Positions 1 through 64,000 of a stretch of 64,000 nucleotides of DNA are shown here, in pieces. How positions within the stretch are numbered: the first letter of the stretch is position 1; each line of letters begins with the position of its first letter. Origin of the DNA: Bacteroidales bacterium (GTDB lineage: Bacteria; Bacteroidota; Bacteroidia; Bacteroidales; UBA1556); assembly GCA_023146135.1 (NCBI GenBank), contig JAGLCR010000027.1, positions 609 to 64,608 of the forward strand, read 5' to 3'. The notes below the pieces were generated by a model, which ran no database searches, had not been told where the DNA came from, and worked only from the letters and a program-made list of their open reading frames with translations. The translations under genes and the position numbers were made by a program.

Positions 1-1341
1 ATTAAAGGGGATTCTGCTGGAAAGATGATCTGAGTTAGTCCATTTTCCGGTTGTAGTATTAACATCAACGACAGTAACATTTCCACCACCTTGGGCTGTA
101 TTTCCCAATTTTACATCAAGTCCTACATTGTACGAATCTGAAGTATTGCTGACAGAACGGTCATATATCACGCCCAAATCACTTCTAAATGGGCGGTAGG
201 TTCCTCCTACTCCCTGACCAGCAACAGAAAAAATATCATAAGAAAAATTAGTAAGTGGTAATGCTGGTGTATTTCTACTAAAGGCTCCATCTTTCTCACG
301 ATTAAAGTCCAACAATGCATTGGAACTCATACCTGATTTCTCAGAATACATATACCCATAAGCAGGTACTTTATCCTCTTTTTTAGCAAGAATCTGTTTG
401 GAATAATATCCACTCAAGGAAACAGACCCATCAATACTAAACAAAGTTCCTCCTAATTTCCCATTCAAAGTATAGGTGCTATTTTTCATGGGCATATCGA
501 TACTCGGCACATAGGTCTTCACGCCAAAGCTTTTGCCTACACCACCATTAAGACTACCCACTGTCCCTGACTCATCATTTTTTGCTGTCGTTGGGTCATC
601 CGCTACACTTTGTGACACTCCAACTCCCATATTAATATACTGCAAACCTGCACGACTATTTATAGTTGCTCCAAAGGATAAGCTTCCAGAAACATTGGCA
701 CTTTCTGCACTCTCCATTTTAGCTGAAAAGGACAAACTGGGAGATATTCCCAAACCTCCATCACTACTTGAAGTAAGTGAGAGGCCAGCTGTCATACTAG
801 TTTTGCTTCCCATGGAGTAATTAATCCCGCCACTTCGTTCAGTAGCATAACCTGTATAATTGTTATACCTAATTCCCAGACTGAAATTTAAACTCAATCC
901 ATCATACCCTGCAATTTCAGCTCCAACACCTATAGTGACTCCATAGGTTTTATTTTCTTTCATACTGAATTCCTTCTCAATCAAATCTCCACTGAAATCA
1001 TCAGGAAGTCCTCTCATATTTCGAGTGATAGCACCGGGATTAATATTCCAACCTAAACCAACCCAACTCGCTTCCTGATCCATACCAATACCTGAATTGT
1101 AACTGATATTGATTGGATAGCCTCCCACATCAATTAAAGGAATATTATACTTGAAATCTCCCGAAAACAAATCAACCATATCAGAAGTACCTACAGGTTG
1201 AAAACTTTGTACTTCAGGCTGACTTGGACCTCCGGTAAGAGCAAAGGCAGTATTCGGATAAATAATATCTGCAAATAAGCTGATAACCAGCAAAACTGAT
1301 ATGATCTTGGTCAACTTACTATTTTTAATTTTTTCAATCAT
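1..1341 (-). CDS. Large secreted/surface protein, N-terminal 447 aa only; SpvB/TcdB(TcaC) N-terminal-like domain (3' end beyond window)
   Basis: Hand translation shows an open frame from the ATG at 1341 to the window edge; it is absent from the ORF track because no stop lies in the window. The N-terminus MIEKIKNSKLTKIISVLLVISLF looks like a signal or anchor. It is followed by LTGGPSQPEVQSFQPVGTSDMVDLFSGDFKYNIPL and INISYNSGIGMDQEASWVGLGWNINPGAITRNMRGLPDDF. From memory these resemble the SpvB/TcdB N-terminal pattern (GG..F..G..IPL ... LSYSS..G.GW.L..I.R...GLP.Y). Confidence 0.6.
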   Translation of the reverse strand, partial: MIEKIKNSKLTKIISVLLVISLFADIIYPNTAFALTGGPSQPEVQSFQPVGTSDMVDLFSGDFKYNIPLIDVGGYPINISYNSGIGMDQEASWVGLGWNINPGAITRNMRGLPDDFSGDLIEKEFSMKENKTYGVTIGVGAEIAGYDGLSLNFSLGIRYNNYTGYATERSGGINYSMGSKTSMTAGLSLTSSSDGGLGISPSLSFSAKMESAESANVSGSLSFGATINSRAGLQYINMGVGVSQSVADDPTTAKNDESGTVGSLNGGVGKSFGVKTYVPSIDMPMKNSTYTLNGKLGGTLFSIDGSVSLSGYYSKQILAKKEDKVPAYGYMYSEKSGMSSNALLDFNREKDGAFSRNTPALPLTNFSYDIFSVAGQGVGGTYRPFRSDLGVIYDRSVSNTSDSYNVGLDVKLGNTAQGGGNVTVVDVNTTTGKWTNSDHLSSRIPFN

Positions 1342-1345
1342 GATA

Positions 1346-1996
1346 CTATATTTTAATTTTTATAACAGGGATATTGTTTAAATTTTCTTTCCTAATTTTC
1401 AATTTTATGATACCCCCTCCAAACACATTATCGTTTATTATAATCTGTTTATCGGACGCATAAGCACTCTTATCATCATAAATGGATTCAAATCCTAAAA
1501 GTATGGTACAGCTAGTAGAAAGCCCATAGGTACGCTCAAAATGGTACATCTTGCACGACAAGCTATCCGACCCTTCAATAAGTTTTATCCTATTCTGAAA
1601 GTCAAAAGCTAAATAGCTTATTCGGGATTCGTATTCTTGATGAGAAGCAACATTGTATTTAAGTATATCAGTTTCTAACTCGTCTAATTCAAACTTTAAT
1701 ATAAACTGCTGCAATCCCGGGTTTTCCTCGATTATATCAAGTATAATACTCGTGTCACTCAAAATAGATTTAGAAGCATGGTACTGATAGGGTGTATATT
1801 GCACTCCATACTTTATATTTCCAATAAGTTTACTGGCAGATACACTAAAAACATCTTTAGAGATATTATCAGTAAATGTGCCTAAGGTTGTCTTGTAATC
1901 CTCTCCAAGCTCAATAATAGGGCGTTGCGAATGATTCAAACCACATGAATACGCTAATAACATCGTTAGTAGCAATAAAATGATACACTTACTCAT
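1346..1996 (-). CDS. Lipoprotein, unknown function
   Basis: ORF 1346..2026 trimmed to the internal Met that gives MSKCIILLLLTMLLAYSCG, a lipobox (LAYSC). That start overlaps the stop of the upstream Skp-like gene by 8 nt. No recognisable domain. Confidence 0.55.
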   Translation of the reverse strand: MSKCIILLLLTMLLAYSCGLNHSQRPIIELGEDYKTTLGTFTDNISKDVFSVSASKLIGNIKYGVQYTPYQYHASKSILSDTSIILDIIEENPGLQQFILKFELDELETDILKYNVASHQEYESRISYLAFDFQNRIKLIEGSDSLSCKMYHFERTYGLSTSCTILLGFESIYDDKSAYASDKQIIINDNVFGGGIIKLKIRKENLNNIPVIKIKI

Positions 1997-2516
1997 TGTC
2001 ATCATATCTGGAGTTAACGAATTCAACGACTTCAGAAGTTATATCAACACCTTCTTGGGCATACATAATCGTCCCATCTCCTTTTGCTCCATAAATGAAA
2101 GTGTAATTTTGCTCATAGCCGTATTCTTTAATATACTGGTTCAGTTGTTCCCAAATCATATTACTCAAGCGAGCTCTTATCTCTTCAGCCTCTCCTTCAA
2201 ACTTTTTTTTGAGCTCATTGTATTCATCTCTTTTCTGAATAAATGCAGTTATTTGTGGATCTTCCTCGTTGAGCTTGTCCAAATTTGAAATCTGAGCATA
2301 CCTTGATTTAAGATCTAAATTCAAACTATCTAAAACCTCAGTGCGCCGTTTTTGAACTGAGTCATACTCCTTCTCTAATTCAACCTTATAGTCAAACTTA
2401 TTATAGAGGTCATTTACATTTAAAAATGCTGTTTGTGGAACTGTAAAATAGTACACAACCCATGATACTAGGATCAAGAGTAATAGTAGTAAGTTGAATA
2501 AGTTATGTTTCTTCAT
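1989..2516 (-). CDS. OmpH/Skp-like periplasmic chaperone
   Basis: 175 aa with an N-terminal hydrophobic segment and a long charged coiled-coil body (ELEKEYDSVQKRRTEVLD..., KKKFEGEAEEIRARL). The C-terminal IMYAQEGVDITSEVVEFVNSRY is typical of Bacteroidota OmpH-family proteins (from memory). Confidence 0.55.
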   Translation of the reverse strand: MKKHNLFNLLLLLLILVSWVVYYFTVPQTAFLNVNDLYNKFDYKVELEKEYDSVQKRRTEVLDSLNLDLKSRYAQISNLDKLNEEDPQITAFIQKRDEYNELKKKFEGEAEEIRARLSNMIWEQLNQYIKEYGYEQNYTFIYGAKGDGTIMYAQEGVDITSEVVEFVNSRYDDNE

Positions 2517-2541
2517 TAAATCTGATTTTTATATTTCTTGA

Positions 2542-5397
2542 CTAATTAGCACATCCACACTCTAGGTTCTCGAATCGCAGATAACTTTTTTCTCCTTTGG
2601 CATTCTCTACTACCAAAATATTATAATCACCAAGTGATCCTGTTGCCTGGGATACATCCAATGTATACTGACCCATTCCATATTTAAGTGAAATAACAGG
2701 AGCACCTATTCCTCCAGAGGCCAAAACAGCAGTATTGTTGTCGTTGTATACAGTATACTTCATGAATTGCCCAGATGAACTGGCATATTCAGATTTGTAA
2801 GTAAATTTGAGACTAGTTCCATCCAAACATGCCATTCCATTATTTTTAGATTTCCCTAACGCATAATATTGATTGGGTAAGCTTGAAAGTTGTCCTGCAC
2901 CAAAAGGATGTACACTCCATGATTCGCCACCAATTCCATCGGTAAAATCTAATGAAAATCCAGAGTTCAAGATTGTAGATGAAACTCCTAAGCTCAGGTT
3001 ACAATTAGTTAAACAAGTGAATTGTGGATTAACATTTTCAGCACCTAAATCAATACTATTGACTGAAGAATAACCAAAAGTTGTAGTAGAAGTAGAAAAT
3101 ATATTGGTGCTACTTTGATAGCTGTAGTAATCGTTACTTGCCATAGCGTCAAATAAGAAAGGACTTAGTCCATTCGATGTTGAAGTCTTAATACTGTACC
3201 CACCTGATCCATAAAAAGACAATATGTTATTCTTTAAGTGTACTAGATTATAGACTTTGAAATCTGCATCAGTTGATGAATGAACCAGTTCAATACAGTA
3301 ATTCTCAATATAAAATGAATTGTTATAGATATTCACCACATTATTTTGCGATAAATTAATATCGGTTAGCAATTTAACTCCCGTAGACGATGTGCAGAAA
3401 TAGTTTCTGTTTATATTAGTCGTAGTACCTTCATTCATTGAATTTATTACCAAGGCAGTACTCCCTCCGGTAAAGACATTTTTTGATATTTCATATGTGT
3501 TCCCATCATTTTCATTACTCAAACGTAGTAAATCAGAGGTTGTAGAACCACCAAAGGAGTTTGAAGTGAGTTCAACAGAGGAATTATATAAATAAACTGC
3601 ATTTCCAACTGAGTTACTCATTTCACAACGACTCACTATTATATCGGTGGCAGAACCTATTTTCAATGCCTCATGAGTTGCACTTGTTGATGAAATATTT
3701 AATTCGCTCAATTCAATGTCATTTACATTAAATAGCTCTATGGTATTAGTACTGGATGAAGAGTTACTTATATATGTATAGTTTTTTCCAGCCCCTTGAA
3801 CAACCACAGGTAATCCAGCATTATACACTACACTAAAACCGCTCATGGATTCAGAATAATTACCGACATCTACAAATAAGGTATCACCACCTTTCAAACT
3901 TCCAATGGAAGCCAATAAGGCTGCCATCGTAGCCTTTGGTTTTGAAGATACTCGCCCTAAATTTGCATCATTACCAATTGCCTGACAATATCGGTCTCCC
4001 ACAAGTACATTATCATTAATAAAATAGTTATTGCTTGTGGTATAGGTAACTGATGTGGTATAATAATATTCAGCATTTGGCGCTGAGAATACTGTCATAT
4101 CACAAAATGGACGTTTACATTTAGCCTTAAAACTTGTTGTCGTATTTAGTCCCGAAAGTGTGAAATTAGCTGCTTGTGAAATAGCCTCATAAGGATCTCC
4201 ATTAACACTCTGCTCCCATTGTACAAATTCATCATTTCCGGTTAGAGATACACTAATATTTATTGGAGTATTGCTATAATCATCAGTTGCTGGAGATATA
4301 CTTGCCGTACTTAAATTACTATTGCAATTACTTATTGCCTCGCAAACAACTGTAAAGTCCCAGCCTGATGCATCAATTAAACCATCTGAATTGTACAAAA
4401 TGGTTAAAGCTCCCGAAGGATCCGTTGCTGTATATGTTGTAGACAACACACTTCCTTCTAGAATATCCAACACCTTATTGGGATCAACACTTTCTCCATC
4501 ATAAATTATCATAAAGTCGCCAAATTGGCTTGCTTCGGTATAAAAAGAATTTAGTGTAAACTTCATTCTTCTCCCAGCGGTCGTTGGCCTGAAACTAACC
4601 ACCGAATTGGTAAAAGCAGCATATCCTCCCACAGAACCTCCATCATCATAAAATGTGGAAGTACCATCATTTACTGAATAAATTGTGTTTTGAGTTGGAA
4701 GGTTAACTGTAGCTGAATTTATAATTGTCGCATTAGAATAACTTCTACTATTGGTAGTACCATTGAAGGTAAATTTCACCATTGGTTTATAGGAGTCTGA
4801 AGTTGATAATGAACAGTTCGAGTAATCATCAACATTCATCTTTGATGCTCCTGACTGTGTCTCAAAACATAGAAACGAAGGCATCTCTCCTTCTAGACTA
4901 TAGTTTTCCTTTTCAACCACAACGCTTATATTATGCGATGAGTCAACTTTTATTCCTCTATCAAAAATAATCTCCTGCCAACCTGATTCTCCGGCTCCAA
5001 CATAAGGACCACTATAAACCAAGTGATAGCTATCTTCTTGATCATAGGTACCAATAGAATTCAGGTAGCTATCTTTGGCATTTTCATGAACATTACATAT
5101 ATCATTTGAAAAAGTTGTTGATTCAGACACTTTAATATAAACGTTTATATGATTCACATCTAAATAGCTAGGATCTGCAACAAAGAAAGACAATGATGAC
5201 AAATCAGAGGTGCTGGACAATTCAATATCATTACTACTATAGGAAGAGCTCCATACAGAATAGTTTCCAGATTCAAGAAAAATGGGCATTGTGACAAGAG
5301 CGTTATCCTCATCACCTATTTCGATACTAAAACTCGATTGCGAGTTAGAGAATTGAAATACAAAAATGGCTAAACAAGTTAATAGTATTCTTTTCAT
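2542..5397 (-). CDS. 951-aa secreted protein with a CUB-like domain and a right-handed parallel beta-helix region
   Basis: Signal peptide MKRILLTCLAIFVFQFSNSQ. A CUB-like segment spans about aa 238-352 (FYDDGGSVGGY..RMKFTLNSFYTEASQFGDFMIIYDGES..ALTILYNSDGLIDASGWDFTVVC). A pectate-lyase-type beta-helix entry (KATMAALLASIGSLKGGDTLFVDVGNYSE) is followed by Asn/Ser-rich PbH1-like turns to about aa 745. No T9SS-type C-terminal domain; the protein ends YLRFENLECGCAN. Confidence 0.7.
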   Translation of the reverse strand: MKRILLTCLAIFVFQFSNSQSSFSIEIGDEDNALVTMPIFLESGNYSVWSSSYSSNDIELSSTSDLSSLSFFVADPSYLDVNHINVYIKVSESTTFSNDICNVHENAKDSYLNSIGTYDQEDSYHLVYSGPYVGAGESGWQEIIFDRGIKVDSSHNISVVVEKENYSLEGEMPSFLCFETQSGASKMNVDDYSNCSLSTSDSYKPMVKFTFNGTTNSRSYSNATIINSATVNLPTQNTIYSVNDGTSTFYDDGGSVGGYAAFTNSVVSFRPTTAGRRMKFTLNSFYTEASQFGDFMIIYDGESVDPNKVLDILEGSVLSTTYTATDPSGALTILYNSDGLIDASGWDFTVVCEAISNCNSNLSTASISPATDDYSNTPINISVSLTGNDEFVQWEQSVNGDPYEAISQAANFTLSGLNTTTSFKAKCKRPFCDMTVFSAPNAEYYYTTSVTYTTSNNYFINDNVLVGDRYCQAIGNDANLGRVSSKPKATMAALLASIGSLKGGDTLFVDVGNYSESMSGFSVVYNAGLPVVVQGAGKNYTYISNSSSSTNTIELFNVNDIELSELNISSTSATHEALKIGSATDIIVSRCEMSNSVGNAVYLYNSSVELTSNSFGGSTTSDLLRLSNENDGNTYEISKNVFTGGSTALVINSMNEGTTTNINRNYFCTSSTGVKLLTDINLSQNNVVNIYNNSFYIENYCIELVHSSTDADFKVYNLVHLKNNILSFYGSGGYSIKTSTSNGLSPFLFDAMASNDYYSYQSSTNIFSTSTTTFGYSSVNSIDLGAENVNPQFTCLTNCNLSLGVSSTILNSGFSLDFTDGIGGESWSVHPFGAGQLSSLPNQYYALGKSKNNGMACLDGTSLKFTYKSEYASSSGQFMKYTVYNDNNTAVLASGGIGAPVISLKYGMGQYTLDVSQATGSLGDYNILVVENAKGEKSYLRFENLECGCAN

Positions 5398-5400
5398 TTT

Positions 5401-5754
5401 TTATTTTCTTTTACGTGCATTGAGATATAGTTTGTTTTTATTCATTGTTCGCCAACCTGATTCTTGTGCAGAATTCACGTAGAATATTTTTATATCAGCT
5501 TCCCCGACACTTTGAACCAGCATATATATAAATCTAGCTCTCGAAGAATCAGCTATATGATACCATACCCCATCTTTCACTATGGTGCATAAAGAATCCG
5601 CTACATAAACATTTATGTCTGCATCAGCCATATTAGAAACCACAAAAAAATTTATATGAGAACTTTGTGATGAATTAGCCTCATAAACTTGCTGAGAGAA
5701 ACCCGAGATGATAAAGACAAATAGTATCACGAGTAGTAGAAATAGTCTTTTCAT
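5401..5754 (-). CDS. Small secreted protein (about 117 aa) with an internal duplicated motif
   Basis: ORF 5401..5832 trimmed to the Met that gives the signal peptide MKRLFLLLVILFVFIISGFSQQ. Two related motifs are present: ADADINVYVADS and GEADIKIFYVNS. The C-terminus is basic (NARKRK). Confidence 0.5.
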   Translation of the reverse strand: MKRLFLLLVILFVFIISGFSQQVYEANSSQSSHINFFVVSNMADADINVYVADSLCTIVKDGVWYHIADSSRARFIYMLVQSVGEADIKIFYVNSAQESGWRTMNKNKLYLNARKRK

Positions 5755-6231
5755 AATGATCTCAATTTGTTTAAGAATATATTTAATTAATTCATGTCGT
5801 AAAATTAGAGGCATAAATAATAACCTTGTCAAAATGCACTATTTTGGAATTATGTGGTAGAATTATCAGAACGAAAGACATCTTTTGGAGTGTAAAGAGC
5901 ATTTTAGACATAGCCTAAAACTAGTGTTCTTGATTTTTTTTGATTTATTGAAAATTTTCGATACAAATATTTGAGATTAAATACATCGTTTTTTTTATCA
6001 AAGACTATCTCTAATTTGTCATTACATTTTTTCTGTTTCTTCACCTCAAAATGCAAAATACGCAGTATTCACTCTTGTCCCTAAGCATTGAGCCAAAAAA
6101 GCAATCAAATTTTTCTAAAGAATAGAATTGCTCTAAATGTCATCTATCTCCCTTATTATGTTATTTGGTATTCCTTTTATGCTTCTTAAGCTCATAATTG
6201 TGCATTTTCTTAACTCAAATATTATTAATCC

Positions 6232-6239
6232 TAATTTTG
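6232..6239 (+). promoter_or_regulatory. Candidate Bacteroidota sigma-A -7 box (TAATTTTG) for the pilus-like operon
   Basis: Exact match to the TAnnTTTG consensus 20 nt upstream of the pilin ATG. A second match, TAAATTTG, lies at 6246-6253. No clean TTTG -33 element was seen. This motif is expected by chance fairly often in AT-rich spacers. Confidence 0.3.
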
Positions 6240-6258
6240 AACCACTAAATTTGTTACA

Positions 6259-6675
6259 ATGAAAAAGATAAAACTATACCGACTAAAAGCGCCTGGCTTT
6301 TCTCTCACAGAATTACTTGTAGTATTAATAATTATTGGGATTCTTGTTTTGGTGGCTCTACCAAACCTACTTCCTCTTATTACAAAAGCTAAGACTGTAG
6401 AGGCAAAGCAGCATTTATCACATATCTATACTCTGGAAAAATCATTTTTTTATATGCACTCAAAATATTCTGACGAACTTGAAGCAATTGATTACATCGC
6501 CGAGAAAACTGTGAAGTCAGGAGGAAGTGCAAACTATGTAATTGAAATCGTTCATGCTAGCTATGATGGGTTTCTTGCCAGAGCTACATCTGTAGTGGAT
6601 TTTGATCAAGATGGAGTACTAAATGTATGGGAAATTGATCAAGACAAAAAACTGATTGAAGTAGTAAAAGACTAG
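6259..6675 (+). CDS. Type IV pilin / pseudopilin, candidate major subunit
   Basis: Class III signal MKKIKLYRLKAPG|FSLTELLVVLIIIGILVLVALPNL with Gly-1, Phe+1 and Glu+5. Followed by KAKTVEAKQHL, typical of the pilin alpha1 helix. 138 aa; first gene of the operon. Confidence 0.85.
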   Translation: MKKIKLYRLKAPGFSLTELLVVLIIIGILVLVALPNLLPLITKAKTVEAKQHLSHIYTLEKSFFYMHSKYSDELEAIDYIAEKTVKSGGSANYVIEIVHASYDGFLARATSVVDFDQDGVLNVWEIDQDKKLIEVVKD

Positions 6676-6698
6676 AGATAACATATTCTTAATGTACG

Positions 6699-7205
6699 AT
6701 GATGATACTATTATTAATATCTATTGCCTTAATTCTAATTCTTGCATACGAAGACTTTCGTAATCGAGAGATTTCAGTAATTTGGATAGCAATCTTTTAT
6801 TTAATAATCCTGATTGAAGTAATCCAAAGCAATAATTGGAGTTTAGAAAACATAATAATTAATGTTATTGTATTCATTTTTTTAGGTCTTGGGGTTGTTA
6901 TTTATAGTATGGTTCGGTGGGGAACTAAAAGGCAGATTATTAACAGAACAATTGGCTTAGGAGATATTCTTTTAGCTCCTAGTTTTATTTTTATTTTCAG
7001 TCCAGCAAACTTTCTAATCTTTCTCAACACAGGTTTTCTCCTCGGAATCATTTTTTATATTCTGAGTAAAAAGAGGAGTGCTAAAATCCCTCTTGCTGGA
7101 ATATTTGCCATGGTTTATTCAATACTTCTGATTACATCAATTGCTCATATAGATTATTCTATTTTGTTTCAGGATGATGTATTAAATATAATTCTACGAG
7201 AGTGA
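6699..7205 (+). CDS. Prepilin peptidase, short A24-family form (168 aa)
   Basis: Polytopic membrane protein carrying the two Asp motifs of the A24 family: LAYEDFRNREIS and IGLGDILLAP (the GxGDxK-like box with Lys replaced by Leu). Too short to contain the N-methyltransferase/Zn domain of PilD/GspO. Confidence 0.65.
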   Translation: MMILLLISIALILILAYEDFRNREISVIWIAIFYLIILIEVIQSNNWSLENIIINVIVFIFLGLGVVIYSMVRWGTKRQIINRTIGLGDILLAPSFIFIFSPANFLIFLNTGFLLGIIFYILSKKRSAKIPLAGIFAMVYSILLITSIAHIDYSILFQDDVLNIILRE

Positions 7206-8632
7206 ATGATGACTTAAAAATATCTGCTAATGTATTACAATTGATTAGTGATAATCAAGCATGGGAATACTATGTAGTCCCAAAAAAGTTTGTGGACAAT
7301 ATACTTACTGTTTATATTAGCGATGATGTAGATGTGAACAGTATTTTGAACGAGCTTGAAATAATTCTAGGTTTTGAAATAGAATATGAAATTCTATCAA
7401 AAGATAAAATCCAAAAATTACTCATAACGAATTATCACAATCATTCAGGTAATAGATCAAGAGAAGATTTATCTATTGAAACAGACTTTCTTCAAAAACT
7501 GATTGAAAGTGCCTATCAGCTAAATTCTAGCGATATACATATTGAACCTTATGAAGAAATATGTAGAGTACGATACCGGCTTGATGGAAGATTACTCGAA
7601 AAGTTTATTATCTCAAAAGATGATTATCCTAGTCTTATAAATAAGATTAAAATTAGAGCAAATCTTGATATTGCTGAGAAAAGAAGGCCGCAAGATGGTC
7701 GTATTAAATACAATTTTGAAAAGACGGATTTAGATATTAGGGTTTCAATAGTACCTACTCTTTTTGGCGAGAAAGCGGTTCTAAGGCTTCTTAAAAAAGA
7801 TACTTCTACTGTCAATTTAGAGAAAATAGGATTTAATAGTCATCAACTTGATATCTATAGAGAAAGTATTCAGAAAGACCATGGAATAGTTCTAATAAGT
7901 GGGCCAACAGGTTCGGGAAAAACCACCACGCTTTATGCTACTTTAAAGCAATTGAATACAGAAACGGTAAATATCTCAACTATTGAAGACCCTATTGAAT
8001 ATACCTTGGAAGGTGTGAATCAAGTGCAGTTGAACCCTAAGATTGGTTTAACATTCTCTTCAGCACTTAGGACTTTTCTTAGACAAGATCCTGATATTAT
8101 TATGCTAGGTGAGATAAGAGATATTGAAACTGCCGAGATGGCGATTAGAGCCGCTTTGACAGGTCACCTTGTACTATCAACCATTCATACTAACTCTGCT
8201 TGGGGAACAATTTCAAGGCTAATTGATATGGGAATCCCATCTTTTTTATTGGCTTCTGTTCTCAATTCTTCTGTTGCTCAGAGATTAATCAGGAAGTTAT
8301 GCAACTCATGCAAAAGCAAGGTTCCTTTAGGCGAAATGCAATTTGAAAGAAAAATCGTTAATGATTTTCAAATAAATATTGATCATTTATACAAGCCTGT
8401 TGGTTGTAAAGAATGCCACTTCACTGGTTATAATGGTCGGATTGCAATTTTCGAGATAATATCTGTTAATCATAACATAGGGGAATGTATTAAGGAGAAT
8501 AAATTTAATATTCAAAATGACATTTCTAACAAAGAATTTCAATCATTATACGATCAAGCCATTATTCATCTAAAGAATGGGAAAACCTCATTTGAAGAAG
8601 TTTATCCAATATTATTGACAAATACTACATAA
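7202..8632 (+). CDS. GspE/PilB-family assembly ATPase
   Basis: Walker A GPTGSGKTTT, Walker B/Asp box DPDIIMLGEIRD, His box GHLVLSTIHTN and a tetracysteine motif CNSC...CKEC. The GTG start overlaps the peptidase stop (GTGA). Confidence 0.9.
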   Translation: MNDDLKISANVLQLISDNQAWEYYVVPKKFVDNILTVYISDDVDVNSILNELEIILGFEIEYEILSKDKIQKLLITNYHNHSGNRSREDLSIETDFLQKLIESAYQLNSSDIHIEPYEEICRVRYRLDGRLLEKFIISKDDYPSLINKIKIRANLDIAEKRRPQDGRIKYNFEKTDLDIRVSIVPTLFGEKAVLRLLKKDTSTVNLEKIGFNSHQLDIYRESIQKDHGIVLISGPTGSGKTTTLYATLKQLNTETVNISTIEDPIEYTLEGVNQVQLNPKIGLTFSSALRTFLRQDPDIIMLGEIRDIETAEMAIRAALTGHLVLSTIHTNSAWGTISRLIDMGIPSFLLASVLNSSVAQRLIRKLCNSCKSKVPLGEMQFERKIVNDFQINIDHLYKPVGCKECHFTGYNGRIAIFEIISVNHNIGECIKENKFNIQNDISNKEFQSLYDQAIIHLKNGKTSFEEVYPILLTNTT

Positions 8633-10510
8633 GTGAATAACAAAATTAAAATACTACTATTTATTTTTATTTTTTCTGGACATAATTTATGGTCTCAGGA
8701 TAGATTTGCTGTTATAAATATTGAATTAAGTAAGTTAGCAAAAACAGTCGATGGATTAAATCAAACTATAGATTTTTCAGCCTCAGGTGCAACTATTCCT
8801 GATTTTGTTAGAGCTCTGGGCCTTAACAATAAAATCAATGTAAGTATAGACCCAAGTATTAATGGTCATGTTGTATATAACTTCTCAGGAGTAGTCGCCA
8901 AAGATATTCTATTATTTCTATGCACTGAATATGATCTTGACATTAAATTGATTGGGTCAATAATATCTATACATAAGTATAGAGCACCTATAATTGAAAT
9001 GAAATACATTCCAAAAGAAATAGATGTTAAGTATAACAGAAAAGAGGAGCTGCTCTCAATCAATCTTCATAATGACAGCCTTTTCTTAGTTGCAAAAGCT
9101 CTTACAAATATTACTGGGAAGAATATAATCTTGAGCCCAAAAGCCAAAAATGTAATTGTTAGTACATATATCACGGAAATGCCAGTAGAAGCGTCTATTT
9201 CAAAATTAGCCTACTCAAATGGTCTTGAGTATAGCTTAACTAAGGATGGTTTTTATCTTCTAAGCATTAGTCAGAATACTAAGTCCAATAATAAAAAAGG
9301 TAACCAAAAGTCAAATGAGACCCAAAGTAAACTTAATGTTACTGTCGAGAATAACCTTATTTCTGTCGAATCATGGAATGCAAATATCTCAGATGTTTTA
9401 ATTGAAGTTTCCGAAGAGTGTGGTGAAAATTATTTCCTGCTCACGCCAATTGAAGAACAAATCACAATGGCAATACACTCGGTTAGTTTTGAAGAGTTCT
9501 TATTATTCATTCTAACGGGAACAGAATATTCATATTCAAGGAATAATGAATCATTCTACATAGGAAAGAAGGATGAAAAAGGACTTAAATTGACAAAAGT
9601 AATTCAGCTTCAACATAGATCAGTTGTTGATTTTTCAAATTATATCCCCTCAAGCCTTAAGTCCGAATTAGAAGTAATTGAGTTTAATGAGCAAAATAGT
9701 TTAATTGTAAATGGCTCATATAGCTTAATCCTCAAGTTGGAGGAGTTTATCCTCTCCGTTGATAAAGTTGTACCAATGGTGATAATTGATATTCTAATAA
9801 TTGATAATAAATCCAACTATACAATCGCAACAGGAATAAGTGCTGGCTTATCAGACAAACCTGTGAATACCTCTGTAAGCTTGTTGCCAGGAGTCGATGT
9901 AACTCTTGGTGCTCAGTCAATAAACCAGCTAATTAACAGCTTTAATGGGTATGGGCTCGTAAACCTTGGTAAAGTTACTCCCAATTTTTACCTTTCAATT
10001 AAAGCTTTAGAAGCCAATGGTGTAATTAAAGTTAAATCAACACCAAAGCTGTCAACACTCAATGGAAGTGAGGCTGAATTAACACTAGGGAATACAACAT
10101 ATTATTATGAAGAGCGGAATGATGTAATTTCAAATCAATCAACACAAAACATAACTACAAAACAGTACAAATCACTGCAAGCGGATTTCAAAGTAACGAT
10201 ACTCCCAATTGTTTCAGGAGATGAACAAGTTACACTTGAAATCACAGTTGACCAGTCAGATTTCACAGGTGAAGTAGTAGATGGCGCTCCACCAGGTCAA
10301 GTTACAAGAAGCTTTTCTTCAGTTGTTAGAGTTAAAAATGGAGAAATGATATTACTAGGAGGGCTGGAAGAAAAAACTAAATCTCAAGAAGCAAGAGGGA
10401 TTCCGATACTAAGTAGAATACCAGTACTAAAATGGCTCTTCTCATCAAGAAAGAAAGAAAAAAAATCGAGCAAATTAAACATATTTATTAAACCAACAAT
10501 AGTCTATTAA
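8633..10510 (+). CDS. Secretin (GspD/PilQ family), 625 aa
   Basis: Signal peptide MNNKIKILLFIFIFSGHNLWSQ. The C-terminal secretin core contains VVRVKNGEMILLGGLEEKTKSQEARGIPILSRIPVLKWLFSSR and NIFIKPTIV. The GTG start immediately follows the ATPase stop. Confidence 0.85.
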   Translation: MNNKIKILLFIFIFSGHNLWSQDRFAVINIELSKLAKTVDGLNQTIDFSASGATIPDFVRALGLNNKINVSIDPSINGHVVYNFSGVVAKDILLFLCTEYDLDIKLIGSIISIHKYRAPIIEMKYIPKEIDVKYNRKEELLSINLHNDSLFLVAKALTNITGKNIILSPKAKNVIVSTYITEMPVEASISKLAYSNGLEYSLTKDGFYLLSISQNTKSNNKKGNQKSNETQSKLNVTVENNLISVESWNANISDVLIEVSEECGENYFLLTPIEEQITMAIHSVSFEEFLLFILTGTEYSYSRNNESFYIGKKDEKGLKLTKVIQLQHRSVVDFSNYIPSSLKSELEVIEFNEQNSLIVNGSYSLILKLEEFILSVDKVVPMVIIDILIIDNKSNYTIATGISAGLSDKPVNTSVSLLPGVDVTLGAQSINQLINSFNGYGLVNLGKVTPNFYLSIKALEANGVIKVKSTPKLSTLNGSEAELTLGNTTYYYEERNDVISNQSTQNITTKQYKSLQADFKVTILPIVSGDEQVTLEITVDQSDFTGEVVDGAPPGQVTRSFSSVVRVKNGEMILLGGLEEKTKSQEARGIPILSRIPVLKWLFSSRKKEKKSSKLNIFIKPTIVY

Positions 10511-11712
10511 TGGTAGAGATAGTAGATAATATAATCAAATCCTTCAAAAAGGAAAGATATGGACTGCATATTTGTCTTAAAAAAGACAAGCAGATTGAAT
10601 ATTATTTATTACATATTAAGCAGTCAAAAAATAGTGTGAAAATTCTAAATAAGTTCTCAACAACTGAATTTGATTTATTAAAAAAAGCCTTGACAGAAAG
10701 GCTTCCTATTTCAATTTACATTTCTGGAAATGGGGTGCTAATAAAAAAAACAAAGGAGAAAATAGAGACTAACGATGACTTATTCAAAAATTTATTCAGA
10801 AATATTGATTCTGATAAATTTTACATTCAGAGCAATCTGCAATTTGAATACAAATGGATTGCTATTATTAGTAAAGACGCAATACAACCTATTCTTAGAG
10901 AAATCCTTAAATTGAATGTTTTTATGCTTGGGGTTACAATTATTCCACCAATAACGGTTGAAAGCATCCCATTACCTGTCTCACACGATGAAGTACTATT
11001 TGGTGATAAAGTGCTAATTTTCAATAACTATTTAACTGCTATTGAGCAAACCACACAAGTGAAGGAATATGAGCTTTTAAACTGTAGTATTTCAAGTAGA
11101 TTCTTACCTTCATTCTTTATTTCAACTTTTTTGAAAGATAGACATCTAAGTAATTATTTTGATTCGGAGTTCTCTAGCGAGAAAGATTACAAAATATATC
11201 AAGCTTATAATAAAATAATTGGCTATTCGGCTGTACTCTTGCTAATACTACTTTCACTTAATTTTGCTACAATCTCATATTATAACAATCAGATTAACTA
11301 CCAAAAAGAATCGCTTCTACGAAGTGAAGCATCTCTCAAACAAATAAATGAATTAAAAAATGCTAGAAATAAGAAAAGGAGATTTGTTGAAACTCAAAAT
11401 GTCCAGAAAGGTGCTCATCATTGTATGTATATAAACGAGATATCTAGGGTCGTTCCTAACAATATAATACTAAACTCAATAACAATTTCACCAATAAGAT
11501 TCAAATCAAATAAGCTCAGTATTGATCAAAACTCCATCATAATAGAAGGGGTTTCTTATGATGGAATTGGTGTTACGGAGTTTATAAAATATATAAAAGA
11601 ATTCAGTTGGGTGGAATCAATAAAATTAGTCAGTTATAAAAAGAATAAAGAGAATAGCAATTCCATATTTCAGCTGAAAATTGACTTGTCGAAAGGAGAG
11701 AGCGATGAATAA
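10510..11712 (+). CDS. GspL-like assembly protein (PilM-like cytoplasmic part + TM + PilN-like periplasmic part)
   Basis: 400 aa with a single TM segment (IIGYSAVLLLILLSLNFATISYY) at about aa 240. This is followed by a coiled coil and a PilN-type C-terminus (IILNSITISP..IIIEGVSYDGIGVTEFIKYIKEFSWVESIKL). The ATG overlaps the secretin stop (TAATG). Assigned from architecture only. Confidence 0.5.
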   Translation: MVEIVDNIIKSFKKERYGLHICLKKDKQIEYYLLHIKQSKNSVKILNKFSTTEFDLLKKALTERLPISIYISGNGVLIKKTKEKIETNDDLFKNLFRNIDSDKFYIQSNLQFEYKWIAIISKDAIQPILREILKLNVFMLGVTIIPPITVESIPLPVSHDEVLFGDKVLIFNNYLTAIEQTTQVKEYELLNCSISSRFLPSFFISTFLKDRHLSNYFDSEFSSEKDYKIYQAYNKIIGYSAVLLLILLSLNFATISYYNNQINYQKESLLRSEASLKQINELKNARNKKRRFVETQNVQKGAHHCMYINEISRVVPNNIILNSITISPIRFKSNKLSIDQNSIIIEGVSYDGIGVTEFIKYIKEFSWVESIKLVSYKKNKENSNSIFQLKIDLSKGESDE

Positions 11713-12256
11713 GAAGATAAACTACCATTTTCGCCTAGTTTTAACAATTGCTGGAGTGATTACAACATATTTGTTAAGCTATAATTATAGTTTCTCTGAC
11801 TCAATAATACTCAAGAATGAACATATCAATAACCAACATAAGATTCAAGAATTAAAAAATGCACCAATAATAATTTTAAATTTGACAAAGGAAATAGCTC
11901 AGCTAGATGATATTATAAATATCGAGGATACTACATCTCAGGATTCAAGAAAGAGAATCATTGACTATACAGAATCAAGCTGCAAAGAACTAGACCTTTC
12001 TCTTATCGAGCTTACAGAACCTCTTATTCATACTCAAGAGAATTATATAATAACATATAATAGATTGGTCATTGAAGGCGATTATTTTCAATTAGTAAAA
12101 TTCATTTATGAGCTTGAAACAGTAACTACTAATATGATAATAATCTCAATAAGAATGTATTCCAAGAAAGAAAAAATTAGCAAGAAAACTAAGATATATT
12201 CAGAAATAGTATTTCAAACCATTAAAGATAAGGAAGGAGAATATGAAAACGTATAA
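11705..12256 (+). CDS. PilO/GspM-like assembly protein
   Basis: ORF 11681..12256 trimmed to MNKKINYHFRLVLTIAGVITTYLL (N-terminal TM). Followed by a coiled coil and an LVIEGDYFQLVKFIYELE motif like those in PilO/GspM. Overlaps the upstream gene by 8 nt. Confidence 0.45.
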   Translation: MNKKINYHFRLVLTIAGVITTYLLSYNYSFSDSIILKNEHINNQHKIQELKNAPIIILNLTKEIAQLDDIINIEDTTSQDSRKRIIDYTESSCKELDLSLIELTEPLIHTQENYIITYNRLVIEGDYFQLVKFIYELETVTTNMIIISIRMYSKKEKISKKTKIYSEIVFQTIKDKEGEYENV

Positions 12257-13217
12257 ACCATATATATTCAATCAATTAGGAGTAGTTGCAGTTGTCTTTC
12301 TATTGCTATTATTCTTTTCATGCTCAAAAATATTTGAGGAAGATTTAAGCGACAAAACAATAATTATCAATATGCCTATTGATAAATATGCTTCTAGTAG
12401 TTCATTTATGCAATTTTGGTGGGAAGGGATAGATGAATCAACCCATTACAAAATTCAAATAGTAAAACCAGATTTTGACACTATTCATAAACTATTAGTG
12501 GACTCTAATCTAACGAATAATAAGTTTGAGTGGTCATTTTCACCTGGAGAATACGAATGGCGTATTCAAGCTCATAACTCAACCAGTTTCTCTGTATTTC
12601 AAACATATAGTTTTAAAATTGACAGCTCTCTAGATCTCACAAATTCTAATATTGTACTTATTACCCCACAAAATAACACCTATTTAAATGATGTTTCAAT
12701 AAAATATGAGTGGCTAAAAGAGTATAATGCAGATTATTACATCTTCTCCATATATAACTCACTCAATATTCCTGTAGTTAATAACCAGAAATTATATATT
12801 CAAGAAATAATTATTCCTGGTCAAGAGATAAAGGATACGCTACAAGATGGGTATTATAAGTGGAGTGTGTTTGCTGAAAATTCAACTTCTACAAGTCCTA
12901 CAAGCACTTCATATTTTACTATTGACCGCTTAGAGCCAAGCTTACCTATTCTAATTAAGCCAAGTGCTTATATACATCAAAGTGGTCACCAAACCACATT
13001 TCAATGGATTTCAGGATCAGATGTTAATTATTCTTTTGATAGTTTAAAATTATATAGCGATTCAAATCTAATTACTCTTAAAAAAGCATATAAAGTTTCA
13101 ACTAACAATATATCAGACTCCCTTTCTTCAGGGGCGTACTTTTGGTTTGTAAGAACTTTTGATAAAGCGGGAAATAGAAGCTCTATAAGTGAAATACGAA
13201 AATTAACAATCAACTAA
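12243..13217 (+). CDS. Lipoprotein with three roughly 95-aa beta-sandwich-like repeats
   Basis: Lipobox LLLFFSCS. Three repeats span aa 38-127, 133-228 and 229-324. Each has a (F/Y)xW core, a GxYxW motif (GEYEWRIQA, GYYKWSVFA, GAYFWFVRT) and ends F.ID/TIN. Confidence 0.6.
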   Translation: MKTYKPYIFNQLGVVAVVFLLLLFFSCSKIFEEDLSDKTIIINMPIDKYASSSSFMQFWWEGIDESTHYKIQIVKPDFDTIHKLLVDSNLTNNKFEWSFSPGEYEWRIQAHNSTSFSVFQTYSFKIDSSLDLTNSNIVLITPQNNTYLNDVSIKYEWLKEYNADYYIFSIYNSLNIPVVNNQKLYIQEIIIPGQEIKDTLQDGYYKWSVFAENSTSTSPTSTSYFTIDRLEPSLPILIKPSAYIHQSGHQTTFQWISGSDVNYSFDSLKLYSDSNLITLKKAYKVSTNNISDSLSSGAYFWFVRTFDKAGNRSSISEIRKLTIN

Positions 13218-13229
13218 TTAGTATCATTA

Positions 13230-13733
13230 ATGAAATTTTTTAGAAAATATAAATTAATTATTCTAGTTGCCCTAACGACTCTCCTTTATGGATTAATAGG
13301 GGTTGAGATTAAAGACACCATTCTTTCTAAGAATAACTTTATCACAGATACATACCAGATGATTAATACTTCACAAGCAAATGATAGTGGTTTATATGAT
13401 CTTAATCTAGATTATCGAAACCCTTTTTTTATTGAGAACATTATAAAATCAAGAAAAACATCAAAACTAAATAGCAGAAGACCTGCACGTAAAAATATAA
13501 ATAAACAAAAGAATAAAGCCAATGGCATTAAACCTAAGACTTCGAAATGGCCTCAACTAACTCTTCATGCAATTATCCATGGTGAAGCTAATAAAATTTG
13601 TGTAATAGAATTGGATGGGACTGAAATTGTTGCAAGAGAATATGAGCAATTCTTTAACTGTAAAATCATTAAGATTCATAAAGATTCTGTTTCAATTGTA
13701 TTTAATGATGAACTAAAGATATTTAAATTATGA
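13230..13733 (+). CDS. PilP/GspC-like protein (TM anchor, basic linker, small C-terminal beta domain)
   Basis: N-terminal TM KLIILVALTTLLYGLIGV and a Lys/Arg-rich linker. The C-terminal LTLHAIIHGEANKICVIELDGTEIVAREYEQFFNCKIIKIHKDSVSIVFNDE resembles the PilP/GspC HR-domain pattern (from memory). Confidence 0.4.
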   Translation: MKFFRKYKLIILVALTTLLYGLIGVEIKDTILSKNNFITDTYQMINTSQANDSGLYDLNLDYRNPFFIENIIKSRKTSKLNSRRPARKNINKQKNKANGIKPKTSKWPQLTLHAIIHGEANKICVIELDGTEIVAREYEQFFNCKIIKIHKDSVSIVFNDELKIFKL

Positions 13734-14452
13734 TTAAGAAGATACTGATATTAAGTACGATAATATTTTTCTTTTCAGTGCCAGCACTTTGTAAAGATGC
13801 CTTAAATAGTAGAATCGTAATCGTTAATACCGACAGCTCTTATATTGTTGCATACGTTTCAAATTCGACTAAAGAACACTCTAAAAACTTAAAAGACGAT
13901 TTATGTTACTCTTGGTATCGCAGAAATAACATAATTAATACATATGGTAATTACAGCGGAGCAATATTAGATGGAGCATATACTGAATATGACTTAAAAG
14001 GGAACCTACTATCAAAAGGTATTTATGCTCAGGGATTAAAACATGAAAAATGGTATTTCTGGTCACATGGTGGTGCTTTTCTTAGAACTGTAAGTTATAA
14101 GCATGGTAAGCTTATGGGAGAATCAATACACTATGATAATCATGGCAATCCCATTTATAAAGCACTTTATAGAAATGGAAAACAAATAGGTCTATCCATA
14201 AAGTTCGTTGATAGTATAATCGTCTCAAAAACAATGTATAGAAAGGGACGAGTTAGTAGAGTTGAATACTACGAATATGGTAAGAAAATGAAAGTTATTC
14301 ATTATTCAAAATTCGGAGAAGTGAAAGAGGCGAAAAAAAAGAAAACAAAAAATCCCCAAAAGGCGGATGATAGTAGTGTAAAAATAGAAGATGATATTTC
14401 TTCTAACAAAAATTCTAAAAAAGGGTTTTGGAGAAATATACTTAAAAAATAG
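13730..14452 (+). CDS. Secreted MORN-repeat (YwqK-like) protein with a Lys-rich tail
   Basis: Signal peptide MIKKILILSTIIFFFSVPALC. Tandem MORN-variant units are visible (LDGAYTEYDLKGNLLSKGIYAQGLKHEKWYFWSHGG..VSYKHGKLMGESIHYDNHGNPIYKALYRNGKQIG). ATGA overlap with the upstream gene. Confidence 0.6.
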   Translation: MIKKILILSTIIFFFSVPALCKDALNSRIVIVNTDSSYIVAYVSNSTKEHSKNLKDDLCYSWYRRNNIINTYGNYSGAILDGAYTEYDLKGNLLSKGIYAQGLKHEKWYFWSHGGAFLRTVSYKHGKLMGESIHYDNHGNPIYKALYRNGKQIGLSIKFVDSIIVSKTMYRKGRVSRVEYYEYGKKMKVIHYSKFGEVKEAKKKKTKNPQKADDSSVKIEDDISSNKNSKKGFWRNILKK

Positions 14453-15691
14453 ATGATGAAGAAACGATTGAAAGGATATAGCCTACCCTGGGCAATTTTC
14501 ATAATGGTTATTGTATCGATTATGTTAAGCTCATTGATTCTGCTACGTTCAATTTCTCGTGATGTTTATAATCGAACTAAACTTAGTTGCAGTTTAATTA
14601 GCGACGTAGATTATGGTATTGAATATGGATTATCACAAACATCTGATATCCTAGATTCTATAATGTTAAATGGCCCAAATCCCATTATAGTAAAAAGAAG
14701 TACATGGGGATATTTCAATATTGTATTTGTGTCAGGGCAATACAATAAGTTTTATAAGTCAAAAGCTATAATATCATCATCATTAATTTCAAAGACTAAA
14801 ACGCCATCACTTGTTGTTAATCAGGCAAGAAGTACTGTGTCATTAACGGGGAACACATTAATTGAGGGAAATATTTTCGTGCCAAAAGGATACCTGGAAA
14901 GAGCCTATATTGAAGGTAAGTCATTCTCTAGGAAAAAACTCTGCAGAGGAAAAATAATGGACTCAAAGCTGTATATCGATTATTTTGATAGAAAATCATT
15001 CGTTGATAGATATAAATCGATTATTTCAAGTGTTCATAGCAAAAAGTCTATGATAAATAATGTTAAATTTGATTCACTATTAAATAGCTTTGGTAATGAA
15101 ACTATAGTACTCTACAACAGTTCTTTCATCAATCTTAAAAATATTAATCTTTCTGGAAATATTATAGTCAGATCTGATTCATTAATTGTAATAAAGAAGA
15201 ACTGTATAATAAAAAATTCTATTATTTCTGCGCCAATTATAGTAATTGAAGACGGTTTTATAGGGCAGGTACAAATTATTGCTAATGACAGTGTTCATAT
15301 TGGAGAAAAGGTGCAACTTGGCTTTCCATCAGCTATAATTTTAACTGATCCAAGTGGTATTGACTCATACATTACTATTGAAAAGAGAAGTATAATTGAC
15401 GGGTTCATTTATGCAATTTCCAGCAATAGAAGTTTAATATCGATATCAGATAAAGCATTGGTTAATGGACATATTTATTCAAACTCATGTGTAGATTGTA
15501 GAGGCACAATAAATGGCTCATTAATATGTAATAAGCTCACAACCAAGACTAAATCTTCATTCTATGAAAGTATTCTTATTGATACAAAAATATCAAACAT
15601 AGAAACTTCAAATATGATATTGGCAGGTTTAGCCTTTAGTAATAAAACTAATGAGCAAGCATTAATTGAATTGAAATCATATAGCAAATAA
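14453..15691 (+). CDS. Pseudopilin-like (GspK/PilX-like, no Glu5) N-terminus fused to a beta-helix-like body, 412 aa
   Basis: N-terminus MMKKRLKG|YSLPWAIFIMVIVSIMLSSLILL has a pilin-type hydrophobic helix after Gly, with Trp where Glu+5 would sit. The body has short repetitive strands rich in I/V/N/G (NLSGNIIVRSDSLIVIKKNCIIKNSIISAPIIVIEDGFIGQVQIIANDSVHIGEKVQLG...). Confidence 0.5.
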   Translation: MMKKRLKGYSLPWAIFIMVIVSIMLSSLILLRSISRDVYNRTKLSCSLISDVDYGIEYGLSQTSDILDSIMLNGPNPIIVKRSTWGYFNIVFVSGQYNKFYKSKAIISSSLISKTKTPSLVVNQARSTVSLTGNTLIEGNIFVPKGYLERAYIEGKSFSRKKLCRGKIMDSKLYIDYFDRKSFVDRYKSIISSVHSKKSMINNVKFDSLLNSFGNETIVLYNSSFINLKNINLSGNIIVRSDSLIVIKKNCIIKNSIISAPIIVIEDGFIGQVQIIANDSVHIGEKVQLGFPSAIILTDPSGIDSYITIEKRSIIDGFIYAISSNRSLISISDKALVNGHIYSNSCVDCRGTINGSLICNKLTTKTKSSFYESILIDTKISNIETSNMILAGLAFSNKTNEQALIELKSYSK

Positions 15692-15729
15692 TGGGAACAT
15701 TCATGGCATAATAACTTAAAAAACAAAAT

Positions 15730-16116
15730 ATGGCATTGCTTAAACCATACAAATTATCTGAGAAAAGAATTAAAGCTTTTACATTAATTGAGTCTTTAAT
15801 CTCCTTAACTATTATTACGGCAATTTTTTCCATTGCCTTAATTAGTTATTCAAATCTAATAAATCCAAAGCATGAGTTAATGCAACTCAAAGCATTTATT
15901 ACCATGGAAAGAATTAAAGTAGAGATAATGAAAGAAGACCTTCCTCTTGAATTAATCTTCGAAAAAGAGAAATCAGTTGCCTTGCAAATTGATTATGATT
16001 TATCCAAGTTGCCTAATTCATTGTACCAGTTAAAAATAAGAATTAGTTCAAACACAAACAAAGAGCTAATATCTGAGTTGATAATTCTAAGAAACTACGA
16101 AACATGGAGTCCTTAA
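15730..16116 (+). CDS. Minor pilin / pseudopilin
   Basis: Class III-type signal MALLKPYKLSEKRIKA|FTLIESLISLTIITAIFSIAL with Ala-1, Phe+1 and Glu+5. Confidence 0.7.
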   Translation: MALLKPYKLSEKRIKAFTLIESLISLTIITAIFSIALISYSNLINPKHELMQLKAFITMERIKVEIMKEDLPLELIFEKEKSVALQIDYDLSKLPNSLYQLKIRISSNTNKELISELIILRNYETWSP

Positions 16117-16604
16117 ACATCTCATTTACATATAAATATAGAGGGTTTTCAATTCTTGAATTATTAATAGTGATGATAATAAGCACCACGATAATATCTT
16201 CGTCTTTTTATATTTATGATAATATCCTAAAATACAGGACGAAACAGCAAATATTTCATGAAAAAACTATGATTTTAAAAAAATTATTCGTAGATTTGAA
16301 ACATCAGTTTGTTAGCTGTGAAAGTTTAAAAATAAATGAGAATACTGTATCTTTTGTCACAAATTTTAACGTTGAGTATGAATTCTGCTCTGATTATTTA
16401 TTAAATAAATCTCAACTTACTGATACTCTATTTCTTGATATAATTGAACTAAAGGCTTATTATAATTCAATAGAATTGCACAAAGGAACTATTGATGAAA
16501 TAAGAATTTTGGCAACATTAGATGATGAAATAATTGAGATGGCATTTTTTAAAAAATATCCATATTTTCAAAAAGTGCTAATTGAGAATAAAATGAAAAA
16601 CTAA
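16104..16604 (+). CDS. Minor pilin / pseudopilin
   Basis: Class III signal MESLNISFTYKYRG|FSILELLIVMIISTTII with Gly-1, Phe+1 and Glu+5. Overlaps the upstream gene by 13 nt. Confidence 0.75.
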   Translation: MESLNISFTYKYRGFSILELLIVMIISTTIISSSFYIYDNILKYRTKQQIFHEKTMILKKLFVDLKHQFVSCESLKINENTVSFVTNFNVEYEFCSDYLLNKSQLTDTLFLDIIELKAYYNSIELHKGTIDEIRILATLDDEIIEMAFFKKYPYFQKVLIENKMKN

Positions 16605-16613
16605 AGCCCGTAT

Positions 16614-17708
16614 ATGATACTAAATACTTTTAATAGAATACTAAATTTTGAGATTAAACTTAAGAAGTCTAAGCTTAAAGACATTAAGAAAAAGGAGTTG
16701 TTTAGTAATCTTGCTATATTGTTGAATACAGGAATAAATATTAAGGATTCCTTGGATATCTTATTGAATGACTTCTCGAATGATAAAGATACTATTCGGG
16801 CTTTAGAGTCAATTAGGGAATCTATTAGTAATGGAAAGTCGCTTGCTTTCGCATTTGAAAAGACAAATGCTTTTATTAAATATGAAGTTTTTAATATTAA
16901 AATAGGAGAAGAGACTGGAAAACTTGCAATTACAGTAATTAATCTATCTGATTATCTCAACAAGCGAATTGAATTACGTAGAAAGGTATCAAGTGCACTG
17001 TCATATCCGATTATAGTATTTATTACAGCAATCTTGGCAGTCATTTTCATGCTCACTTTTGTAGTGCCAATGTTTGAAGATATTTTTAATCGCTTTGGAC
17101 ATGAGCTGCCTTATCTAACGCAACTAATAATTGATCTATCGGATAATATTATTTGGATAGTTTTATTTGTTTTGATTATTACTTTCTCATTCATAATCAT
17201 TAACTATTCCCTAAGGTCTTCAAATACATACCAACTACACAAGTCAAAAATGATTCTGTCTATTCCTGTTGTTGGTAATATTATTAGAAAAATTCACTTA
17301 GGCAGATTCTCTTCAGCAATGGAACTTTTTATTTCTGCGAATATTCCAATTCATGAATCAATAGCTCTAATTAGGGAAATGAGTTCTTTCTATTCTCTCA
17401 AAGCAGCATTAAACCAGATCGAACACAAGTTAGTTATCGGAGATAATTTTCATGATGCGGTTAACTCTCAAGCATTTTTTGATAAGCGAATGGTAGCAAT
17501 GATTAAAGTTGGAATGGAAACAAACCGGTTAGAAGAAATCTTTAAGCTTTCAAAAGAAAACTATCACGAAGACATAACATACAATACAACTATTTTAAAT
17601 AATATATTAGAACCTATTTTGATAATATTCATTGGCTTAATAGTCGCAACTATTCTAATTGGCATGTACTTACCCATTTTTAAGCTCAGCATGTCTTTTA
17701 ATATTTAA
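16614..17708 (+). CDS. GspF/PilC-family inner-membrane platform protein
   Basis: 364 aa with two repeats of the T2SSF-type cytoplasmic domain plus TM segments (SLAFAFEKT..EVFNIKIGEETGKL and NFHDAVNSQAFFDKRMVAMIKVGMETNRLEEIF). C-terminal TM EPILIIFIGLIVATILIGMYLPIFKL. Confidence 0.85.
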   Translation: MILNTFNRILNFEIKLKKSKLKDIKKKELFSNLAILLNTGINIKDSLDILLNDFSNDKDTIRALESIRESISNGKSLAFAFEKTNAFIKYEVFNIKIGEETGKLAITVINLSDYLNKRIELRRKVSSALSYPIIVFITAILAVIFMLTFVVPMFEDIFNRFGHELPYLTQLIIDLSDNIIWIVLFVLIITFSFIIINYSLRSSNTYQLHKSKMILSIPVVGNIIRKIHLGRFSSAMELFISANIPIHESIALIREMSSFYSLKAALNQIEHKLVIGDNFHDAVNSQAFFDKRMVAMIKVGMETNRLEEIFKLSKENYHEDITYNTTILNNILEPILIIFIGLIVATILIGMYLPIFKLSMSFNI

Positions 17709-17731
17709 TATAAACCTTAAAACAACTTATT

Positions 17732-18064
17732 ATGTGTATTCTAGTAAAAACAAATAGAGGAGTTGAATTCATTAGAATTGAATCAATTATCTCAATCGAA
17801 TCAATTGGCAAAGTGACAGAAATCTATATGGATTATGAAACAGTGGTTACCAAGCAGTCACTATCAAGTTTCTTAGACGCAAACTTAGGCTGCCTTCAAC
17901 AGGTAAATAGAACTACAATAGTAAACATAAACAGAATAAAGAAAATCAATATTAATGGTGTTATTCTTATTGTAATTAATGAAAAGCCTAAAACAATAAA
18001 AGTAACGAGAAGCTTCAAAGGAAAATTCATGAATTTAATTAAATCTGAATTTGTTACGATATAA
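17732..18064 (+). CDS. Stand-alone LytTR-type DNA-binding domain protein (110 aa, no receiver)
   Basis: FIRIESIISIES..VTEIYMDYETVVTKQSLSSFLD..LQQVNRTTIVNINRIKKIN follows the LytTR pattern (i..I.yie...i.t....sl..le..F.r.HRS.IVN...I). The usual HRS is replaced by NRT. Confidence 0.55.
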   Translation: MCILVKTNRGVEFIRIESIISIESIGKVTEIYMDYETVVTKQSLSSFLDANLGCLQQVNRTTIVNINRIKKININGVILIVINEKPKTIKVTRSFKGKFMNLIKSEFVTI

Positions 18065-18183
18065 TGTAATACCCCACCAATTATAATCGAAAAAATAACA
18101 TTGTAACATTTTCAGAGAGTAAGGACGTCTAATTTGCATAGAGTTTTCCTCTTTATTGCCATGATTAACGGGATTTATTTCAC

Positions 18184-18225
18184 GAAAAACAAAGAGGGAC
18201 TAACTGATATAGCTAATCCCTCTTT
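18184..18225 (-). terminator. Rho-independent terminator downstream of tRNA-Ser
   Basis: Perfect 9-bp stem aaagaggga (18191-18199) / tccctcttt (18217-18225). On the minus strand it is followed by GTTTTTCG. Confidence 0.5.
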
Positions 18226-18267
18226 TAGTCCCTGTAGCTTGTATATTCTTGATAATCAAGCTATATT

Positions 18268-18355
<88 letters not shown>

Positions 18356-18665
18356 TTTTGCTTAAACGCTTCCGTTTTTAGCGGCTGCAAAGATAAATAA
18401 TTGTTTTACATAATCACAATTTTATAAAAATTATTTATCTCTCTTCTTTTAGGTAATCGTTGATTACACATTTTTCTTGTGTTATAATTTGGCAAATTCA
18501 GGTCAGTCTCCTCGTGTAAATTTATATTCTATTAACAGTTAGAGCTTTACTGATATTTGAAAGTAAATTAGTCATAGTTTGAGTTCTCCCTCCTTCGATT
18601 AATTATATTTTTTGTTAATTTTCTTAATTTATTTCTTACTTTAGCCTCGGTTATAATTAAATCCT

Positions 18666-20825
18666 ATGCACACAAACAAATTGCTCATATTATTCGCTAT
18701 TCTTCTGGCTTTGCCATTAAATACGATAAGTCAGAATCGACTAGATAGCCTGAAAACATTACTTAGCAAAACATCTTCAGACACACTTATATTTGACTAT
18801 TGCTACTCGATATCATTAGATTATATAAAAATTGCTCCTGACTCTAGTCTGAAATATCTTAAACTTGGTCTTAAGTCTATCGATAAATCGAGGTTCACTG
18901 AGCGTTATTACGATGGAATTAACCTAAAAGGCGCATGCTATTGGTTTGATAATAATATGGATAGTGCTAGAGATACCTATATCCAAGGGCTAGCATTTTC
19001 TAAAATTAATCATGACACTAATATGACAGCCAAGATCTCAAACAATCTTGCTATTACATATCAATACCTAAGTGAAATAGATTCATCAGAAAAACACCTC
19101 ATTGAAGCATGCCGGCTATATCGTTTGCTTGACAATAAAAAAGCCTTAGCCAAAGCTTCGCTTGATCTAGGCAGCCTATATACCATGGAAAGTAGATATG
19201 ATTTAGCTATTGAAGAACTACTTATTGGATTAGAAATACTTGAAGAAATTGATGATTCCTTGTACCTTATACACGGTTATAATAGCATCGGAAATTTATA
19301 TATTAATATCGACGACCACCTAACTGCCCTTAAATACTATAAAAAATCATTGAAAATGGTTTATGAGTTTGATAAGGCCGATATTAGTGATGAGTTATAT
19401 TGCAATATAGGCATGGTTTATTTTCAAGACGAAAATAACTATGACTCAGCTGAATATTATTTCGAAAAAACACTTTCGAAAGAGGGTATAGAAAATAATC
19501 ATCTGCTATACTCCATAGCTTTAGTAAACCTTGGTGCCTTAAAAAACAATCAAGGAAAATTTGCCGAAGCATTAGAATATTTTAAAATTATTTCAGCCCT
19601 TGATGATGAACAATCGGACCCCCACTCAAAGATGGCTTGTTACGTAAATATGGGCAATACTTACCTTGAACTAGGAGAAGTTCCAAAAGCAAGAATCAAC
19701 TTAGAAGAAGGCCTAAAACGATCAATTACCCTTAGCAGTCTTGAATTTCAGAAGAGTGCATACAAGCACTTGTCAAAATGCGACTCTATTGAGGGCAAGT
19801 ATTATTCTGCTTATTTGAACTATAAGAATTTTCATGCTGTAGAAATGGAAATACATAGCGTAATAGCTGAAGAAAAAATAAGCTTGCTTAATTCAAAAAA
19901 TAAATTAACACATATTAAAGAACAGAATAAGCATCTAGAAAAACAAAATGGACTAAAACAGGCCCTTATACAGAAACATAAATACCTTAATGCGCTAATT
20001 GCCTTTGCTCTGCTTCTTACAATATTAATACTGCTATTCACTTATAGTATGTACAATAAAACGAAGCGATTGAACGTAGTATTGCAGGCTAAAAACGAAG
20101 AGATTAGTAAACAAAAAGAAGAATTTCAACTTCTCAACGGTCAACTAAACAAGTTGATATCAATTATTGCCCATGACTTGAAAGCCCCTTTCAACTCTTT
20201 ATTAGGACTATTGGGCGAATTAGATACAAACTCAACACAATATACCGAAGATGAAAAAAATGCTATTATAAAGAGCTTGTTGCAAAATACTAGAAGCACG
20301 TATCAATTACTTGAAAACCTTATGGAATGGTCAATATCGAAAACAGGTATTCTTAAAATGACCACAAAAAAAGTAAACCTTTTGCAGCTTATAAACGAAG
20401 TACTTCAATTGAATAAAATTCAAATTGAGAACAAAATGCTAGTTATAAATAATCAGGTAAATCCTCATGCTGATGTATTTGCTGACCGAAAAATGACCTA
20501 TACCATATTGACCAATTTAATAAACAATGCAATTAAATTTACACATAGCAGTGGTATTATCATTATTAGTACTGAAACTACAAGTGATTTTATTAAGATA
20601 ATAATAAATGATAATGGGATTGGAATTGAGCAAAAGTATCTTGCAAATATTTTTTCCATCGATTCAGATTACCAAATGCGAGGAACCGAAAACGAATATG
20701 GTACTGGCTTAGGCCTTAAAGTAGTTGCCGAGTTTGCCCGAAGGATGAATGGTAAAGTTAAGGTTGAAAGTGAGCTTAATAAGGGTACTATATTTACTAT
20801 TGAACTACCAATTAATCCTAATTAG
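18666..20825 (+). CDS. TPR-repeat sensor histidine kinase
   Basis: Signal peptide, then about 380 aa of TPR-like repeats, a TM segment (LNALIAFALLLTILILLFTYSMY) and a coiled coil. H-box IIAHDLKAPFNSL and HATPase motifs (NLINNAIKFT, NDNGIGI, GTGLGLKVV). No receiver gene is adjacent. Confidence 0.85.
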   Translation: MHTNKLLILFAILLALPLNTISQNRLDSLKTLLSKTSSDTLIFDYCYSISLDYIKIAPDSSLKYLKLGLKSIDKSRFTERYYDGINLKGACYWFDNNMDSARDTYIQGLAFSKINHDTNMTAKISNNLAITYQYLSEIDSSEKHLIEACRLYRLLDNKKALAKASLDLGSLYTMESRYDLAIEELLIGLEILEEIDDSLYLIHGYNSIGNLYINIDDHLTALKYYKKSLKMVYEFDKADISDELYCNIGMVYFQDENNYDSAEYYFEKTLSKEGIENNHLLYSIALVNLGALKNNQGKFAEALEYFKIISALDDEQSDPHSKMACYVNMGNTYLELGEVPKARINLEEGLKRSITLSSLEFQKSAYKHLSKCDSIEGKYYSAYLNYKNFHAVEMEIHSVIAEEKISLLNSKNKLTHIKEQNKHLEKQNGLKQALIQKHKYLNALIAFALLLTILILLFTYSMYNKTKRLNVVLQAKNEEISKQKEEFQLLNGQLNKLISIIAHDLKAPFNSLLGLLGELDTNSTQYTEDEKNAIIKSLLQNTRSTYQLLENLMEWSISKTGILKMTTKKVNLLQLINEVLQLNKIQIENKMLVINNQVNPHADVFADRKMTYTILTNLINNAIKFTHSSGIIIISTETTSDFIKIIINDNGIGIEQKYLANIFSIDSDYQMRGTENEYGTGLGLKVVAEFARRMNGKVKVESELNKGTIFTIELPINPN

Positions 20826-20837
20826 TTATTCTAATTT

Positions 20838-22145
20838 TCAAGAATAATCATGCGTTATTTTTCTGTTTCTATACGACCAAATCATATATAAAACTCCTAT
20901 TGCAAGAGATAAAATAGCAATACCGAATGTAACAGAAAAGCCCCACAATTGATAAAAAATAACTCCCAACTGAAATGATATAATGGCTCTAAAGCCTGTC
21001 AATGACAAATGTACAGCCTGATATTGAGCAGCCTCTTCTTTTTTACAAAAATACGCCGAACCAATAAACCACAATAAAGCCATTGTAGCAGCAAATACCC
21101 CATAAAAGAGATAGGCAATTAGTAACATCCCAAACACTTCGATTGAACCTAGCTGGAAAGAAAAAGGAAAGTGTTCAGTAAGCGCCATAAATAGCAAGTA
21201 AAATAATAAAGAAGCAAAAGTAATGGCCGCAAACTTACGTGGATCAATTTTGCCTAATACCTTTCCAAAATAAGGTAATAAAAGTATTGCTAGAACATTA
21301 TAACCATTTTTATAGAATCCATACGTAGCATGATTCATCTCCAAAGCATCGTTAAAATAAATAGCTATAATGGAGGCGGTAATCATCCAAGCAAAACCAT
21401 AAAACATAAATCCTATTTCGAATTGTCGATAAGGTTGATTGTTTACCAAAATAGATTTCATTTCGCGCAATGAATTAAAACTTGCAGCTACAAAGCCTCG
21501 TTTAATAACTACATCTTCTTGTGGCACTTTTATTTTTGCTAATAGTACAATCGATATAATTCCCAATATTGCCAAAATAGGATATATATATACAAAAGCA
21601 TAATTATCAATATCAAGCAGAAAACCAAATCCAAAGGTTACAAACATCAATACGGTTTTATTGATGGAGCTAGCATAGCTATATAACCGCCCAAAATTAG
21701 CATGTTCGTATGCTCCTTTAAGCATTTGGTTAATAATTGGAAGAACCAGTATTAGATTGAGGTAAAAGAAAAAGAAAATACCAAGAAATATATAATGATA
21801 ATAAGGAAAAGCTTGATATGCCAATTCACTACTTGGAAAAAAAGCAATACCAAAAAGAGGGATATGCGTAATGATTGACGCCCAAATCAACATTTTCTTT
21901 TTGTCGGCAATTCTCCTAAGAAACTCATTTACAAAAACGGAGAAAAGCATAAGAATTACACTTAATTGCAATAAATAACTAAGCTGCATTTTTGTACCTA
22001 GCATATCTTTAATAAAAACAAACTCATTAAGAGCAAATACACCCATTATAACTCCCTGAATAACTGAGAATAAAATGTGTATTTTAAAGACTCCAAACTC
22101 CGATTTAGATATCTTTAAACGTTTATTAATAGCTTTACTGGTCAT
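20838..22145 (-). CDS. Polytopic membrane transporter, probably MFS
   Basis: 435 aa with about 12 hydrophobic segments and a basic loop after TM2 (LRRIADKKKM) resembling MFS motif A. Confidence 0.55.
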   Translation of the reverse strand: MTSKAINKRLKISKSEFGVFKIHILFSVIQGVIMGVFALNEFVFIKDMLGTKMQLSYLLQLSVILMLFSVFVNEFLRRIADKKKMLIWASIITHIPLFGIAFFPSSELAYQAFPYYHYIFLGIFFFFYLNLILVLPIINQMLKGAYEHANFGRLYSYASSINKTVLMFVTFGFGFLLDIDNYAFVYIYPILAILGIISIVLLAKIKVPQEDVVIKRGFVAASFNSLREMKSILVNNQPYRQFEIGFMFYGFAWMITASIIAIYFNDALEMNHATYGFYKNGYNVLAILLLPYFGKVLGKIDPRKFAAITFASLLFYLLFMALTEHFPFSFQLGSIEVFGMLLIAYLFYGVFAATMALLWFIGSAYFCKKEEAAQYQAVHLSLTGFRAIISFQLGVIFYQLWGFSVTFGIAILSLAIGVLYMIWSYRNRKITHDYS

Positions 22146-22149
22146 TATA

Positions 22150-22187
22150 AAAATATAAAAAGGCAGCCCAATTTTCTTGAGCTGCCT
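22150..22187 (-). terminator. Rho-independent terminator after iorB
   Basis: Stem aggcagc (22161-67) / gctgcct (22181-87). On the minus strand it is followed by TTTTTATATTTT. Confidence 0.55.
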
Positions 22188-22210
22188 AGAATTTTATTAT
22201 AGAGCGATTA

Positions 22211-22792
22211 TTATAAAAACTTTTCAGCTTCTTTCATTCCTGCTTTAAGGGCATTGATATTCAAATTTACAATATCGTCACCTTTTTTTCCAAAAATCAT
22301 TTTAAGAGCACCTTCAAAATCACTTAGCTCTAATCCAATAAATGGAATAGCAGCACCCAAAATCACCATATTAGCAGCTTTTAAGCTTCCTAAATCCTTA
22401 GCAATCTGGTCAGCATTTAAAATTACATGTTTAGGAAATCTCTTTAACTCTTCTATTACACCATCAATTTCCGGATAATTTGGAATATTCTTGAAAGGAA
22501 TAGAGTTGGTAATCAACCACCCATCTTTAGCCAACATTTTCACATGTCGCAAAGCCTCCATAGGCTCCACACCAATAACGATGTCTGCTTTACCTTGAGG
22601 AATCAGATCTGAGAAGATTTCTTCAGACGACAACCGTAGGTTCGACATTACATCACCACCACGTTGACTCATTCCATGAACTTCAGATTGTTTTAAGTAC
22701 AATCCCTTGTTTACAGCAGCGGTACCAATGGTAGCAGCAATAGTTAAAATACCTTGCCCTCCTACTCCGCCTAAAACTATATCTTTTTGCAT
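22211..22792 (-). CDS. iorB: Indolepyruvate:ferredoxin oxidoreductase, beta subunit
   Basis: MQKDIVLGGVGGQGILTIAATIG...EVHGMSQRGGDV is the gamma-domain signature of 2-oxoacid:ferredoxin oxidoreductases. The gene is paired with iorA. Confidence 0.8.
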   Translation of the reverse strand: MQKDIVLGGVGGQGILTIAATIGTAAVNKGLYLKQSEVHGMSQRGGDVMSNLRLSSEEIFSDLIPQGKADIVIGVEPMEALRHVKMLAKDGWLITNSIPFKNIPNYPEIDGVIEELKRFPKHVILNADQIAKDLGSLKAANMVILGAAIPFIGLELSDFEGALKMIFGKKGDDIVNLNINALKAGMKEAEKFL

Positions 22793-22819
22793 TTTATATA
22801 TTATTAAAAAATGATAATC

Positions 22820-24418
22820 TTATTTTTTCTTACTTGCACGAATTCTAGCACCTAAAGTAATGATACACTCTCGACGAGGAATCACAACAGAAACACCATT
22901 ATATTCCATCTCCTCTTGCATCACCTTGATATTTTCTTCATGATTTTTCTTGATAGGATTAATCACACGAACGTGATCTTTATCTACACCTAAACCAATA
23001 CAAATATCTTCAATTTTCCCGGTAGCTTGCGATGTTTGACCACCTGTCATACCCGTGGTTCCGTTATCCAGAATTAAAACAGTAACAGGCGCTTTGGCAT
23101 TCACACAATCCAACAATCCGGTAAGACCAGAGTGTGTAAATGTAGAATCACCAATAACAGCTACCGAAGGCACAAGACCAGCTTCAGCAGCACCTTTAGC
23201 CATGGTAATTGATGCACCCATATCTACACATGAGTTAATCGACTCCAATGGTTCTAGGGCAGCTAAAGTATAGCAACCGATATCAGAGAACACTCTACCT
23301 TCACCATAATATTCCATTACCACATTCAAGGCTGTATATGAATCAGTATGAGGGCATCCAGCGCATAAAGCTGGTGGGCGTTGGGTAACAACTCCCGGAG
23401 TTTCATATTGCTCAACTATTTCATGACCTAAAGCTTTGGCCACAATATTTGGATTTAATTCGCCATCACGTGGCAAAGCGCCATCTAAACGACCATGAAC
23501 TGTTTTACCTAAATCTAAATATCCTTTCAGTTGCTCCTCAACCAATGGATAACCATCTTCACACACTAATATTTCATCTACACTATCGTAGAATTCTCTA
23601 AGCATCTTGAGAGGCATAGGATATTGAGCTATTTTAAGAACAGGAAAATCGATTCCTTCAGGAAAATTCTCCATTAAATAATTATACGCAATACCTGTAG
23701 TAATTACTCCTAGACTCTTATCTTTACCATCAAGAAGCATATTATAACCTTTTTCTTCAGACTCTTTTTCGAAAAGAGGCTGATTGGCTAATAAGCTCTT
23801 ATACTGCACACGTGCAATACCTGGCAACAATACAAACTGACGACTATTCTTAGGAAGCTTCAACTCATTTTGTGGAGTTTTCTCTCCCAAAACTATTCCT
23901 GCACGAGAGTGTGCCAAACGCGTAGTAATACGAATAAGTACTGGAACATTCAATCGCTCCGACATTTCAAACGCATAGCTCATCATATCGTAAGCATCTT
24001 GCTGATTTACCGGCTCTAAAATAGGAATCTGTGCAAACTTACCGTAGTAACGAGAATCTTGTTCATTCTGCGAGGAGTGCATTGATGGATCATCAGCCGA
24101 AACTATTACTATTCCACCATTAACACCTGTAATTGCCGCATTCATAAATGCATCAGCAGCAACATTTAATCCCACGTGCTTCATGGTAACTAAAGCGCGT
24201 TTTCCTGCATAAGAAGTTCCTATTGCCATTTCCATGGAAGTCTTCTCGTTGGTTGTCCACGAGGCAACAATTCCACCATTTTTTGCTTCCTTCGAACGAA
24301 GTATATACTCTGTAATCTCAGTTGAAGGTGTTCCAGGATAGGCATAAACCGCAGATAAACCTGCATCAACTGCTCCTTGGGCTATTGCTTCATCCCCTAA
24401 TAATACGATCTTTTGCAT
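22820..24418 (-). CDS. iorA: Indolepyruvate:ferredoxin oxidoreductase, alpha subunit (TPP-binding)
   Basis: LLGDEAIAQGAVDAGLSAVYAYPGTPSTEI at the N-terminus, a CAGCPH cluster motif and the TPP motif GDSTFTHSG...LDNGTTGMTGGQ. Confidence 0.85.
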   Translation of the reverse strand: MQKIVLLGDEAIAQGAVDAGLSAVYAYPGTPSTEITEYILRSKEAKNGGIVASWTTNEKTSMEMAIGTSYAGKRALVTMKHVGLNVAADAFMNAAITGVNGGIVIVSADDPSMHSSQNEQDSRYYGKFAQIPILEPVNQQDAYDMMSYAFEMSERLNVPVLIRITTRLAHSRAGIVLGEKTPQNELKLPKNSRQFVLLPGIARVQYKSLLANQPLFEKESEEKGYNMLLDGKDKSLGVITTGIAYNYLMENFPEGIDFPVLKIAQYPMPLKMLREFYDSVDEILVCEDGYPLVEEQLKGYLDLGKTVHGRLDGALPRDGELNPNIVAKALGHEIVEQYETPGVVTQRPPALCAGCPHTDSYTALNVVMEYYGEGRVFSDIGCYTLAALEPLESINSCVDMGASITMAKGAAEAGLVPSVAVIGDSTFTHSGLTGLLDCVNAKAPVTVLILDNGTTGMTGGQTSQATGKIEDICIGLGVDKDHVRVINPIKKNHEENIKVMQEEMEYNGVSVVIPRRECIITLGARIRASKKK

Positions 24419-24458
24419 ATATAATCTAATTTAATATTTTTTGATATTCAATTTGTCG

Positions 24459-24466
24459 CAAAAGTA
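24459..24466 (-). promoter_or_regulatory. Candidate -7 box (TACTTTTG on the minus strand) for iorAB
   Basis: Exact TAnnTTTG match 41-48 nt upstream of the iorA ATG. A possible TTG lies about 22 nt further upstream. Confidence 0.3.
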
Positions 24467-24718
24467 AAAATAATTATGATATATATGGCAATATTTAACA
24501 CTTAAGTCATTTAGTATATATTGCTGTATACATGACGATTAGTGACATTTGCAATATATTTATAACGTTTCTATTTAATAGCGTTTAAAATTAAACAATT
24601 AAGTATAAATATAATCGTTAAAAAGCGTAACTTTAGGCTCGTATAATGAGTATATAAAAAAAGGTGTTTTTATTACACCTAAGAATATTGAACTTTAGTA
24701 ATTTTTAAACAATAAAAA

Positions 24719-25852
24719 ATGAATTTCTTAGCACATCTGAAGCTTTCAGGAGACCATGAAAAAATCATGCTAGGAAATTTTATTGCCGATCATATTCGAG
24801 GAAATAAAATCCACCATTTTCCACAAGAGATTATTGATGGTATTATGTTGCATCGAAAAATTGATTATTATACAGACCACCACCCTGCCTTTATTCAAAC
24901 ACGCACACGCCTTCATAAAAAATATCATAAATATGCAGGGGTAATAGCCGATATTTTCTACGATCATTTTTTAGCTCGTAACTGGGATGAGTATTCCGAG
25001 ATATCTCTTTCTCATTTCACCTCATATAGCTATGGTATTTTACTTCGTAACTATACTGTTTTGCCTCGCAAAACAAAGCAATTATTACCTTTTATCATCA
25101 TGCAAAATTGGCTAGCTAGTTATGGTAAATTTGATGGACTTACCCGAGCATTTGATATGATGGCTCGTAGAGCTAAAAACAAGTCCAACATGGAATTTGC
25201 TGTGAATGATTTACGTGCCGATTATGAACTATACAAGTCTGATTTTGAACGATTTTTTCCTGATATTGCTGCCTTTTGCGAAAAAGAATTGACTATACTT
25301 TTTCCTGGCGAAGAGAGTGCTAATAGCAATCGAATTATTAAAACAGCAAAGATTGAATTGATAATAAAAGAGCGCGAAAAAGAAAAGAAGAAGCTTGAAG
25401 CAGCTCAAAAAAAGAAAGAAGAAAAAGAGCTGGCAAAAAAAGCTAAAGAAAAGGCGAAAAAACTAGAAAAAGAACGTAAAAATAAAGAGAAAAAGCTAAG
25501 AGAGCTTGAAAAATTAGCTGAAAAGGAAAAGAAGAAGAAGAAAACCAAATTAAAAAAATCGACGAGTAAAAACAAGAAGCCGAAAGAAGCAAAAAAGAAA
25601 CCTACGGTTCAAGCTGAATCGAAGAAAAAAACGGATGCCAAGAAAAAGGAAGCTGTTGTAAAAAAGAAAAACACTACTAAAAAAGCAAGCCCAAAATCGA
25701 AACAAATAAAAAAGGCTACTACTAAAGCTAAGGAAAAAACCTACTCTCGTATAAAGGCAATAAATGAGTATACTGATAAAAATTTAGAATCATTGAAGGA
25801 TTTATCAAAGGACTATATAAAGCGAATTCGCACTTCGAAGTACTTACCCTAG
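24719..25852 (+). CDS. acpH: Acyl carrier protein phosphodiesterase (AcpH) domain fused to a ~170-aa Lys/Glu-rich tail
   Basis: The N-terminus MNFLAHLKLSGDHEKIMLGNFIADHIRG...HRKIDYYTDHHP is the AcpH signature (from memory). From about aa 205 (nt 25331) the protein is low-complexity (KEREKEKKKLEAAQKKKEEKE...KKKPTVQAESKKK). Confidence 0.7.
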   Translation: MNFLAHLKLSGDHEKIMLGNFIADHIRGNKIHHFPQEIIDGIMLHRKIDYYTDHHPAFIQTRTRLHKKYHKYAGVIADIFYDHFLARNWDEYSEISLSHFTSYSYGILLRNYTVLPRKTKQLLPFIIMQNWLASYGKFDGLTRAFDMMARRAKNKSNMEFAVNDLRADYELYKSDFERFFPDIAAFCEKELTILFPGEESANSNRIIKTAKIELIIKEREKEKKKLEAAQKKKEEKELAKKAKEKAKKLEKERKNKEKKLRELEKLAEKEKKKKKTKLKKSTSKNKKPKEAKKKPTVQAESKKKTDAKKKEAVVKKKNTTKKASPKSKQIKKATTKAKEKTYSRIKAINEYTDKNLESLKDLSKDYIKRIRTSKYLP

Positions 25853-26359
25853 AGCAGCCTTTATATCAGCCTCCAAAACCTTAGTATCAAGCCCTCTAGC
25901 ACGTAAAGTAATTTGTGCAGCCTTCTCGTAACAAGGTCTTCGCTCGTCCAATTTCTCCATTAAAAAATCTGACACTTCTGCCACTTCCATCTCCGTAAAC
26001 ATTTCACCTTTTTTGCGAAGAGCCATTACCCCTTTCATCACACAACCCACACCAGCACGTAAATACACTATCAAGCCACTGCCCTGCATTATTTCCATAT
26101 TATCGCCAACACAGGGAGTACCAATACCAAATGACACCATCAGATTTTCTTGGCTCTGAATATCAAGCAATAAATCCTCCTCAATTTCTCTAAAATAATC
26201 CTCTCCCTTATTGCGAAAGATCTCTTGCACTTTCATTCCCTCTGCACCTTCCAGGTACTCATCAGTGTCAATATGTGTTAAACCCCATTTCTCGGCAATA
26301 CGTGCTGCATGCTTTTTAGTGCCACTGCCAATAAAACCTATTAAATATATATTCTGCAT
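25844..26359 (-). CDS. aroK: Shikimate kinase-like protein with an atypical P-loop
   Basis: Shikimate-kinase layout: IYLIGFIGSGTKKHAARIAEKWGLTHIDTDEYLE..VQEIFRNKGEDYFREIEE ... DERRPCYEKAA. The Walker A reads GSGTKK instead of GxGK(S/T), and the GGG box reads GIGTP. Confidence 0.6.
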   Translation of the reverse strand: MQNIYLIGFIGSGTKKHAARIAEKWGLTHIDTDEYLEGAEGMKVQEIFRNKGEDYFREIEEDLLLDIQSQENLMVSFGIGTPCVGDNMEIMQGSGLIVYLRAGVGCVMKGVMALRKKGEMFTEMEVAEVSDFLMEKLDERRPCYEKAAQITLRARGLDTKVLEADIKAALG

Positions 26360-26371
26360 TCCTTATAATCT

Positions 26372-26417
26372 AAAAAAACAACAGCCGCAAATCCGTTGAT
26401 TAATCTGAATTTGCGGC
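26372..26417 (-). terminator. Rho-independent terminator after the AsmA-family gene
   Basis: 9-bp stem gccgcaaat (26384-92) / atttgcggc (26409-17). On the minus strand it is followed by TGTTGTTTTTTT. Confidence 0.6.
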
Positions 26418-26441
26418 CATCTAATAACTATAATCACCAAC

Positions 26442-29126
26442 TTAAAACCAATCGTCCAACAACTTATTCGCCTCTTCTTCAAGTTTCTTCTTGGCTTTTT
26501 CCTCTTCTTCCTTCTTTATTCTTTCCAATTCAGCCTTATGCTTTTCATACTCTGCTTTAGCTTTTTGCTCAAGTTCTTTTTTCTGTTTCTCAAGCTCAGC
26601 CTCGGCTTGTTTTTTCAATTCATCGATTTGCTTTTGCGCCTCGTCCTGCAATTGCTCTTTAATATCGGCAGTGGCTTCTTTATAATTAAGCTCAACCACA
26701 GGACTCGTAGTTGTACCTTTTATCTTTGCTTTCACATTAATTGTTTCGCCTACACTAGCATTCACCCCAGCGGCATTTGCCTTCGACACTAAACTATTAA
26801 TCATTGCATTTGCCGAAGAGCCAAGCTTAGAACGTGGGATTTGCATATCCACATTATAATCGATATCTTGATTCAAATAGGTAACTCCCTTAATGGTCAT
26901 CGGAATATCATCCACCTCAACATTGAATGGTTTTACCAATAACTTGCCATCCGATATTCTGTATGGAATATCAAATTCGTTGGTTGATACATTGTTTAAC
27001 TCATCATAGTTCAACGATTTTGCCAGCTCGGCAAAAGCCTTAGACCCCTTCACCTGCACCTTAGACATACTCAATAAACCAGCAGCATTAACGGTGTTTA
27101 GCATGGGCTCCATTTTTAAATCTAGGTTTGATGAATAACTCATTGCAGCAGAATAACTACCATGTGCTAAACCCATAATTGGAGCAAATTTTTGAATTGC
27201 CACGAAAGCATCGTATGACTTTTTGATATCGAAATCAGTTATTCCCAAAACCAAACTAACTTTTGGTTTTTCTGGATCCAGCGTGCTATAATAGCCACTC
27301 ATAATCAACTTACCTTTTAGCATATTCATATGAAAATTATCAAGCTGTACACGTTCCTCTGCAATACGAAGTTTTCCGTAAACAGTTTTCATAACAAGAT
27401 CGTCGTACTTCATCCTACCCACAACTACCTGAACGGTAAAATCAATATTATCTGGAACAAGTACAATACTTAAATCCTCTTCTATTGCTTCAGCTTTTGC
27501 GACTGTTTCTTTAGAATTGCCACTGGTGGATGAATTTACACTTTCTATCCCCATCATTTGATTAAAATCCAAATAATCGGCACTTATATTCATTGAACCT
27601 TTAAGCGTGCCATCAGACAATACATAGCTCAAATAATTTCGCAATCGACCACTAGCATCAATTGTATTCTTATTATAAGTAACCTTAAAATCAGACAAAC
27701 TAATATATCGAGGTGTAAAATCCATTTTCGCTTTTGCAATATGAACACCCTCTGGCAAATCAGCATCTTTATAATTCATTTTTTTGATTCCCAAACTACC
27801 CGATGCCTTAAACTTACTATAATACCCTTTATCTAATGCCGACTGTTTTCCCTTGAACGACAAATCTGCTGTAAATAAGCCACTCATTTCCATACCTTCG
27901 TCCAAAGGGTATATCTTATCTATACTTGCCAAATCAAAACGACCTTTGAACTGTGCATCGATATTGGGATCAGACATTGGAGTACTAAGTTTTAACTTAA
28001 TATCCATAGGGTTTTTAGCAATGTTGAAATGAAATTTCTCCACATCAATCTCCATTTTATCCAAGTCAGAACTAGGACTAGACACCTTCATTACAATACT
28101 AATTTGATCTACTTTTTCAGGCAGATCTGGGTATTGAAACATTGCATCTTTCACATTCATTGTAAGTGCAAATGCAGGCATACTCACTTCATTATAAACT
28201 CCTTTTGCCCAACCATTCATACTAAACTTTCCAGATGTTTTTAGGCCTTCAAAATCCGTTTTGTAAATTGCTGGTATCATCGACAACAAACTCTTAAAGC
28301 TTGTTTCAAGAGCTCGATATTTTAAGTCCATTACAATATTATCGCCAGGCATAGCTATAAAACCATCAAATGCTAAACCCAAACCATTTACTTTAAACAA
28401 ATTTTTATTGAAAGTATATTTCGAGGAATCGAGATTTGCAATAATATTGGCTTCAAAACTCATTTTAGCCCTGTTCAAATAATTCAAACCATCCATGTGA
28501 TAAGTCATCGCATCAATGCTCGTTTCAAGCTCAATATTAGTTATACTTTCCGTAAAATCGCCTGCCAATATCAAGTTTAAGCCATCGATGTGTGTAAACA
28601 TATTTAACACCTTATCATCATATCTTATATATGCATCACTAATCTCAAACTTCTGCAATTGCATTTTAAAAGCAGAAGCCTCCTCTGCTAACACTGTATC
28701 TACCTCCTCAGGCACTACTCCATCCTCAACACTTTCTTTTACAATATCCCAGTTAGCTTTTCCATCACGCATAAACTTAAGATTTAACACTGGGTGTGAT
28801 ATCTCAATGGCATTTACTTTATAATCACTTGAAAATACACTTACTAGATCAAAATTGATGTAAATATTATCAATTGCAGTGAGAGTATCATTCGCAAACT
28901 CATCAACTCCCACAACAGTCATCCCTTTTATTTCAAAGGTAAAATCGGGAAAACTATGAAACAAAGTCAAAGCAAAACCTTCAAAGTTGACTTTTGCATT
29001 TACCGAATTATTAATCTCTTCTTTTACTATTTCAACAATTTTGTCCTTAAACAAAAAAGGGAGGGTAATCATTAGAACAATCAATAATCCTATGATAACC
29101 CCACTTATTTTCAACATTTTTTTCAT
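26442..29126 (-). CDS. AsmA-family outer-membrane assembly protein with a coiled-coil K/E-rich C-terminus
   Basis: 894 aa with an N-terminal anchor MKKMLKISGVIIGLLIVLMITLPFLF and a long beta-rich body typical of AsmA/TamB-like proteins. The C-terminus reads KEQLQDEAQKQIDELKKQAEAELEKQKKELEQKAKAEYEKHK... Confidence 0.65.
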   Translation of the reverse strand: MKKMLKISGVIIGLLIVLMITLPFLFKDKIVEIVKEEINNSVNAKVNFEGFALTLFHSFPDFTFEIKGMTVVGVDEFANDTLTAIDNIYINFDLVSVFSSDYKVNAIEISHPVLNLKFMRDGKANWDIVKESVEDGVVPEEVDTVLAEEASAFKMQLQKFEISDAYIRYDDKVLNMFTHIDGLNLILAGDFTESITNIELETSIDAMTYHMDGLNYLNRAKMSFEANIIANLDSSKYTFNKNLFKVNGLGLAFDGFIAMPGDNIVMDLKYRALETSFKSLLSMIPAIYKTDFEGLKTSGKFSMNGWAKGVYNEVSMPAFALTMNVKDAMFQYPDLPEKVDQISIVMKVSSPSSDLDKMEIDVEKFHFNIAKNPMDIKLKLSTPMSDPNIDAQFKGRFDLASIDKIYPLDEGMEMSGLFTADLSFKGKQSALDKGYYSKFKASGSLGIKKMNYKDADLPEGVHIAKAKMDFTPRYISLSDFKVTYNKNTIDASGRLRNYLSYVLSDGTLKGSMNISADYLDFNQMMGIESVNSSTSGNSKETVAKAEAIEEDLSIVLVPDNIDFTVQVVVGRMKYDDLVMKTVYGKLRIAEERVQLDNFHMNMLKGKLIMSGYYSTLDPEKPKVSLVLGITDFDIKKSYDAFVAIQKFAPIMGLAHGSYSAAMSYSSNLDLKMEPMLNTVNAAGLLSMSKVQVKGSKAFAELAKSLNYDELNNVSTNEFDIPYRISDGKLLVKPFNVEVDDIPMTIKGVTYLNQDIDYNVDMQIPRSKLGSSANAMINSLVSKANAAGVNASVGETINVKAKIKGTTTSPVVELNYKEATADIKEQLQDEAQKQIDELKKQAEAELEKQKKELEQKAKAEYEKHKAELERIKKEEEEKAKKKLEEEANKLLDDWF

Positions 29127-29297
29127 TGATATATTAACTTTAATATAAGTACTTTGTGTAAATAATTAGCGATTTTTATTGTAGGGCATATTCTACCTCA
29201 ACAATCAATATGTAATATTGAGCTAGCAAAAATAAGAAAACATAAGTATCAATGGAGAAAACATCCATAAAATAAATACTCCAAAAAAATCAAATTT

Positions 29298-29750
29298 CTA
29301 TTTCATCCATTCATAGAAATAATAGTGTTCACCATTCATCCCAAGTTTTTCATAAACCTTTTGAGCTGAGGCATTTGTTTTATCAACGTATAATCTAATT
29401 CCCGCATACTCGCCGGCATTAACCTTGGTCACAAGATTTTGATATAATGCATTATAAACCCCTTGACCTCGATAATTTGGATGTGTATAAACCGATTGTA
29501 CCCACAACACCCATTTGTTTCGCCAGTCGCTCCATTCGAATGTGGTCATTAAAGAGCCCGCAACTACTCCTTCAATTTCAGCAATATAGTAAACACCTTT
29601 CTGAGCATCCTTCAAGGCCGATTCAATACCTGGCTTAAGTACTGCAGGCTCCAACACCAAACCTTCGGTCTCCTCAGCCATGGCAATCATAAAACCCACC
29701 AAAATATCTAAATCAGCAATACTTCCTTTTCTAATTGTTATTGTACTCAT
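29298..29750 (-). CDS. GNAT-family N-acetyltransferase
   Basis: 150 aa with the acetyl-CoA motif VYTHPNYRGQGVYNALY. Four-nt overlap with the upstream ligase gene. Confidence 0.8.
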   Translation of the reverse strand: MSTITIRKGSIADLDILVGFMIAMAEETEGLVLEPAVLKPGIESALKDAQKGVYYIAEIEGVVAGSLMTTFEWSDWRNKWVLWVQSVYTHPNYRGQGVYNALYQNLVTKVNAGEYAGIRLYVDKTNASAQKVYEKLGMNGEHYYFYEWMK

Positions 29751-31333
29751 AGCTCAGACTCAACCATTTCTTTCAAGCTACGATAATCAGTTTTACCACT
29801 TCCCAACATGGGTATTTCATCAATCACTTTAATATCCCGAATTTTTGCAATCGATGCTACTCCTGACTCTCTCAGGTATTTATTTACATCTTTAAGGTCC
29901 AATTCGTTCAACGAAAATAAAGTTACAATGGGCTCTTTCCCTCTATCACTACCTTCTACTGCCAACACATGCCTTCCCTCTTCTCCATACTTTTCCTCAA
30001 GTACTTTTTCAATAAATGGCATACTAATCATTTCGCCACCAATTTTAATAAAACGTTTCAAACGCCCAGTAATAAATACAAAACCATCTTTATCCACATA
30101 TCCCAAATCACCTGTTTTATAATATTCTTTACCTTCTATTTCAACAAATGGAGAATCAATATTTTTATCCATATAGCCTCCAAAAACACTTTTCCCTCTT
30201 ACTACAATCATCCCCTCATTTCCTACATCTAAAGATTTCTCAGTATCCAAATCCATAATATGGTAATCAATACCAATTATGAATTTACCAACACTATTCA
30301 ACTTTTGCCAGTCTTTTGGATTAAGACATACAATAGGACTACATTCCGTTATTCCGTAGCCTTCCACTATTAAGGACTTATTATCGGTCATCTCATTGAA
30401 ATTGTTAAGAATATCTTTATGCAAACTTTCTGCACCTGAAATTACCAACTCTACAGTTGACAGATCTTCTTTCTCAGCACGAGCCATAATCAACTTCAGT
30501 AAAGTAGGCGTAACCATTATATTATTAGCCTTAGTATGTTTAAGCGCATCAACAACTTCGCGCAGATTAGTTGGGTTTGGCGTATAAGCAACTTTAACCC
30601 CTGTAAGTAAAGGAAGTATTGATAGCACCGTGAAGCCAAAACTATGAAATGGGGGTAAAAAGCTCAGAAAAATCCCTTGCACTCGAATATCAAATAATTG
30701 CAAGGAACCCCATAGGTCACTAACAATATTTTCGTGCGATAATTCTACAGCTTTTGGCAAGGTTTCGCTTCCTGATGTAAACAATACGACTGCAGTAGTA
30801 TCAATATTAGTATTGATAAACAAACCAGGAAAAGTAGCCATAAAAGCCCCTTTTATTTTCATTCCCAAGCTTATATTCTTCACTTCTTTATCAAGCAGTA
30901 GTAATCGACTAGTAATATCATCAGGGAGCTGTTCCTTTACTTTATTATAAAAAGCATCAGCAGTAATTATTACTTCCAAATTTGTTAAATCAGCACAATA
31001 AGTCAATACCTTATGCCCTACTGTCCAATTAAGCATCACAGGAATTTTACCAGCCATATACGAAGCAATGATCAGCAAGCTTGTCGATTGCAATGCAGGT
31101 AACATAATCCCAACGTACTTACCACTTACTCTTGATTTGATAAGCTGCGAAACTACAGCCGCCTTCATAAAAAAGCTTTTACGAGTAGAGGTACCACTTG
31201 TAGCGTCCCATGCAAAATACTCATCCTTATTCTTAGAAAATTCAGTAATAAAATTTTCAAGTATATTTTTATCCATATTCGGCATTACATTATAATCTGC
31301 CGATTTTGATATATGTAATAATGACTCCTTCAT
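29747..31333 (-). CDS. AMP-dependent acyl-CoA/acyl-ACP synthetase (Aas-type)
   Basis: AMP-binding motifs VLFTSGSETLPKAV, EGYGITECSP, YKTGDLGYVDKDGFVFITGRLKRFIKIGGEMIS and a terminal GSGKTDY. Confidence 0.85.
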   Translation of the reverse strand: MKESLLHISKSADYNVMPNMDKNILENFITEFSKNKDEYFAWDATSGTSTRKSFFMKAAVVSQLIKSRVSGKYVGIMLPALQSTSLLIIASYMAGKIPVMLNWTVGHKVLTYCADLTNLEVIITADAFYNKVKEQLPDDITSRLLLLDKEVKNISLGMKIKGAFMATFPGLFINTNIDTTAVVLFTSGSETLPKAVELSHENIVSDLWGSLQLFDIRVQGIFLSFLPPFHSFGFTVLSILPLLTGVKVAYTPNPTNLREVVDALKHTKANNIMVTPTLLKLIMARAEKEDLSTVELVISGAESLHKDILNNFNEMTDNKSLIVEGYGITECSPIVCLNPKDWQKLNSVGKFIIGIDYHIMDLDTEKSLDVGNEGMIVVRGKSVFGGYMDKNIDSPFVEIEGKEYYKTGDLGYVDKDGFVFITGRLKRFIKIGGEMISMPFIEKVLEEKYGEEGRHVLAVEGSDRGKEPIVTLFSLNELDLKDVNKYLRESGVASIAKIRDIKVIDEIPMLGSGKTDYRSLKEMVESEL

Positions 31334-31374
31334 ATGTATATATTTTAAACAATTACAATAGTAACTAGATGCAC

Positions 31375-32202
31375 TTACGCATCAGGCAAAGATCTAAACA
31401 CCAGCCCTTTTCCTTTCACTACAAAACCTTTTACTTTTTTATGTATTTTCTTCTTTGAAAAAGGGAGAAAGAAAAAATGACGAATAAAACGTGCGCCCTC
31501 TTCCCCGTTTACGTTATAGAAAGTTTCAAGATATTCATTAAATTCTCTACGTGTCAAACTCTTAGATTTCGCCTTAGCCTCCTCAGAAATATCAACAAAT
31601 TCAATTTCAACTTTTCGCTTTGGAACAAAAAATATTAAATTTGCTAAAACATAAAAACCACTCAACAAAAAAACCTTAAAAAAATCTGGCGATTTTCCCC
31701 ACCAAGCTCTAGACCATACACTTCCCCACAACCCTTGTTGCCGAACCCCAATTACTCGTGTATTATCATCTAACTCCTGAACCAGTCTATATGCGCTTTG
31801 CTTATTAAAAATCTTTTCATAAGCTTGATTGCTCAACTGTCCCGAAGGATAAAGCACTACACTTTTACCATTTTTCAAGGCCCCTAACATAGCTTTTCTC
31901 ATGTTCTCAACTACTGATACATCTCGACTACCAGCTTCAAGGTCAGCTACAGGAACCGCATCAAGAAACTTCATAAAGGAATTAATAAGAGGTAAATTGT
32001 AATAGGTCTCACTAATCATCGGCACAGGCTCATCATACTTCCCTATTTCAGAAATTAATATTTGAGGATCAACCTCAGCGGGGTGATTAGGAAGATATAA
32101 TGACGAACGGTCTGAAGACAAAAGCTCAACACCTTTTATAGTAACCTTATAGCGAGTTGATAACAGCGTACTAATAATAACAGCTATTCTTTTTTTATTC
32201 AT
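31375..32202 (-). CDS. Lysophospholipid/1-acylglycerol-3-phosphate acyltransferase (PlsC family)
   Basis: HX4D motif in LPNHPAEVDP and a later LYPSGQLS block. Lies next to the acyl-activating enzyme. Confidence 0.7.
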   Translation of the reverse strand: MNKKRIAVIISTLLSTRYKVTIKGVELLSSDRSSLYLPNHPAEVDPQILISEIGKYDEPVPMISETYYNLPLINSFMKFLDAVPVADLEAGSRDVSVVENMRKAMLGALKNGKSVVLYPSGQLSNQAYEKIFNKQSAYRLVQELDDNTRVIGVRQQGLWGSVWSRAWWGKSPDFFKVFLLSGFYVLANLIFFVPKRKVEIEFVDISEEAKAKSKSLTRREFNEYLETFYNVNGEEGARFIRHFFFLPFSKKKIHKKVKGFVVKGKGLVFRSLPDA

Positions 32203-32349
32203 TTAATAAGTTATTAATTCTTGTAGTATACAAAGGTAAAGAAAAATGATAATGTAGCCAAGAGAGTAATTAAAATCAAAAATTATATTTATAAAACAAT
32301 ACCCTCATAATAGCAAAAAAGTTTTCGTACACACAATAAGTAAAAAAAG

Positions 32350-32357
32350 TATCTTTG
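32350..32357 (+). promoter_or_regulatory. Candidate -7 box (TATCTTTG) for yidC
   Basis: Exact TAnnTTTG match 70 nt upstream of the yidC ATG. The -33 region is only TTTC-like. Confidence 0.3.
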
Positions 32358-32426
32358 CACACTTGAAAATAGCTTTTAGCTAAAGCTATATTATGAATAT
32401 AGAATATAACATTTTACACAAATAAT

Positions 32427-34379
32427 ATGAATAAAAATTCCATAATCGGGGGTGCTTTAATCTTCCTAATAATTATTGGTTACTCAATGTGGTCAGCTCC
32501 CTCAGAGGAAGAAGTTAAAGAGCAACGACGTACTGATTCGATTGCCCGAGTTGAACATGCTAATATAGTGCGCCAACAAATACAAGACTCTATTGCATTT
32601 GCAAATCGTCAAGACGAGCAAAAATCTATTAGCTCATCACAAAACGAAATCATAGCTTCTCCGCAAAATGACAGCCTTGCGCAAGAATTAAACTTTAGAA
32701 AATACGGAAGTTTTGCAGCTGCTGCTATAGGAGAAGACAAAGACATTATTATTGAAAATGATGTTTTGAAACTGAAAGTATCAAAAAAAGGAGGAACTAT
32801 TACTTATGTACAAATAAAAAACTTTCGTACTTACGATACTCTCCCACTAATATTATTTGATAAAAATACCGCTGATCTTAGTATATTACTTAATGATAAA
32901 CATGTTGAAACTAAGGATCTATATTTTGAGCCTGTTTTGAATGGAATGTCAAATGATCAAGACTCATTTTATGTGGCCGAAGGTCAAAATCTAACTTTTT
33001 CCATGCGTGTTTATCCTAATGACAACAATGGAGTGGTTGACCGTGACCGTTATTTAGAGTTCGAATACATACTTTCAAATAACGATTATATGTTAGGATT
33101 CAATCTGAACATGAAAGGCATGTACGAATACATAATGCCAGGCTATAGTTTTATGACCATGAATTGGAATATGTCGATGACTGGTAAAGAAAAAGATGCC
33201 GAACAAGAGCGCAAACAAACCACAATTTATTATAAGTATAAAGATGCCGATGTTGATTATTTAAGCGAAATGGATGAAGAAGATTCAGAAGAGCTAAAAA
33301 CAAAAGTTAACTGGATATCTTATAAACAACAATTTTTCTCGAGTACGCTAATTGCCGAAAACGCTTTTAAGTCTGCTGACATTTCATTTAATGTTAACGA
33401 CGGGGCTCATTTACACAAGTACCTTCAAACAATGCATACAGAATTCACAATACCTTTAAGTGGCTCTGATGTGGAAAAATTCCCAATGAAAATGTACTTT
33501 GGACCCAATAAATACAAAATTCTTTCGGAATATAATATGGATTTAGATCAGCAAATCCCGTTAGGATGGGGCTTTTTCTTATTACAATGGATTAACCGAT
33601 ATGTCACAATTCCTGTATTTGATTTCCTCAGTGGATTTGGTTGGAACTATGGTATTATTATATTAGCATTAACATTATTATTAAAAATTGCACTATTTCC
33701 CATTGCATATAAAACCTACCTATCATCAGCAAAAATGCGGGTGTTAAAACCTGAGATTGATGAGATAGGTGCGAAATTCCCGAAAAAGGAAGATTCGGTG
33801 AAAAAGCAACAGGCTACAATGGCTCTGTATAAAAAGGCTGGAGTAAACCCGATGGCTGGTTGTATACCTATGCTATTACAAATGCCAATTCTTTTTGCCT
33901 TATTCCGATTCTTCCCTGCCTCCATTGAGCTACGTCAACAGTCGTTCCTATGGGCAGATGACCTTTCGAGTTATGATGCAATTTTTTCATGGACACAGCA
34001 AATACCACTTTTAAGTACATTCTATGGTAACCATATTAGTTTATTTACCATTTTGATGACAATCTCTACCATCTTATATACCAAAATGAATAACCAGATG
34101 ATGAGTAGTAGTCAACAAATGCCTGGCATGAAAACCATGATGTATTTGATGCCATTGATGTTCCTAGGTTTTTTCAATAATTACGCATCAGGACTAAGTT
34201 ACTATTATTTCTTAGCCAATATCATTACATTTTCACAAATGTACTTTATGCGTAAATTTGTAAACGAAGATGCAATACATGCCAAGCTTCAAGAGAATAA
34301 AAAGAAACCAGTAAAAAAATCGAAGTTTCAGCAAAAGCTAGAAGATATGGCTAAGCAAAAAAACAGCCTGAAGAAGTAA
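32427..34379 (+). CDS. yidC: Membrane protein insertase YidC (long Bacteroidota form)
   Basis: 650 aa with an N-terminal TM and a large periplasmic domain. The conserved core reads GWNYGIIILALTLLLKIALFPIAYKTYLSSAKMRVLKPEIDEI...ATMALYKKAGVNPMAGCIPMLLQMPILFALF, followed by a basic C-terminus. Confidence 0.9.
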   Translation: MNKNSIIGGALIFLIIIGYSMWSAPSEEEVKEQRRTDSIARVEHANIVRQQIQDSIAFANRQDEQKSISSSQNEIIASPQNDSLAQELNFRKYGSFAAAAIGEDKDIIIENDVLKLKVSKKGGTITYVQIKNFRTYDTLPLILFDKNTADLSILLNDKHVETKDLYFEPVLNGMSNDQDSFYVAEGQNLTFSMRVYPNDNNGVVDRDRYLEFEYILSNNDYMLGFNLNMKGMYEYIMPGYSFMTMNWNMSMTGKEKDAEQERKQTTIYYKYKDADVDYLSEMDEEDSEELKTKVNWISYKQQFFSSTLIAENAFKSADISFNVNDGAHLHKYLQTMHTEFTIPLSGSDVEKFPMKMYFGPNKYKILSEYNMDLDQQIPLGWGFFLLQWINRYVTIPVFDFLSGFGWNYGIIILALTLLLKIALFPIAYKTYLSSAKMRVLKPEIDEIGAKFPKKEDSVKKQQATMALYKKAGVNPMAGCIPMLLQMPILFALFRFFPASIELRQQSFLWADDLSSYDAIFSWTQQIPLLSTFYGNHISLFTILMTISTILYTKMNNQMMSSSQQMPGMKTMMYLMPLMFLGFFNNYASGLSYYYFLANIITFSQMYFMRKFVNEDAIHAKLQENKKKPVKKSKFQQKLEDMAKQKNSLKK

Positions 34380-34400
34380 GAAGAAGTGAACTAAATAAAA

Positions 34401-34432
34401 AAGGCTTGTCAGTATAGACAAGCCTTTTTTTT
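34401..34432 (+). terminator. Rho-independent terminator after yidC
   Basis: aaggcttgtc agtata gacaagcctt forms a perfect 10-bp stem followed by TTTTTTTT. Confidence 0.8.
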
Positions 34433-34601
34433 GTTTAATTCTATTTTTTAGATGCAAATTCTCAATATGAAATACTAACAAAAGTAAATAAATTCATAAT
34501 CAACTCAAATACTACATCTTACAAAAATGGCATAGTAATTGATTAATGAATTGCAAGAAAACGTACCTAGTTTTCGCAAAGTTGTTTTAGAATAGCAATA
34601 T

Positions 34602-34632
34602 AAAAAACTCGTGGTGAGCAAGCGAGTTTTTT
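34602..34632 (-). terminator. Possible terminator after folC
   Basis: aaaaaactcg / cgagtttttt forms an A/T-rich 10-bp stem with an 11-nt loop. It has a T-run on both strands, and the stem is weak. Confidence 0.4.
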
Positions 34633-34648
34633 GCTTTTTAAATACTTT

Positions 34649-35947
34649 CTATTTCTCACCTTCCAATACTTCCGCCACTACAAAGGTACTACCACCCACA
34701 AAAATCAAATCATTTATTTTAGCTTTTGAACGAGCAATAGAAAGCGCCTTATTCACTGAAGTGTAAGCACTCCCTTTCAGTCCTATACTATTAGCTTTAC
34801 TTGCCAACTCCTCCACAGGCAAACCTCGTGGAATATCAGCCTTACAAAAATAATATTCAGCATTTTTCGGCAAAAGTGAAAGTATTTTACCCACTTCTTT
34901 ATCATTCACCATTCCTAAGATAAAATGCAATTTTTGATATCTTTCAGCTTCAATTTGTTTCGTTACCCAACTTAAACCATCTTCGTTATGCCCTGTATCA
35001 CATATGATTTTGGGACTGTGAGCCAATTGTTGCCATCGCCCCTGAATACCTGTACTCTTCACAGTACAAGCTAAACCCTTACGAATACTCTCATCGGATA
35101 CAGGAAAATCGCCCAACAAATCAATATGGTATATTGTGGACAATACTGACTGTAAATTATTTATTTGATATTTTCCCAAAAGCGGAATACACATTACCCC
35201 TTTTCTATTCTTTGCAATACTAACTTCAAAGCATTGCTTTTTTTCAGAACTACGTATATCAAGCTTCACTATATCTTCAGCAAAATATAGTGGGGAATTC
35301 ATTTCATTAGCCTTTCGTTCAAACACATGAACAATATCGGCTTGCCGTTGTCCAATGATTACAGGAATGTCTTTCTTGATAATACCCGCTTTCTCGCCAG
35401 CAATTTTTTCCAAAGTATTTCCTAAAAACTGAGTGTGATCCATACCAATATTTGTAATAAGACTCACGATTGGTTCCACCACATTACTTGAATCGAGCCT
35501 ACCTCCCATACCTGTTTCCATCACAACAATATCTACTTCCTGCTCTCGAAAATAATACAAGGCCATTGCGAAGGTAATTTCAAAAAAGCTGGGGTGAATT
35601 GCTTCGAACTCTAGCTTATGCTTTTCAACAAAACTTACAACAGCCTCCTCCCTTATCATTTCACCATTTACACGAATTCGCTCTCGAAAATCGACCAAAT
35701 GCGGCGAAGTGTATAGTCCTGTTTTATATCCTTGTTGTTGCAGTATGGACGAAATCATATGAGCACTACTACCCTTTCCATTTGTTCCTGCAATATGCAC
35801 ACATGGAAATGCCTTCTGTGGCTGACTGAGCATATCCATAAGTGCTATCGTATTACTCAAGTCAGCTTTGTATGCCGCAGCGCCTTGCCTTTGAAACATC
35901 GGTAACTGAGTATATAAAAAATCAAGAATTTGTTTATATGACTTCAT
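34649..35947 (-). CDS. folC: Bifunctional folylpolyglutamate synthase / dihydrofolate synthase
   Basis: P-loop HIAGTNGKGS, YTSPHLVDFRERI, EVDIVVMETGMGGRLDSSNV and GMDHTQFLGNTLEKIAGEKAGIIK. Confidence 0.9.
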   Translation of the reverse strand: MKSYKQILDFLYTQLPMFQRQGAAAYKADLSNTIALMDMLSQPQKAFPCVHIAGTNGKGSSAHMISSILQQQGYKTGLYTSPHLVDFRERIRVNGEMIREEAVVSFVEKHKLEFEAIHPSFFEITFAMALYYFREQEVDIVVMETGMGGRLDSSNVVEPIVSLITNIGMDHTQFLGNTLEKIAGEKAGIIKKDIPVIIGQRQADIVHVFERKANEMNSPLYFAEDIVKLDIRSSEKKQCFEVSIAKNRKGVMCIPLLGKYQINNLQSVLSTIYHIDLLGDFPVSDESIRKGLACTVKSTGIQGRWQQLAHSPKIICDTGHNEDGLSWVTKQIEAERYQKLHFILGMVNDKEVGKILSLLPKNAEYYFCKADIPRGLPVEELASKANSIGLKGSAYTSVNKALSIARSKAKINDLIFVGGSTFVVAEVLEGEK

Positions 35948-35987
35948 AAAATAGTTTTGTTATTTGATTTGGAATAATGGCCAATAA

Positions 35988-36548
35988 CTACTTCGTAAAT
36001 TTTCCCGTTTCAATCCAAGAGGTAATTCTGGAATCATTTGGCAATGTAGATGGAGGAAGCATTGCCACTAAATTTCCTTTTTCGTCAACTAAGTACTTCT
36101 GAAAATTCCACTTCACCTTACTTTTTAATTTACCATTAAGATCCAACTTGGTAAGCCATGAATAGATTGGAGCTTGCGTTTTTCCTTTAACCGAAACCTT
36201 ACTCATTAGTTTGAAACTCACTTGGTAGTTTAGCGTACAAAACTCTTTAATTTGAGCATCAGTGCCAGGCTCTTGCCAAAGAAAGTTATTTGCAGGAAAA
36301 GCTATAATTTCAAAACCTTGATCTTTATACTTTTTATAAAGCTTCTCCAATTCTTCGTATTGAGGAGTAAAACGACATTTGGAGGCTACATTCACTATCA
36401 TAAATCTCTTTCCTTCGAGACTTCCAAAGCTAAACTTATGTCCTTCAACATCAGTCACAGTATAATCGTAAATAGATTTCATATCAGTAGTAAAAGAAAA
36501 CATAAGAAAGGCTATTATAGTTAGAATGCTTCTCATAATAATTAACAA
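35988..36548 (-). CDS. Glutathione peroxidase-family protein (exported)
   Basis: MIVNVASKCRFTPQYEELEKLYKKYKDQGFEIIAFPANNFLWQEPG and KWNFQKYLVDEKG match GPx signatures. An N-terminal signal-like segment is present, so the true start may be the Met at 36536. Confidence 0.85.
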   Translation of the reverse strand: MLIIMRSILTIIAFLMFSFTTDMKSIYDYTVTDVEGHKFSFGSLEGKRFMIVNVASKCRFTPQYEELEKLYKKYKDQGFEIIAFPANNFLWQEPGTDAQIKEFCTLNYQVSFKLMSKVSVKGKTQAPIYSWLTKLDLNGKLKSKVKWNFQKYLVDEKGNLVAMLPPSTLPNDSRITSWIETGKFTK

Positions 36549-36569
36549 TATTTATTGGTGTTCATTCGA

Positions 36570-37325
36570 TTAACCACCAATCTGGAATACATACTCAATA
36601 GTGCCAATTTGAACTTCAGGTGCATCAGGCTTTGCGTCAAACACAGAGGATTTCGCAGCGTCTATTGCAAGCTTGCGCAATTGTGAATTTGGAGTTAGCG
36701 TACCCTTTTCCTGAACTTCAGCATTGATAACGCGCCCACTTTTATTTACCCATATTTTTACAACCACCGTGCCCTCTTCAACATAATCGATAGAAGGTTT
36801 CGGAAGACTCTTTCCTTTACGGCCCTTAAGTTGAAAACTGATTCCACTTCCATGCGATCCCACATAACTAGTCGCCTTAGGGTCTCCATTTTTTTTACCC
36901 TTATCGCCAGACTTTTTATCAGGCCCTTCAGAGCTACTATTCTTCGATTTATTATTTTTATTAAATATAAGACGTTGATTAATTGGCTTTTGCTCTTCCA
37001 CGGGCTCAACTTCTGGCTTTGTCTTGGTATTATTATTTACCTTATTATTAACTTTCACCGTTTTAATCTGATTTTGAGTTACCACCTCCTCTTCCGTAGA
37101 AACTTTTGCTGGAGGGGGGCTAGATATTTCTTCAATAGGTGTATCTGGCTGTTTCTCGCCCATTCCTTCATCAGAACTTCCAAGATTAATTTCGACACCT
37201 ATTTCAGGTCGTGGTGGTACAGGAGGAGTTAATCCCGTAAAAATAAGTACTATAACAACTAATACATGAAAAAGTATCGTTCCAATTATCGCCGCTCTTT
37301 TATTTTTATCTGAGAAATAACTCAT
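36570..37325 (-). CDS. tonB: TonB-like energy transducer
   Basis: N-terminal anchor AAIIGTILFHVLVVIVLIF, a Pro/Glu/Lys-rich spacer and a C-terminal TonB-type domain (GTVVVKIWVNKSGRVINAEV...). Lies downstream of exbB-exbD. Confidence 0.7.
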   Translation of the reverse strand: MSYFSDKNKRAAIIGTILFHVLVVIVLIFTGLTPPVPPRPEIGVEINLGSSDEGMGEKQPDTPIEEISSPPPAKVSTEEEVVTQNQIKTVKVNNKVNNNTKTKPEVEPVEEQKPINQRLIFNKNNKSKNSSSEGPDKKSGDKGKKNGDPKATSYVGSHGSGISFQLKGRKGKSLPKPSIDYVEEGTVVVKIWVNKSGRVINAEVQEKGTLTPNSQLRKLAIDAAKSSVFDAKPDAPEVQIGTIEYVFQIGG

Positions 37326-37387
37326 AGCTATTTATTCTATATATTCAACATTACACTTATAATCAACGATTAAAAGGCAAAATTATT

Positions 37388-37810
37388 TTATTCAGGCTTT
37401 GTAGCCAGCACCACTTTATAGTGACGGCCATTTTGAGTATTAATTTTATTCACTGCATCAATTACATTTACCACATACTGCACTGCCACACTTTGATCTA
37501 CCTTTAGCATTACTGAGCCTTTGTCTGCATTTCCTAATGCAGCAGCAATTCCTGCTTGCAATTGCTCTTTTTCAACTCGATGGGCCTGATCCTGTATATA
37601 ATAATTTAGTTGATCATCGATATATACTTCTATATCCCTTTTGGCTTCAATAACTGGATCACTCGTACTATTAGGTAGTAAGAGTGGAATTGCATTGGGG
37701 CTCACTATTGTTGACACCAATATAAAGAAAACCAAAAGCAGAAAAACCAAGTCCGACATGGAAGCCGTACTAAATTCAACACTACGTTTATTTCTAAGTT
37801 TAATTGCCAT
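37388..37810 (-). CDS. exbD: Biopolymer transport protein ExbD/TolR
   Basis: 140 aa. MSDLVFLLLVFFILVSTIV is the TM segment, followed by the periplasmic domain V.L.VD..V.YQ.VV.V.D. Confidence 0.8.
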   Translation of the reverse strand: MAIKLRNKRSVEFSTASMSDLVFLLLVFFILVSTIVSPNAIPLLLPNSTSDPVIEAKRDIEVYIDDQLNYYIQDQAHRVEKEQLQAGIAAALGNADKGSVMLKVDQSVAVQYVVNVIDAVNKINTQNGRHYKVVLATKPE

Positions 37811-37824
37811 TTTAGCCTCCTATT

Positions 37825-38550
37825 TTAGTTTGCTGGTTCATGTAATAAATCCATAAACTCGGTGGCACGAGCCTCAAGAATAAAAACCACTTTCTCGATT
37901 CGAGAAACAATTACATTATAAGCTATATATCCAATAATTCCTACTATCAATCCAGCGATGGTAGTCACCATAGCTTGGTACATACCATTGGACAAAAGAT
38001 TAATATCAAGGCTATTGCCTCCATTTGCCATATCAAAGAACACATGCACCATACCAATTACCGTTCCTAAAAACCCAATCATAGGTGCAGCACCTGCCAC
38101 TGTTGCGAGAATTGCCACATTCTTTTCAAGTTTTGATACTTCAAGCTTACCAATAGTTTCGATTGCTTGATTAATATCTGGTAGTGGACGACCGATACGA
38201 GCTATTCCTTTTTTTATCATCTTGGAAAGAGGTGTATCCTGAGTATCGCAAAGACTTTTTGCTGCATCAACTTTATTATTGGATATTAAATCTTTAATAT
38301 CATTCATAAATCCACCTTCATCTTTGGAAGCCTTTTGTATTGCCATAAATCGTTCTACAAAAATATAAACTGCAATAACTGACAAAACTGCCAAGGGTCC
38401 CATAATCCACCAGCCACCTGTTTTGGTCAACTCCCATATGGATAATTCATTTTCCACTGCCTGTGCTTGATTTGCAACCGATGAAACGGTGTCAATTACA
38501 GCACTTCCCACCTCTTCTATTTGCAACATGATAAAAAGTAATGCGTTCAT
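37825..38550 (-). CDS. exbB: MotA/TolQ/ExbB proton-channel protein
   Basis: LATVAGAAPMIGFLGTVIGMV...AMVTTIAGLIVGI is the family signature. Confidence 0.8.
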   Translation of the reverse strand: MNALLFIMLQIEEVGSAVIDTVSSVANQAQAVENELSIWELTKTGGWWIMGPLAVLSVIAVYIFVERFMAIQKASKDEGGFMNDIKDLISNNKVDAAKSLCDTQDTPLSKMIKKGIARIGRPLPDINQAIETIGKLEVSKLEKNVAILATVAGAAPMIGFLGTVIGMVHVFFDMANGGNSLDINLLSNGMYQAMVTTIAGLIVGIIGYIAYNVIVSRIEKVVFILEARATEFMDLLHEPAN

Positions 38551-38713
38551 TTTTAGTATATTTATTATGACTTATTTAATTGTCTAAAATTAAGTATAAT
38601 GACTGTGGGCAAATTTACCACAAGGCTAACTTTTTAACATCAGAATGTTAATTGAGTATTTACCCAAAAACCAATTTAATATAGAAGATTATCTGAAAAA
38701 CCAGCCGTTAAAA

Positions 38714-39469
38714 CTATTCTAATTCCTTAAGAAATTCAAGAAATAAATTCATCCCTTCACGTTTGGCATCATCCAAATTATAGCTAATATAATTATTCAG
38801 ATAATCCAATAGCTCTTCTTTTTGTTCCACCTGACCATAAACGTCTAAAGCGGAAGGAATATTTTGCAAACCAAAAGAAAGTGCCGAATTAAATGTTTTA
38901 AGAAAATCATTTGGCAGCTCTCTATTAGCCACCCATACCGCGAAAACAAAAGGCTTTCCTGTAAAATCAGTCCATGCTTCAGCAAGATCATAAATATAAG
39001 GATAGTTGGTTCGGTGGTTATAGGTTTTATCTCCAATTAAAACAATGGATTGATGAACGGAAGGATTTGGGAAGTCCATCGACACACCACTCCATGTCCA
39101 ATCTTTATTCCAATAATGCTTAGCCAAAACTTTTATAAGGTTTACTGAGCTTCTCGATTCGGGATCTAAATACACATTCTCAATTTCATCCAAGGGGACT
39201 CGGCTCATCAACAGTACCGTTTTCACTTCCCCCACTGCTCCAATGCAGTAGTCGGAAATAATTTTTGCATTGGGAATGGAATTTAGTTTAGCAAGAGGTA
39301 TTAATCCAATATCAACTTGTCCAGCCTGAAGTTTTTCAGCACATACTGCCGGCACATCTTGAGATAAAACGAATGTGCTTAAATCCATCACCTTCTTCAT
39401 TCCGTAAATAAATGGAAAAGTATTAGCGTAGGATACAGCAGATATTTTAATTGGATTATTTTTCAGCAT
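38714..39469 (-). CDS. mqnA: Futalosine-pathway menaquinone enzyme MqnA-like (chorismate dehydratase)
   Basis: IKISAVSYANTFPFIYG...QVDIGLIPLAKL...VLIGDKT...FVFAVWVA matches the MqnA/MqnD periplasmic-binding-fold family (from memory). Confidence 0.65.
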   Translation of the reverse strand: MLKNNPIKISAVSYANTFPFIYGMKKVMDLSTFVLSQDVPAVCAEKLQAGQVDIGLIPLAKLNSIPNAKIISDYCIGAVGEVKTVLLMSRVPLDEIENVYLDPESRSSVNLIKVLAKHYWNKDWTWSGVSMDFPNPSVHQSIVLIGDKTYNHRTNYPYIYDLAEAWTDFTGKPFVFAVWVANRELPNDFLKTFNSALSFGLQNIPSALDVYGQVEQKEELLDYLNNYISYNLDDAKREGMNLFLEFLKELE

Positions 39470-39501
39470 TATACTCTTATCATATCTATCGCAAGCACAT
39501 A

Positions 39502-39909
39502 TTACTTACAATGGCGGGTGTAATTATCTAAGTTTTTAACTCCAAGCGACTCCGCTTTAAGATAATCCTCACAGGATTTTAATCGGTTATCAAAAACAAA
39601 CCATAGTTGCGCTCTCGAGCGAAAGGCTTCGCCATATTTTGGATTATGCCTAATTGCTGCATCATATTCTTTCATGGCATTATCATATTTTGCCTGATTA
39701 AAATACGCTCTTCCCAAATATAGATGCGCCTCACAATTAGTGCTATCCATATCGATTACTATATTAAAACGTTGAATCGCATGTGTCAAATCACCCTTAT
39801 AAAGCTCTTTTATTCCATAGTTCAACTCTTTTCTCATCTTCTCATGACTGTTGGTACACGAAACTAAAACAAACACCAACATCATTATTACTAGTACTCT
39901 ACGCATCAT
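39502..39909 (-). CDS. TPR-repeat lipoprotein
   Basis: Lipobox LVSCTN and two to three TPR units (AHLYLGRAYFNQAKYDNAMKEYDAAIRHNPKYGEAF). Confidence 0.65.
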   Translation of the reverse strand: MMRRVLVIMMLVFVLVSCTNSHEKMRKELNYGIKELYKGDLTHAIQRFNIVIDMDSTNCEAHLYLGRAYFNQAKYDNAMKEYDAAIRHNPKYGEAFRSRAQLWFVFDNRLKSCEDYLKAESLGVKNLDNYTRHCK

Positions 39910-40331
39910 ATCTTATCATTATTATCACTTTCACTAGCCTCAGAAATCAACTCCTGCATCCACTCAGGACAACGAACACGCTTCCGACTTTTGCTAGAAA
40001 TAAAAACTAAAGTAGTTTCACCTTTATTCAACAAAACACCTTCCTCATTATATATTTCATATAAAAAAACCATGTTTTTATCAGGAATATTTGGAACGAT
40101 AGTACGAATGGTCAATAAATCATCATATTTAGCAGCTTTAATAAATTGAACTTTTAATTCAACAACAGGCATCATCACACCTTTTTCCTCCATAGTATGA
40201 TATGTTGAACCTAGCAGACGTAATGCTTCTGTACGTCCTACCTCATAATAAGCTGCGTAATTACCATAATACACAAAACCCATTTGATCTGTTTCTGCAT
40301 AACGTACTCGTATTTGTGTTTCCGATACCAT
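39906..40331 (-). CDS. Acyl-CoA thioesterase, YbgC/4HBT hotdog family
   Basis: IRVRYAETDQMGFVYYGNYAAYYEVGRTEALR is the YbgC-type active-site block. Confidence 0.8.
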   Translation of the reverse strand: MVSETQIRVRYAETDQMGFVYYGNYAAYYEVGRTEALRLLGSTYHTMEEKGVMMPVVELKVQFIKAAKYDDLLTIRTIVPNIPDKNMVFLYEIYNEEGVLLNKGETTLVFISSKSRKRVRCPEWMQELISEASESDNNDKI

Positions 40332-40435
40332 CTTATACTTTTTATATAAATATGAAGAACAAAAATACTACATTTGTAGAGACCTTATGCTTAAGTAATG
40401 AGCATTAAATCAAAACTTTTTAACCAAAACAAGAC

Positions 40436-41191
40436 ATGTATTCCAAACTACTTACCGCTCTTATAATTAGTGCTTTTGTCACATCCTGTGGACAAGAAAA
40501 AGAATGGAAACTTAATAATGCAATTGGAAACTACCTCCAGGTTGACTTTAGCAATGCTATAGTTCAAGACTCGGCAATACTTGCCGAAATAGCCCCTTTC
40601 AAGCAGCATCTTGACTCTTCAATGAATATTGTAATAGCACAAAGCGAAAAGGAATATTTCAAAAAAAAACCCAATGGAAGTTTGAATAATATTGTTTGTG
40701 ATATGGTATTTGATGTTATAACAAAACGCTTTGATAAATCACCCTACAAGCCTGATTTATGCCTATTAAACTACGGAGGCCTTCGCCGGCCTTTACCGAA
40801 AGGTGATATTATGATTTCAGACATATATCAACTTATGCCCTTTCAAAACGAATCCGTAATCTGCCAGCTTTCAGGAAAGCAAATGAATGAAATGTTTCAA
40901 TATTTAAAAAAATCGAATGGCCAACCTATAGCTAACATGCTTATAACTTTTACAAAAGACCAATTAAAATCGGTAACAATAGGGAAACTACCCTACGATT
41001 CCACAAAAACCTATAATGTACTCACCTCAGATTATACCGCAAAAGGAGGCGATAAAATGAATTTCTTTCTCAAAGCCGACACGATGGTTCTTTGTGGCAG
41101 CCTCCTAAGAGATGACATGTTTACTTATATCTATAATCAGAAGGATAAAAAGCTCGTCGCTTCGGATGAAAAACGAATCATTTTTGAATAA
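40436..41191 (+). CDS. 5'-nucleotidase C-terminal (substrate-binding) domain lipoprotein
   Basis: Lipobox FVTSCG. NYGGLRRPLPKGDIMISDIYQLMPFQNE and LTSDYTAKGGD are typical of the UshA C-terminal domain. Confidence 0.7.
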   Translation: MYSKLLTALIISAFVTSCGQEKEWKLNNAIGNYLQVDFSNAIVQDSAILAEIAPFKQHLDSSMNIVIAQSEKEYFKKKPNGSLNNIVCDMVFDVITKRFDKSPYKPDLCLLNYGGLRRPLPKGDIMISDIYQLMPFQNESVICQLSGKQMNEMFQYLKKSNGQPIANMLITFTKDQLKSVTIGKLPYDSTKTYNVLTSDYTAKGGDKMNFFLKADTMVLCGSLLRDDMFTYIYNQKDKKLVASDEKRIIFE

Positions 41192-41204
41192 AGGAAATAC
41201 AATC

Positions 41205-42134
41205 ATGCAAGATAGAAGAAGTTTTTTTAAGATATTAGGAGGTCTAAGTTTAGCTGCTGCATTTGGAAATATTCCAATGCAATTATTAGCAGCCAAAGCA
41301 GAAGATTATATTAAAATAAGTGTACTAAGTACAAATGATGTGCATAGCCGTATTGACCCATTTCCCAACACTGACAAACGAAACCCGGGCATGGCAGGAT
41401 TTGCTCGGCGAGCAGCTATTATAAAAAACATTCGTAAAAAGGAAGACCATGTACTGCTGTTCGACGCAGGTGATATTTTTCAAGGAACACCATATTTTAA
41501 TTTATATGGAGGTGAATTGGAATTAAAACTCATGAGCGAAATGGGTTATGATGCAGCGACCATGGGGAACCATGATTTCGATAACGGTCTCGAGGGTTTT
41601 AAAAAACAGTTGCCACATGCCAACTTTCCTTTCCTAACTTCAAATTATGATTTCTCGAATACCATACTTAGTGATCAAACTCAAAAATGGACTACATTTC
41701 AAAAAGGACCGATAAAAATTGGTGTATTTGGTTTGGGGGTTAAACTTGAAGGCTTAGTCAGTAAAAATAATTATCAAGAAACTATTTACCAAGACCCTAT
41801 TTTGATTGGAAATAAAATGGCAGACAAATTACGTGCCCAAGGATGCCATTTGATAATTGCCATTTCGCATCTAGGACATAGCTATAAAAACAAAAATGTA
41901 AGCGATCTAGTTTTGGCAAAAGAAAGCCACAACATTGATTTAATTATCGGAGGTCATACACACACTTTTTTAGACCAACCTGATGAAATAATTAACAAAA
42001 ATGGTAATAAAGTTTTGGTTTCACAAAGCGGATGGGGAGGTATCTTATTGGGAAAGATTGACTTCTACTTCTCAAAGAAGGATTTTAGCAAAATCTCGTC
42101 TATAAATACGAAAATAAAAGTGAAAAATCAATAG
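41205..42134 (+). CDS. Tat-exported metallophosphoesterase (5'-nucleotidase N-terminal domain)
   Basis: ORF 41112..42134 trimmed to MQDRRSFFKILGGLSLAAAF (twin-arginine signal). Metallophosphatase motifs are STNDVHS, DAGDIFQGT, GNHDFD and GGHTH. Confidence 0.8.
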   Translation: MQDRRSFFKILGGLSLAAAFGNIPMQLLAAKAEDYIKISVLSTNDVHSRIDPFPNTDKRNPGMAGFARRAAIIKNIRKKEDHVLLFDAGDIFQGTPYFNLYGGELELKLMSEMGYDAATMGNHDFDNGLEGFKKQLPHANFPFLTSNYDFSNTILSDQTQKWTTFQKGPIKIGVFGLGVKLEGLVSKNNYQETIYQDPILIGNKMADKLRAQGCHLIIAISHLGHSYKNKNVSDLVLAKESHNIDLIIGGHTHTFLDQPDEIINKNGNKVLVSQSGWGGILLGKIDFYFSKKDFSKISSINTKIKVKNQ

Positions 42135-42304
42135 TAATTTTATTTTTTTATCATTTTTTTTTACCACATATTTGCCCTTGTAATTGATGGAAGGAGCAGC
42201 TTTTCGCAAGGCTTTCTAAAACAAGAATATATCATTTTTATAGTAAAATAAAAACATACTTTTTGATAATAGATTTATTAAAGCAAAATATTTAGGGTCA
42301 ATAA

Positions 42305-43729
42305 ATGGATAAAAATTTTAACACAGTTTGGCAGAACTGCCTACAAGTAATACGGGATAATATTACTTTTCAAGCTTACAAAACCTGGTTTGGACCAATC
42401 AAGCCTGTTAAGCTTGAGAATAATGTTTTAACCATTCAAGTACCTAGTCAGTTTTTTTATGAATGGATTGAAGAAAACTACATTCACCTTTTAAGAAAGA
42501 CTATCAAAAAAGAATTAGGAAAAGAGGGACAACTAGAATACAGCATTATTATGAGCAATAAAGACAAATTCGCGATCAACTTACCAACCACAAACAAAAA
42601 AGCGACGAAGAACCCTTCGAAGACCATGCCTTTAAATTTGAATAAGGAAAAATCTAAGGATTTCCCTAACCCATTCATCATACCAGGCTTGAAAAAAATC
42701 AAGGTGAATTCTCAATTAAACGAGAACTACTCTTTTGATAATTTTGTAGAAGGTGACTGTAATAGGCTGGCGCGTTCGGCAGGATTTGCTGTTTCACAAA
42801 ATCCTGGAAAAACTTCTTTCAACCCATTGTTCTTATATAGCAATAATGGTCTTGGAAAAACACACCTTTCGCAAGCCATTGGCTTGGAAGTAAAAACAAA
42901 CTTTCCTGATAAAACAGTTTTATATGTTCGTGCCGAACAGTTTACAAATCAATTTATTGATTCGGTAAAAAATAATAGCACTAATGATTTTATGCATTTC
43001 TACCAAATGATAGACGTGCTAATAATTGACGACATTCACATTTTAGCAAATAAAGAAAAAACACAGGATATATTTTTCCACATATTTAATCATTTGCACC
43101 AAAACGGAAAACAACTGATTGTAACTTCGGACAAGCCTCCTGTAGAATTACAAGGAATCAAGCCACGCCTATTATCTCGATTTAAATGGGGATTAGCTGC
43201 TGACCTTCAGACTCCTGATTTGGAAACACGAATTGCCATTCTTCGCAAAAAACTGTACAAAGATGGACTTAATATGCCCGAAGAAGTTATTGAGTATATT
43301 GCCTATAGCATTACTTCAAATGTACGCGAATTAGAAGGTGCTTTAGTTTCCATATTGGCACAATCGTCTTTAAACAAAAAAGCAATCACCTTGGACCTTG
43401 CACGTCAAATGATTGATAAGTATGTTAAAAACACCTCTCGTGAAATCTCGATTGATTATATTCAAAAGGTGGTAAGTGATTATTTCAACATTCCAGTTGA
43501 CACCATTAACTCAAAAACTCGAAAGCGTGAAATAGTTCAGGCACGACAAATCGCCATGTATTTTTCAAAGAAATTCACTAAGTCATCGTTGGCAACTATT
43601 GGCATACATTGTGGCAATAAAGATCATGCAACAGTTCTTCACGCTTGTCGTACTATCAACAACCTGATTGACACTGACAAACAGTTTAGAGTTTACGTTG
43701 ATGATATAGAGAAAAAGATAAAAATCTAA
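42305..43729 (+). CDS. dnaA: Chromosomal replication initiator DnaA
   Basis: WQNCLQVIRDNI..FQAYKTWF at the N-terminus, AAA+ Walker A NNGLGKTHL, Walker B VLIIDDIH and sensor NVRELEGAL. The DNA-binding C-terminus reads REIVQARQIAMYFSK..SLATIG..GNKDHATVLHACR. Confidence 0.95.
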   Translation: MDKNFNTVWQNCLQVIRDNITFQAYKTWFGPIKPVKLENNVLTIQVPSQFFYEWIEENYIHLLRKTIKKELGKEGQLEYSIIMSNKDKFAINLPTTNKKATKNPSKTMPLNLNKEKSKDFPNPFIIPGLKKIKVNSQLNENYSFDNFVEGDCNRLARSAGFAVSQNPGKTSFNPLFLYSNNGLGKTHLSQAIGLEVKTNFPDKTVLYVRAEQFTNQFIDSVKNNSTNDFMHFYQMIDVLIIDDIHILANKEKTQDIFFHIFNHLHQNGKQLIVTSDKPPVELQGIKPRLLSRFKWGLAADLQTPDLETRIAILRKKLYKDGLNMPEEVIEYIAYSITSNVRELEGALVSILAQSSLNKKAITLDLARQMIDKYVKNTSREISIDYIQKVVSDYFNIPVDTINSKTRKREIVQARQIAMYFSKKFTKSSLATIGIHCGNKDHATVLHACRTINNLIDTDKQFRVYVDDIEKKIKI

Positions 43730-43750
43730 ACCTATTTAATCTCAAACTGA

Positions 43751-43793
43751 AAAAACCATCTATTCGTCTGTTGACAAATAGGTGGTTTTTTTT
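43751..43793 (+). terminator. Rho-independent terminator after dnaA
   Basis: Stem ccatctatt (43756-64) / aataggtgg (43777-85), including one G-U pair, followed by TTTTTTTT. Confidence 0.75.
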
Positions 43794-43805
43794 AGCTCAA
43801 CAGTT

Positions 43806-44501
43806 ATGAAATTTAAAACAAAACTAATACCCGGAAAACTCATCAAGCGATATAAACGTTTTCTGGCAGATGTACAATTGGATGATGGCAGTGTTGTGGT
43901 AGCCCATTGCACCAATTCCGGCTCTATGATTTCTTGTATTGAAGAAGGTGCTCGAGTTTATTTGAGTCCTGCTACTGACCCCAAACGCAAAACTCGATTT
44001 ACTTGGGAAATGATTGAAATCAATAATTCATGGATAGGAGTAAACACATCAATTCCCAATCAATTGGTTTTTGAAGCCATTCGAGATCAAAAGATTCCTC
44101 AACTACGGGCTTATTCCTATGTAAAGCGTGAAGTTAAATTTGAAGATAGCCGCTTTGATGTGTATGCAGAAAATGATAACGAAAAGTGTTTTGTCGAAGT
44201 AAAAAATGTAAGCATGAAAGTAGGCGATGCTGCTTTATTTCCCGATTCAGTTACCACTCGTGGACGTAAACATTTGGAAACTCTGATACGAGTAAAAGAA
44301 CAAGGCATTCGCGCGGTAATGGTTTATGTAATTCAGCGAATGGATGTAAGCGCTTTCGGAGCGGCTCAACATATCGACCCTGATTATGCCAAGGCTTTGC
44401 AAAAAGCTCAAAAAGCAGGTGTTGAGGTAATTGCTTTACAAGTTATAGTAAATCCTGAGGGCATTGAGATTATCAAACAACTACCTTTTATTTTCCAATA
44501 A
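43806..44501 (+). CDS. sfsA: Sugar fermentation stimulation protein SfsA
   Basis: ORF 43782 trimmed to MKFKTKLIPGKLIKRYKRFLADV. Also CTNSGSM and FPDSVTTRGRKHL, the SfsA signatures. Confidence 0.85.
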   Translation: MKFKTKLIPGKLIKRYKRFLADVQLDDGSVVVAHCTNSGSMISCIEEGARVYLSPATDPKRKTRFTWEMIEINNSWIGVNTSIPNQLVFEAIRDQKIPQLRAYSYVKREVKFEDSRFDVYAENDNEKCFVEVKNVSMKVGDAALFPDSVTTRGRKHLETLIRVKEQGIRAVMVYVIQRMDVSAFGAAQHIDPDYAKALQKAQKAGVEVIALQVIVNPEGIEIIKQLPFIFQ

Positions 44502-45474
44502 AAATCTTCTTAGTATAAACGCCTGCTTGATTTTTTACCTTAACGATATAATATCCTGCGGGAAGATTTGACAAATTGAAAGTATTAATTCCATAATGCA
44601 CTTCGTTAATTATTATTTCACGTCCCAACATATCAAATAGGACAAAATCAGCCTGTCTATTCTCCTGCAATAAAGAATTTATCACCAACTGATTATCATC
44701 TACATATGATAAATATGAATCCGAAGCCAATTTACACTCACGCACACTTCCTGTCCGGAAGTTATTAGCTTCAATCATAATTTCATCAATCAACCACCCT
44801 GCTTTATTAGTATTGATACTATCACTAACAAAAGTAAAACGTAGTAAAACACTGTCAACTGTAGCTTTTACTCCAGGCTCGCCAAAGGCTAGTCTGGAAT
44901 TATGAAACAGTATGGAGTTACCACTTAATGGAGATGCTGGATAATACCCACCCCAATTATAAGTACTATCTCTATTTAACACCAAAAAATTATACGTATT
45001 TGATGATATAACATTAAAGTAAGAGCTCCATTTATGACTATAAAAATCATAGAATTCAAACATTAGACCATCATTCAAACTATCTGTTTGATACTTATGG
45101 TGTAAAGTAATTCCTAAAGAGCCAAAATAAGCAAAACCGCCTGTATTTGTGTTAAAAATAATTTTGAAAATAAAAGATGAGGTATCGTTTTTTGAATAAT
45201 TGTTAACAGAGTCAGTCGTTAAAGCAATAGTATTCAACTGTGCAAAACCCGGCTTATTAACCTTAGCATACTGCCAAATATTATTTGATTGTGTAGTATC
45301 AATCATAAAATACTCTCGATCAGCGGAATCATTCATAACAAACGTAATTGGACTTTGAATAATCATACCATTAGTCGTATCATAATGAATTAAAGAGTCA
45401 TACATAATTGGCTTTTGGGCTGATAATTGAAATACTAGAAAACTCATTAAGACAAGAAGTACAGTTATTTTCAT
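44488..45474 (-). CDS. Secreted protein with a T9SS type-A C-terminal sorting domain
   Basis: Trimmed to the signal peptide MKITVLLVLMSFLVFQLSAQ. The C-terminus FVLFDMLGREIIINEVHYGINTFNLSNLPAGYYIVKVKNQAGVYTKKIFIGK fits the Por secretion tail. The 3' end overlaps sfsA by 14 nt (convergent genes). Confidence 0.7.
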   Translation of the reverse strand: MKITVLLVLMSFLVFQLSAQKPIMYDSLIHYDTTNGMIIQSPITFVMNDSADREYFMIDTTQSNNIWQYAKVNKPGFAQLNTIALTTDSVNNYSKNDTSSFIFKIIFNTNTGGFAYFGSLGITLHHKYQTDSLNDGLMFEFYDFYSHKWSSYFNVISSNTYNFLVLNRDSTYNWGGYYPASPLSGNSILFHNSRLAFGEPGVKATVDSVLLRFTFVSDSINTNKAGWLIDEIMIEANNFRTGSVRECKLASDSYLSYVDDNQLVINSLLQENRQADFVLFDMLGREIIINEVHYGINTFNLSNLPAGYYIVKVKNQAGVYTKKIFIGK

Positions 45475-45583
45475 TACGAGAAGGTTTATTAACATTAATA
45501 GTTTAATAGTCAGACAAAGTTAAGTAAATATAGTTGCAGTAAATGTTATATTTGTTTTTCGATGTGAGAGTTTGTTAGCAGAT

Positions 45584-45660
45584 GGCCCTTCGACAAGCTT
45601 AGGGACCTTTCATTCGGCATTCACACATAACACAACTGTTCACTGAGCTTATAGAAGTGA
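45584..45660. repeat. Solo, partly degenerate copy of the tcgacaag/ctgagc..tcgaagg REP-like family
   Basis: ggcccttcgacaagcttagggacc (45584-45608) is the inverted form of ggaccctgagcctgtcgaagggcc at 61211-61233. ttcactgagcttatagaagtgaacac (about 45638-45663) resembles ttcctgagtttatcgaaggacaac at 61128-61151. Confidence 0.45.
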
Positions 45661-45683
45661 ACACTCAATACCAAAAAAGGTCT

Positions 45684-46142
45684 ATGAAGAAAATACTAAT
45701 GGTATGTTTGGGTAATATTTGTCGTTCACCAATGGCGGAAGGAATTGTACGTGCAGAATTTGCCAAATATGGCATTGACATACAGGTTGACTCGGCAGGC
45801 ACAGCAGCTTACCATGTGGGCGAGGAAGCTGATGAAAGAGGGCAAGCAGAGCTGGCAAAACACGGGATTGATATAAGTGACGAACGTGCAATGAAACTGA
45901 GTCCTTATCACATGGATGAGTACGATATGATTTATGCTATGGACCGCTCAAATTTTGCTGATATATTAGCAATTACAAAAGATAATGAGGAGCGTAAAAA
46001 GGTAGATATGTTTATGAATCTTGCTTATCCCGGTAAAAATATTTCTGTTCCCGACCCTTATTATGATGGAGATGAAGGCTTTGTGAAAGTATATAGCATG
46101 CTCAAAGAATCGGCAGAAGTATTAGCCAAACAATTAAAATAG
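45684..46142 (+). CDS. Low-molecular-weight protein-tyrosine phosphatase
   Basis: ORF 45657 trimmed to MKKILMVCLGNICRSPMAEG, which carries the CX5R(S/T) active site. DPYY lies near the C-terminus. Confidence 0.85.
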   Translation: MKKILMVCLGNICRSPMAEGIVRAEFAKYGIDIQVDSAGTAAYHVGEEADERGQAELAKHGIDISDERAMKLSPYHMDEYDMIYAMDRSNFADILAITKDNEERKKVDMFMNLAYPGKNISVPDPYYDGDEGFVKVYSMLKESAEVLAKQLK

Positions 46143-46166
46143 TAACTCTTAAAATAACTAATAAGG

Positions 46167-46937
46167 ATGGCAGATATAATTGATTATAGGATAATTGGAG
46201 ACGATATGCAGCTCGTCGAAATTGAGCTAGATCCCCAAGAGGGAGTTCGGGCCGAAGTGGGTGCAATGATGTATATGGAAGATGGTATTGAAATGAATAC
46301 CGGTACAGGTGGAGGATTATTCAAAGGATTTAAGCGAATGCTTACTGGCGATGGCTTTTTCATTACCTCATTCGTACATGGCGGAAGAGGAAAAGCACAC
46401 GTAGCTTTTGGCGCGCCATTTCCTGGAAAAATTATCCCCTTAGACCTTGGCAAACTCGGTGGTGAATTTATAGTTCAAAAAGATGGATTCCTTTGTGCAG
46501 CACAAGGAGTTGATATTGATATTGCTTTTACAAAACGCCTTGGAGCAGGTTTGTTTGGCGGCGAAGGTTTTATACTTCAGCGTTTAACAGGCGATGGCTT
46601 AGCTTTTGTGCATGCAGGAGGAGCTATTATCGAAAAGGAGTTAGCTCCAGGTGAGCATTTGCGTATTGACACGGGCTCAATGGTAGCAATTGCACCAACA
46701 GTAGATTATGATATTAAGTTTGTTGGAGGATTCAAAAATGCACTTTTTGGTGGTGAAGGGTTATTCCTTACAACACTTACTGGGCCAGGTAAAATATATT
46801 TACAAAGCTTACCTTTCTCTAGACTTGCCGATCGTATTTTAGCCTCATCTAACTCAAATCGTGGCGAATCAAAAGGAGCTGCTGGAATAGGCGGCGATAT
46901 TATTGGTGGTATATTAGGCGGTAACAAACGATTCTAG
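46167..46937 (+). CDS. AIM24/DUF124 (TIGR00266) family protein
   Basis: LVEIELDPQEGVRAEVGAMMYMEDGIEM, GEGFILQRLTGDGLAFVHAGGAI and GEGLFLTTLTGPGKIYLQSLP. Confidence 0.7.
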   Translation: MADIIDYRIIGDDMQLVEIELDPQEGVRAEVGAMMYMEDGIEMNTGTGGGLFKGFKRMLTGDGFFITSFVHGGRGKAHVAFGAPFPGKIIPLDLGKLGGEFIVQKDGFLCAAQGVDIDIAFTKRLGAGLFGGEGFILQRLTGDGLAFVHAGGAIIEKELAPGEHLRIDTGSMVAIAPTVDYDIKFVGGFKNALFGGEGLFLTTLTGPGKIYLQSLPFSRLADRILASSNSNRGESKGAAGIGGDIIGGILGGNKRF

Positions 46938-46958
46938 ACTAGAAAAGTATATAATAAA

Positions 46959-48200
46959 GTGAGTTTATTCAAAAAGAAAAAATATCAATCATCAGGCTCT
47001 CTCTCAAGCTTGGCCATACGTCGTTTTAAACGAAATAAATTAGCTTTATCAGCTTTGATATTTATTGCATCAACAAGCTTGATTGCTATTTTAGGATATT
47101 TGATAAGTCCAGACAGCAGTCCATATGCAAATAATCAATCATTGGAGCTTGCTACAAAAAAGCCCGGGTTTAGCGTGCAAATTTTAAACCGAAAATTAAA
47201 CAAAGCCAAAACAGATATTTCATGGTTTCAAAAAATGCTTTACGGTACTCCTAAGCAGTTCGAAAGCATTCCAATTGTTAGTTATAAATTTGATGGTGCT
47301 AATATTATCGTGGAGCAATATACGGGCATGACTCCAAATGATGGAGCTATTAAAACTTACTCTCTTGTTGATATTGCCTATGCAATGAAACAAAACTCGA
47401 TCATTGAAATTATTGAAGATGAAGAGGATTCTTTATTCTTTATGGATTTATCTGGCAATAAAATAAGTTTATCAGTTATTGATCTTCAAGAACGTATTAA
47501 TACGTCTTTCATAAAAGAAAAATACTTTATTCTTGGCACGGACCCCTTTGGACGTGATTTACTAAGCCAACTAATAATCGGAACACGAGTAAGCCTAAGT
47601 GTGGGCTTTGTTGCTGTCATGATTTCACTACTTATTGGAATTACCCTTGGTGCCATGGCAGGCTATTTTGGTGGCTGGGTTGATAATCTTATTGTATGGT
47701 TTATCAATGTTGTTTGGTCCATTCCCACACTATTACTTGTAATAGCTATTACTATGGCATTAGGCAAGGGATACTGGCAAGTATTTATTGCTGTAGGGCT
47801 TACCATGTGGGTTGAAGTAGCCCGTGTGGTTCGAGGTCAGGTACTAAGTATTAGGCAAAAAGAATTTGTTGAAGCAGGAACCGCATTGGGTTATTCCCAT
47901 TCACGCATTATTTTTTATCATATTTTGCCTAATGTTATCAGCCCTTTGATAGTAATATCAGCAGCCAATTTCGCTGCTGCTATACTTATAGAGGCCGGCT
48001 TGAGTTTTCTTGGAATAGGCGTGCAACCACCGGTGCCATCGTGGGGAATAATGATTAAGGAACATTATGGTTATATCATTCTCGATTATGCTTACTTAGC
48101 ACTGCTACCTGGTTTAGCAATTATGCTTATGGTATTAGCTTTTATGATTGTTGGCAATGCTTTACGTGACGCTTTGGATGTTAAATTAGTGGATGAATAA
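46959..48200 (+). CDS. ABC transporter permease (DppC/OppC type) with an extended N-terminal region
   Basis: GTG start. GTDPFGRDLLSQLIIGTRVSL and the EAA-type loop FVEAGTALGYSHSRIIFYHILPNV are present. No ATPase or binding-protein gene is adjacent. Confidence 0.8.
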   Translation: MSLFKKKKYQSSGSLSSLAIRRFKRNKLALSALIFIASTSLIAILGYLISPDSSPYANNQSLELATKKPGFSVQILNRKLNKAKTDISWFQKMLYGTPKQFESIPIVSYKFDGANIIVEQYTGMTPNDGAIKTYSLVDIAYAMKQNSIIEIIEDEEDSLFFMDLSGNKISLSVIDLQERINTSFIKEKYFILGTDPFGRDLLSQLIIGTRVSLSVGFVAVMISLLIGITLGAMAGYFGGWVDNLIVWFINVVWSIPTLLLVIAITMALGKGYWQVFIAVGLTMWVEVARVVRGQVLSIRQKEFVEAGTALGYSHSRIIFYHILPNVISPLIVISAANFAAAILIEAGLSFLGIGVQPPVPSWGIMIKEHYGYIILDYAYLALLPGLAIMLMVLAFMIVGNALRDALDVKLVDE

Positions 48201-48491
48201 TCACATTTTCAACATGATGTTTTTTATTAAAACACTATTTATTTCGTGTCTTAAATTGTTAACAACTCTATTTAAACCGACTATTTAAAACCTCTACTAT
48301 CTTACTTTCATTATGTTAGAGTATATTTTTTAGATTGATAAAAACATACTAGTATCTGAGTAATCTCTATATACAATTATTATATATTTGTTACCGACTG
48401 ACAAAGTACAAATTAATTTAGGAATCTATTATAGTTTTTAGGATTGAAATAAAAATTATAATATTGGTTATTTGTTGAAAATTGCATCTAT

Positions 48492-50003
48492 ATGATAGAA
48501 GATGATTATTCTCATGTAAAAAAAATGGACATGAGTCGTATTAGTTTACGATTTAATTCCAGCAAAAATGAAAAGGCCTTTAAGGATTATTATTATAATA
48601 ACTCTTATAAAGCTTCTCGTAATGCTTTTTTATTGACTGCCATTTTATACAGTGTCTTTGGATTTCTCGATTATATCACTACTCCTGAATATTTAAATAT
48701 TTTTTGGAGTATTCGATTCATTATTGTTGTACCCTTTTTATTATCAGTTTTCGCTCTTTCCTTTTTCAAAATATTCAAAAAAATATGGCAACCTTTAATC
48801 TTCTTCGTTTTCATAATTGCAGGTCTAGGGATTGTTATAATGATTGTTATCTTGCCCAACGACTTTATTTATAGCAATGGTTTATTACTCATATTTTTTG
48901 CTGGATTTGTATTTATTAAACTTCGATTCCTTCTGGCAAGTATTGCTGGCCTAACGTCACTTTTTCTCTATAATATACTTGCTATCTACTTTGGTGAAGT
49001 AGATATAAACAACGTATTTATCAACGATTTATTTTTTATAAGCGCTATTTTGCTCGGTATATTTGCTGCCTATAATTCTGAAATATCTGACAGGAAGAAT
49101 TTTTTATTAATTCACCAGATTGCTTCAAAAAACAAAGATATTGCTACTATTAACAAAGGTTTAGAAAAACAAGTTGAGAAGCGCACCGAATTGTTAAACA
49201 GAAGAAATGAAGAATTACTTGCTGAGATTGCACGTAGAATTACTATGGAGCAAGACCTTATCATAGCAAAAGAAAAAGCAGAAGAATCCGACAAATTAAA
49301 ATCCGCCTTTTTAGCTAATATGAGTCACGAAATTCGTACTCCAATGAATGGCATTATTGGCTTTGCAAATTTATTAGAAGAAGCGGAGAGCAAAGAAGAG
49401 CTAAACGAATTTATTGATATCATCATTAAAAATGGAGAACATCTATTAAGCCTAATTAATGATATTATTGACTTATCAAAAATTGAGGCTGGAATATTAA
49501 AAATAAGTAAACAAAGTTTTGACCTAAATGTACTTACAGAAGAGGTTTACAAAATGTTTTTAATGGATCCAAATGTAAAAGACCGCAACCTTAAACTAAG
49601 CTATGAAAATGGTGTTAAGGATAAAGAATTTATTATCACTACGGACCGCCTCAGACTAAAACAAATATTGATAAATATTATCAATAACGCATGCAAATAT
49701 ACCGATGAAGGTAGTATTGAGTTTAGTTATGAAATTAAGGGTAATCAACTCCATTTTAAAGTTGAGGATACCGGTATTGGTATACCCGACGAGCAACAGG
49801 AATATCTGTTCGAACGATTTATGCAGGTGACATTAAACAATACGCCAAGTCGTGAGGGTACTGGATTAGGATTAGCTATTACAAAGACTTATTTGAAGAT
49901 GATGGGTGGTAACATAAAAGTAAGGAGTAAGCTAAACGAAGGTTCCGTATTTTCATTCTACTTGCCTATCGAAATTAAAAAACAAAATTTAGACAATGTA
50001 TAA
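48492..50003 (+). CDS. Multi-TM sensor histidine kinase
   Basis: About six TM segments, then a coiled coil, H-box [18 protein letters not shown] and HATPase boxes ([25 protein letters not shown]). Confidence 0.85.
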
Positions 50004-50373
50004 TTGGGAAAATAAAACTATTGTCGTGGTAGAAGATGTTGACTTTAACTTTCTTCTTATAAAGAAACAGCTAAAAAAGACTAAAGCAAGTATTGTTTGG
50101 CTTAAAAACGGACAAGAATCTATTGATTATATTACTGATAAAAAAACTGCAGACATCATACTTATGGATGTGCGAATGCCCATAGTAGACGGTATTGAAG
50201 CCACAAAACATATTAAAACCATAAGCCCAGAAACACCTATAATTATGCAAACCGCTTGTGTTATTGGGAACGACTTTGATGATTTAATGGAATCAGGATG
50301 CAATGACTATATTTTCAAACCTATCATTGCCAATGATTTACTAGACAAAATTAACAATTACATATTAAAATAG
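49996..50373 (+). CDS. Single-domain response regulator (receiver only)
   Basis: [23 protein letters not shown] and FKP are the receiver motifs. Eight-nt overlap with the kinase gene. Confidence 0.85.
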
Positions 50374-50379
50374 GGCAAT

Positions 50380-51459
50380 ATGAACCTTAACTATCAACAC
50401 AACCCCGCAAACCGACATAATATCACTTTACTATTTGTAGATGATAACGATTCGATTCGTAGATTATATCAAAGATTACTCGAAAAGCATGTCAACAATT
50501 TTTATATTGCTCGAAATGGCAGTCATGGCTTGGAGTTATATAAAGAGCATAAACCCGACCTAGTAATTACAGATATTAATATGCCTGTAATGGATGGCCT
50601 AGAAATGGTACGAGAGATTAAGCTAATTGACCCCAATGCAAAAATTGTGATGATGTCGGCTTATAATGTGAAGGAAAATTTCATTGAATCTATTAATCTA
50701 GGGATTGATGGGTACTTAATGAAACCTGTTGAAGCAAAAAAGCTTTTATCATTAATTGACGAATTTGCAGGAATCACATTAATGAAATGGGAGCTCGAAC
50801 AAAAAGAGGCTAAAAGGCGTGAAGCGGAGGAGTTTTTGAAGAAGTCCTTGGAAGAAAAGGAAGTATTGCTTCGTGAAGTTCATCATAGAGTGAAAAACAA
50901 TATGCAAATTATCTCCTCAATCTTGCGCATGCAAAGCCGTACAATTGAAGACCCTAGACTTAAAGAATTTCTTCAAGAAAGTCAAAACAGGATTCATTCC
51001 ATGGCTCTTATCCATGAAAACTTATACAATAATGACACTTTAGCAAATATAAAATTTTCTAATTATGTGCAAAGTTTAACTGGAAATATAGCACGAACAT
51101 TTGCAAATAAAAAAGCAACTGTACGCTTTAATTATCAAATTGAAGACGCCTATCTCCCAATTGATGCTGCAATCCCATGCGGGCTGATAATTAATGAGCT
51201 TATATCAAACTCATTTAAATATGCATTTGAAGGAAAGAGCCAAGGCATGATTAGTATTATCTTCAAAAAGCTGAGTGCAATAAATTATAGTCTTGAAGTA
51301 TCTGATGATGGTGTTGGCATACCTAAGGACTTGGACATAACACGTACAAAATCATTGGGTATGAAGATTATTCATAAACTTATAAAACAAATAGAGGGAG
51401 ATCTCACCACAGACTTCTCTAATGGAACTAAATTTATTATCAAATTCAAAACCACATAA
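50380..51459 (+). CDS. Receiver domain fused to a HisKA_2-type histidine kinase
   Basis: Receiver motifs LLFVDDND and VITDINMPVMDG. Then a coiled coil, the HisKA_2 H-box EVHHRVKNNMQIISSILRMQ, and ATPase boxes INELISNSFKYAF and SDDGVGIP. Confidence 0.8.
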   Translation: MNLNYQHNPANRHNITLLFVDDNDSIRRLYQRLLEKHVNNFYIARNGSHGLELYKEHKPDLVITDINMPVMDGLEMVREIKLIDPNAKIVMMSAYNVKENFIESINLGIDGYLMKPVEAKKLLSLIDEFAGITLMKWELEQKEAKRREAEEFLKKSLEEKEVLLREVHHRVKNNMQIISSILRMQSRTIEDPRLKEFLQESQNRIHSMALIHENLYNNDTLANIKFSNYVQSLTGNIARTFANKKATVRFNYQIEDAYLPIDAAIPCGLIINELISNSFKYAFEGKSQGMISIIFKKLSAINYSLEVSDDGVGIPKDLDITRTKSLGMKIIHKLIKQIEGDLTTDFSNGTKFIIKFKTT

Positions 51460-51461
51460 TA

Positions 51462-52244
51462 ATGAGAAAACAAGATTACAAAATTCTAGTTGTTGAAGAC
51501 GAAGTTCTAGTAGCAACTGACATTGAAGAGAGCTTGGAGCATCTAGGCTATGAAATACTTGATGCTGTAGTAACAGGGCCTGAAGCAATTGCATCTGTAG
51601 AAAAAGAACTTCCAAACTTGATCCTTATGGACATCAACCTAAAAGGAGATATGACAGGGATTGAAGCGGCAACCCACATTAGCAAAAATCATAATGTGCC
51701 TATCATTTACCTTACAGCCAATGCTGATATTTCTACTATCAACGAAGCTAAAGTTGCTCTGCCATATGGTTATATAATTAAGCCATTTACAGATAAGGAT
51801 TTACAAACCAATATTGAAATTGCTCTTTTCAAGTTTGAAAACGACATGAAGCTTAAAATGGAAAGTGAGCAGTTTAACACTTTCTTTGACCTTAAAGACC
51901 ACGAGAAAAATCAAGTGATTATTCATGGAGTTAAGGGTTTGGAGAAAATAAATATTGAGCAAGTTTACTTCATTGAAGGCAACGAAAAAGAAACTACCAT
52001 TCACCTGTTTGATGAAGAAATAGCGACAAATAAAAGCTTGGAAGATATTATAAAGTTTTTTCCAGGAAAGAAGTTTATCCAAGTAAGCACTAATTATGTA
52101 ATAAATGCTGCAAAAGTTTTTGTAGTGAAACACCCTGAGGTAATTATTGCTGATAAAATGACGGTTATTACCGTAGATGCCGATAAGAAAAGTTTATTAG
52201 ATAATATTATAGGTGAGCTCGAAGAAATAATTGATGAAGACTAA
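51462..52244 (+). CDS. Response regulator with a divergent LytTR-type output domain
   Basis: Receiver motifs ILVVEDEV, ILMDINLKGDMTG and IKPF. The C-terminal INIEQVYFIEGNEKETTIHLFDEEIATNKSLEDIIKFFPGKKFIQVSTNYVINAAKV follows the LytTR pattern, with STN in place of HRS. Confidence 0.7.
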   Translation: MRKQDYKILVVEDEVLVATDIEESLEHLGYEILDAVVTGPEAIASVEKELPNLILMDINLKGDMTGIEAATHISKNHNVPIIYLTANADISTINEAKVALPYGYIIKPFTDKDLQTNIEIALFKFENDMKLKMESEQFNTFFDLKDHEKNQVIIHGVKGLEKINIEQVYFIEGNEKETTIHLFDEEIATNKSLEDIIKFFPGKKFIQVSTNYVINAAKVFVVKHPEVIIADKMTVITVDADKKSLLDNIIGELEEIIDED

Positions 52245-52274
52245 AATTATTTCTTAACTATTAAAACCTATCGT

Positions 52275-53162
52275 ATGGACAATCTAAAAACAACTGCCGA
52301 AAACGAATTGGAACGTTTTATCGCTCAGCTATTCGCCAAAAACGGCCCTGATAAAGAAGAATATCAAATGATATTCGACATGGTGGATCAAATACCTTCT
52401 GGTAAGATAAATCGCTTTAGAACAGCTATGAAGCCCATTTTAAATCCTAACACTATAATTGGCTTTTCGTATACAAAACCATTTGGTTATAATGGCGATT
52501 TCTTCATTATTGAAAAAATATATCAGCAATATGTAAATCCCGATAAAAAGTATAAAAAATGGGATACGTATTTTCATGAATTCCCTGCTGCCATCGCTGT
52601 TATTAACCGTAAAGCTCTAGCAATTGAAATTTTTGAAAAACTCAACAAAAAATCACTCGGTATTAAACAAAATGTAATGATATTGGGTAGTGGTCCCGTA
52701 TCAGAAACATTCGAGTTTTTTGAGAAAAATCCAGATAGTCAATTAGTATTCGACATGCTTGATTTAGATAATAGGGCCATTGCCTATGCTAAAAACAAGA
52801 ATAAGAAATACCTTAAGTCAATGACTTTTTATAATCGAAATGTAATACGCCATACACCAGAAAGAAAGTACGATTTAATATGGAGTGCTGGTCTTTTCGA
52901 CTATTTTAAGGGGAAACATTTTGTTTACTTATTGAAAAAATACTATGAATTTTTAAACGAGAACGGTGAAATGATTATTGGCAACTTCAATACTGAAAAC
53001 CCTTCACGAAGAATCATGGAAATATTGGGCGATTGGTTTTTATACCACCGTTCAGAAGATGAATTAAAAGGATTTGCGCTACAAGCTGGAATTGATGAAG
53101 ACAAAATTGAAGTTTTTAGAGAACCTTTGGGTATTAATCTTTTCTTGCGAGTTAAAAAATAA
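52275..53162 (+). CDS. Class I SAM-dependent methyltransferase (possibly PhcB-like)
   Basis: Motif I VMILGSGPVSE, an acidic loop FDMLDLD, and YDLIWSAGLFDYF..L..EFLNENGEMIIGNF. An N-terminal TKPFGYNGDFFIIEKIY block is also present. Confidence 0.7.
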   Translation: MDNLKTTAENELERFIAQLFAKNGPDKEEYQMIFDMVDQIPSGKINRFRTAMKPILNPNTIIGFSYTKPFGYNGDFFIIEKIYQQYVNPDKKYKKWDTYFHEFPAAIAVINRKALAIEIFEKLNKKSLGIKQNVMILGSGPVSETFEFFEKNPDSQLVFDMLDLDNRAIAYAKNKNKKYLKSMTFYNRNVIRHTPERKYDLIWSAGLFDYFKGKHFVYLLKKYYEFLNENGEMIIGNFNTENPSRRIMEILGDWFLYHRSEDELKGFALQAGIDEDKIEVFREPLGINLFLRVKK

Positions 53163-53197
53163 CACATACCTTTACTAATCAAACTAAACCAACAATT

Positions 53198-53797
53198 ATG
53201 AAAAAATTAATAGTAATTATTGCGATTTTTATGGGTTTTACTGCCCAAGCACAAAAAATTAAAATGGTATCTGGTAAACTTGACTTTTTAAAAGGTCAAA
53301 ATGAACTCTTAGTTGAATTTGCCTATCCTGAGCACTTAAATATAGGAAAGATGACAGAGGCTGACTACATCACAAAAAAAACGGAAGCCGCAGAAGAAAA
53401 GAAAGCTGGTGATGGAGAACGATGGTTAAAACTATGGAAAGGAGACCGTGCTGAGAATTATCATCCAAAGTTTATTGAGTTATTGAATGATGGCCTAGCA
53501 AGTAAAAAAGTACATATTGGAGAAGAAAACAGCCAAGCTAAGTATAAAATGGTGGTTACTACCGTATTTATTGAACCTGGTTATAATATCGGCATTTCTA
53601 GAAGTAATGCATACGTAAATTTAGAAATAAGCTTTTATGAAATTGGTAATAATAAAGAACTAGCGAAATTTACTATTATGAAATCTCCTGGCAGAGCTGG
53701 TGGTGCTGACTTCGATTCAGGATTTCGTATAGGTGAGGCTTATGCCAAAGCAGCTAAATCTTTTGCTAAATTTTTGCTTAAAAAGAAAGCATTCTAA
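53198..53797 (+). CDS. Secreted hypothetical protein
   Basis: Signal peptide MKKLIVIIAIFMGFTAQAQ. No recognised domain. Last gene of the two-component/methyltransferase run. Confidence 0.5.
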   Translation: MKKLIVIIAIFMGFTAQAQKIKMVSGKLDFLKGQNELLVEFAYPEHLNIGKMTEADYITKKTEAAEEKKAGDGERWLKLWKGDRAENYHPKFIELLNDGLASKKVHIGEENSQAKYKMVVTTVFIEPGYNIGISRSNAYVNLEISFYEIGNNKELAKFTIMKSPGRAGGADFDSGFRIGEAYAKAAKSFAKFLLKKKAF

Positions 53798-53821
53798 GGT
53801 ATTTTATTGTTAATAAAAACA

Positions 53822-53861
53822 AGAAAGCCTCGAATAAACTAGCGTTTATTCGAGGCTTTCT
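53822..53861. terminator. Bidirectional terminator between the 53198 gene and parE
   Basis: Perfect 18-bp stem agaaagcctcgaataaac / gtttattcgaggctttct with loop tagc. On the minus strand it is followed by GTTTTTATT. Confidence 0.75.
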
Positions 53862-53880
53862 CTTTATCAGCATAAAGAAT

Positions 53881-55725
53881 CTAATTTTCCAAAATAAGAT
53901 CCTCCTCCACTCTGAGGTTATCAATAATAAATTCTTGTCGCGTGGGTGTGTTTTTTCCCATATAAAAGGATAGAACTTTTTCAATGCCTGACTCCTTATT
54001 CAAAATCACAGGGTCAAGTCGAATAGATTCTCCAATAAAGTGTTTAAACTCATCAGGTGATATTTCACCTAAGCCCTTAAATCGAGTTATTTCGGCGGCT
54101 TTTCCTATTTCACCTAATGCTTCAATGCGCTCCTCTTCAGAGTAGCAGTAAATTGTTTTCTTCTTGTTTCGCACACGGTAAAGTGGAGTTTGCAGGATGT
54201 AAACATGACCCGCTTTAACCAACTCGGGGTAAAACTGAAGAAAAAATGTCAATAATAACAAACGAATGTGCATTCCATCCACATCAGCATCAGTAGCAAT
54301 TACAATATTGTTGTAACGCAAATTATCAAAATCTTCCTCAATATTCAAAGCGGTTTGGAGTAGATTAAATTCTTCATTTGTATAAACCACTTTTTTGCTC
54401 AAACCATACGAATTGAGGGGCTTACCCTTTAAGCTAAATACAGCCTGTGTATTTACATTACGCGACTTAGTAATGGAACCCGAGGCAGAATCACCCTCTG
54501 TTATAAACAAGGTTGACTCAAGTCGCTGTTCCTTATTAGTATTATAATGTACACGACAATCACGTAATTTTTTATTATGCAAACTGGCTTTTTTAGCAGA
54601 CTCTCGAGCCAGTTTTTTTATGCCAGCCATATCTTTCCGCTCTTTCTCCGACTGGATTATCTTTCTACGAATGGACTCTGCTACTTCTGGATTTTTATGT
54701 AAATAATTATCCAAATTTCGTCCAAAATTATCATTAATATATCCTCTAACAGTTTGCCCACCGGGCTCCATATGCTGCGAACCTAGCTTAGTCTTGGTTT
54801 GTGATTCAAAAACAGGCTCCTGAATTTTAATACTAAAAGCTGCAACTATAGAAGTACGTATATCACTAGCATCAAAATCTTTTTTGAAGAAATCTCTTAA
54901 CGTTTTAACTATCGCTTCACGAAAAGCTGCCTGATGTGTACCGCCTTGTGTCGTATGCTGACCATTTACAAATGAATAATACTCCTCCCCATACTTTTTT
55001 GAAGCATGAGTAAAGGCAAATTCAAAATCATCATCTTCCATATGAATGATAGGATATAGAATACCATCATCAATATTTCGCTCCAATAGATCGAGTAAAC
55101 CATTTTTCGAAACAATTCGCTTTCCATTCAACACTAATGCCAAATTACGATTAAGAAAAGCATAATTCCACAATAATCGTTCAATATACTCGGAGCGAAA
55201 CTGAAAGCCCACAAATACCTCAGGATCTGGAGTAAATGTAATAATGGTTCCATTTGGCTCACCTTCAACATCTATATCCTCATCACGAACTTGCTTTCCA
55301 TAGCTATACTCTACAACCTTAGATTTTCCATCACGAATAGATTGTGCTACAAAATTTGATGACAGAGCATTCACCGCCTTAGTTCCTACACCATTTAATC
55401 CAACAGATTTCTTAAAAACCTTACTATCATATTTTGCTCCAGTATTTATTTGAGAAACACAGGCAGCCAAACTTCCCAAAGGTATTCCGCGACCAAAGTC
55501 TCGAACAGTCACTTCTTTTTCGTGTATCGAAATATCAATATGCTTTCCAAAGCCCATCACAAACTCATCAATAGAGTTGTCAATAACCTCCTTAATCAGC
55601 ACATAAATACCATCATCGGCTGAAGCTCCATCACCTAGCTTACCAATATACATACCGGGTCTGAGGCGAATATGATCTTTCCAATCTAAGGTTTTTATGC
55701 TATCTTCGTTGTACTGTGCTGACAT
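53881..55725 (-). CDS. parE: DNA topoisomerase IV subunit B
   Basis: Trimmed to [37 protein letters not shown] ATPase boxes ([26 protein letters not shown]), the Toprim motifs EGDSA and DADVDG, and its ~615 aa length fit Bacteroidota ParE rather than GyrB (from memory). Confidence 0.8.
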
Positions 55726-55885
55726 AGTTTTTTCTGATTTCTGCAAAAATAATCCTTTGCTAATTACCACTTATTTTAAGTTACTTTATTTATCAACGAT
55801 TATACGTTAAGAAAATAGGCAATCCCCCCTATACCATTTCAGAAATAAAGTATATTTTTGTACTAAATAAAAAAACTAACTAAAA

Positions 55886-56341
55886 ATGAAAACAAAAATT
55901 ACAATTTTCGCATTTCTTTTATTTGGAGGATTATTATTAAGTACAAGCTGTGAAAAGGCTGTGGACAAATTACTTGAAAAAATCACACCTGACCTTTCTA
56001 CTGAGATAGATGGCACCGTGTGGAAAACCCATAATGTACTAGCTTTTGATACTGACTCTGGATTTACAGTTACAGCAGCTGAAGATTCAACCTACTTTGC
56101 TTTCGCCATAAACGAATTCAAAAACGGCAAGTATCCTATTAATAACATAAATGTTGCTACTTACACTTTTGGCGAATCATTTAATATTTTCGTAGCTTCC
56201 GAAGGTGAAATAGAAGTATCTGAAGCTGAAGATAATGGAGGCAACTTTAACATGAAATTCCACTTTAAAGCCTTCAATATCGCAGGTGATTCTGTTATGA
56301 TAACAAATGGTGTTGCAAAAAATATTATTAATCCCTTATAA
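55886..56341 (+). CDS. Small lipoprotein, unknown function
   Basis: Lipobox LLLSTSCEK. 151 aa with no recognised domain. Confidence 0.5.
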   Translation: MKTKITIFAFLLFGGLLLSTSCEKAVDKLLEKITPDLSTEIDGTVWKTHNVLAFDTDSGFTVTAAEDSTYFAFAINEFKNGKYPINNINVATYTFGESFNIFVASEGEIEVSEAEDNGGNFNMKFHFKAFNIAGDSVMITNGVAKNIINPL

Positions 56342-56357
56342 GGAATAATTAAAGCAT

Positions 56358-56394
56358 AAAAAAAGCAGGTACTTTAAAAGTATCTGCTTTTTTT
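56358..56394. terminator. Bidirectional terminator between convergent genes
   Basis: A-run, then stem gcaggtac / gtatctgc (one G-U pair), then TTTTTTT. Confidence 0.7.
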
Positions 56395-56408
56395 ATAGGT
56401 AAAACCAG

Positions 56409-64000: not shown

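What the first reader, a model, noticed from the sequence alone, without database searches (positions are those of the whole stretch)
6259..18064. Compact 14-gene type IV filament (T4P/T2SS-like) operon with a hybrid, non-canonical parts list
Fourteen same-strand genes are packed with six start/stop overlaps, and every gap is 38 nt or less. They encode a class-III-signal pilin (KAPG|FSLTELLVVL), a 168-aa A24 peptidase, and a GspE/PilB ATPase (GPTGSGKTTT, CNSC..CKEC). They also encode a secretin (GIPILSRIPVLKWLF), a GspL-like PilM+TM+PilN fusion, and PilO/GspM-like and PilP/GspC-like proteins. The set is completed by two minor pilins (RIKA|FTLIESL, KYRG|FSILELL), a Glu5-less pseudopilin-like 412-aa protein and a GspF/PilC platform. 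This is not a textbook set. T2SS-like traits include the L-type fusion, a C-like protein, a K-like Glu5-less subunit, and no PilT/PilU retraction ATPase anywhere in the 64 kb. These coexist with a T4aP-style major pilin and a Tad/archaeal-sized peptidase lacking the methyltransferase domain. Three inserted genes (12243-15691) have no counterpart in characterised machines, and the operon ends with a LytTR-only protein. Bacteroidota are known for T9SS and type V pili, and to my knowledge filament machines of this superfamily are barely characterised in the phylum. The output (pilus, secretion or DNA uptake) is therefore open.
Basis: partly seen in the sequence, partly recalled or inferred. Interest (0 to 1): 0.8.

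Follow-up and report, generated by a model that had tools for sequence, protein, structure and literature searches.

The report
Bacteroidota-type type IV filament machine operon
This is an intact, typical copy of the Bacteroidota-specific relative of type II secretion and type IV pilus machines, a gene cluster first described in Cytophaga hutchinsonii whose output (most likely protein export) is still not established.

Summary
Fourteen same-strand genes lie at 6259-18064, with six overlaps and no gap above 38 nt. All quoted motifs are present, and there is no second PilB/PilT-type ATPase in the 64 kb.

The locus is not a one-off hybrid. Genes 1-13 have positional orthologues, in the same or a circularly permuted order, in Bacteroidota of several orders. 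The order also matches the published 'putative T2SS' cluster of Cytophaga hutchinsonii, Flavobacterium johnsoniae and Pedobacter heparinus. Denise et al. 2019 already flagged that cluster as a peculiar lineage that fits neither T2SS nor T4aP models.

The supposedly inserted genes are conserved parts of this machine:
- a lipoprotein with three FN3 domains;
- a PilP/GspC-HR-like protein;
- a MORN-repeat periplasmic protein;
- a 412-aa Glu5-less beta-helix minor pilin.

A high-confidence AlphaFold model shows that the 400-aa protein has GspL architecture. Only the LytTR gene is specific to this lineage.

The most likely function is a non-retractile, T2SS-like endopilus export machine. This is inferred, not shown.

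New here: genes for giant SpvB-N/RHS-type proteins lie next to the operon in 13 of 16 loci examined. They are possible cargo.

Verdict: new member of a known, poorly characterised kind.

The parts
5833..6258 (.). 426-nt divergent intergenic region upstream of the pilin gene; presumed promoter region
   Evidence: It is the only long non-coding gap next to the operon. Two TAnnTTTG motifs lie at 6232-6239 and 6246-6253. The motif is not enriched in the window (106 found, 95.5 expected), so this is weak evidence.
6259..6675 (+). g01 major pilin (138 aa): class III signal KAPG|F, Glu+5, no Cys, conserved C-terminal EF-hand-like loop DFDQDGVLNVWE
   Evidence: Pfam N_methyl. The family profile best matches the M. 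xanthus PilA alpha-1 helix (8tj2, 8.8e-16), with GspG at 4.9e-7. In 10 orthologues there is no Cys, and the motif D-F-[DN]-x-[DN]-G-x4-W-[EQ] is conserved.
6699..7205 (+). g02 short A24-type prepilin peptidase (168 aa) with no N-terminal methyltransferase domain
   Evidence: Pfam Peptidase_A24 at 1.3e-4, below the gathering score. The orthologues are 155-183 aa and both Asp residues are invariant. A canonical PilD in L046 is 263 aa.
7202..8632 (+). g03 assembly ATPase (476 aa): one N-terminal T2SSE_N/MshEN-type domain, Walker A, tetra-Cys motif
   Evidence: T2SSE at 1.8e-129. PilB 500.8 bits and GspE 490.4 bits are both below their cutoffs. The protein is identical to MCK5856735.1, from a MAG labelled Bacteroidales bacterium.
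8633..10510 (+). g04 secretin (625 aa); no AMIN domains detected, no S-domain after the secretin core
   Evidence: Pfam Secretin at 4.6e-37, with weak N0, STN and Secretin_N hits. The best PDB sequence matches are phage pIV and GspD (about 2e-15), ahead of PilQ (about 1e-9).
10510..11712 (+). g05 GspL-like assembly protein (400 aa): cytoplasmic truncated actin-like domain, TM and long helix, periplasmic ferredoxin-like PilN/GspL-C domain
   Evidence: AlphaFold2 with a 143-sequence alignment gives pLDDT 91.4. The top Foldseek hits are GspL cytoplasmic domains 4pht, 1yf5, 1w97 and 5tkw (E 1.7e-7 to 1.4e-5), followed by FtsA and PilM. The periplasmic part matches EpsL, XcpY and PulL C-terminal domains and PilN. 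Pfam finds PilN at 308-390.
11681..12256 (+). g06 PilO/GspM-like bitopic protein (191 aa from TTG; an ATG at 11705 is an alternative start)
   Evidence: The top PDB hit of the 9-sequence profile is M. xanthus PilO (3jc8, E 0.02, covering 48-163). The position after the L-like gene is conserved. Support is moderate.
12243..13217 (+). g07 lipoprotein with three FN3-type domains (324 aa); clade-specific accessory
   Evidence: Cys27 is invariant. The profile hits titin FN3 (7.1e-9) and ChiA1 FN3 (5.3e-5). Orthologues occur in 11 loci; the Alistipes copy has one repeat.
13230..13733 (+). g08 PilP/GspC-HR-like protein (167 aa): N-terminal TM, conserved NYR[DN]PF motif, C-terminal beta domain, no PDZ
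   Evidence: Alignment of 11 orthologues. hhalign against GspC gives prob 54%, P 1.3e-4, over the HR region, and against PilP gives P 2e-3. There is a weak PDB hit to OutC at the same region. Support is moderate.
13730..14452 (+). g09 exported MORN-repeat protein with a Lys-rich tail (240 aa); clade-specific accessory
   Evidence: The profile hits the MORN-repeat N-domain of SET7/9 (about 5e-4). Orthologues occur in 9 further loci and there is none in Alistipes. Precomputed Pfam gives a faint MORN_2 hit in L099 and L102.
14453..15691 (+). g10 large Glu5-less minor pilin-like protein (412 aa): N-terminal hydrophobic helix (RLKG|YSLPW) followed by a beta-helix domain
   Evidence: The family HMM also picks up the small minor pilins. 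The AlphaFold model is poor overall (pLDDT 54), but it has helix 10-67 and a confident beta-helix at about 220-360. There is no significant PDB match, and the T2SSK and PilX_N families are not detected.
15730..16116 (+). g11 minor pilin (128 aa), RIKA|FTLIE
   Evidence: Pfam N_methyl; weak ComGE, ComGD and GspI hits.
16104..16604 (+). g12 minor pilin (166 aa), KYRG|FSILE
   Evidence: Pfam N_methyl; orthologues identified.
16614..17708 (+). g13 GspF/PilC inner-membrane platform (364 aa)
   Evidence: T2SSF at 5.7e-39 with two repeats. GspF scores 219 bits against a cutoff of 424.
17732..18064 (+). g14 LytTR-only DNA-binding protein (110 aa); lineage-specific add-on and putative regulator
   Evidence: LytTR at 2.6e-10. 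It is present only in the window and its near-identical contigs L001 and L002. A LytTR response regulator with a LytS-type kinase, or such a kinase alone, lies next to the system in L100 and L102.
1..5832 (-). Divergent neighbour block, possibly associated: 5' part of a giant SpvB-N-type protein (1-1345), a 226-aa protein, an OmpH/Skp-like chaperone (1989-2516), a 951-aa exported protein and a DUF6150 protein (5401-5832)
   Evidence: Pfam. The block recurs beside the operon in L085, L083, L102 and, in part, L091 and L087. This is association only.

Best explanation
The operon encodes the Bacteroidota-specific lineage of the type IV filament superfamily. This is the machine published as the 'putative T2SS' of Cytophaga hutchinsonii.

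Shown here:
- All core parts are present and intact.
- The 13-gene set is conserved across orders.
- The 400-aa protein has GspL architecture.
- The peptidase is the short form without a methyltransferase domain.

Inferred mechanism:
1. The peptidase g02 cleaves, without N-methylating, the prepilins g01, g11 and g12, and perhaps g10.
2. The hexameric ATPase g03 docks on the cytoplasmic domain of g05 and on the platform g13.
3. g05 and g06 pair in the periplasm.
4. g08 links this platform to the secretin g04.
5. g10-g11-g12 prime the filament, in a GspK/I/J-like role.
6. g01, probably stabilised by Ca2+ through its EF-hand-like loop, polymerises behind them.

With no retraction ATPase and an L/M/C-type platform, the filament most likely stays short. 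It would then act as a T2SS-like endopilus that pushes folded periplasmic proteins through the secretin to the cell surface or the medium.

g07 (FN3 lipoprotein) and g09 (MORN protein) are clade-specific periplasmic or outer-membrane accessories of unknown role. g14 (LytTR) is a local regulator. Identity as a member of this clade has probability about 0.9. Protein export as the output has probability about 0.5.
For: Composition.

Synteny: orthologues of g01-g13 occur in Tenuifilaceae (L084), Acidiluteibacter (L086), Alistipes (L003), L085, L099, L101 and L102. A circularly permuted order occurs in L089, L091 and L097. Gene numbering in Table 2 of PMC5553014 (Phep_1100-1112; Fjoh_0611-0622; CHU_3191-3202) reproduces these two orders.

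Spread: the GspL-like protein family has 1599 clusters at 50% identity with E<=1e-3, nearly all about 400 aa.

GspL fold.

PilO-like and PilP/GspC-like signals.

No PilT-like gene lies in the window or within +/-10 kb in 8 other loci.

The pilin is small and Cys-free, with a conserved EF-hand-like loop. A Ca site in place of a disulfide is a trait of T2SS endopili (abstract of PMC13081927).

Genetics elsewhere: C. hutchinsonii secretin, pilin and platform mutants show altered outer-membrane and cellulose-bound proteins, lower beta-glucosidase activity and reduced adhesion, with normal motility (PMC5553014).

All ORFs are intact and the contig is chromosomal, carrying dnaA, yidC and gyrB/parE.
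Against: - No secretion substrate is known for any member.
- The C. hutchinsonii phenotypes are indirect and could come from loss of an adhesive pilus.
- Denise et al. 2019 place the Cytophaga system with T4aP and away from T2SS.
- The pilin alpha-1 helix is closest to M. xanthus PilA.
- My rough NJ tree leaves the ATPase clade unplaced: 46% of replicates put it with the T2SS sample and 16% with T4aP subsets.
- PilT could be encoded elsewhere in the genome.
- There is no GspH equivalent, no PDZ on the C-like protein, and no T2SSK domain in g10.
- I did not compare the window proteins directly with CHU, Fjoh or Phep sequences because they were not retrievable. That link rests on gene order, sizes and domains.
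Confidence: 0.55

Rival explanations
1. It builds a true surface pilus for adhesion or aggregation. The pilus would be either non-retractile or retracted without a dedicated motor.
For: - The pilin helix is most like M. xanthus PilA.
- Denise et al. place the lineage among T4aP.
- C. hutchinsonii mutants adhere less well to cellulose.
- The large beta-helix minor pilin g10 could be a tip adhesin.
Against: - The platform is L/M/C-type rather than separate PilM and PilN.
- No PilT is nearby in 9 loci.
- No AMIN domains or PilY1 were detected.
- The F. johnsoniae cryo-ET excerpts describe secretin-like complexes and mention no pilus emerging from them.
- C. hutchinsonii mutants showed no cell-morphology difference by EM.
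Confidence: 0.22
2. It is a DNA-uptake (competence) pilus machine.
For: - The minor pilins give weak ComGD, ComGE and ComGF hits, and the pilin gives a weak ComP_DUS hit (precomputed Pfam).
- Competence machines can work without PilT.
- Some Bacteroidota are naturally transformable.
Against: - All Com hits are far below their cutoffs and fall in the generic N-terminal helix.
- No ComEA, ComEC, ComF or DprA turned up among the operon's immediate neighbours or the larger window ORFs scanned with Pfam. The scan did not cover every ORF.
- Naturally competent Riemerella is reported to lack pilus homologues, and F. johnsoniae, which carries the cluster, was not transformable.
Confidence: 0.08
3. It is a dedicated export or display system for the giant SpvB-N/RHS-type proteins encoded beside it. 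That would make it a contact-dependent antagonism or adhesion route.
For: - A gene for a protein of at least 986 aa lies beside the operon, usually within about 5 kb, in 13 of 16 loci, on either side and either strand.
- True RHS toxins (RHS_repeat, DUF6443, Rhs_assc_core, with an Imm26 gene downstream in one case) occur in L084, L086, L090, L096 and L089.
- An SpvB-N-type 'family X' occurs in the window, L085, L083, L087, L091 and L102.
- Calls: 23, 25, 95-99, 103, 104, 107, 108.
Against: - This is adjacency only.
- L100 and L101 lack such a gene within 10 kb.
- The loci were not sampled at random, and RHS genes often sit in variable regions.
- The window's own giant gene is cut by the window edge.
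- A secretin pore of T2SS size would have to pass a very large folded cocoon.
Confidence: 0.15

Closest known systems
'Putative T2SS' of Cytophaga hutchinsonii (CHU_3191-3202) and its equivalents Fjoh_0611-0622, Phep_1100-1112 and Odosp_1507/1522-1529 (Wang et al. 2017, PMC5553014)
   Same: - Same phylum.
- Same core set: G, a short A24 O, E, D, F, two small minor pilins, and three or four unannotated membrane proteins with remote PilM/N/O/P similarity.
- The window order G-O-E-D-x-x-x-x-x-x-minor-minor-F equals the 13 consecutive Phep genes.
- The permuted order seen in L089, L091 and L097 equals the Fjoh and CHU order.
   Different: - The window adds a LytTR-only gene at the 3' end.
- The C/L/M labels in that paper are shifted relative to what I find. 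The gene after the secretin is the GspL-like one, the next is M/O-like, and the C/P-like one is two genes further on.
Canonical proteobacterial T2SS (GspC-O)
   Same: - GspL-type fused platform protein.
- M-like and C(HR)-like partners.
- A secretin with a GspD-like core and no AMIN domains.
- A single ATPase with a tetra-Cys motif and no retraction ATPase.
- A small Cys-free major subunit with a probable Ca site.
- A large Glu5-less minor subunit.
   Different: - No Gsp equivalog model reaches its cutoff.
- Three rather than four minor pilins.
- g10 has a beta-helix in place of the GspK fold.
- No PDZ on the C-like protein.
- The peptidase lacks the methyltransferase domain.
- The pilin helix is closer to PilA.
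- The ATPase clade is separate (100/100 monophyly).
- There are two extra conserved genes (FN3 lipoprotein, MORN protein).
Type IVa pilus machine (PilABCDMNOPQT)
   Same: - PilA-like alpha-1 helix (8tj2, 8.8e-16).
- PilO-like and PilP-like proteins.
- Per Denise et al. 2019, the Cytophaga representative branches with T4aP.
   Different: - No PilT or PilU nearby.
- PilM and PilN are fused into a GspL-like protein.
- No AMIN domains, PilY1, TsaP or pilotin were recognised.
- The pilin has no disulfide-bonded D-region.
- The genes form one compact operon rather than several loci.
Tad/archaeal-type prepilin peptidases (TadV, CpaA, FlaK)
   Same: g02 is about 160 aa, has two conserved Asp residues (the second in a GxGD motif) and has no methyltransferase domain.
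   Different: The rest of the machine is not Tad-like. It has a PilB/GspE-type ATPase, a single two-repeat GspF platform, and no Flp-type pilin.

Membership tests
Type IV filament superfamily ('generic' model of Denise et al. 2019) | PilB/GspE-family ATPase, GspF/PilC platform and a class III signal pilin encoded together | tested here: met
   T2SSE at 1.8e-129, T2SSF at 5.7e-39, and N_methyl with G|F...E5; definition
Type IV filament superfamily ('generic' model of Denise et al. 2019) | Accessory secretin and prepilin peptidase | tested here: met
   Secretin at 4.6e-37. The A24 hit is sub-threshold, but both Asp residues are invariant.
Bacteroidota 'putative T2SS' lineage (C. hutchinsonii type) | Conserved gene content and order G-O-E-D, then unannotated platform genes, minor pilins and F (or its circular permutation), in Bacteroidota | tested here: met
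   Orthologue tables, extra loci, and a match to the locus-tag series in Table 2 of PMC5553014
Bacteroidota 'putative T2SS' lineage (C. hutchinsonii type) | Sequence orthology to the CHU_3195, 3196, 3198 and 3199 proteins themselves | not tested
   Those sequences could not be retrieved: they were not among the 120 listed ATPase hits, and the single genome scan was saturated by other phyla.
Bacteroidota 'putative T2SS' lineage (C. hutchinsonii type) | ATPase forms a clade with other Bacteroidota system ATPases, apart from canonical GspE and PilB | tested here: met
   NJ tree with 100/100 bootstrap monophyly of 9 Bacteroidota sequences against 74 others. The method is rough and the sampling biased.
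Canonical T2SS | GspD, E, F and G recognised by curated equivalog models | tested here: not met
   GspE 490 vs 630 bits, GspD 128 vs 351, GspF 219 vs 424, GspG 29.6 vs 88.9
Canonical T2SS | GspL: cytoplasmic actin-like domain, TM, periplasmic ferredoxin-like domain | tested here: met
   pLDDT 91.4 model. The top Foldseek hits are GspL, EpsL and PulL domains.
Canonical T2SS | Four minor pseudopilins H, I, J and K, with a GspK-fold subunit, and GspC with HR plus PDZ or coiled coil | tested here: not met
   There are only three minor pilins. No T2SSK family hit for g10, no GspK match by hhalign, and no PDB match. g08 has an HR-like domain only.
Type IVa pilus | Retraction ATPase PilT | tested here: not met
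   No second ATPase in the 64 kb or within +/-10 kb of 8 other loci. The rest of the genome is not available.
Type IVa pilus | Separate PilM and PilN, and a PilQ with AMIN domains | tested here: not met
   Fused GspL-like g05. No AMIN hit in g04. PilQ subfamily scores 102.7 vs 284 bits.
Type IVa pilus | PilA-type major pilin | tested here: inconclusive
   The alpha-1 helix matches PilA best. The globular part matches nothing, there is no disulfide, and the PilA_Myxo model scores 54.9 vs 400 bits.
Com (competence) and MSH pili | ComGA, GB and GC or MshL equivalogs | tested here: not met
   ComGA 274.7 vs 300, ComGB 143.8 vs 240, ComGC 26.3 vs 75, MshL 110.5 vs 250

The most novel reading that the evidence does not exclude
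The Bacteroidota lineage of type IV filament machines is a secretion or display system in its own right. It would have arisen independently of the proteobacterial T2SS, with a GspL-like platform acquired or converged. Its dedicated cargo would be the giant SpvB-N/RHS-type polymorphic proteins encoded next to it in most loci, which would make it a previously unrecognised route for contact-dependent antagonism or adhesion in the phylum. The FN3 lipoprotein, the MORN protein and the neighbouring Skp-like chaperone would be its cargo-handling parts.
Probability: 0.15. Interest if true: 0.85.

Novelty: new member of a known kind. Interest (0 to 1): 0.45.

Why it matters
Bacteroidota are studied mainly for T9SS, T6SSiii and type V pili. 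Their type IV filament machine is widespread: the GspL-like subunit alone has about 1600 clusters at 50% identity. Yet it rests on one genetic study and one cryo-ET observation.

Denise et al. raised the possibility that it is a protein secretion system evolved from T4aP independently of the T2SS. A resolved parts list gives concrete handles for testing what the machine exports or builds. That list now includes:
- GspL-fold platform protein;
- short non-methylating peptidase;
- pilin with an EF-hand-like loop;
- beta-helix Glu5-less minor pilin;
- two clade-specific accessory proteins;
- a recurrent link to giant RHS-type genes.

This particular window adds one more intact example rather than a new kind of system.

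Tried and rejected
1. The word-index protein search with the 400-aa protein, and with a concatenated g05+g10 alignment, returned only 3 close relatives each. No deep alignment for g10 could be made, and its AlphaFold model is poor (pLDDT 54). Its Foldseek hits are generic beta-helices with E>=0.09 and were disregarded.

2. The single genome-contig scan with the ATPase was saturated by PilB/GspE of other phyla. It gave only one Bacteroidota locus (Alistipes). The other 79 loci were reused as T4aP and T2SS references.

3. HMM profile searches of PDB sequences with g05 found nothing, using 8 and then 143 sequences. Sequence-level hhalign against PilM was not significant. Only the structure prediction resolved the N-domain.

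4. The sigma-70 promoter and terminator scan was no better than shuffles. The Bacteroidetes-type TAnnTTTG motif is not enriched.

5. I considered that the locus is a mobile or plasmid-borne island. I rejected this because the contig carries dnaA, yidC, gyrB/parE and murein ligase genes, and the GC content is similar to the flanks, though slightly lower at 0.28-0.33.

6. I considered that the system is decayed. I rejected this for the window because all 14 ORFs are intact. The relative L085 is decayed: it has an IS between g05 and g06, and g10 is split.

7. Cluster look-ups for taxon names of g05 relatives returned only 'hypothetical protein'.

8. Literature searches for newer functional work on the Bacteroidota system, for DUF6443, and for RHS with T2SS or T4P in Bacteroidetes found nothing beyond the three papers cited.

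Full report
**Observation**

The window carries 14 consecutive + strand ORFs between 6259 and 18064. The junctions are 23, -4, 0, -1, -32, -14, 12, -4, 0, 38, -13, 9 and 23 nt. That gives six overlaps and no gap above 38 nt.

Pfam recognises the following:
- three N_methyl pilins;
- a T2SSE ATPase (1.8e-129);
- a secretin (4.6e-37);
- a PilN domain at the C-terminus of the 400-aa protein;
- a T2SSF platform (5.7e-39);
- a LytTR protein (2.6e-10).

The 168-aa protein hits Peptidase_A24 only below the gathering score. Its two catalytic Asp positions (D21, and D88 in GLGD) are nevertheless invariant in nine orthologues of 155-183 aa. The absence of the methyltransferase domain is therefore a family trait.

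A tblastn with the ATPase finds no second PilB/PilT-type gene in the 64 kb.

One detail is wrong in the finding.

**Source**

The ATPase is identical to MCK5856735.1 from a MAG labelled Bacteroidales bacterium. The contig is a 70.7-kb metagenome scaffold. The rest of the window is ordinary chromosome, with dnaA, yidC, gyrB/parE-type, Mur ligase and glutamate dehydrogenase genes.

**Typing**

No curated NCBIfam equivalog is reached:
- PilB scores 500.8 bits against a cutoff of 675.
- GspE scores 490 against 630.
- GspD scores 128 against 351.
- GspF scores 219 against 424.
- GspG scores 30 against 89.
- ComGA, ComGB, ComGC and MshL are also below their cutoffs.

This agrees with the literature. 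Denise et al. 2019 state that the 'so-called T2SS of Bacteroidetes (represented by Cytophaga)' always clusters with T4aP and away from T2SS. Their models do not identify it, and it may be a secretion system derived from T4aP independently (PMC6668835).

**Conservation**

ATPase relatives of 50-70% identity are all Bacteroidota where they carry a name: Flagellimonas, Acidiluteibacter, Tenuifilaceae, Crocinitomicaceae and Cytophagaceae.

I fetched loci around several of them, and around relatives of the 412-aa protein. Orthologues of g01-g13 occur as follows:
- The same order as the window is seen in Tenuifilaceae (L084), Acidiluteibacter ferrifornacis (L086) and L101. L102 differs only in having the MORN gene g09 moved ahead of the pilin gene.
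- The order is kept in a decayed copy, L085, which has an IS between g05 and g06 and a split g10.
- Alistipes (L003) has the set without g09 and with a one-repeat g07.
- A circular permutation, g09-g10-minor-minor-F-G-O-E-D-g05-g06-g07-g08, occurs in L089, L091 and L097.
- A split, divergent form occurs in L099.

The two orders reproduce the consecutive locus tags that Wang et al. 2017 list for Pedobacter heparinus (Phep_1100-1112) and for F. johnsoniae and C. hutchinsonii (Fjoh_0611-0622, CHU_3191-3202) (PMC5553014).

The 'hybrid parts list' is therefore the normal composition of a phylum-wide machine, and the middle genes are integral to it. Only the LytTR gene is lineage-specific. LytTR regulators or LytS-type kinases also sit beside the system in L100 and L102.

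A full HMMER scan with the 400-aa protein finds 1599 clusters at 50% identity with E<=1e-3. Nearly all are about 400 aa long and align over their full length.

**Parts**

*g05 (400 aa).* Sequence methods saw only the PilN-like C-terminus. AlphaFold2 with a 143-sequence alignment gave pLDDT 91.4. Foldseek against the PDB gave these results:
- The best hits are cytoplasmic domains of GspL, EpsL and PulL (4pht, 1yf5, 1w97, 5tkw; E 1.7e-7 to 1.4e-5).
- FtsA and PilM follow.
- The periplasmic domain matches EpsL, XcpY and PulL C-terminal domains (target TM-score 0.70-0.77) and PilN.

*g06 (191 aa).* The nine-sequence profile has M. xanthus PilO as its top PDB hit (E 0.02).

*g08 (167 aa).* It has an N-terminal TM segment, a nearly invariant NYR[DN]PF motif and a C-terminal beta domain. 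That domain aligns with the GspC HR region (hhalign prob 54%, P 1.3e-4) and with PilP (P 2e-3). There is also a weak OutC hit at the same place. No PDZ domain is present.

*g07 (324 aa).* It is a lipoprotein (invariant Cys27) with three FN3 domains.

*g09 (240 aa).* It is an exported MORN-repeat protein with a Lys-rich tail.

*g10 (412 aa).* It starts with a pilin-like hydrophobic helix that lacks Glu5 (RLKG|YSLPW). Its family HMM cross-detects the small minor pilins. The only confidently modelled part is a beta-helix at about 220-360. It matches no solved structure and no GspK or PilX family. I read g10-g11-g12 as the filament-priming complex by analogy with GspK-I-J. This is an inference.

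*g01 (major pilin).* It has an alpha-1 helix closest to M. xanthus PilA (8.8e-16, against GspG at 4.9e-7). Ten orthologues contain no cysteine. All keep a C-terminal loop, D-F-[DN]-x-[DN]-G-x4-W-[EQ], that fits the 12-residue EF-hand pattern. A Ca site in place of a disulfide is a feature of T2SS endopili (abstract of PMC13081927).

*g04 (secretin).* The core is nearer to phage pIV and GspD than to PilQ in PDB sequence searches.

*g03 (ATPase).* A rough NJ tree of 84 ATPases makes the Bacteroidota sequences monophyletic in 100/100 replicates. Their position relative to the sampled T2SS and T4aP groups is left unresolved.

**Function**

What is shown is a complete, conserved machine with an L/M/C-type platform and no retraction ATPase, either in the window or within 10 kb of it in eight other loci.

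Elsewhere, C. hutchinsonii mutants in the secretin, pilin and platform genes grow late on cellobiose and cellulose. They have altered outer-membrane protein profiles, lower beta-glucosidase activity and reduced adhesion, but normal motility. F. johnsoniae shows secretin-like complexes by cryo-ET.

I therefore favour a T2SS-like endopilus that exports folded periplasmic proteins (about 0.5). A non-retractile adhesive pilus comes next (about 0.2). A competence pilus is unlikely (under 0.1): no com genes turned up in the parts of the window that were scanned, and the Com-type hits are generic helix matches.

**A lead beyond the finding**

Genes for giant proteins sit beside the operon in 13 of 16 loci with usable flanks.
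- True RHS toxins occur in L084, L086, L090, L096 and L089. They carry RHS_repeat, DUF6443, LTD and Rhs_assc_core, and one is followed by an Imm26 gene.
- An uncharacterised 1.8-2.2-kaa 'family X' occurs in the window (1-1345, cut by the edge), L085, L083, L087/88, L091 and L102. Its SpvB-type N-terminus is shared with the L084, L003 and L096 proteins (hhalign prob 95.8%).
- An unrelated giant gene occurs in L099.
- Calls: 23, 25, 95-99, 103, 104, 107, 108.

An OmpH/Skp-like gene accompanies family X, and in L087 it lies directly upstream of g09. L100 and L101 lack such neighbours.

This is adjacency only, from a non-random sample. It does give a testable candidate cargo.

**Verdict**

The locus is a new member of a known, poorly characterised kind.

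Noticed in passing
window 1-1345 (-); L001 1-4140; L085 1-3116; L083 1-2054; L087 8484-14024; L091 245-6595; L102 1-868; L084 1-7963; L086 481-5916; L090 548-5020; L096 14938-21120; L003 1211-4171; L099 17727-21437: Genes for giant proteins lie beside the filament operon in 13 of 16 loci, on either side and either strand. Some are true RHS toxins; others belong to an unannotated 1.8-2.2-kaa family with an SpvB-type N-terminus. They are possible cargo or partners of the machine.
   Followed up: partly
window 1989-2516 (-); L083 2709-3242; L085 3790-4317; L102 1460-1993; L087 2967-3455: An OmpH/Skp-like periplasmic chaperone gene recurs next to the system. In L087 and L088 it sits immediately upstream of the MORN gene on the same strand.
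   Followed up: partly
window 1346-5832 (-): The divergent block of DUF6150 ('Septknot') protein, 951-aa exported protein, OmpH and 226-aa protein is conserved beside the operon in L085 and L102, and partly in L083 and L091. The 951-aa protein has no family hit. Only its C-terminal ~100-130 residues are shared with the large neighbour genes in L091 and L102.
   Followed up: partly
L085 13337-20002: A 67%-identical relative of the system is decaying. A DDE transposase gene is inserted after a truncated g05 (335 aa), and g10 is split into fragments of 88 and 207 aa.
   Followed up: no
L089, L091, L097 (whole loci); L099 4908-17662: The 13-gene set also exists as a circular permutation starting with g09-g10-minor-minor-F, and as two divergent half-operons (L099). 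The set is kept while the order is shuffled at one or two breakpoints.
   Followed up: partly
window 6259-6675, residues 114-125: The major pilin carries a canonical 12-residue EF-hand-type loop (DFDQDGVLNVWE). The loop is conserved in all 10 orthologues, and none of them has a cysteine.
   Followed up: partly
window 17732-20825; L100 12703-14486; L102 19607-21440: LytTR-type regulation recurs at the edge of the system. The window has a LytTR-only protein followed, after a tRNA gene, by a TPR histidine kinase. L100 has a LytTR response regulator with a LytS-type kinase. L102 has a Reg_prop/His_kinase protein.
   Followed up: no
window 18268-18355 (-): A tRNA-Ser(GCT) gene lies just downstream of the operon. 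The 88-aa ORF at 18134-18400 (+ strand) overlaps this tRNA gene and is probably not a real gene.
   Followed up: yes
window 42305-43729 (+): dnaA lies 24 kb from the operon, so the locus is close to the likely replication origin. The cumulative GC skew has a minimum near 40-44 kb.
   Followed up: no
PMC5553014 Table 2 versus window 10510-13733: The C, L and M labels given to the C. hutchinsonii, F. johnsoniae and P. heparinus genes appear shifted. By predicted structure, the gene directly after the secretin is the GspL-like one. The next is M/O-like, and the C/P-like gene is two genes further on.
   Followed up: partly
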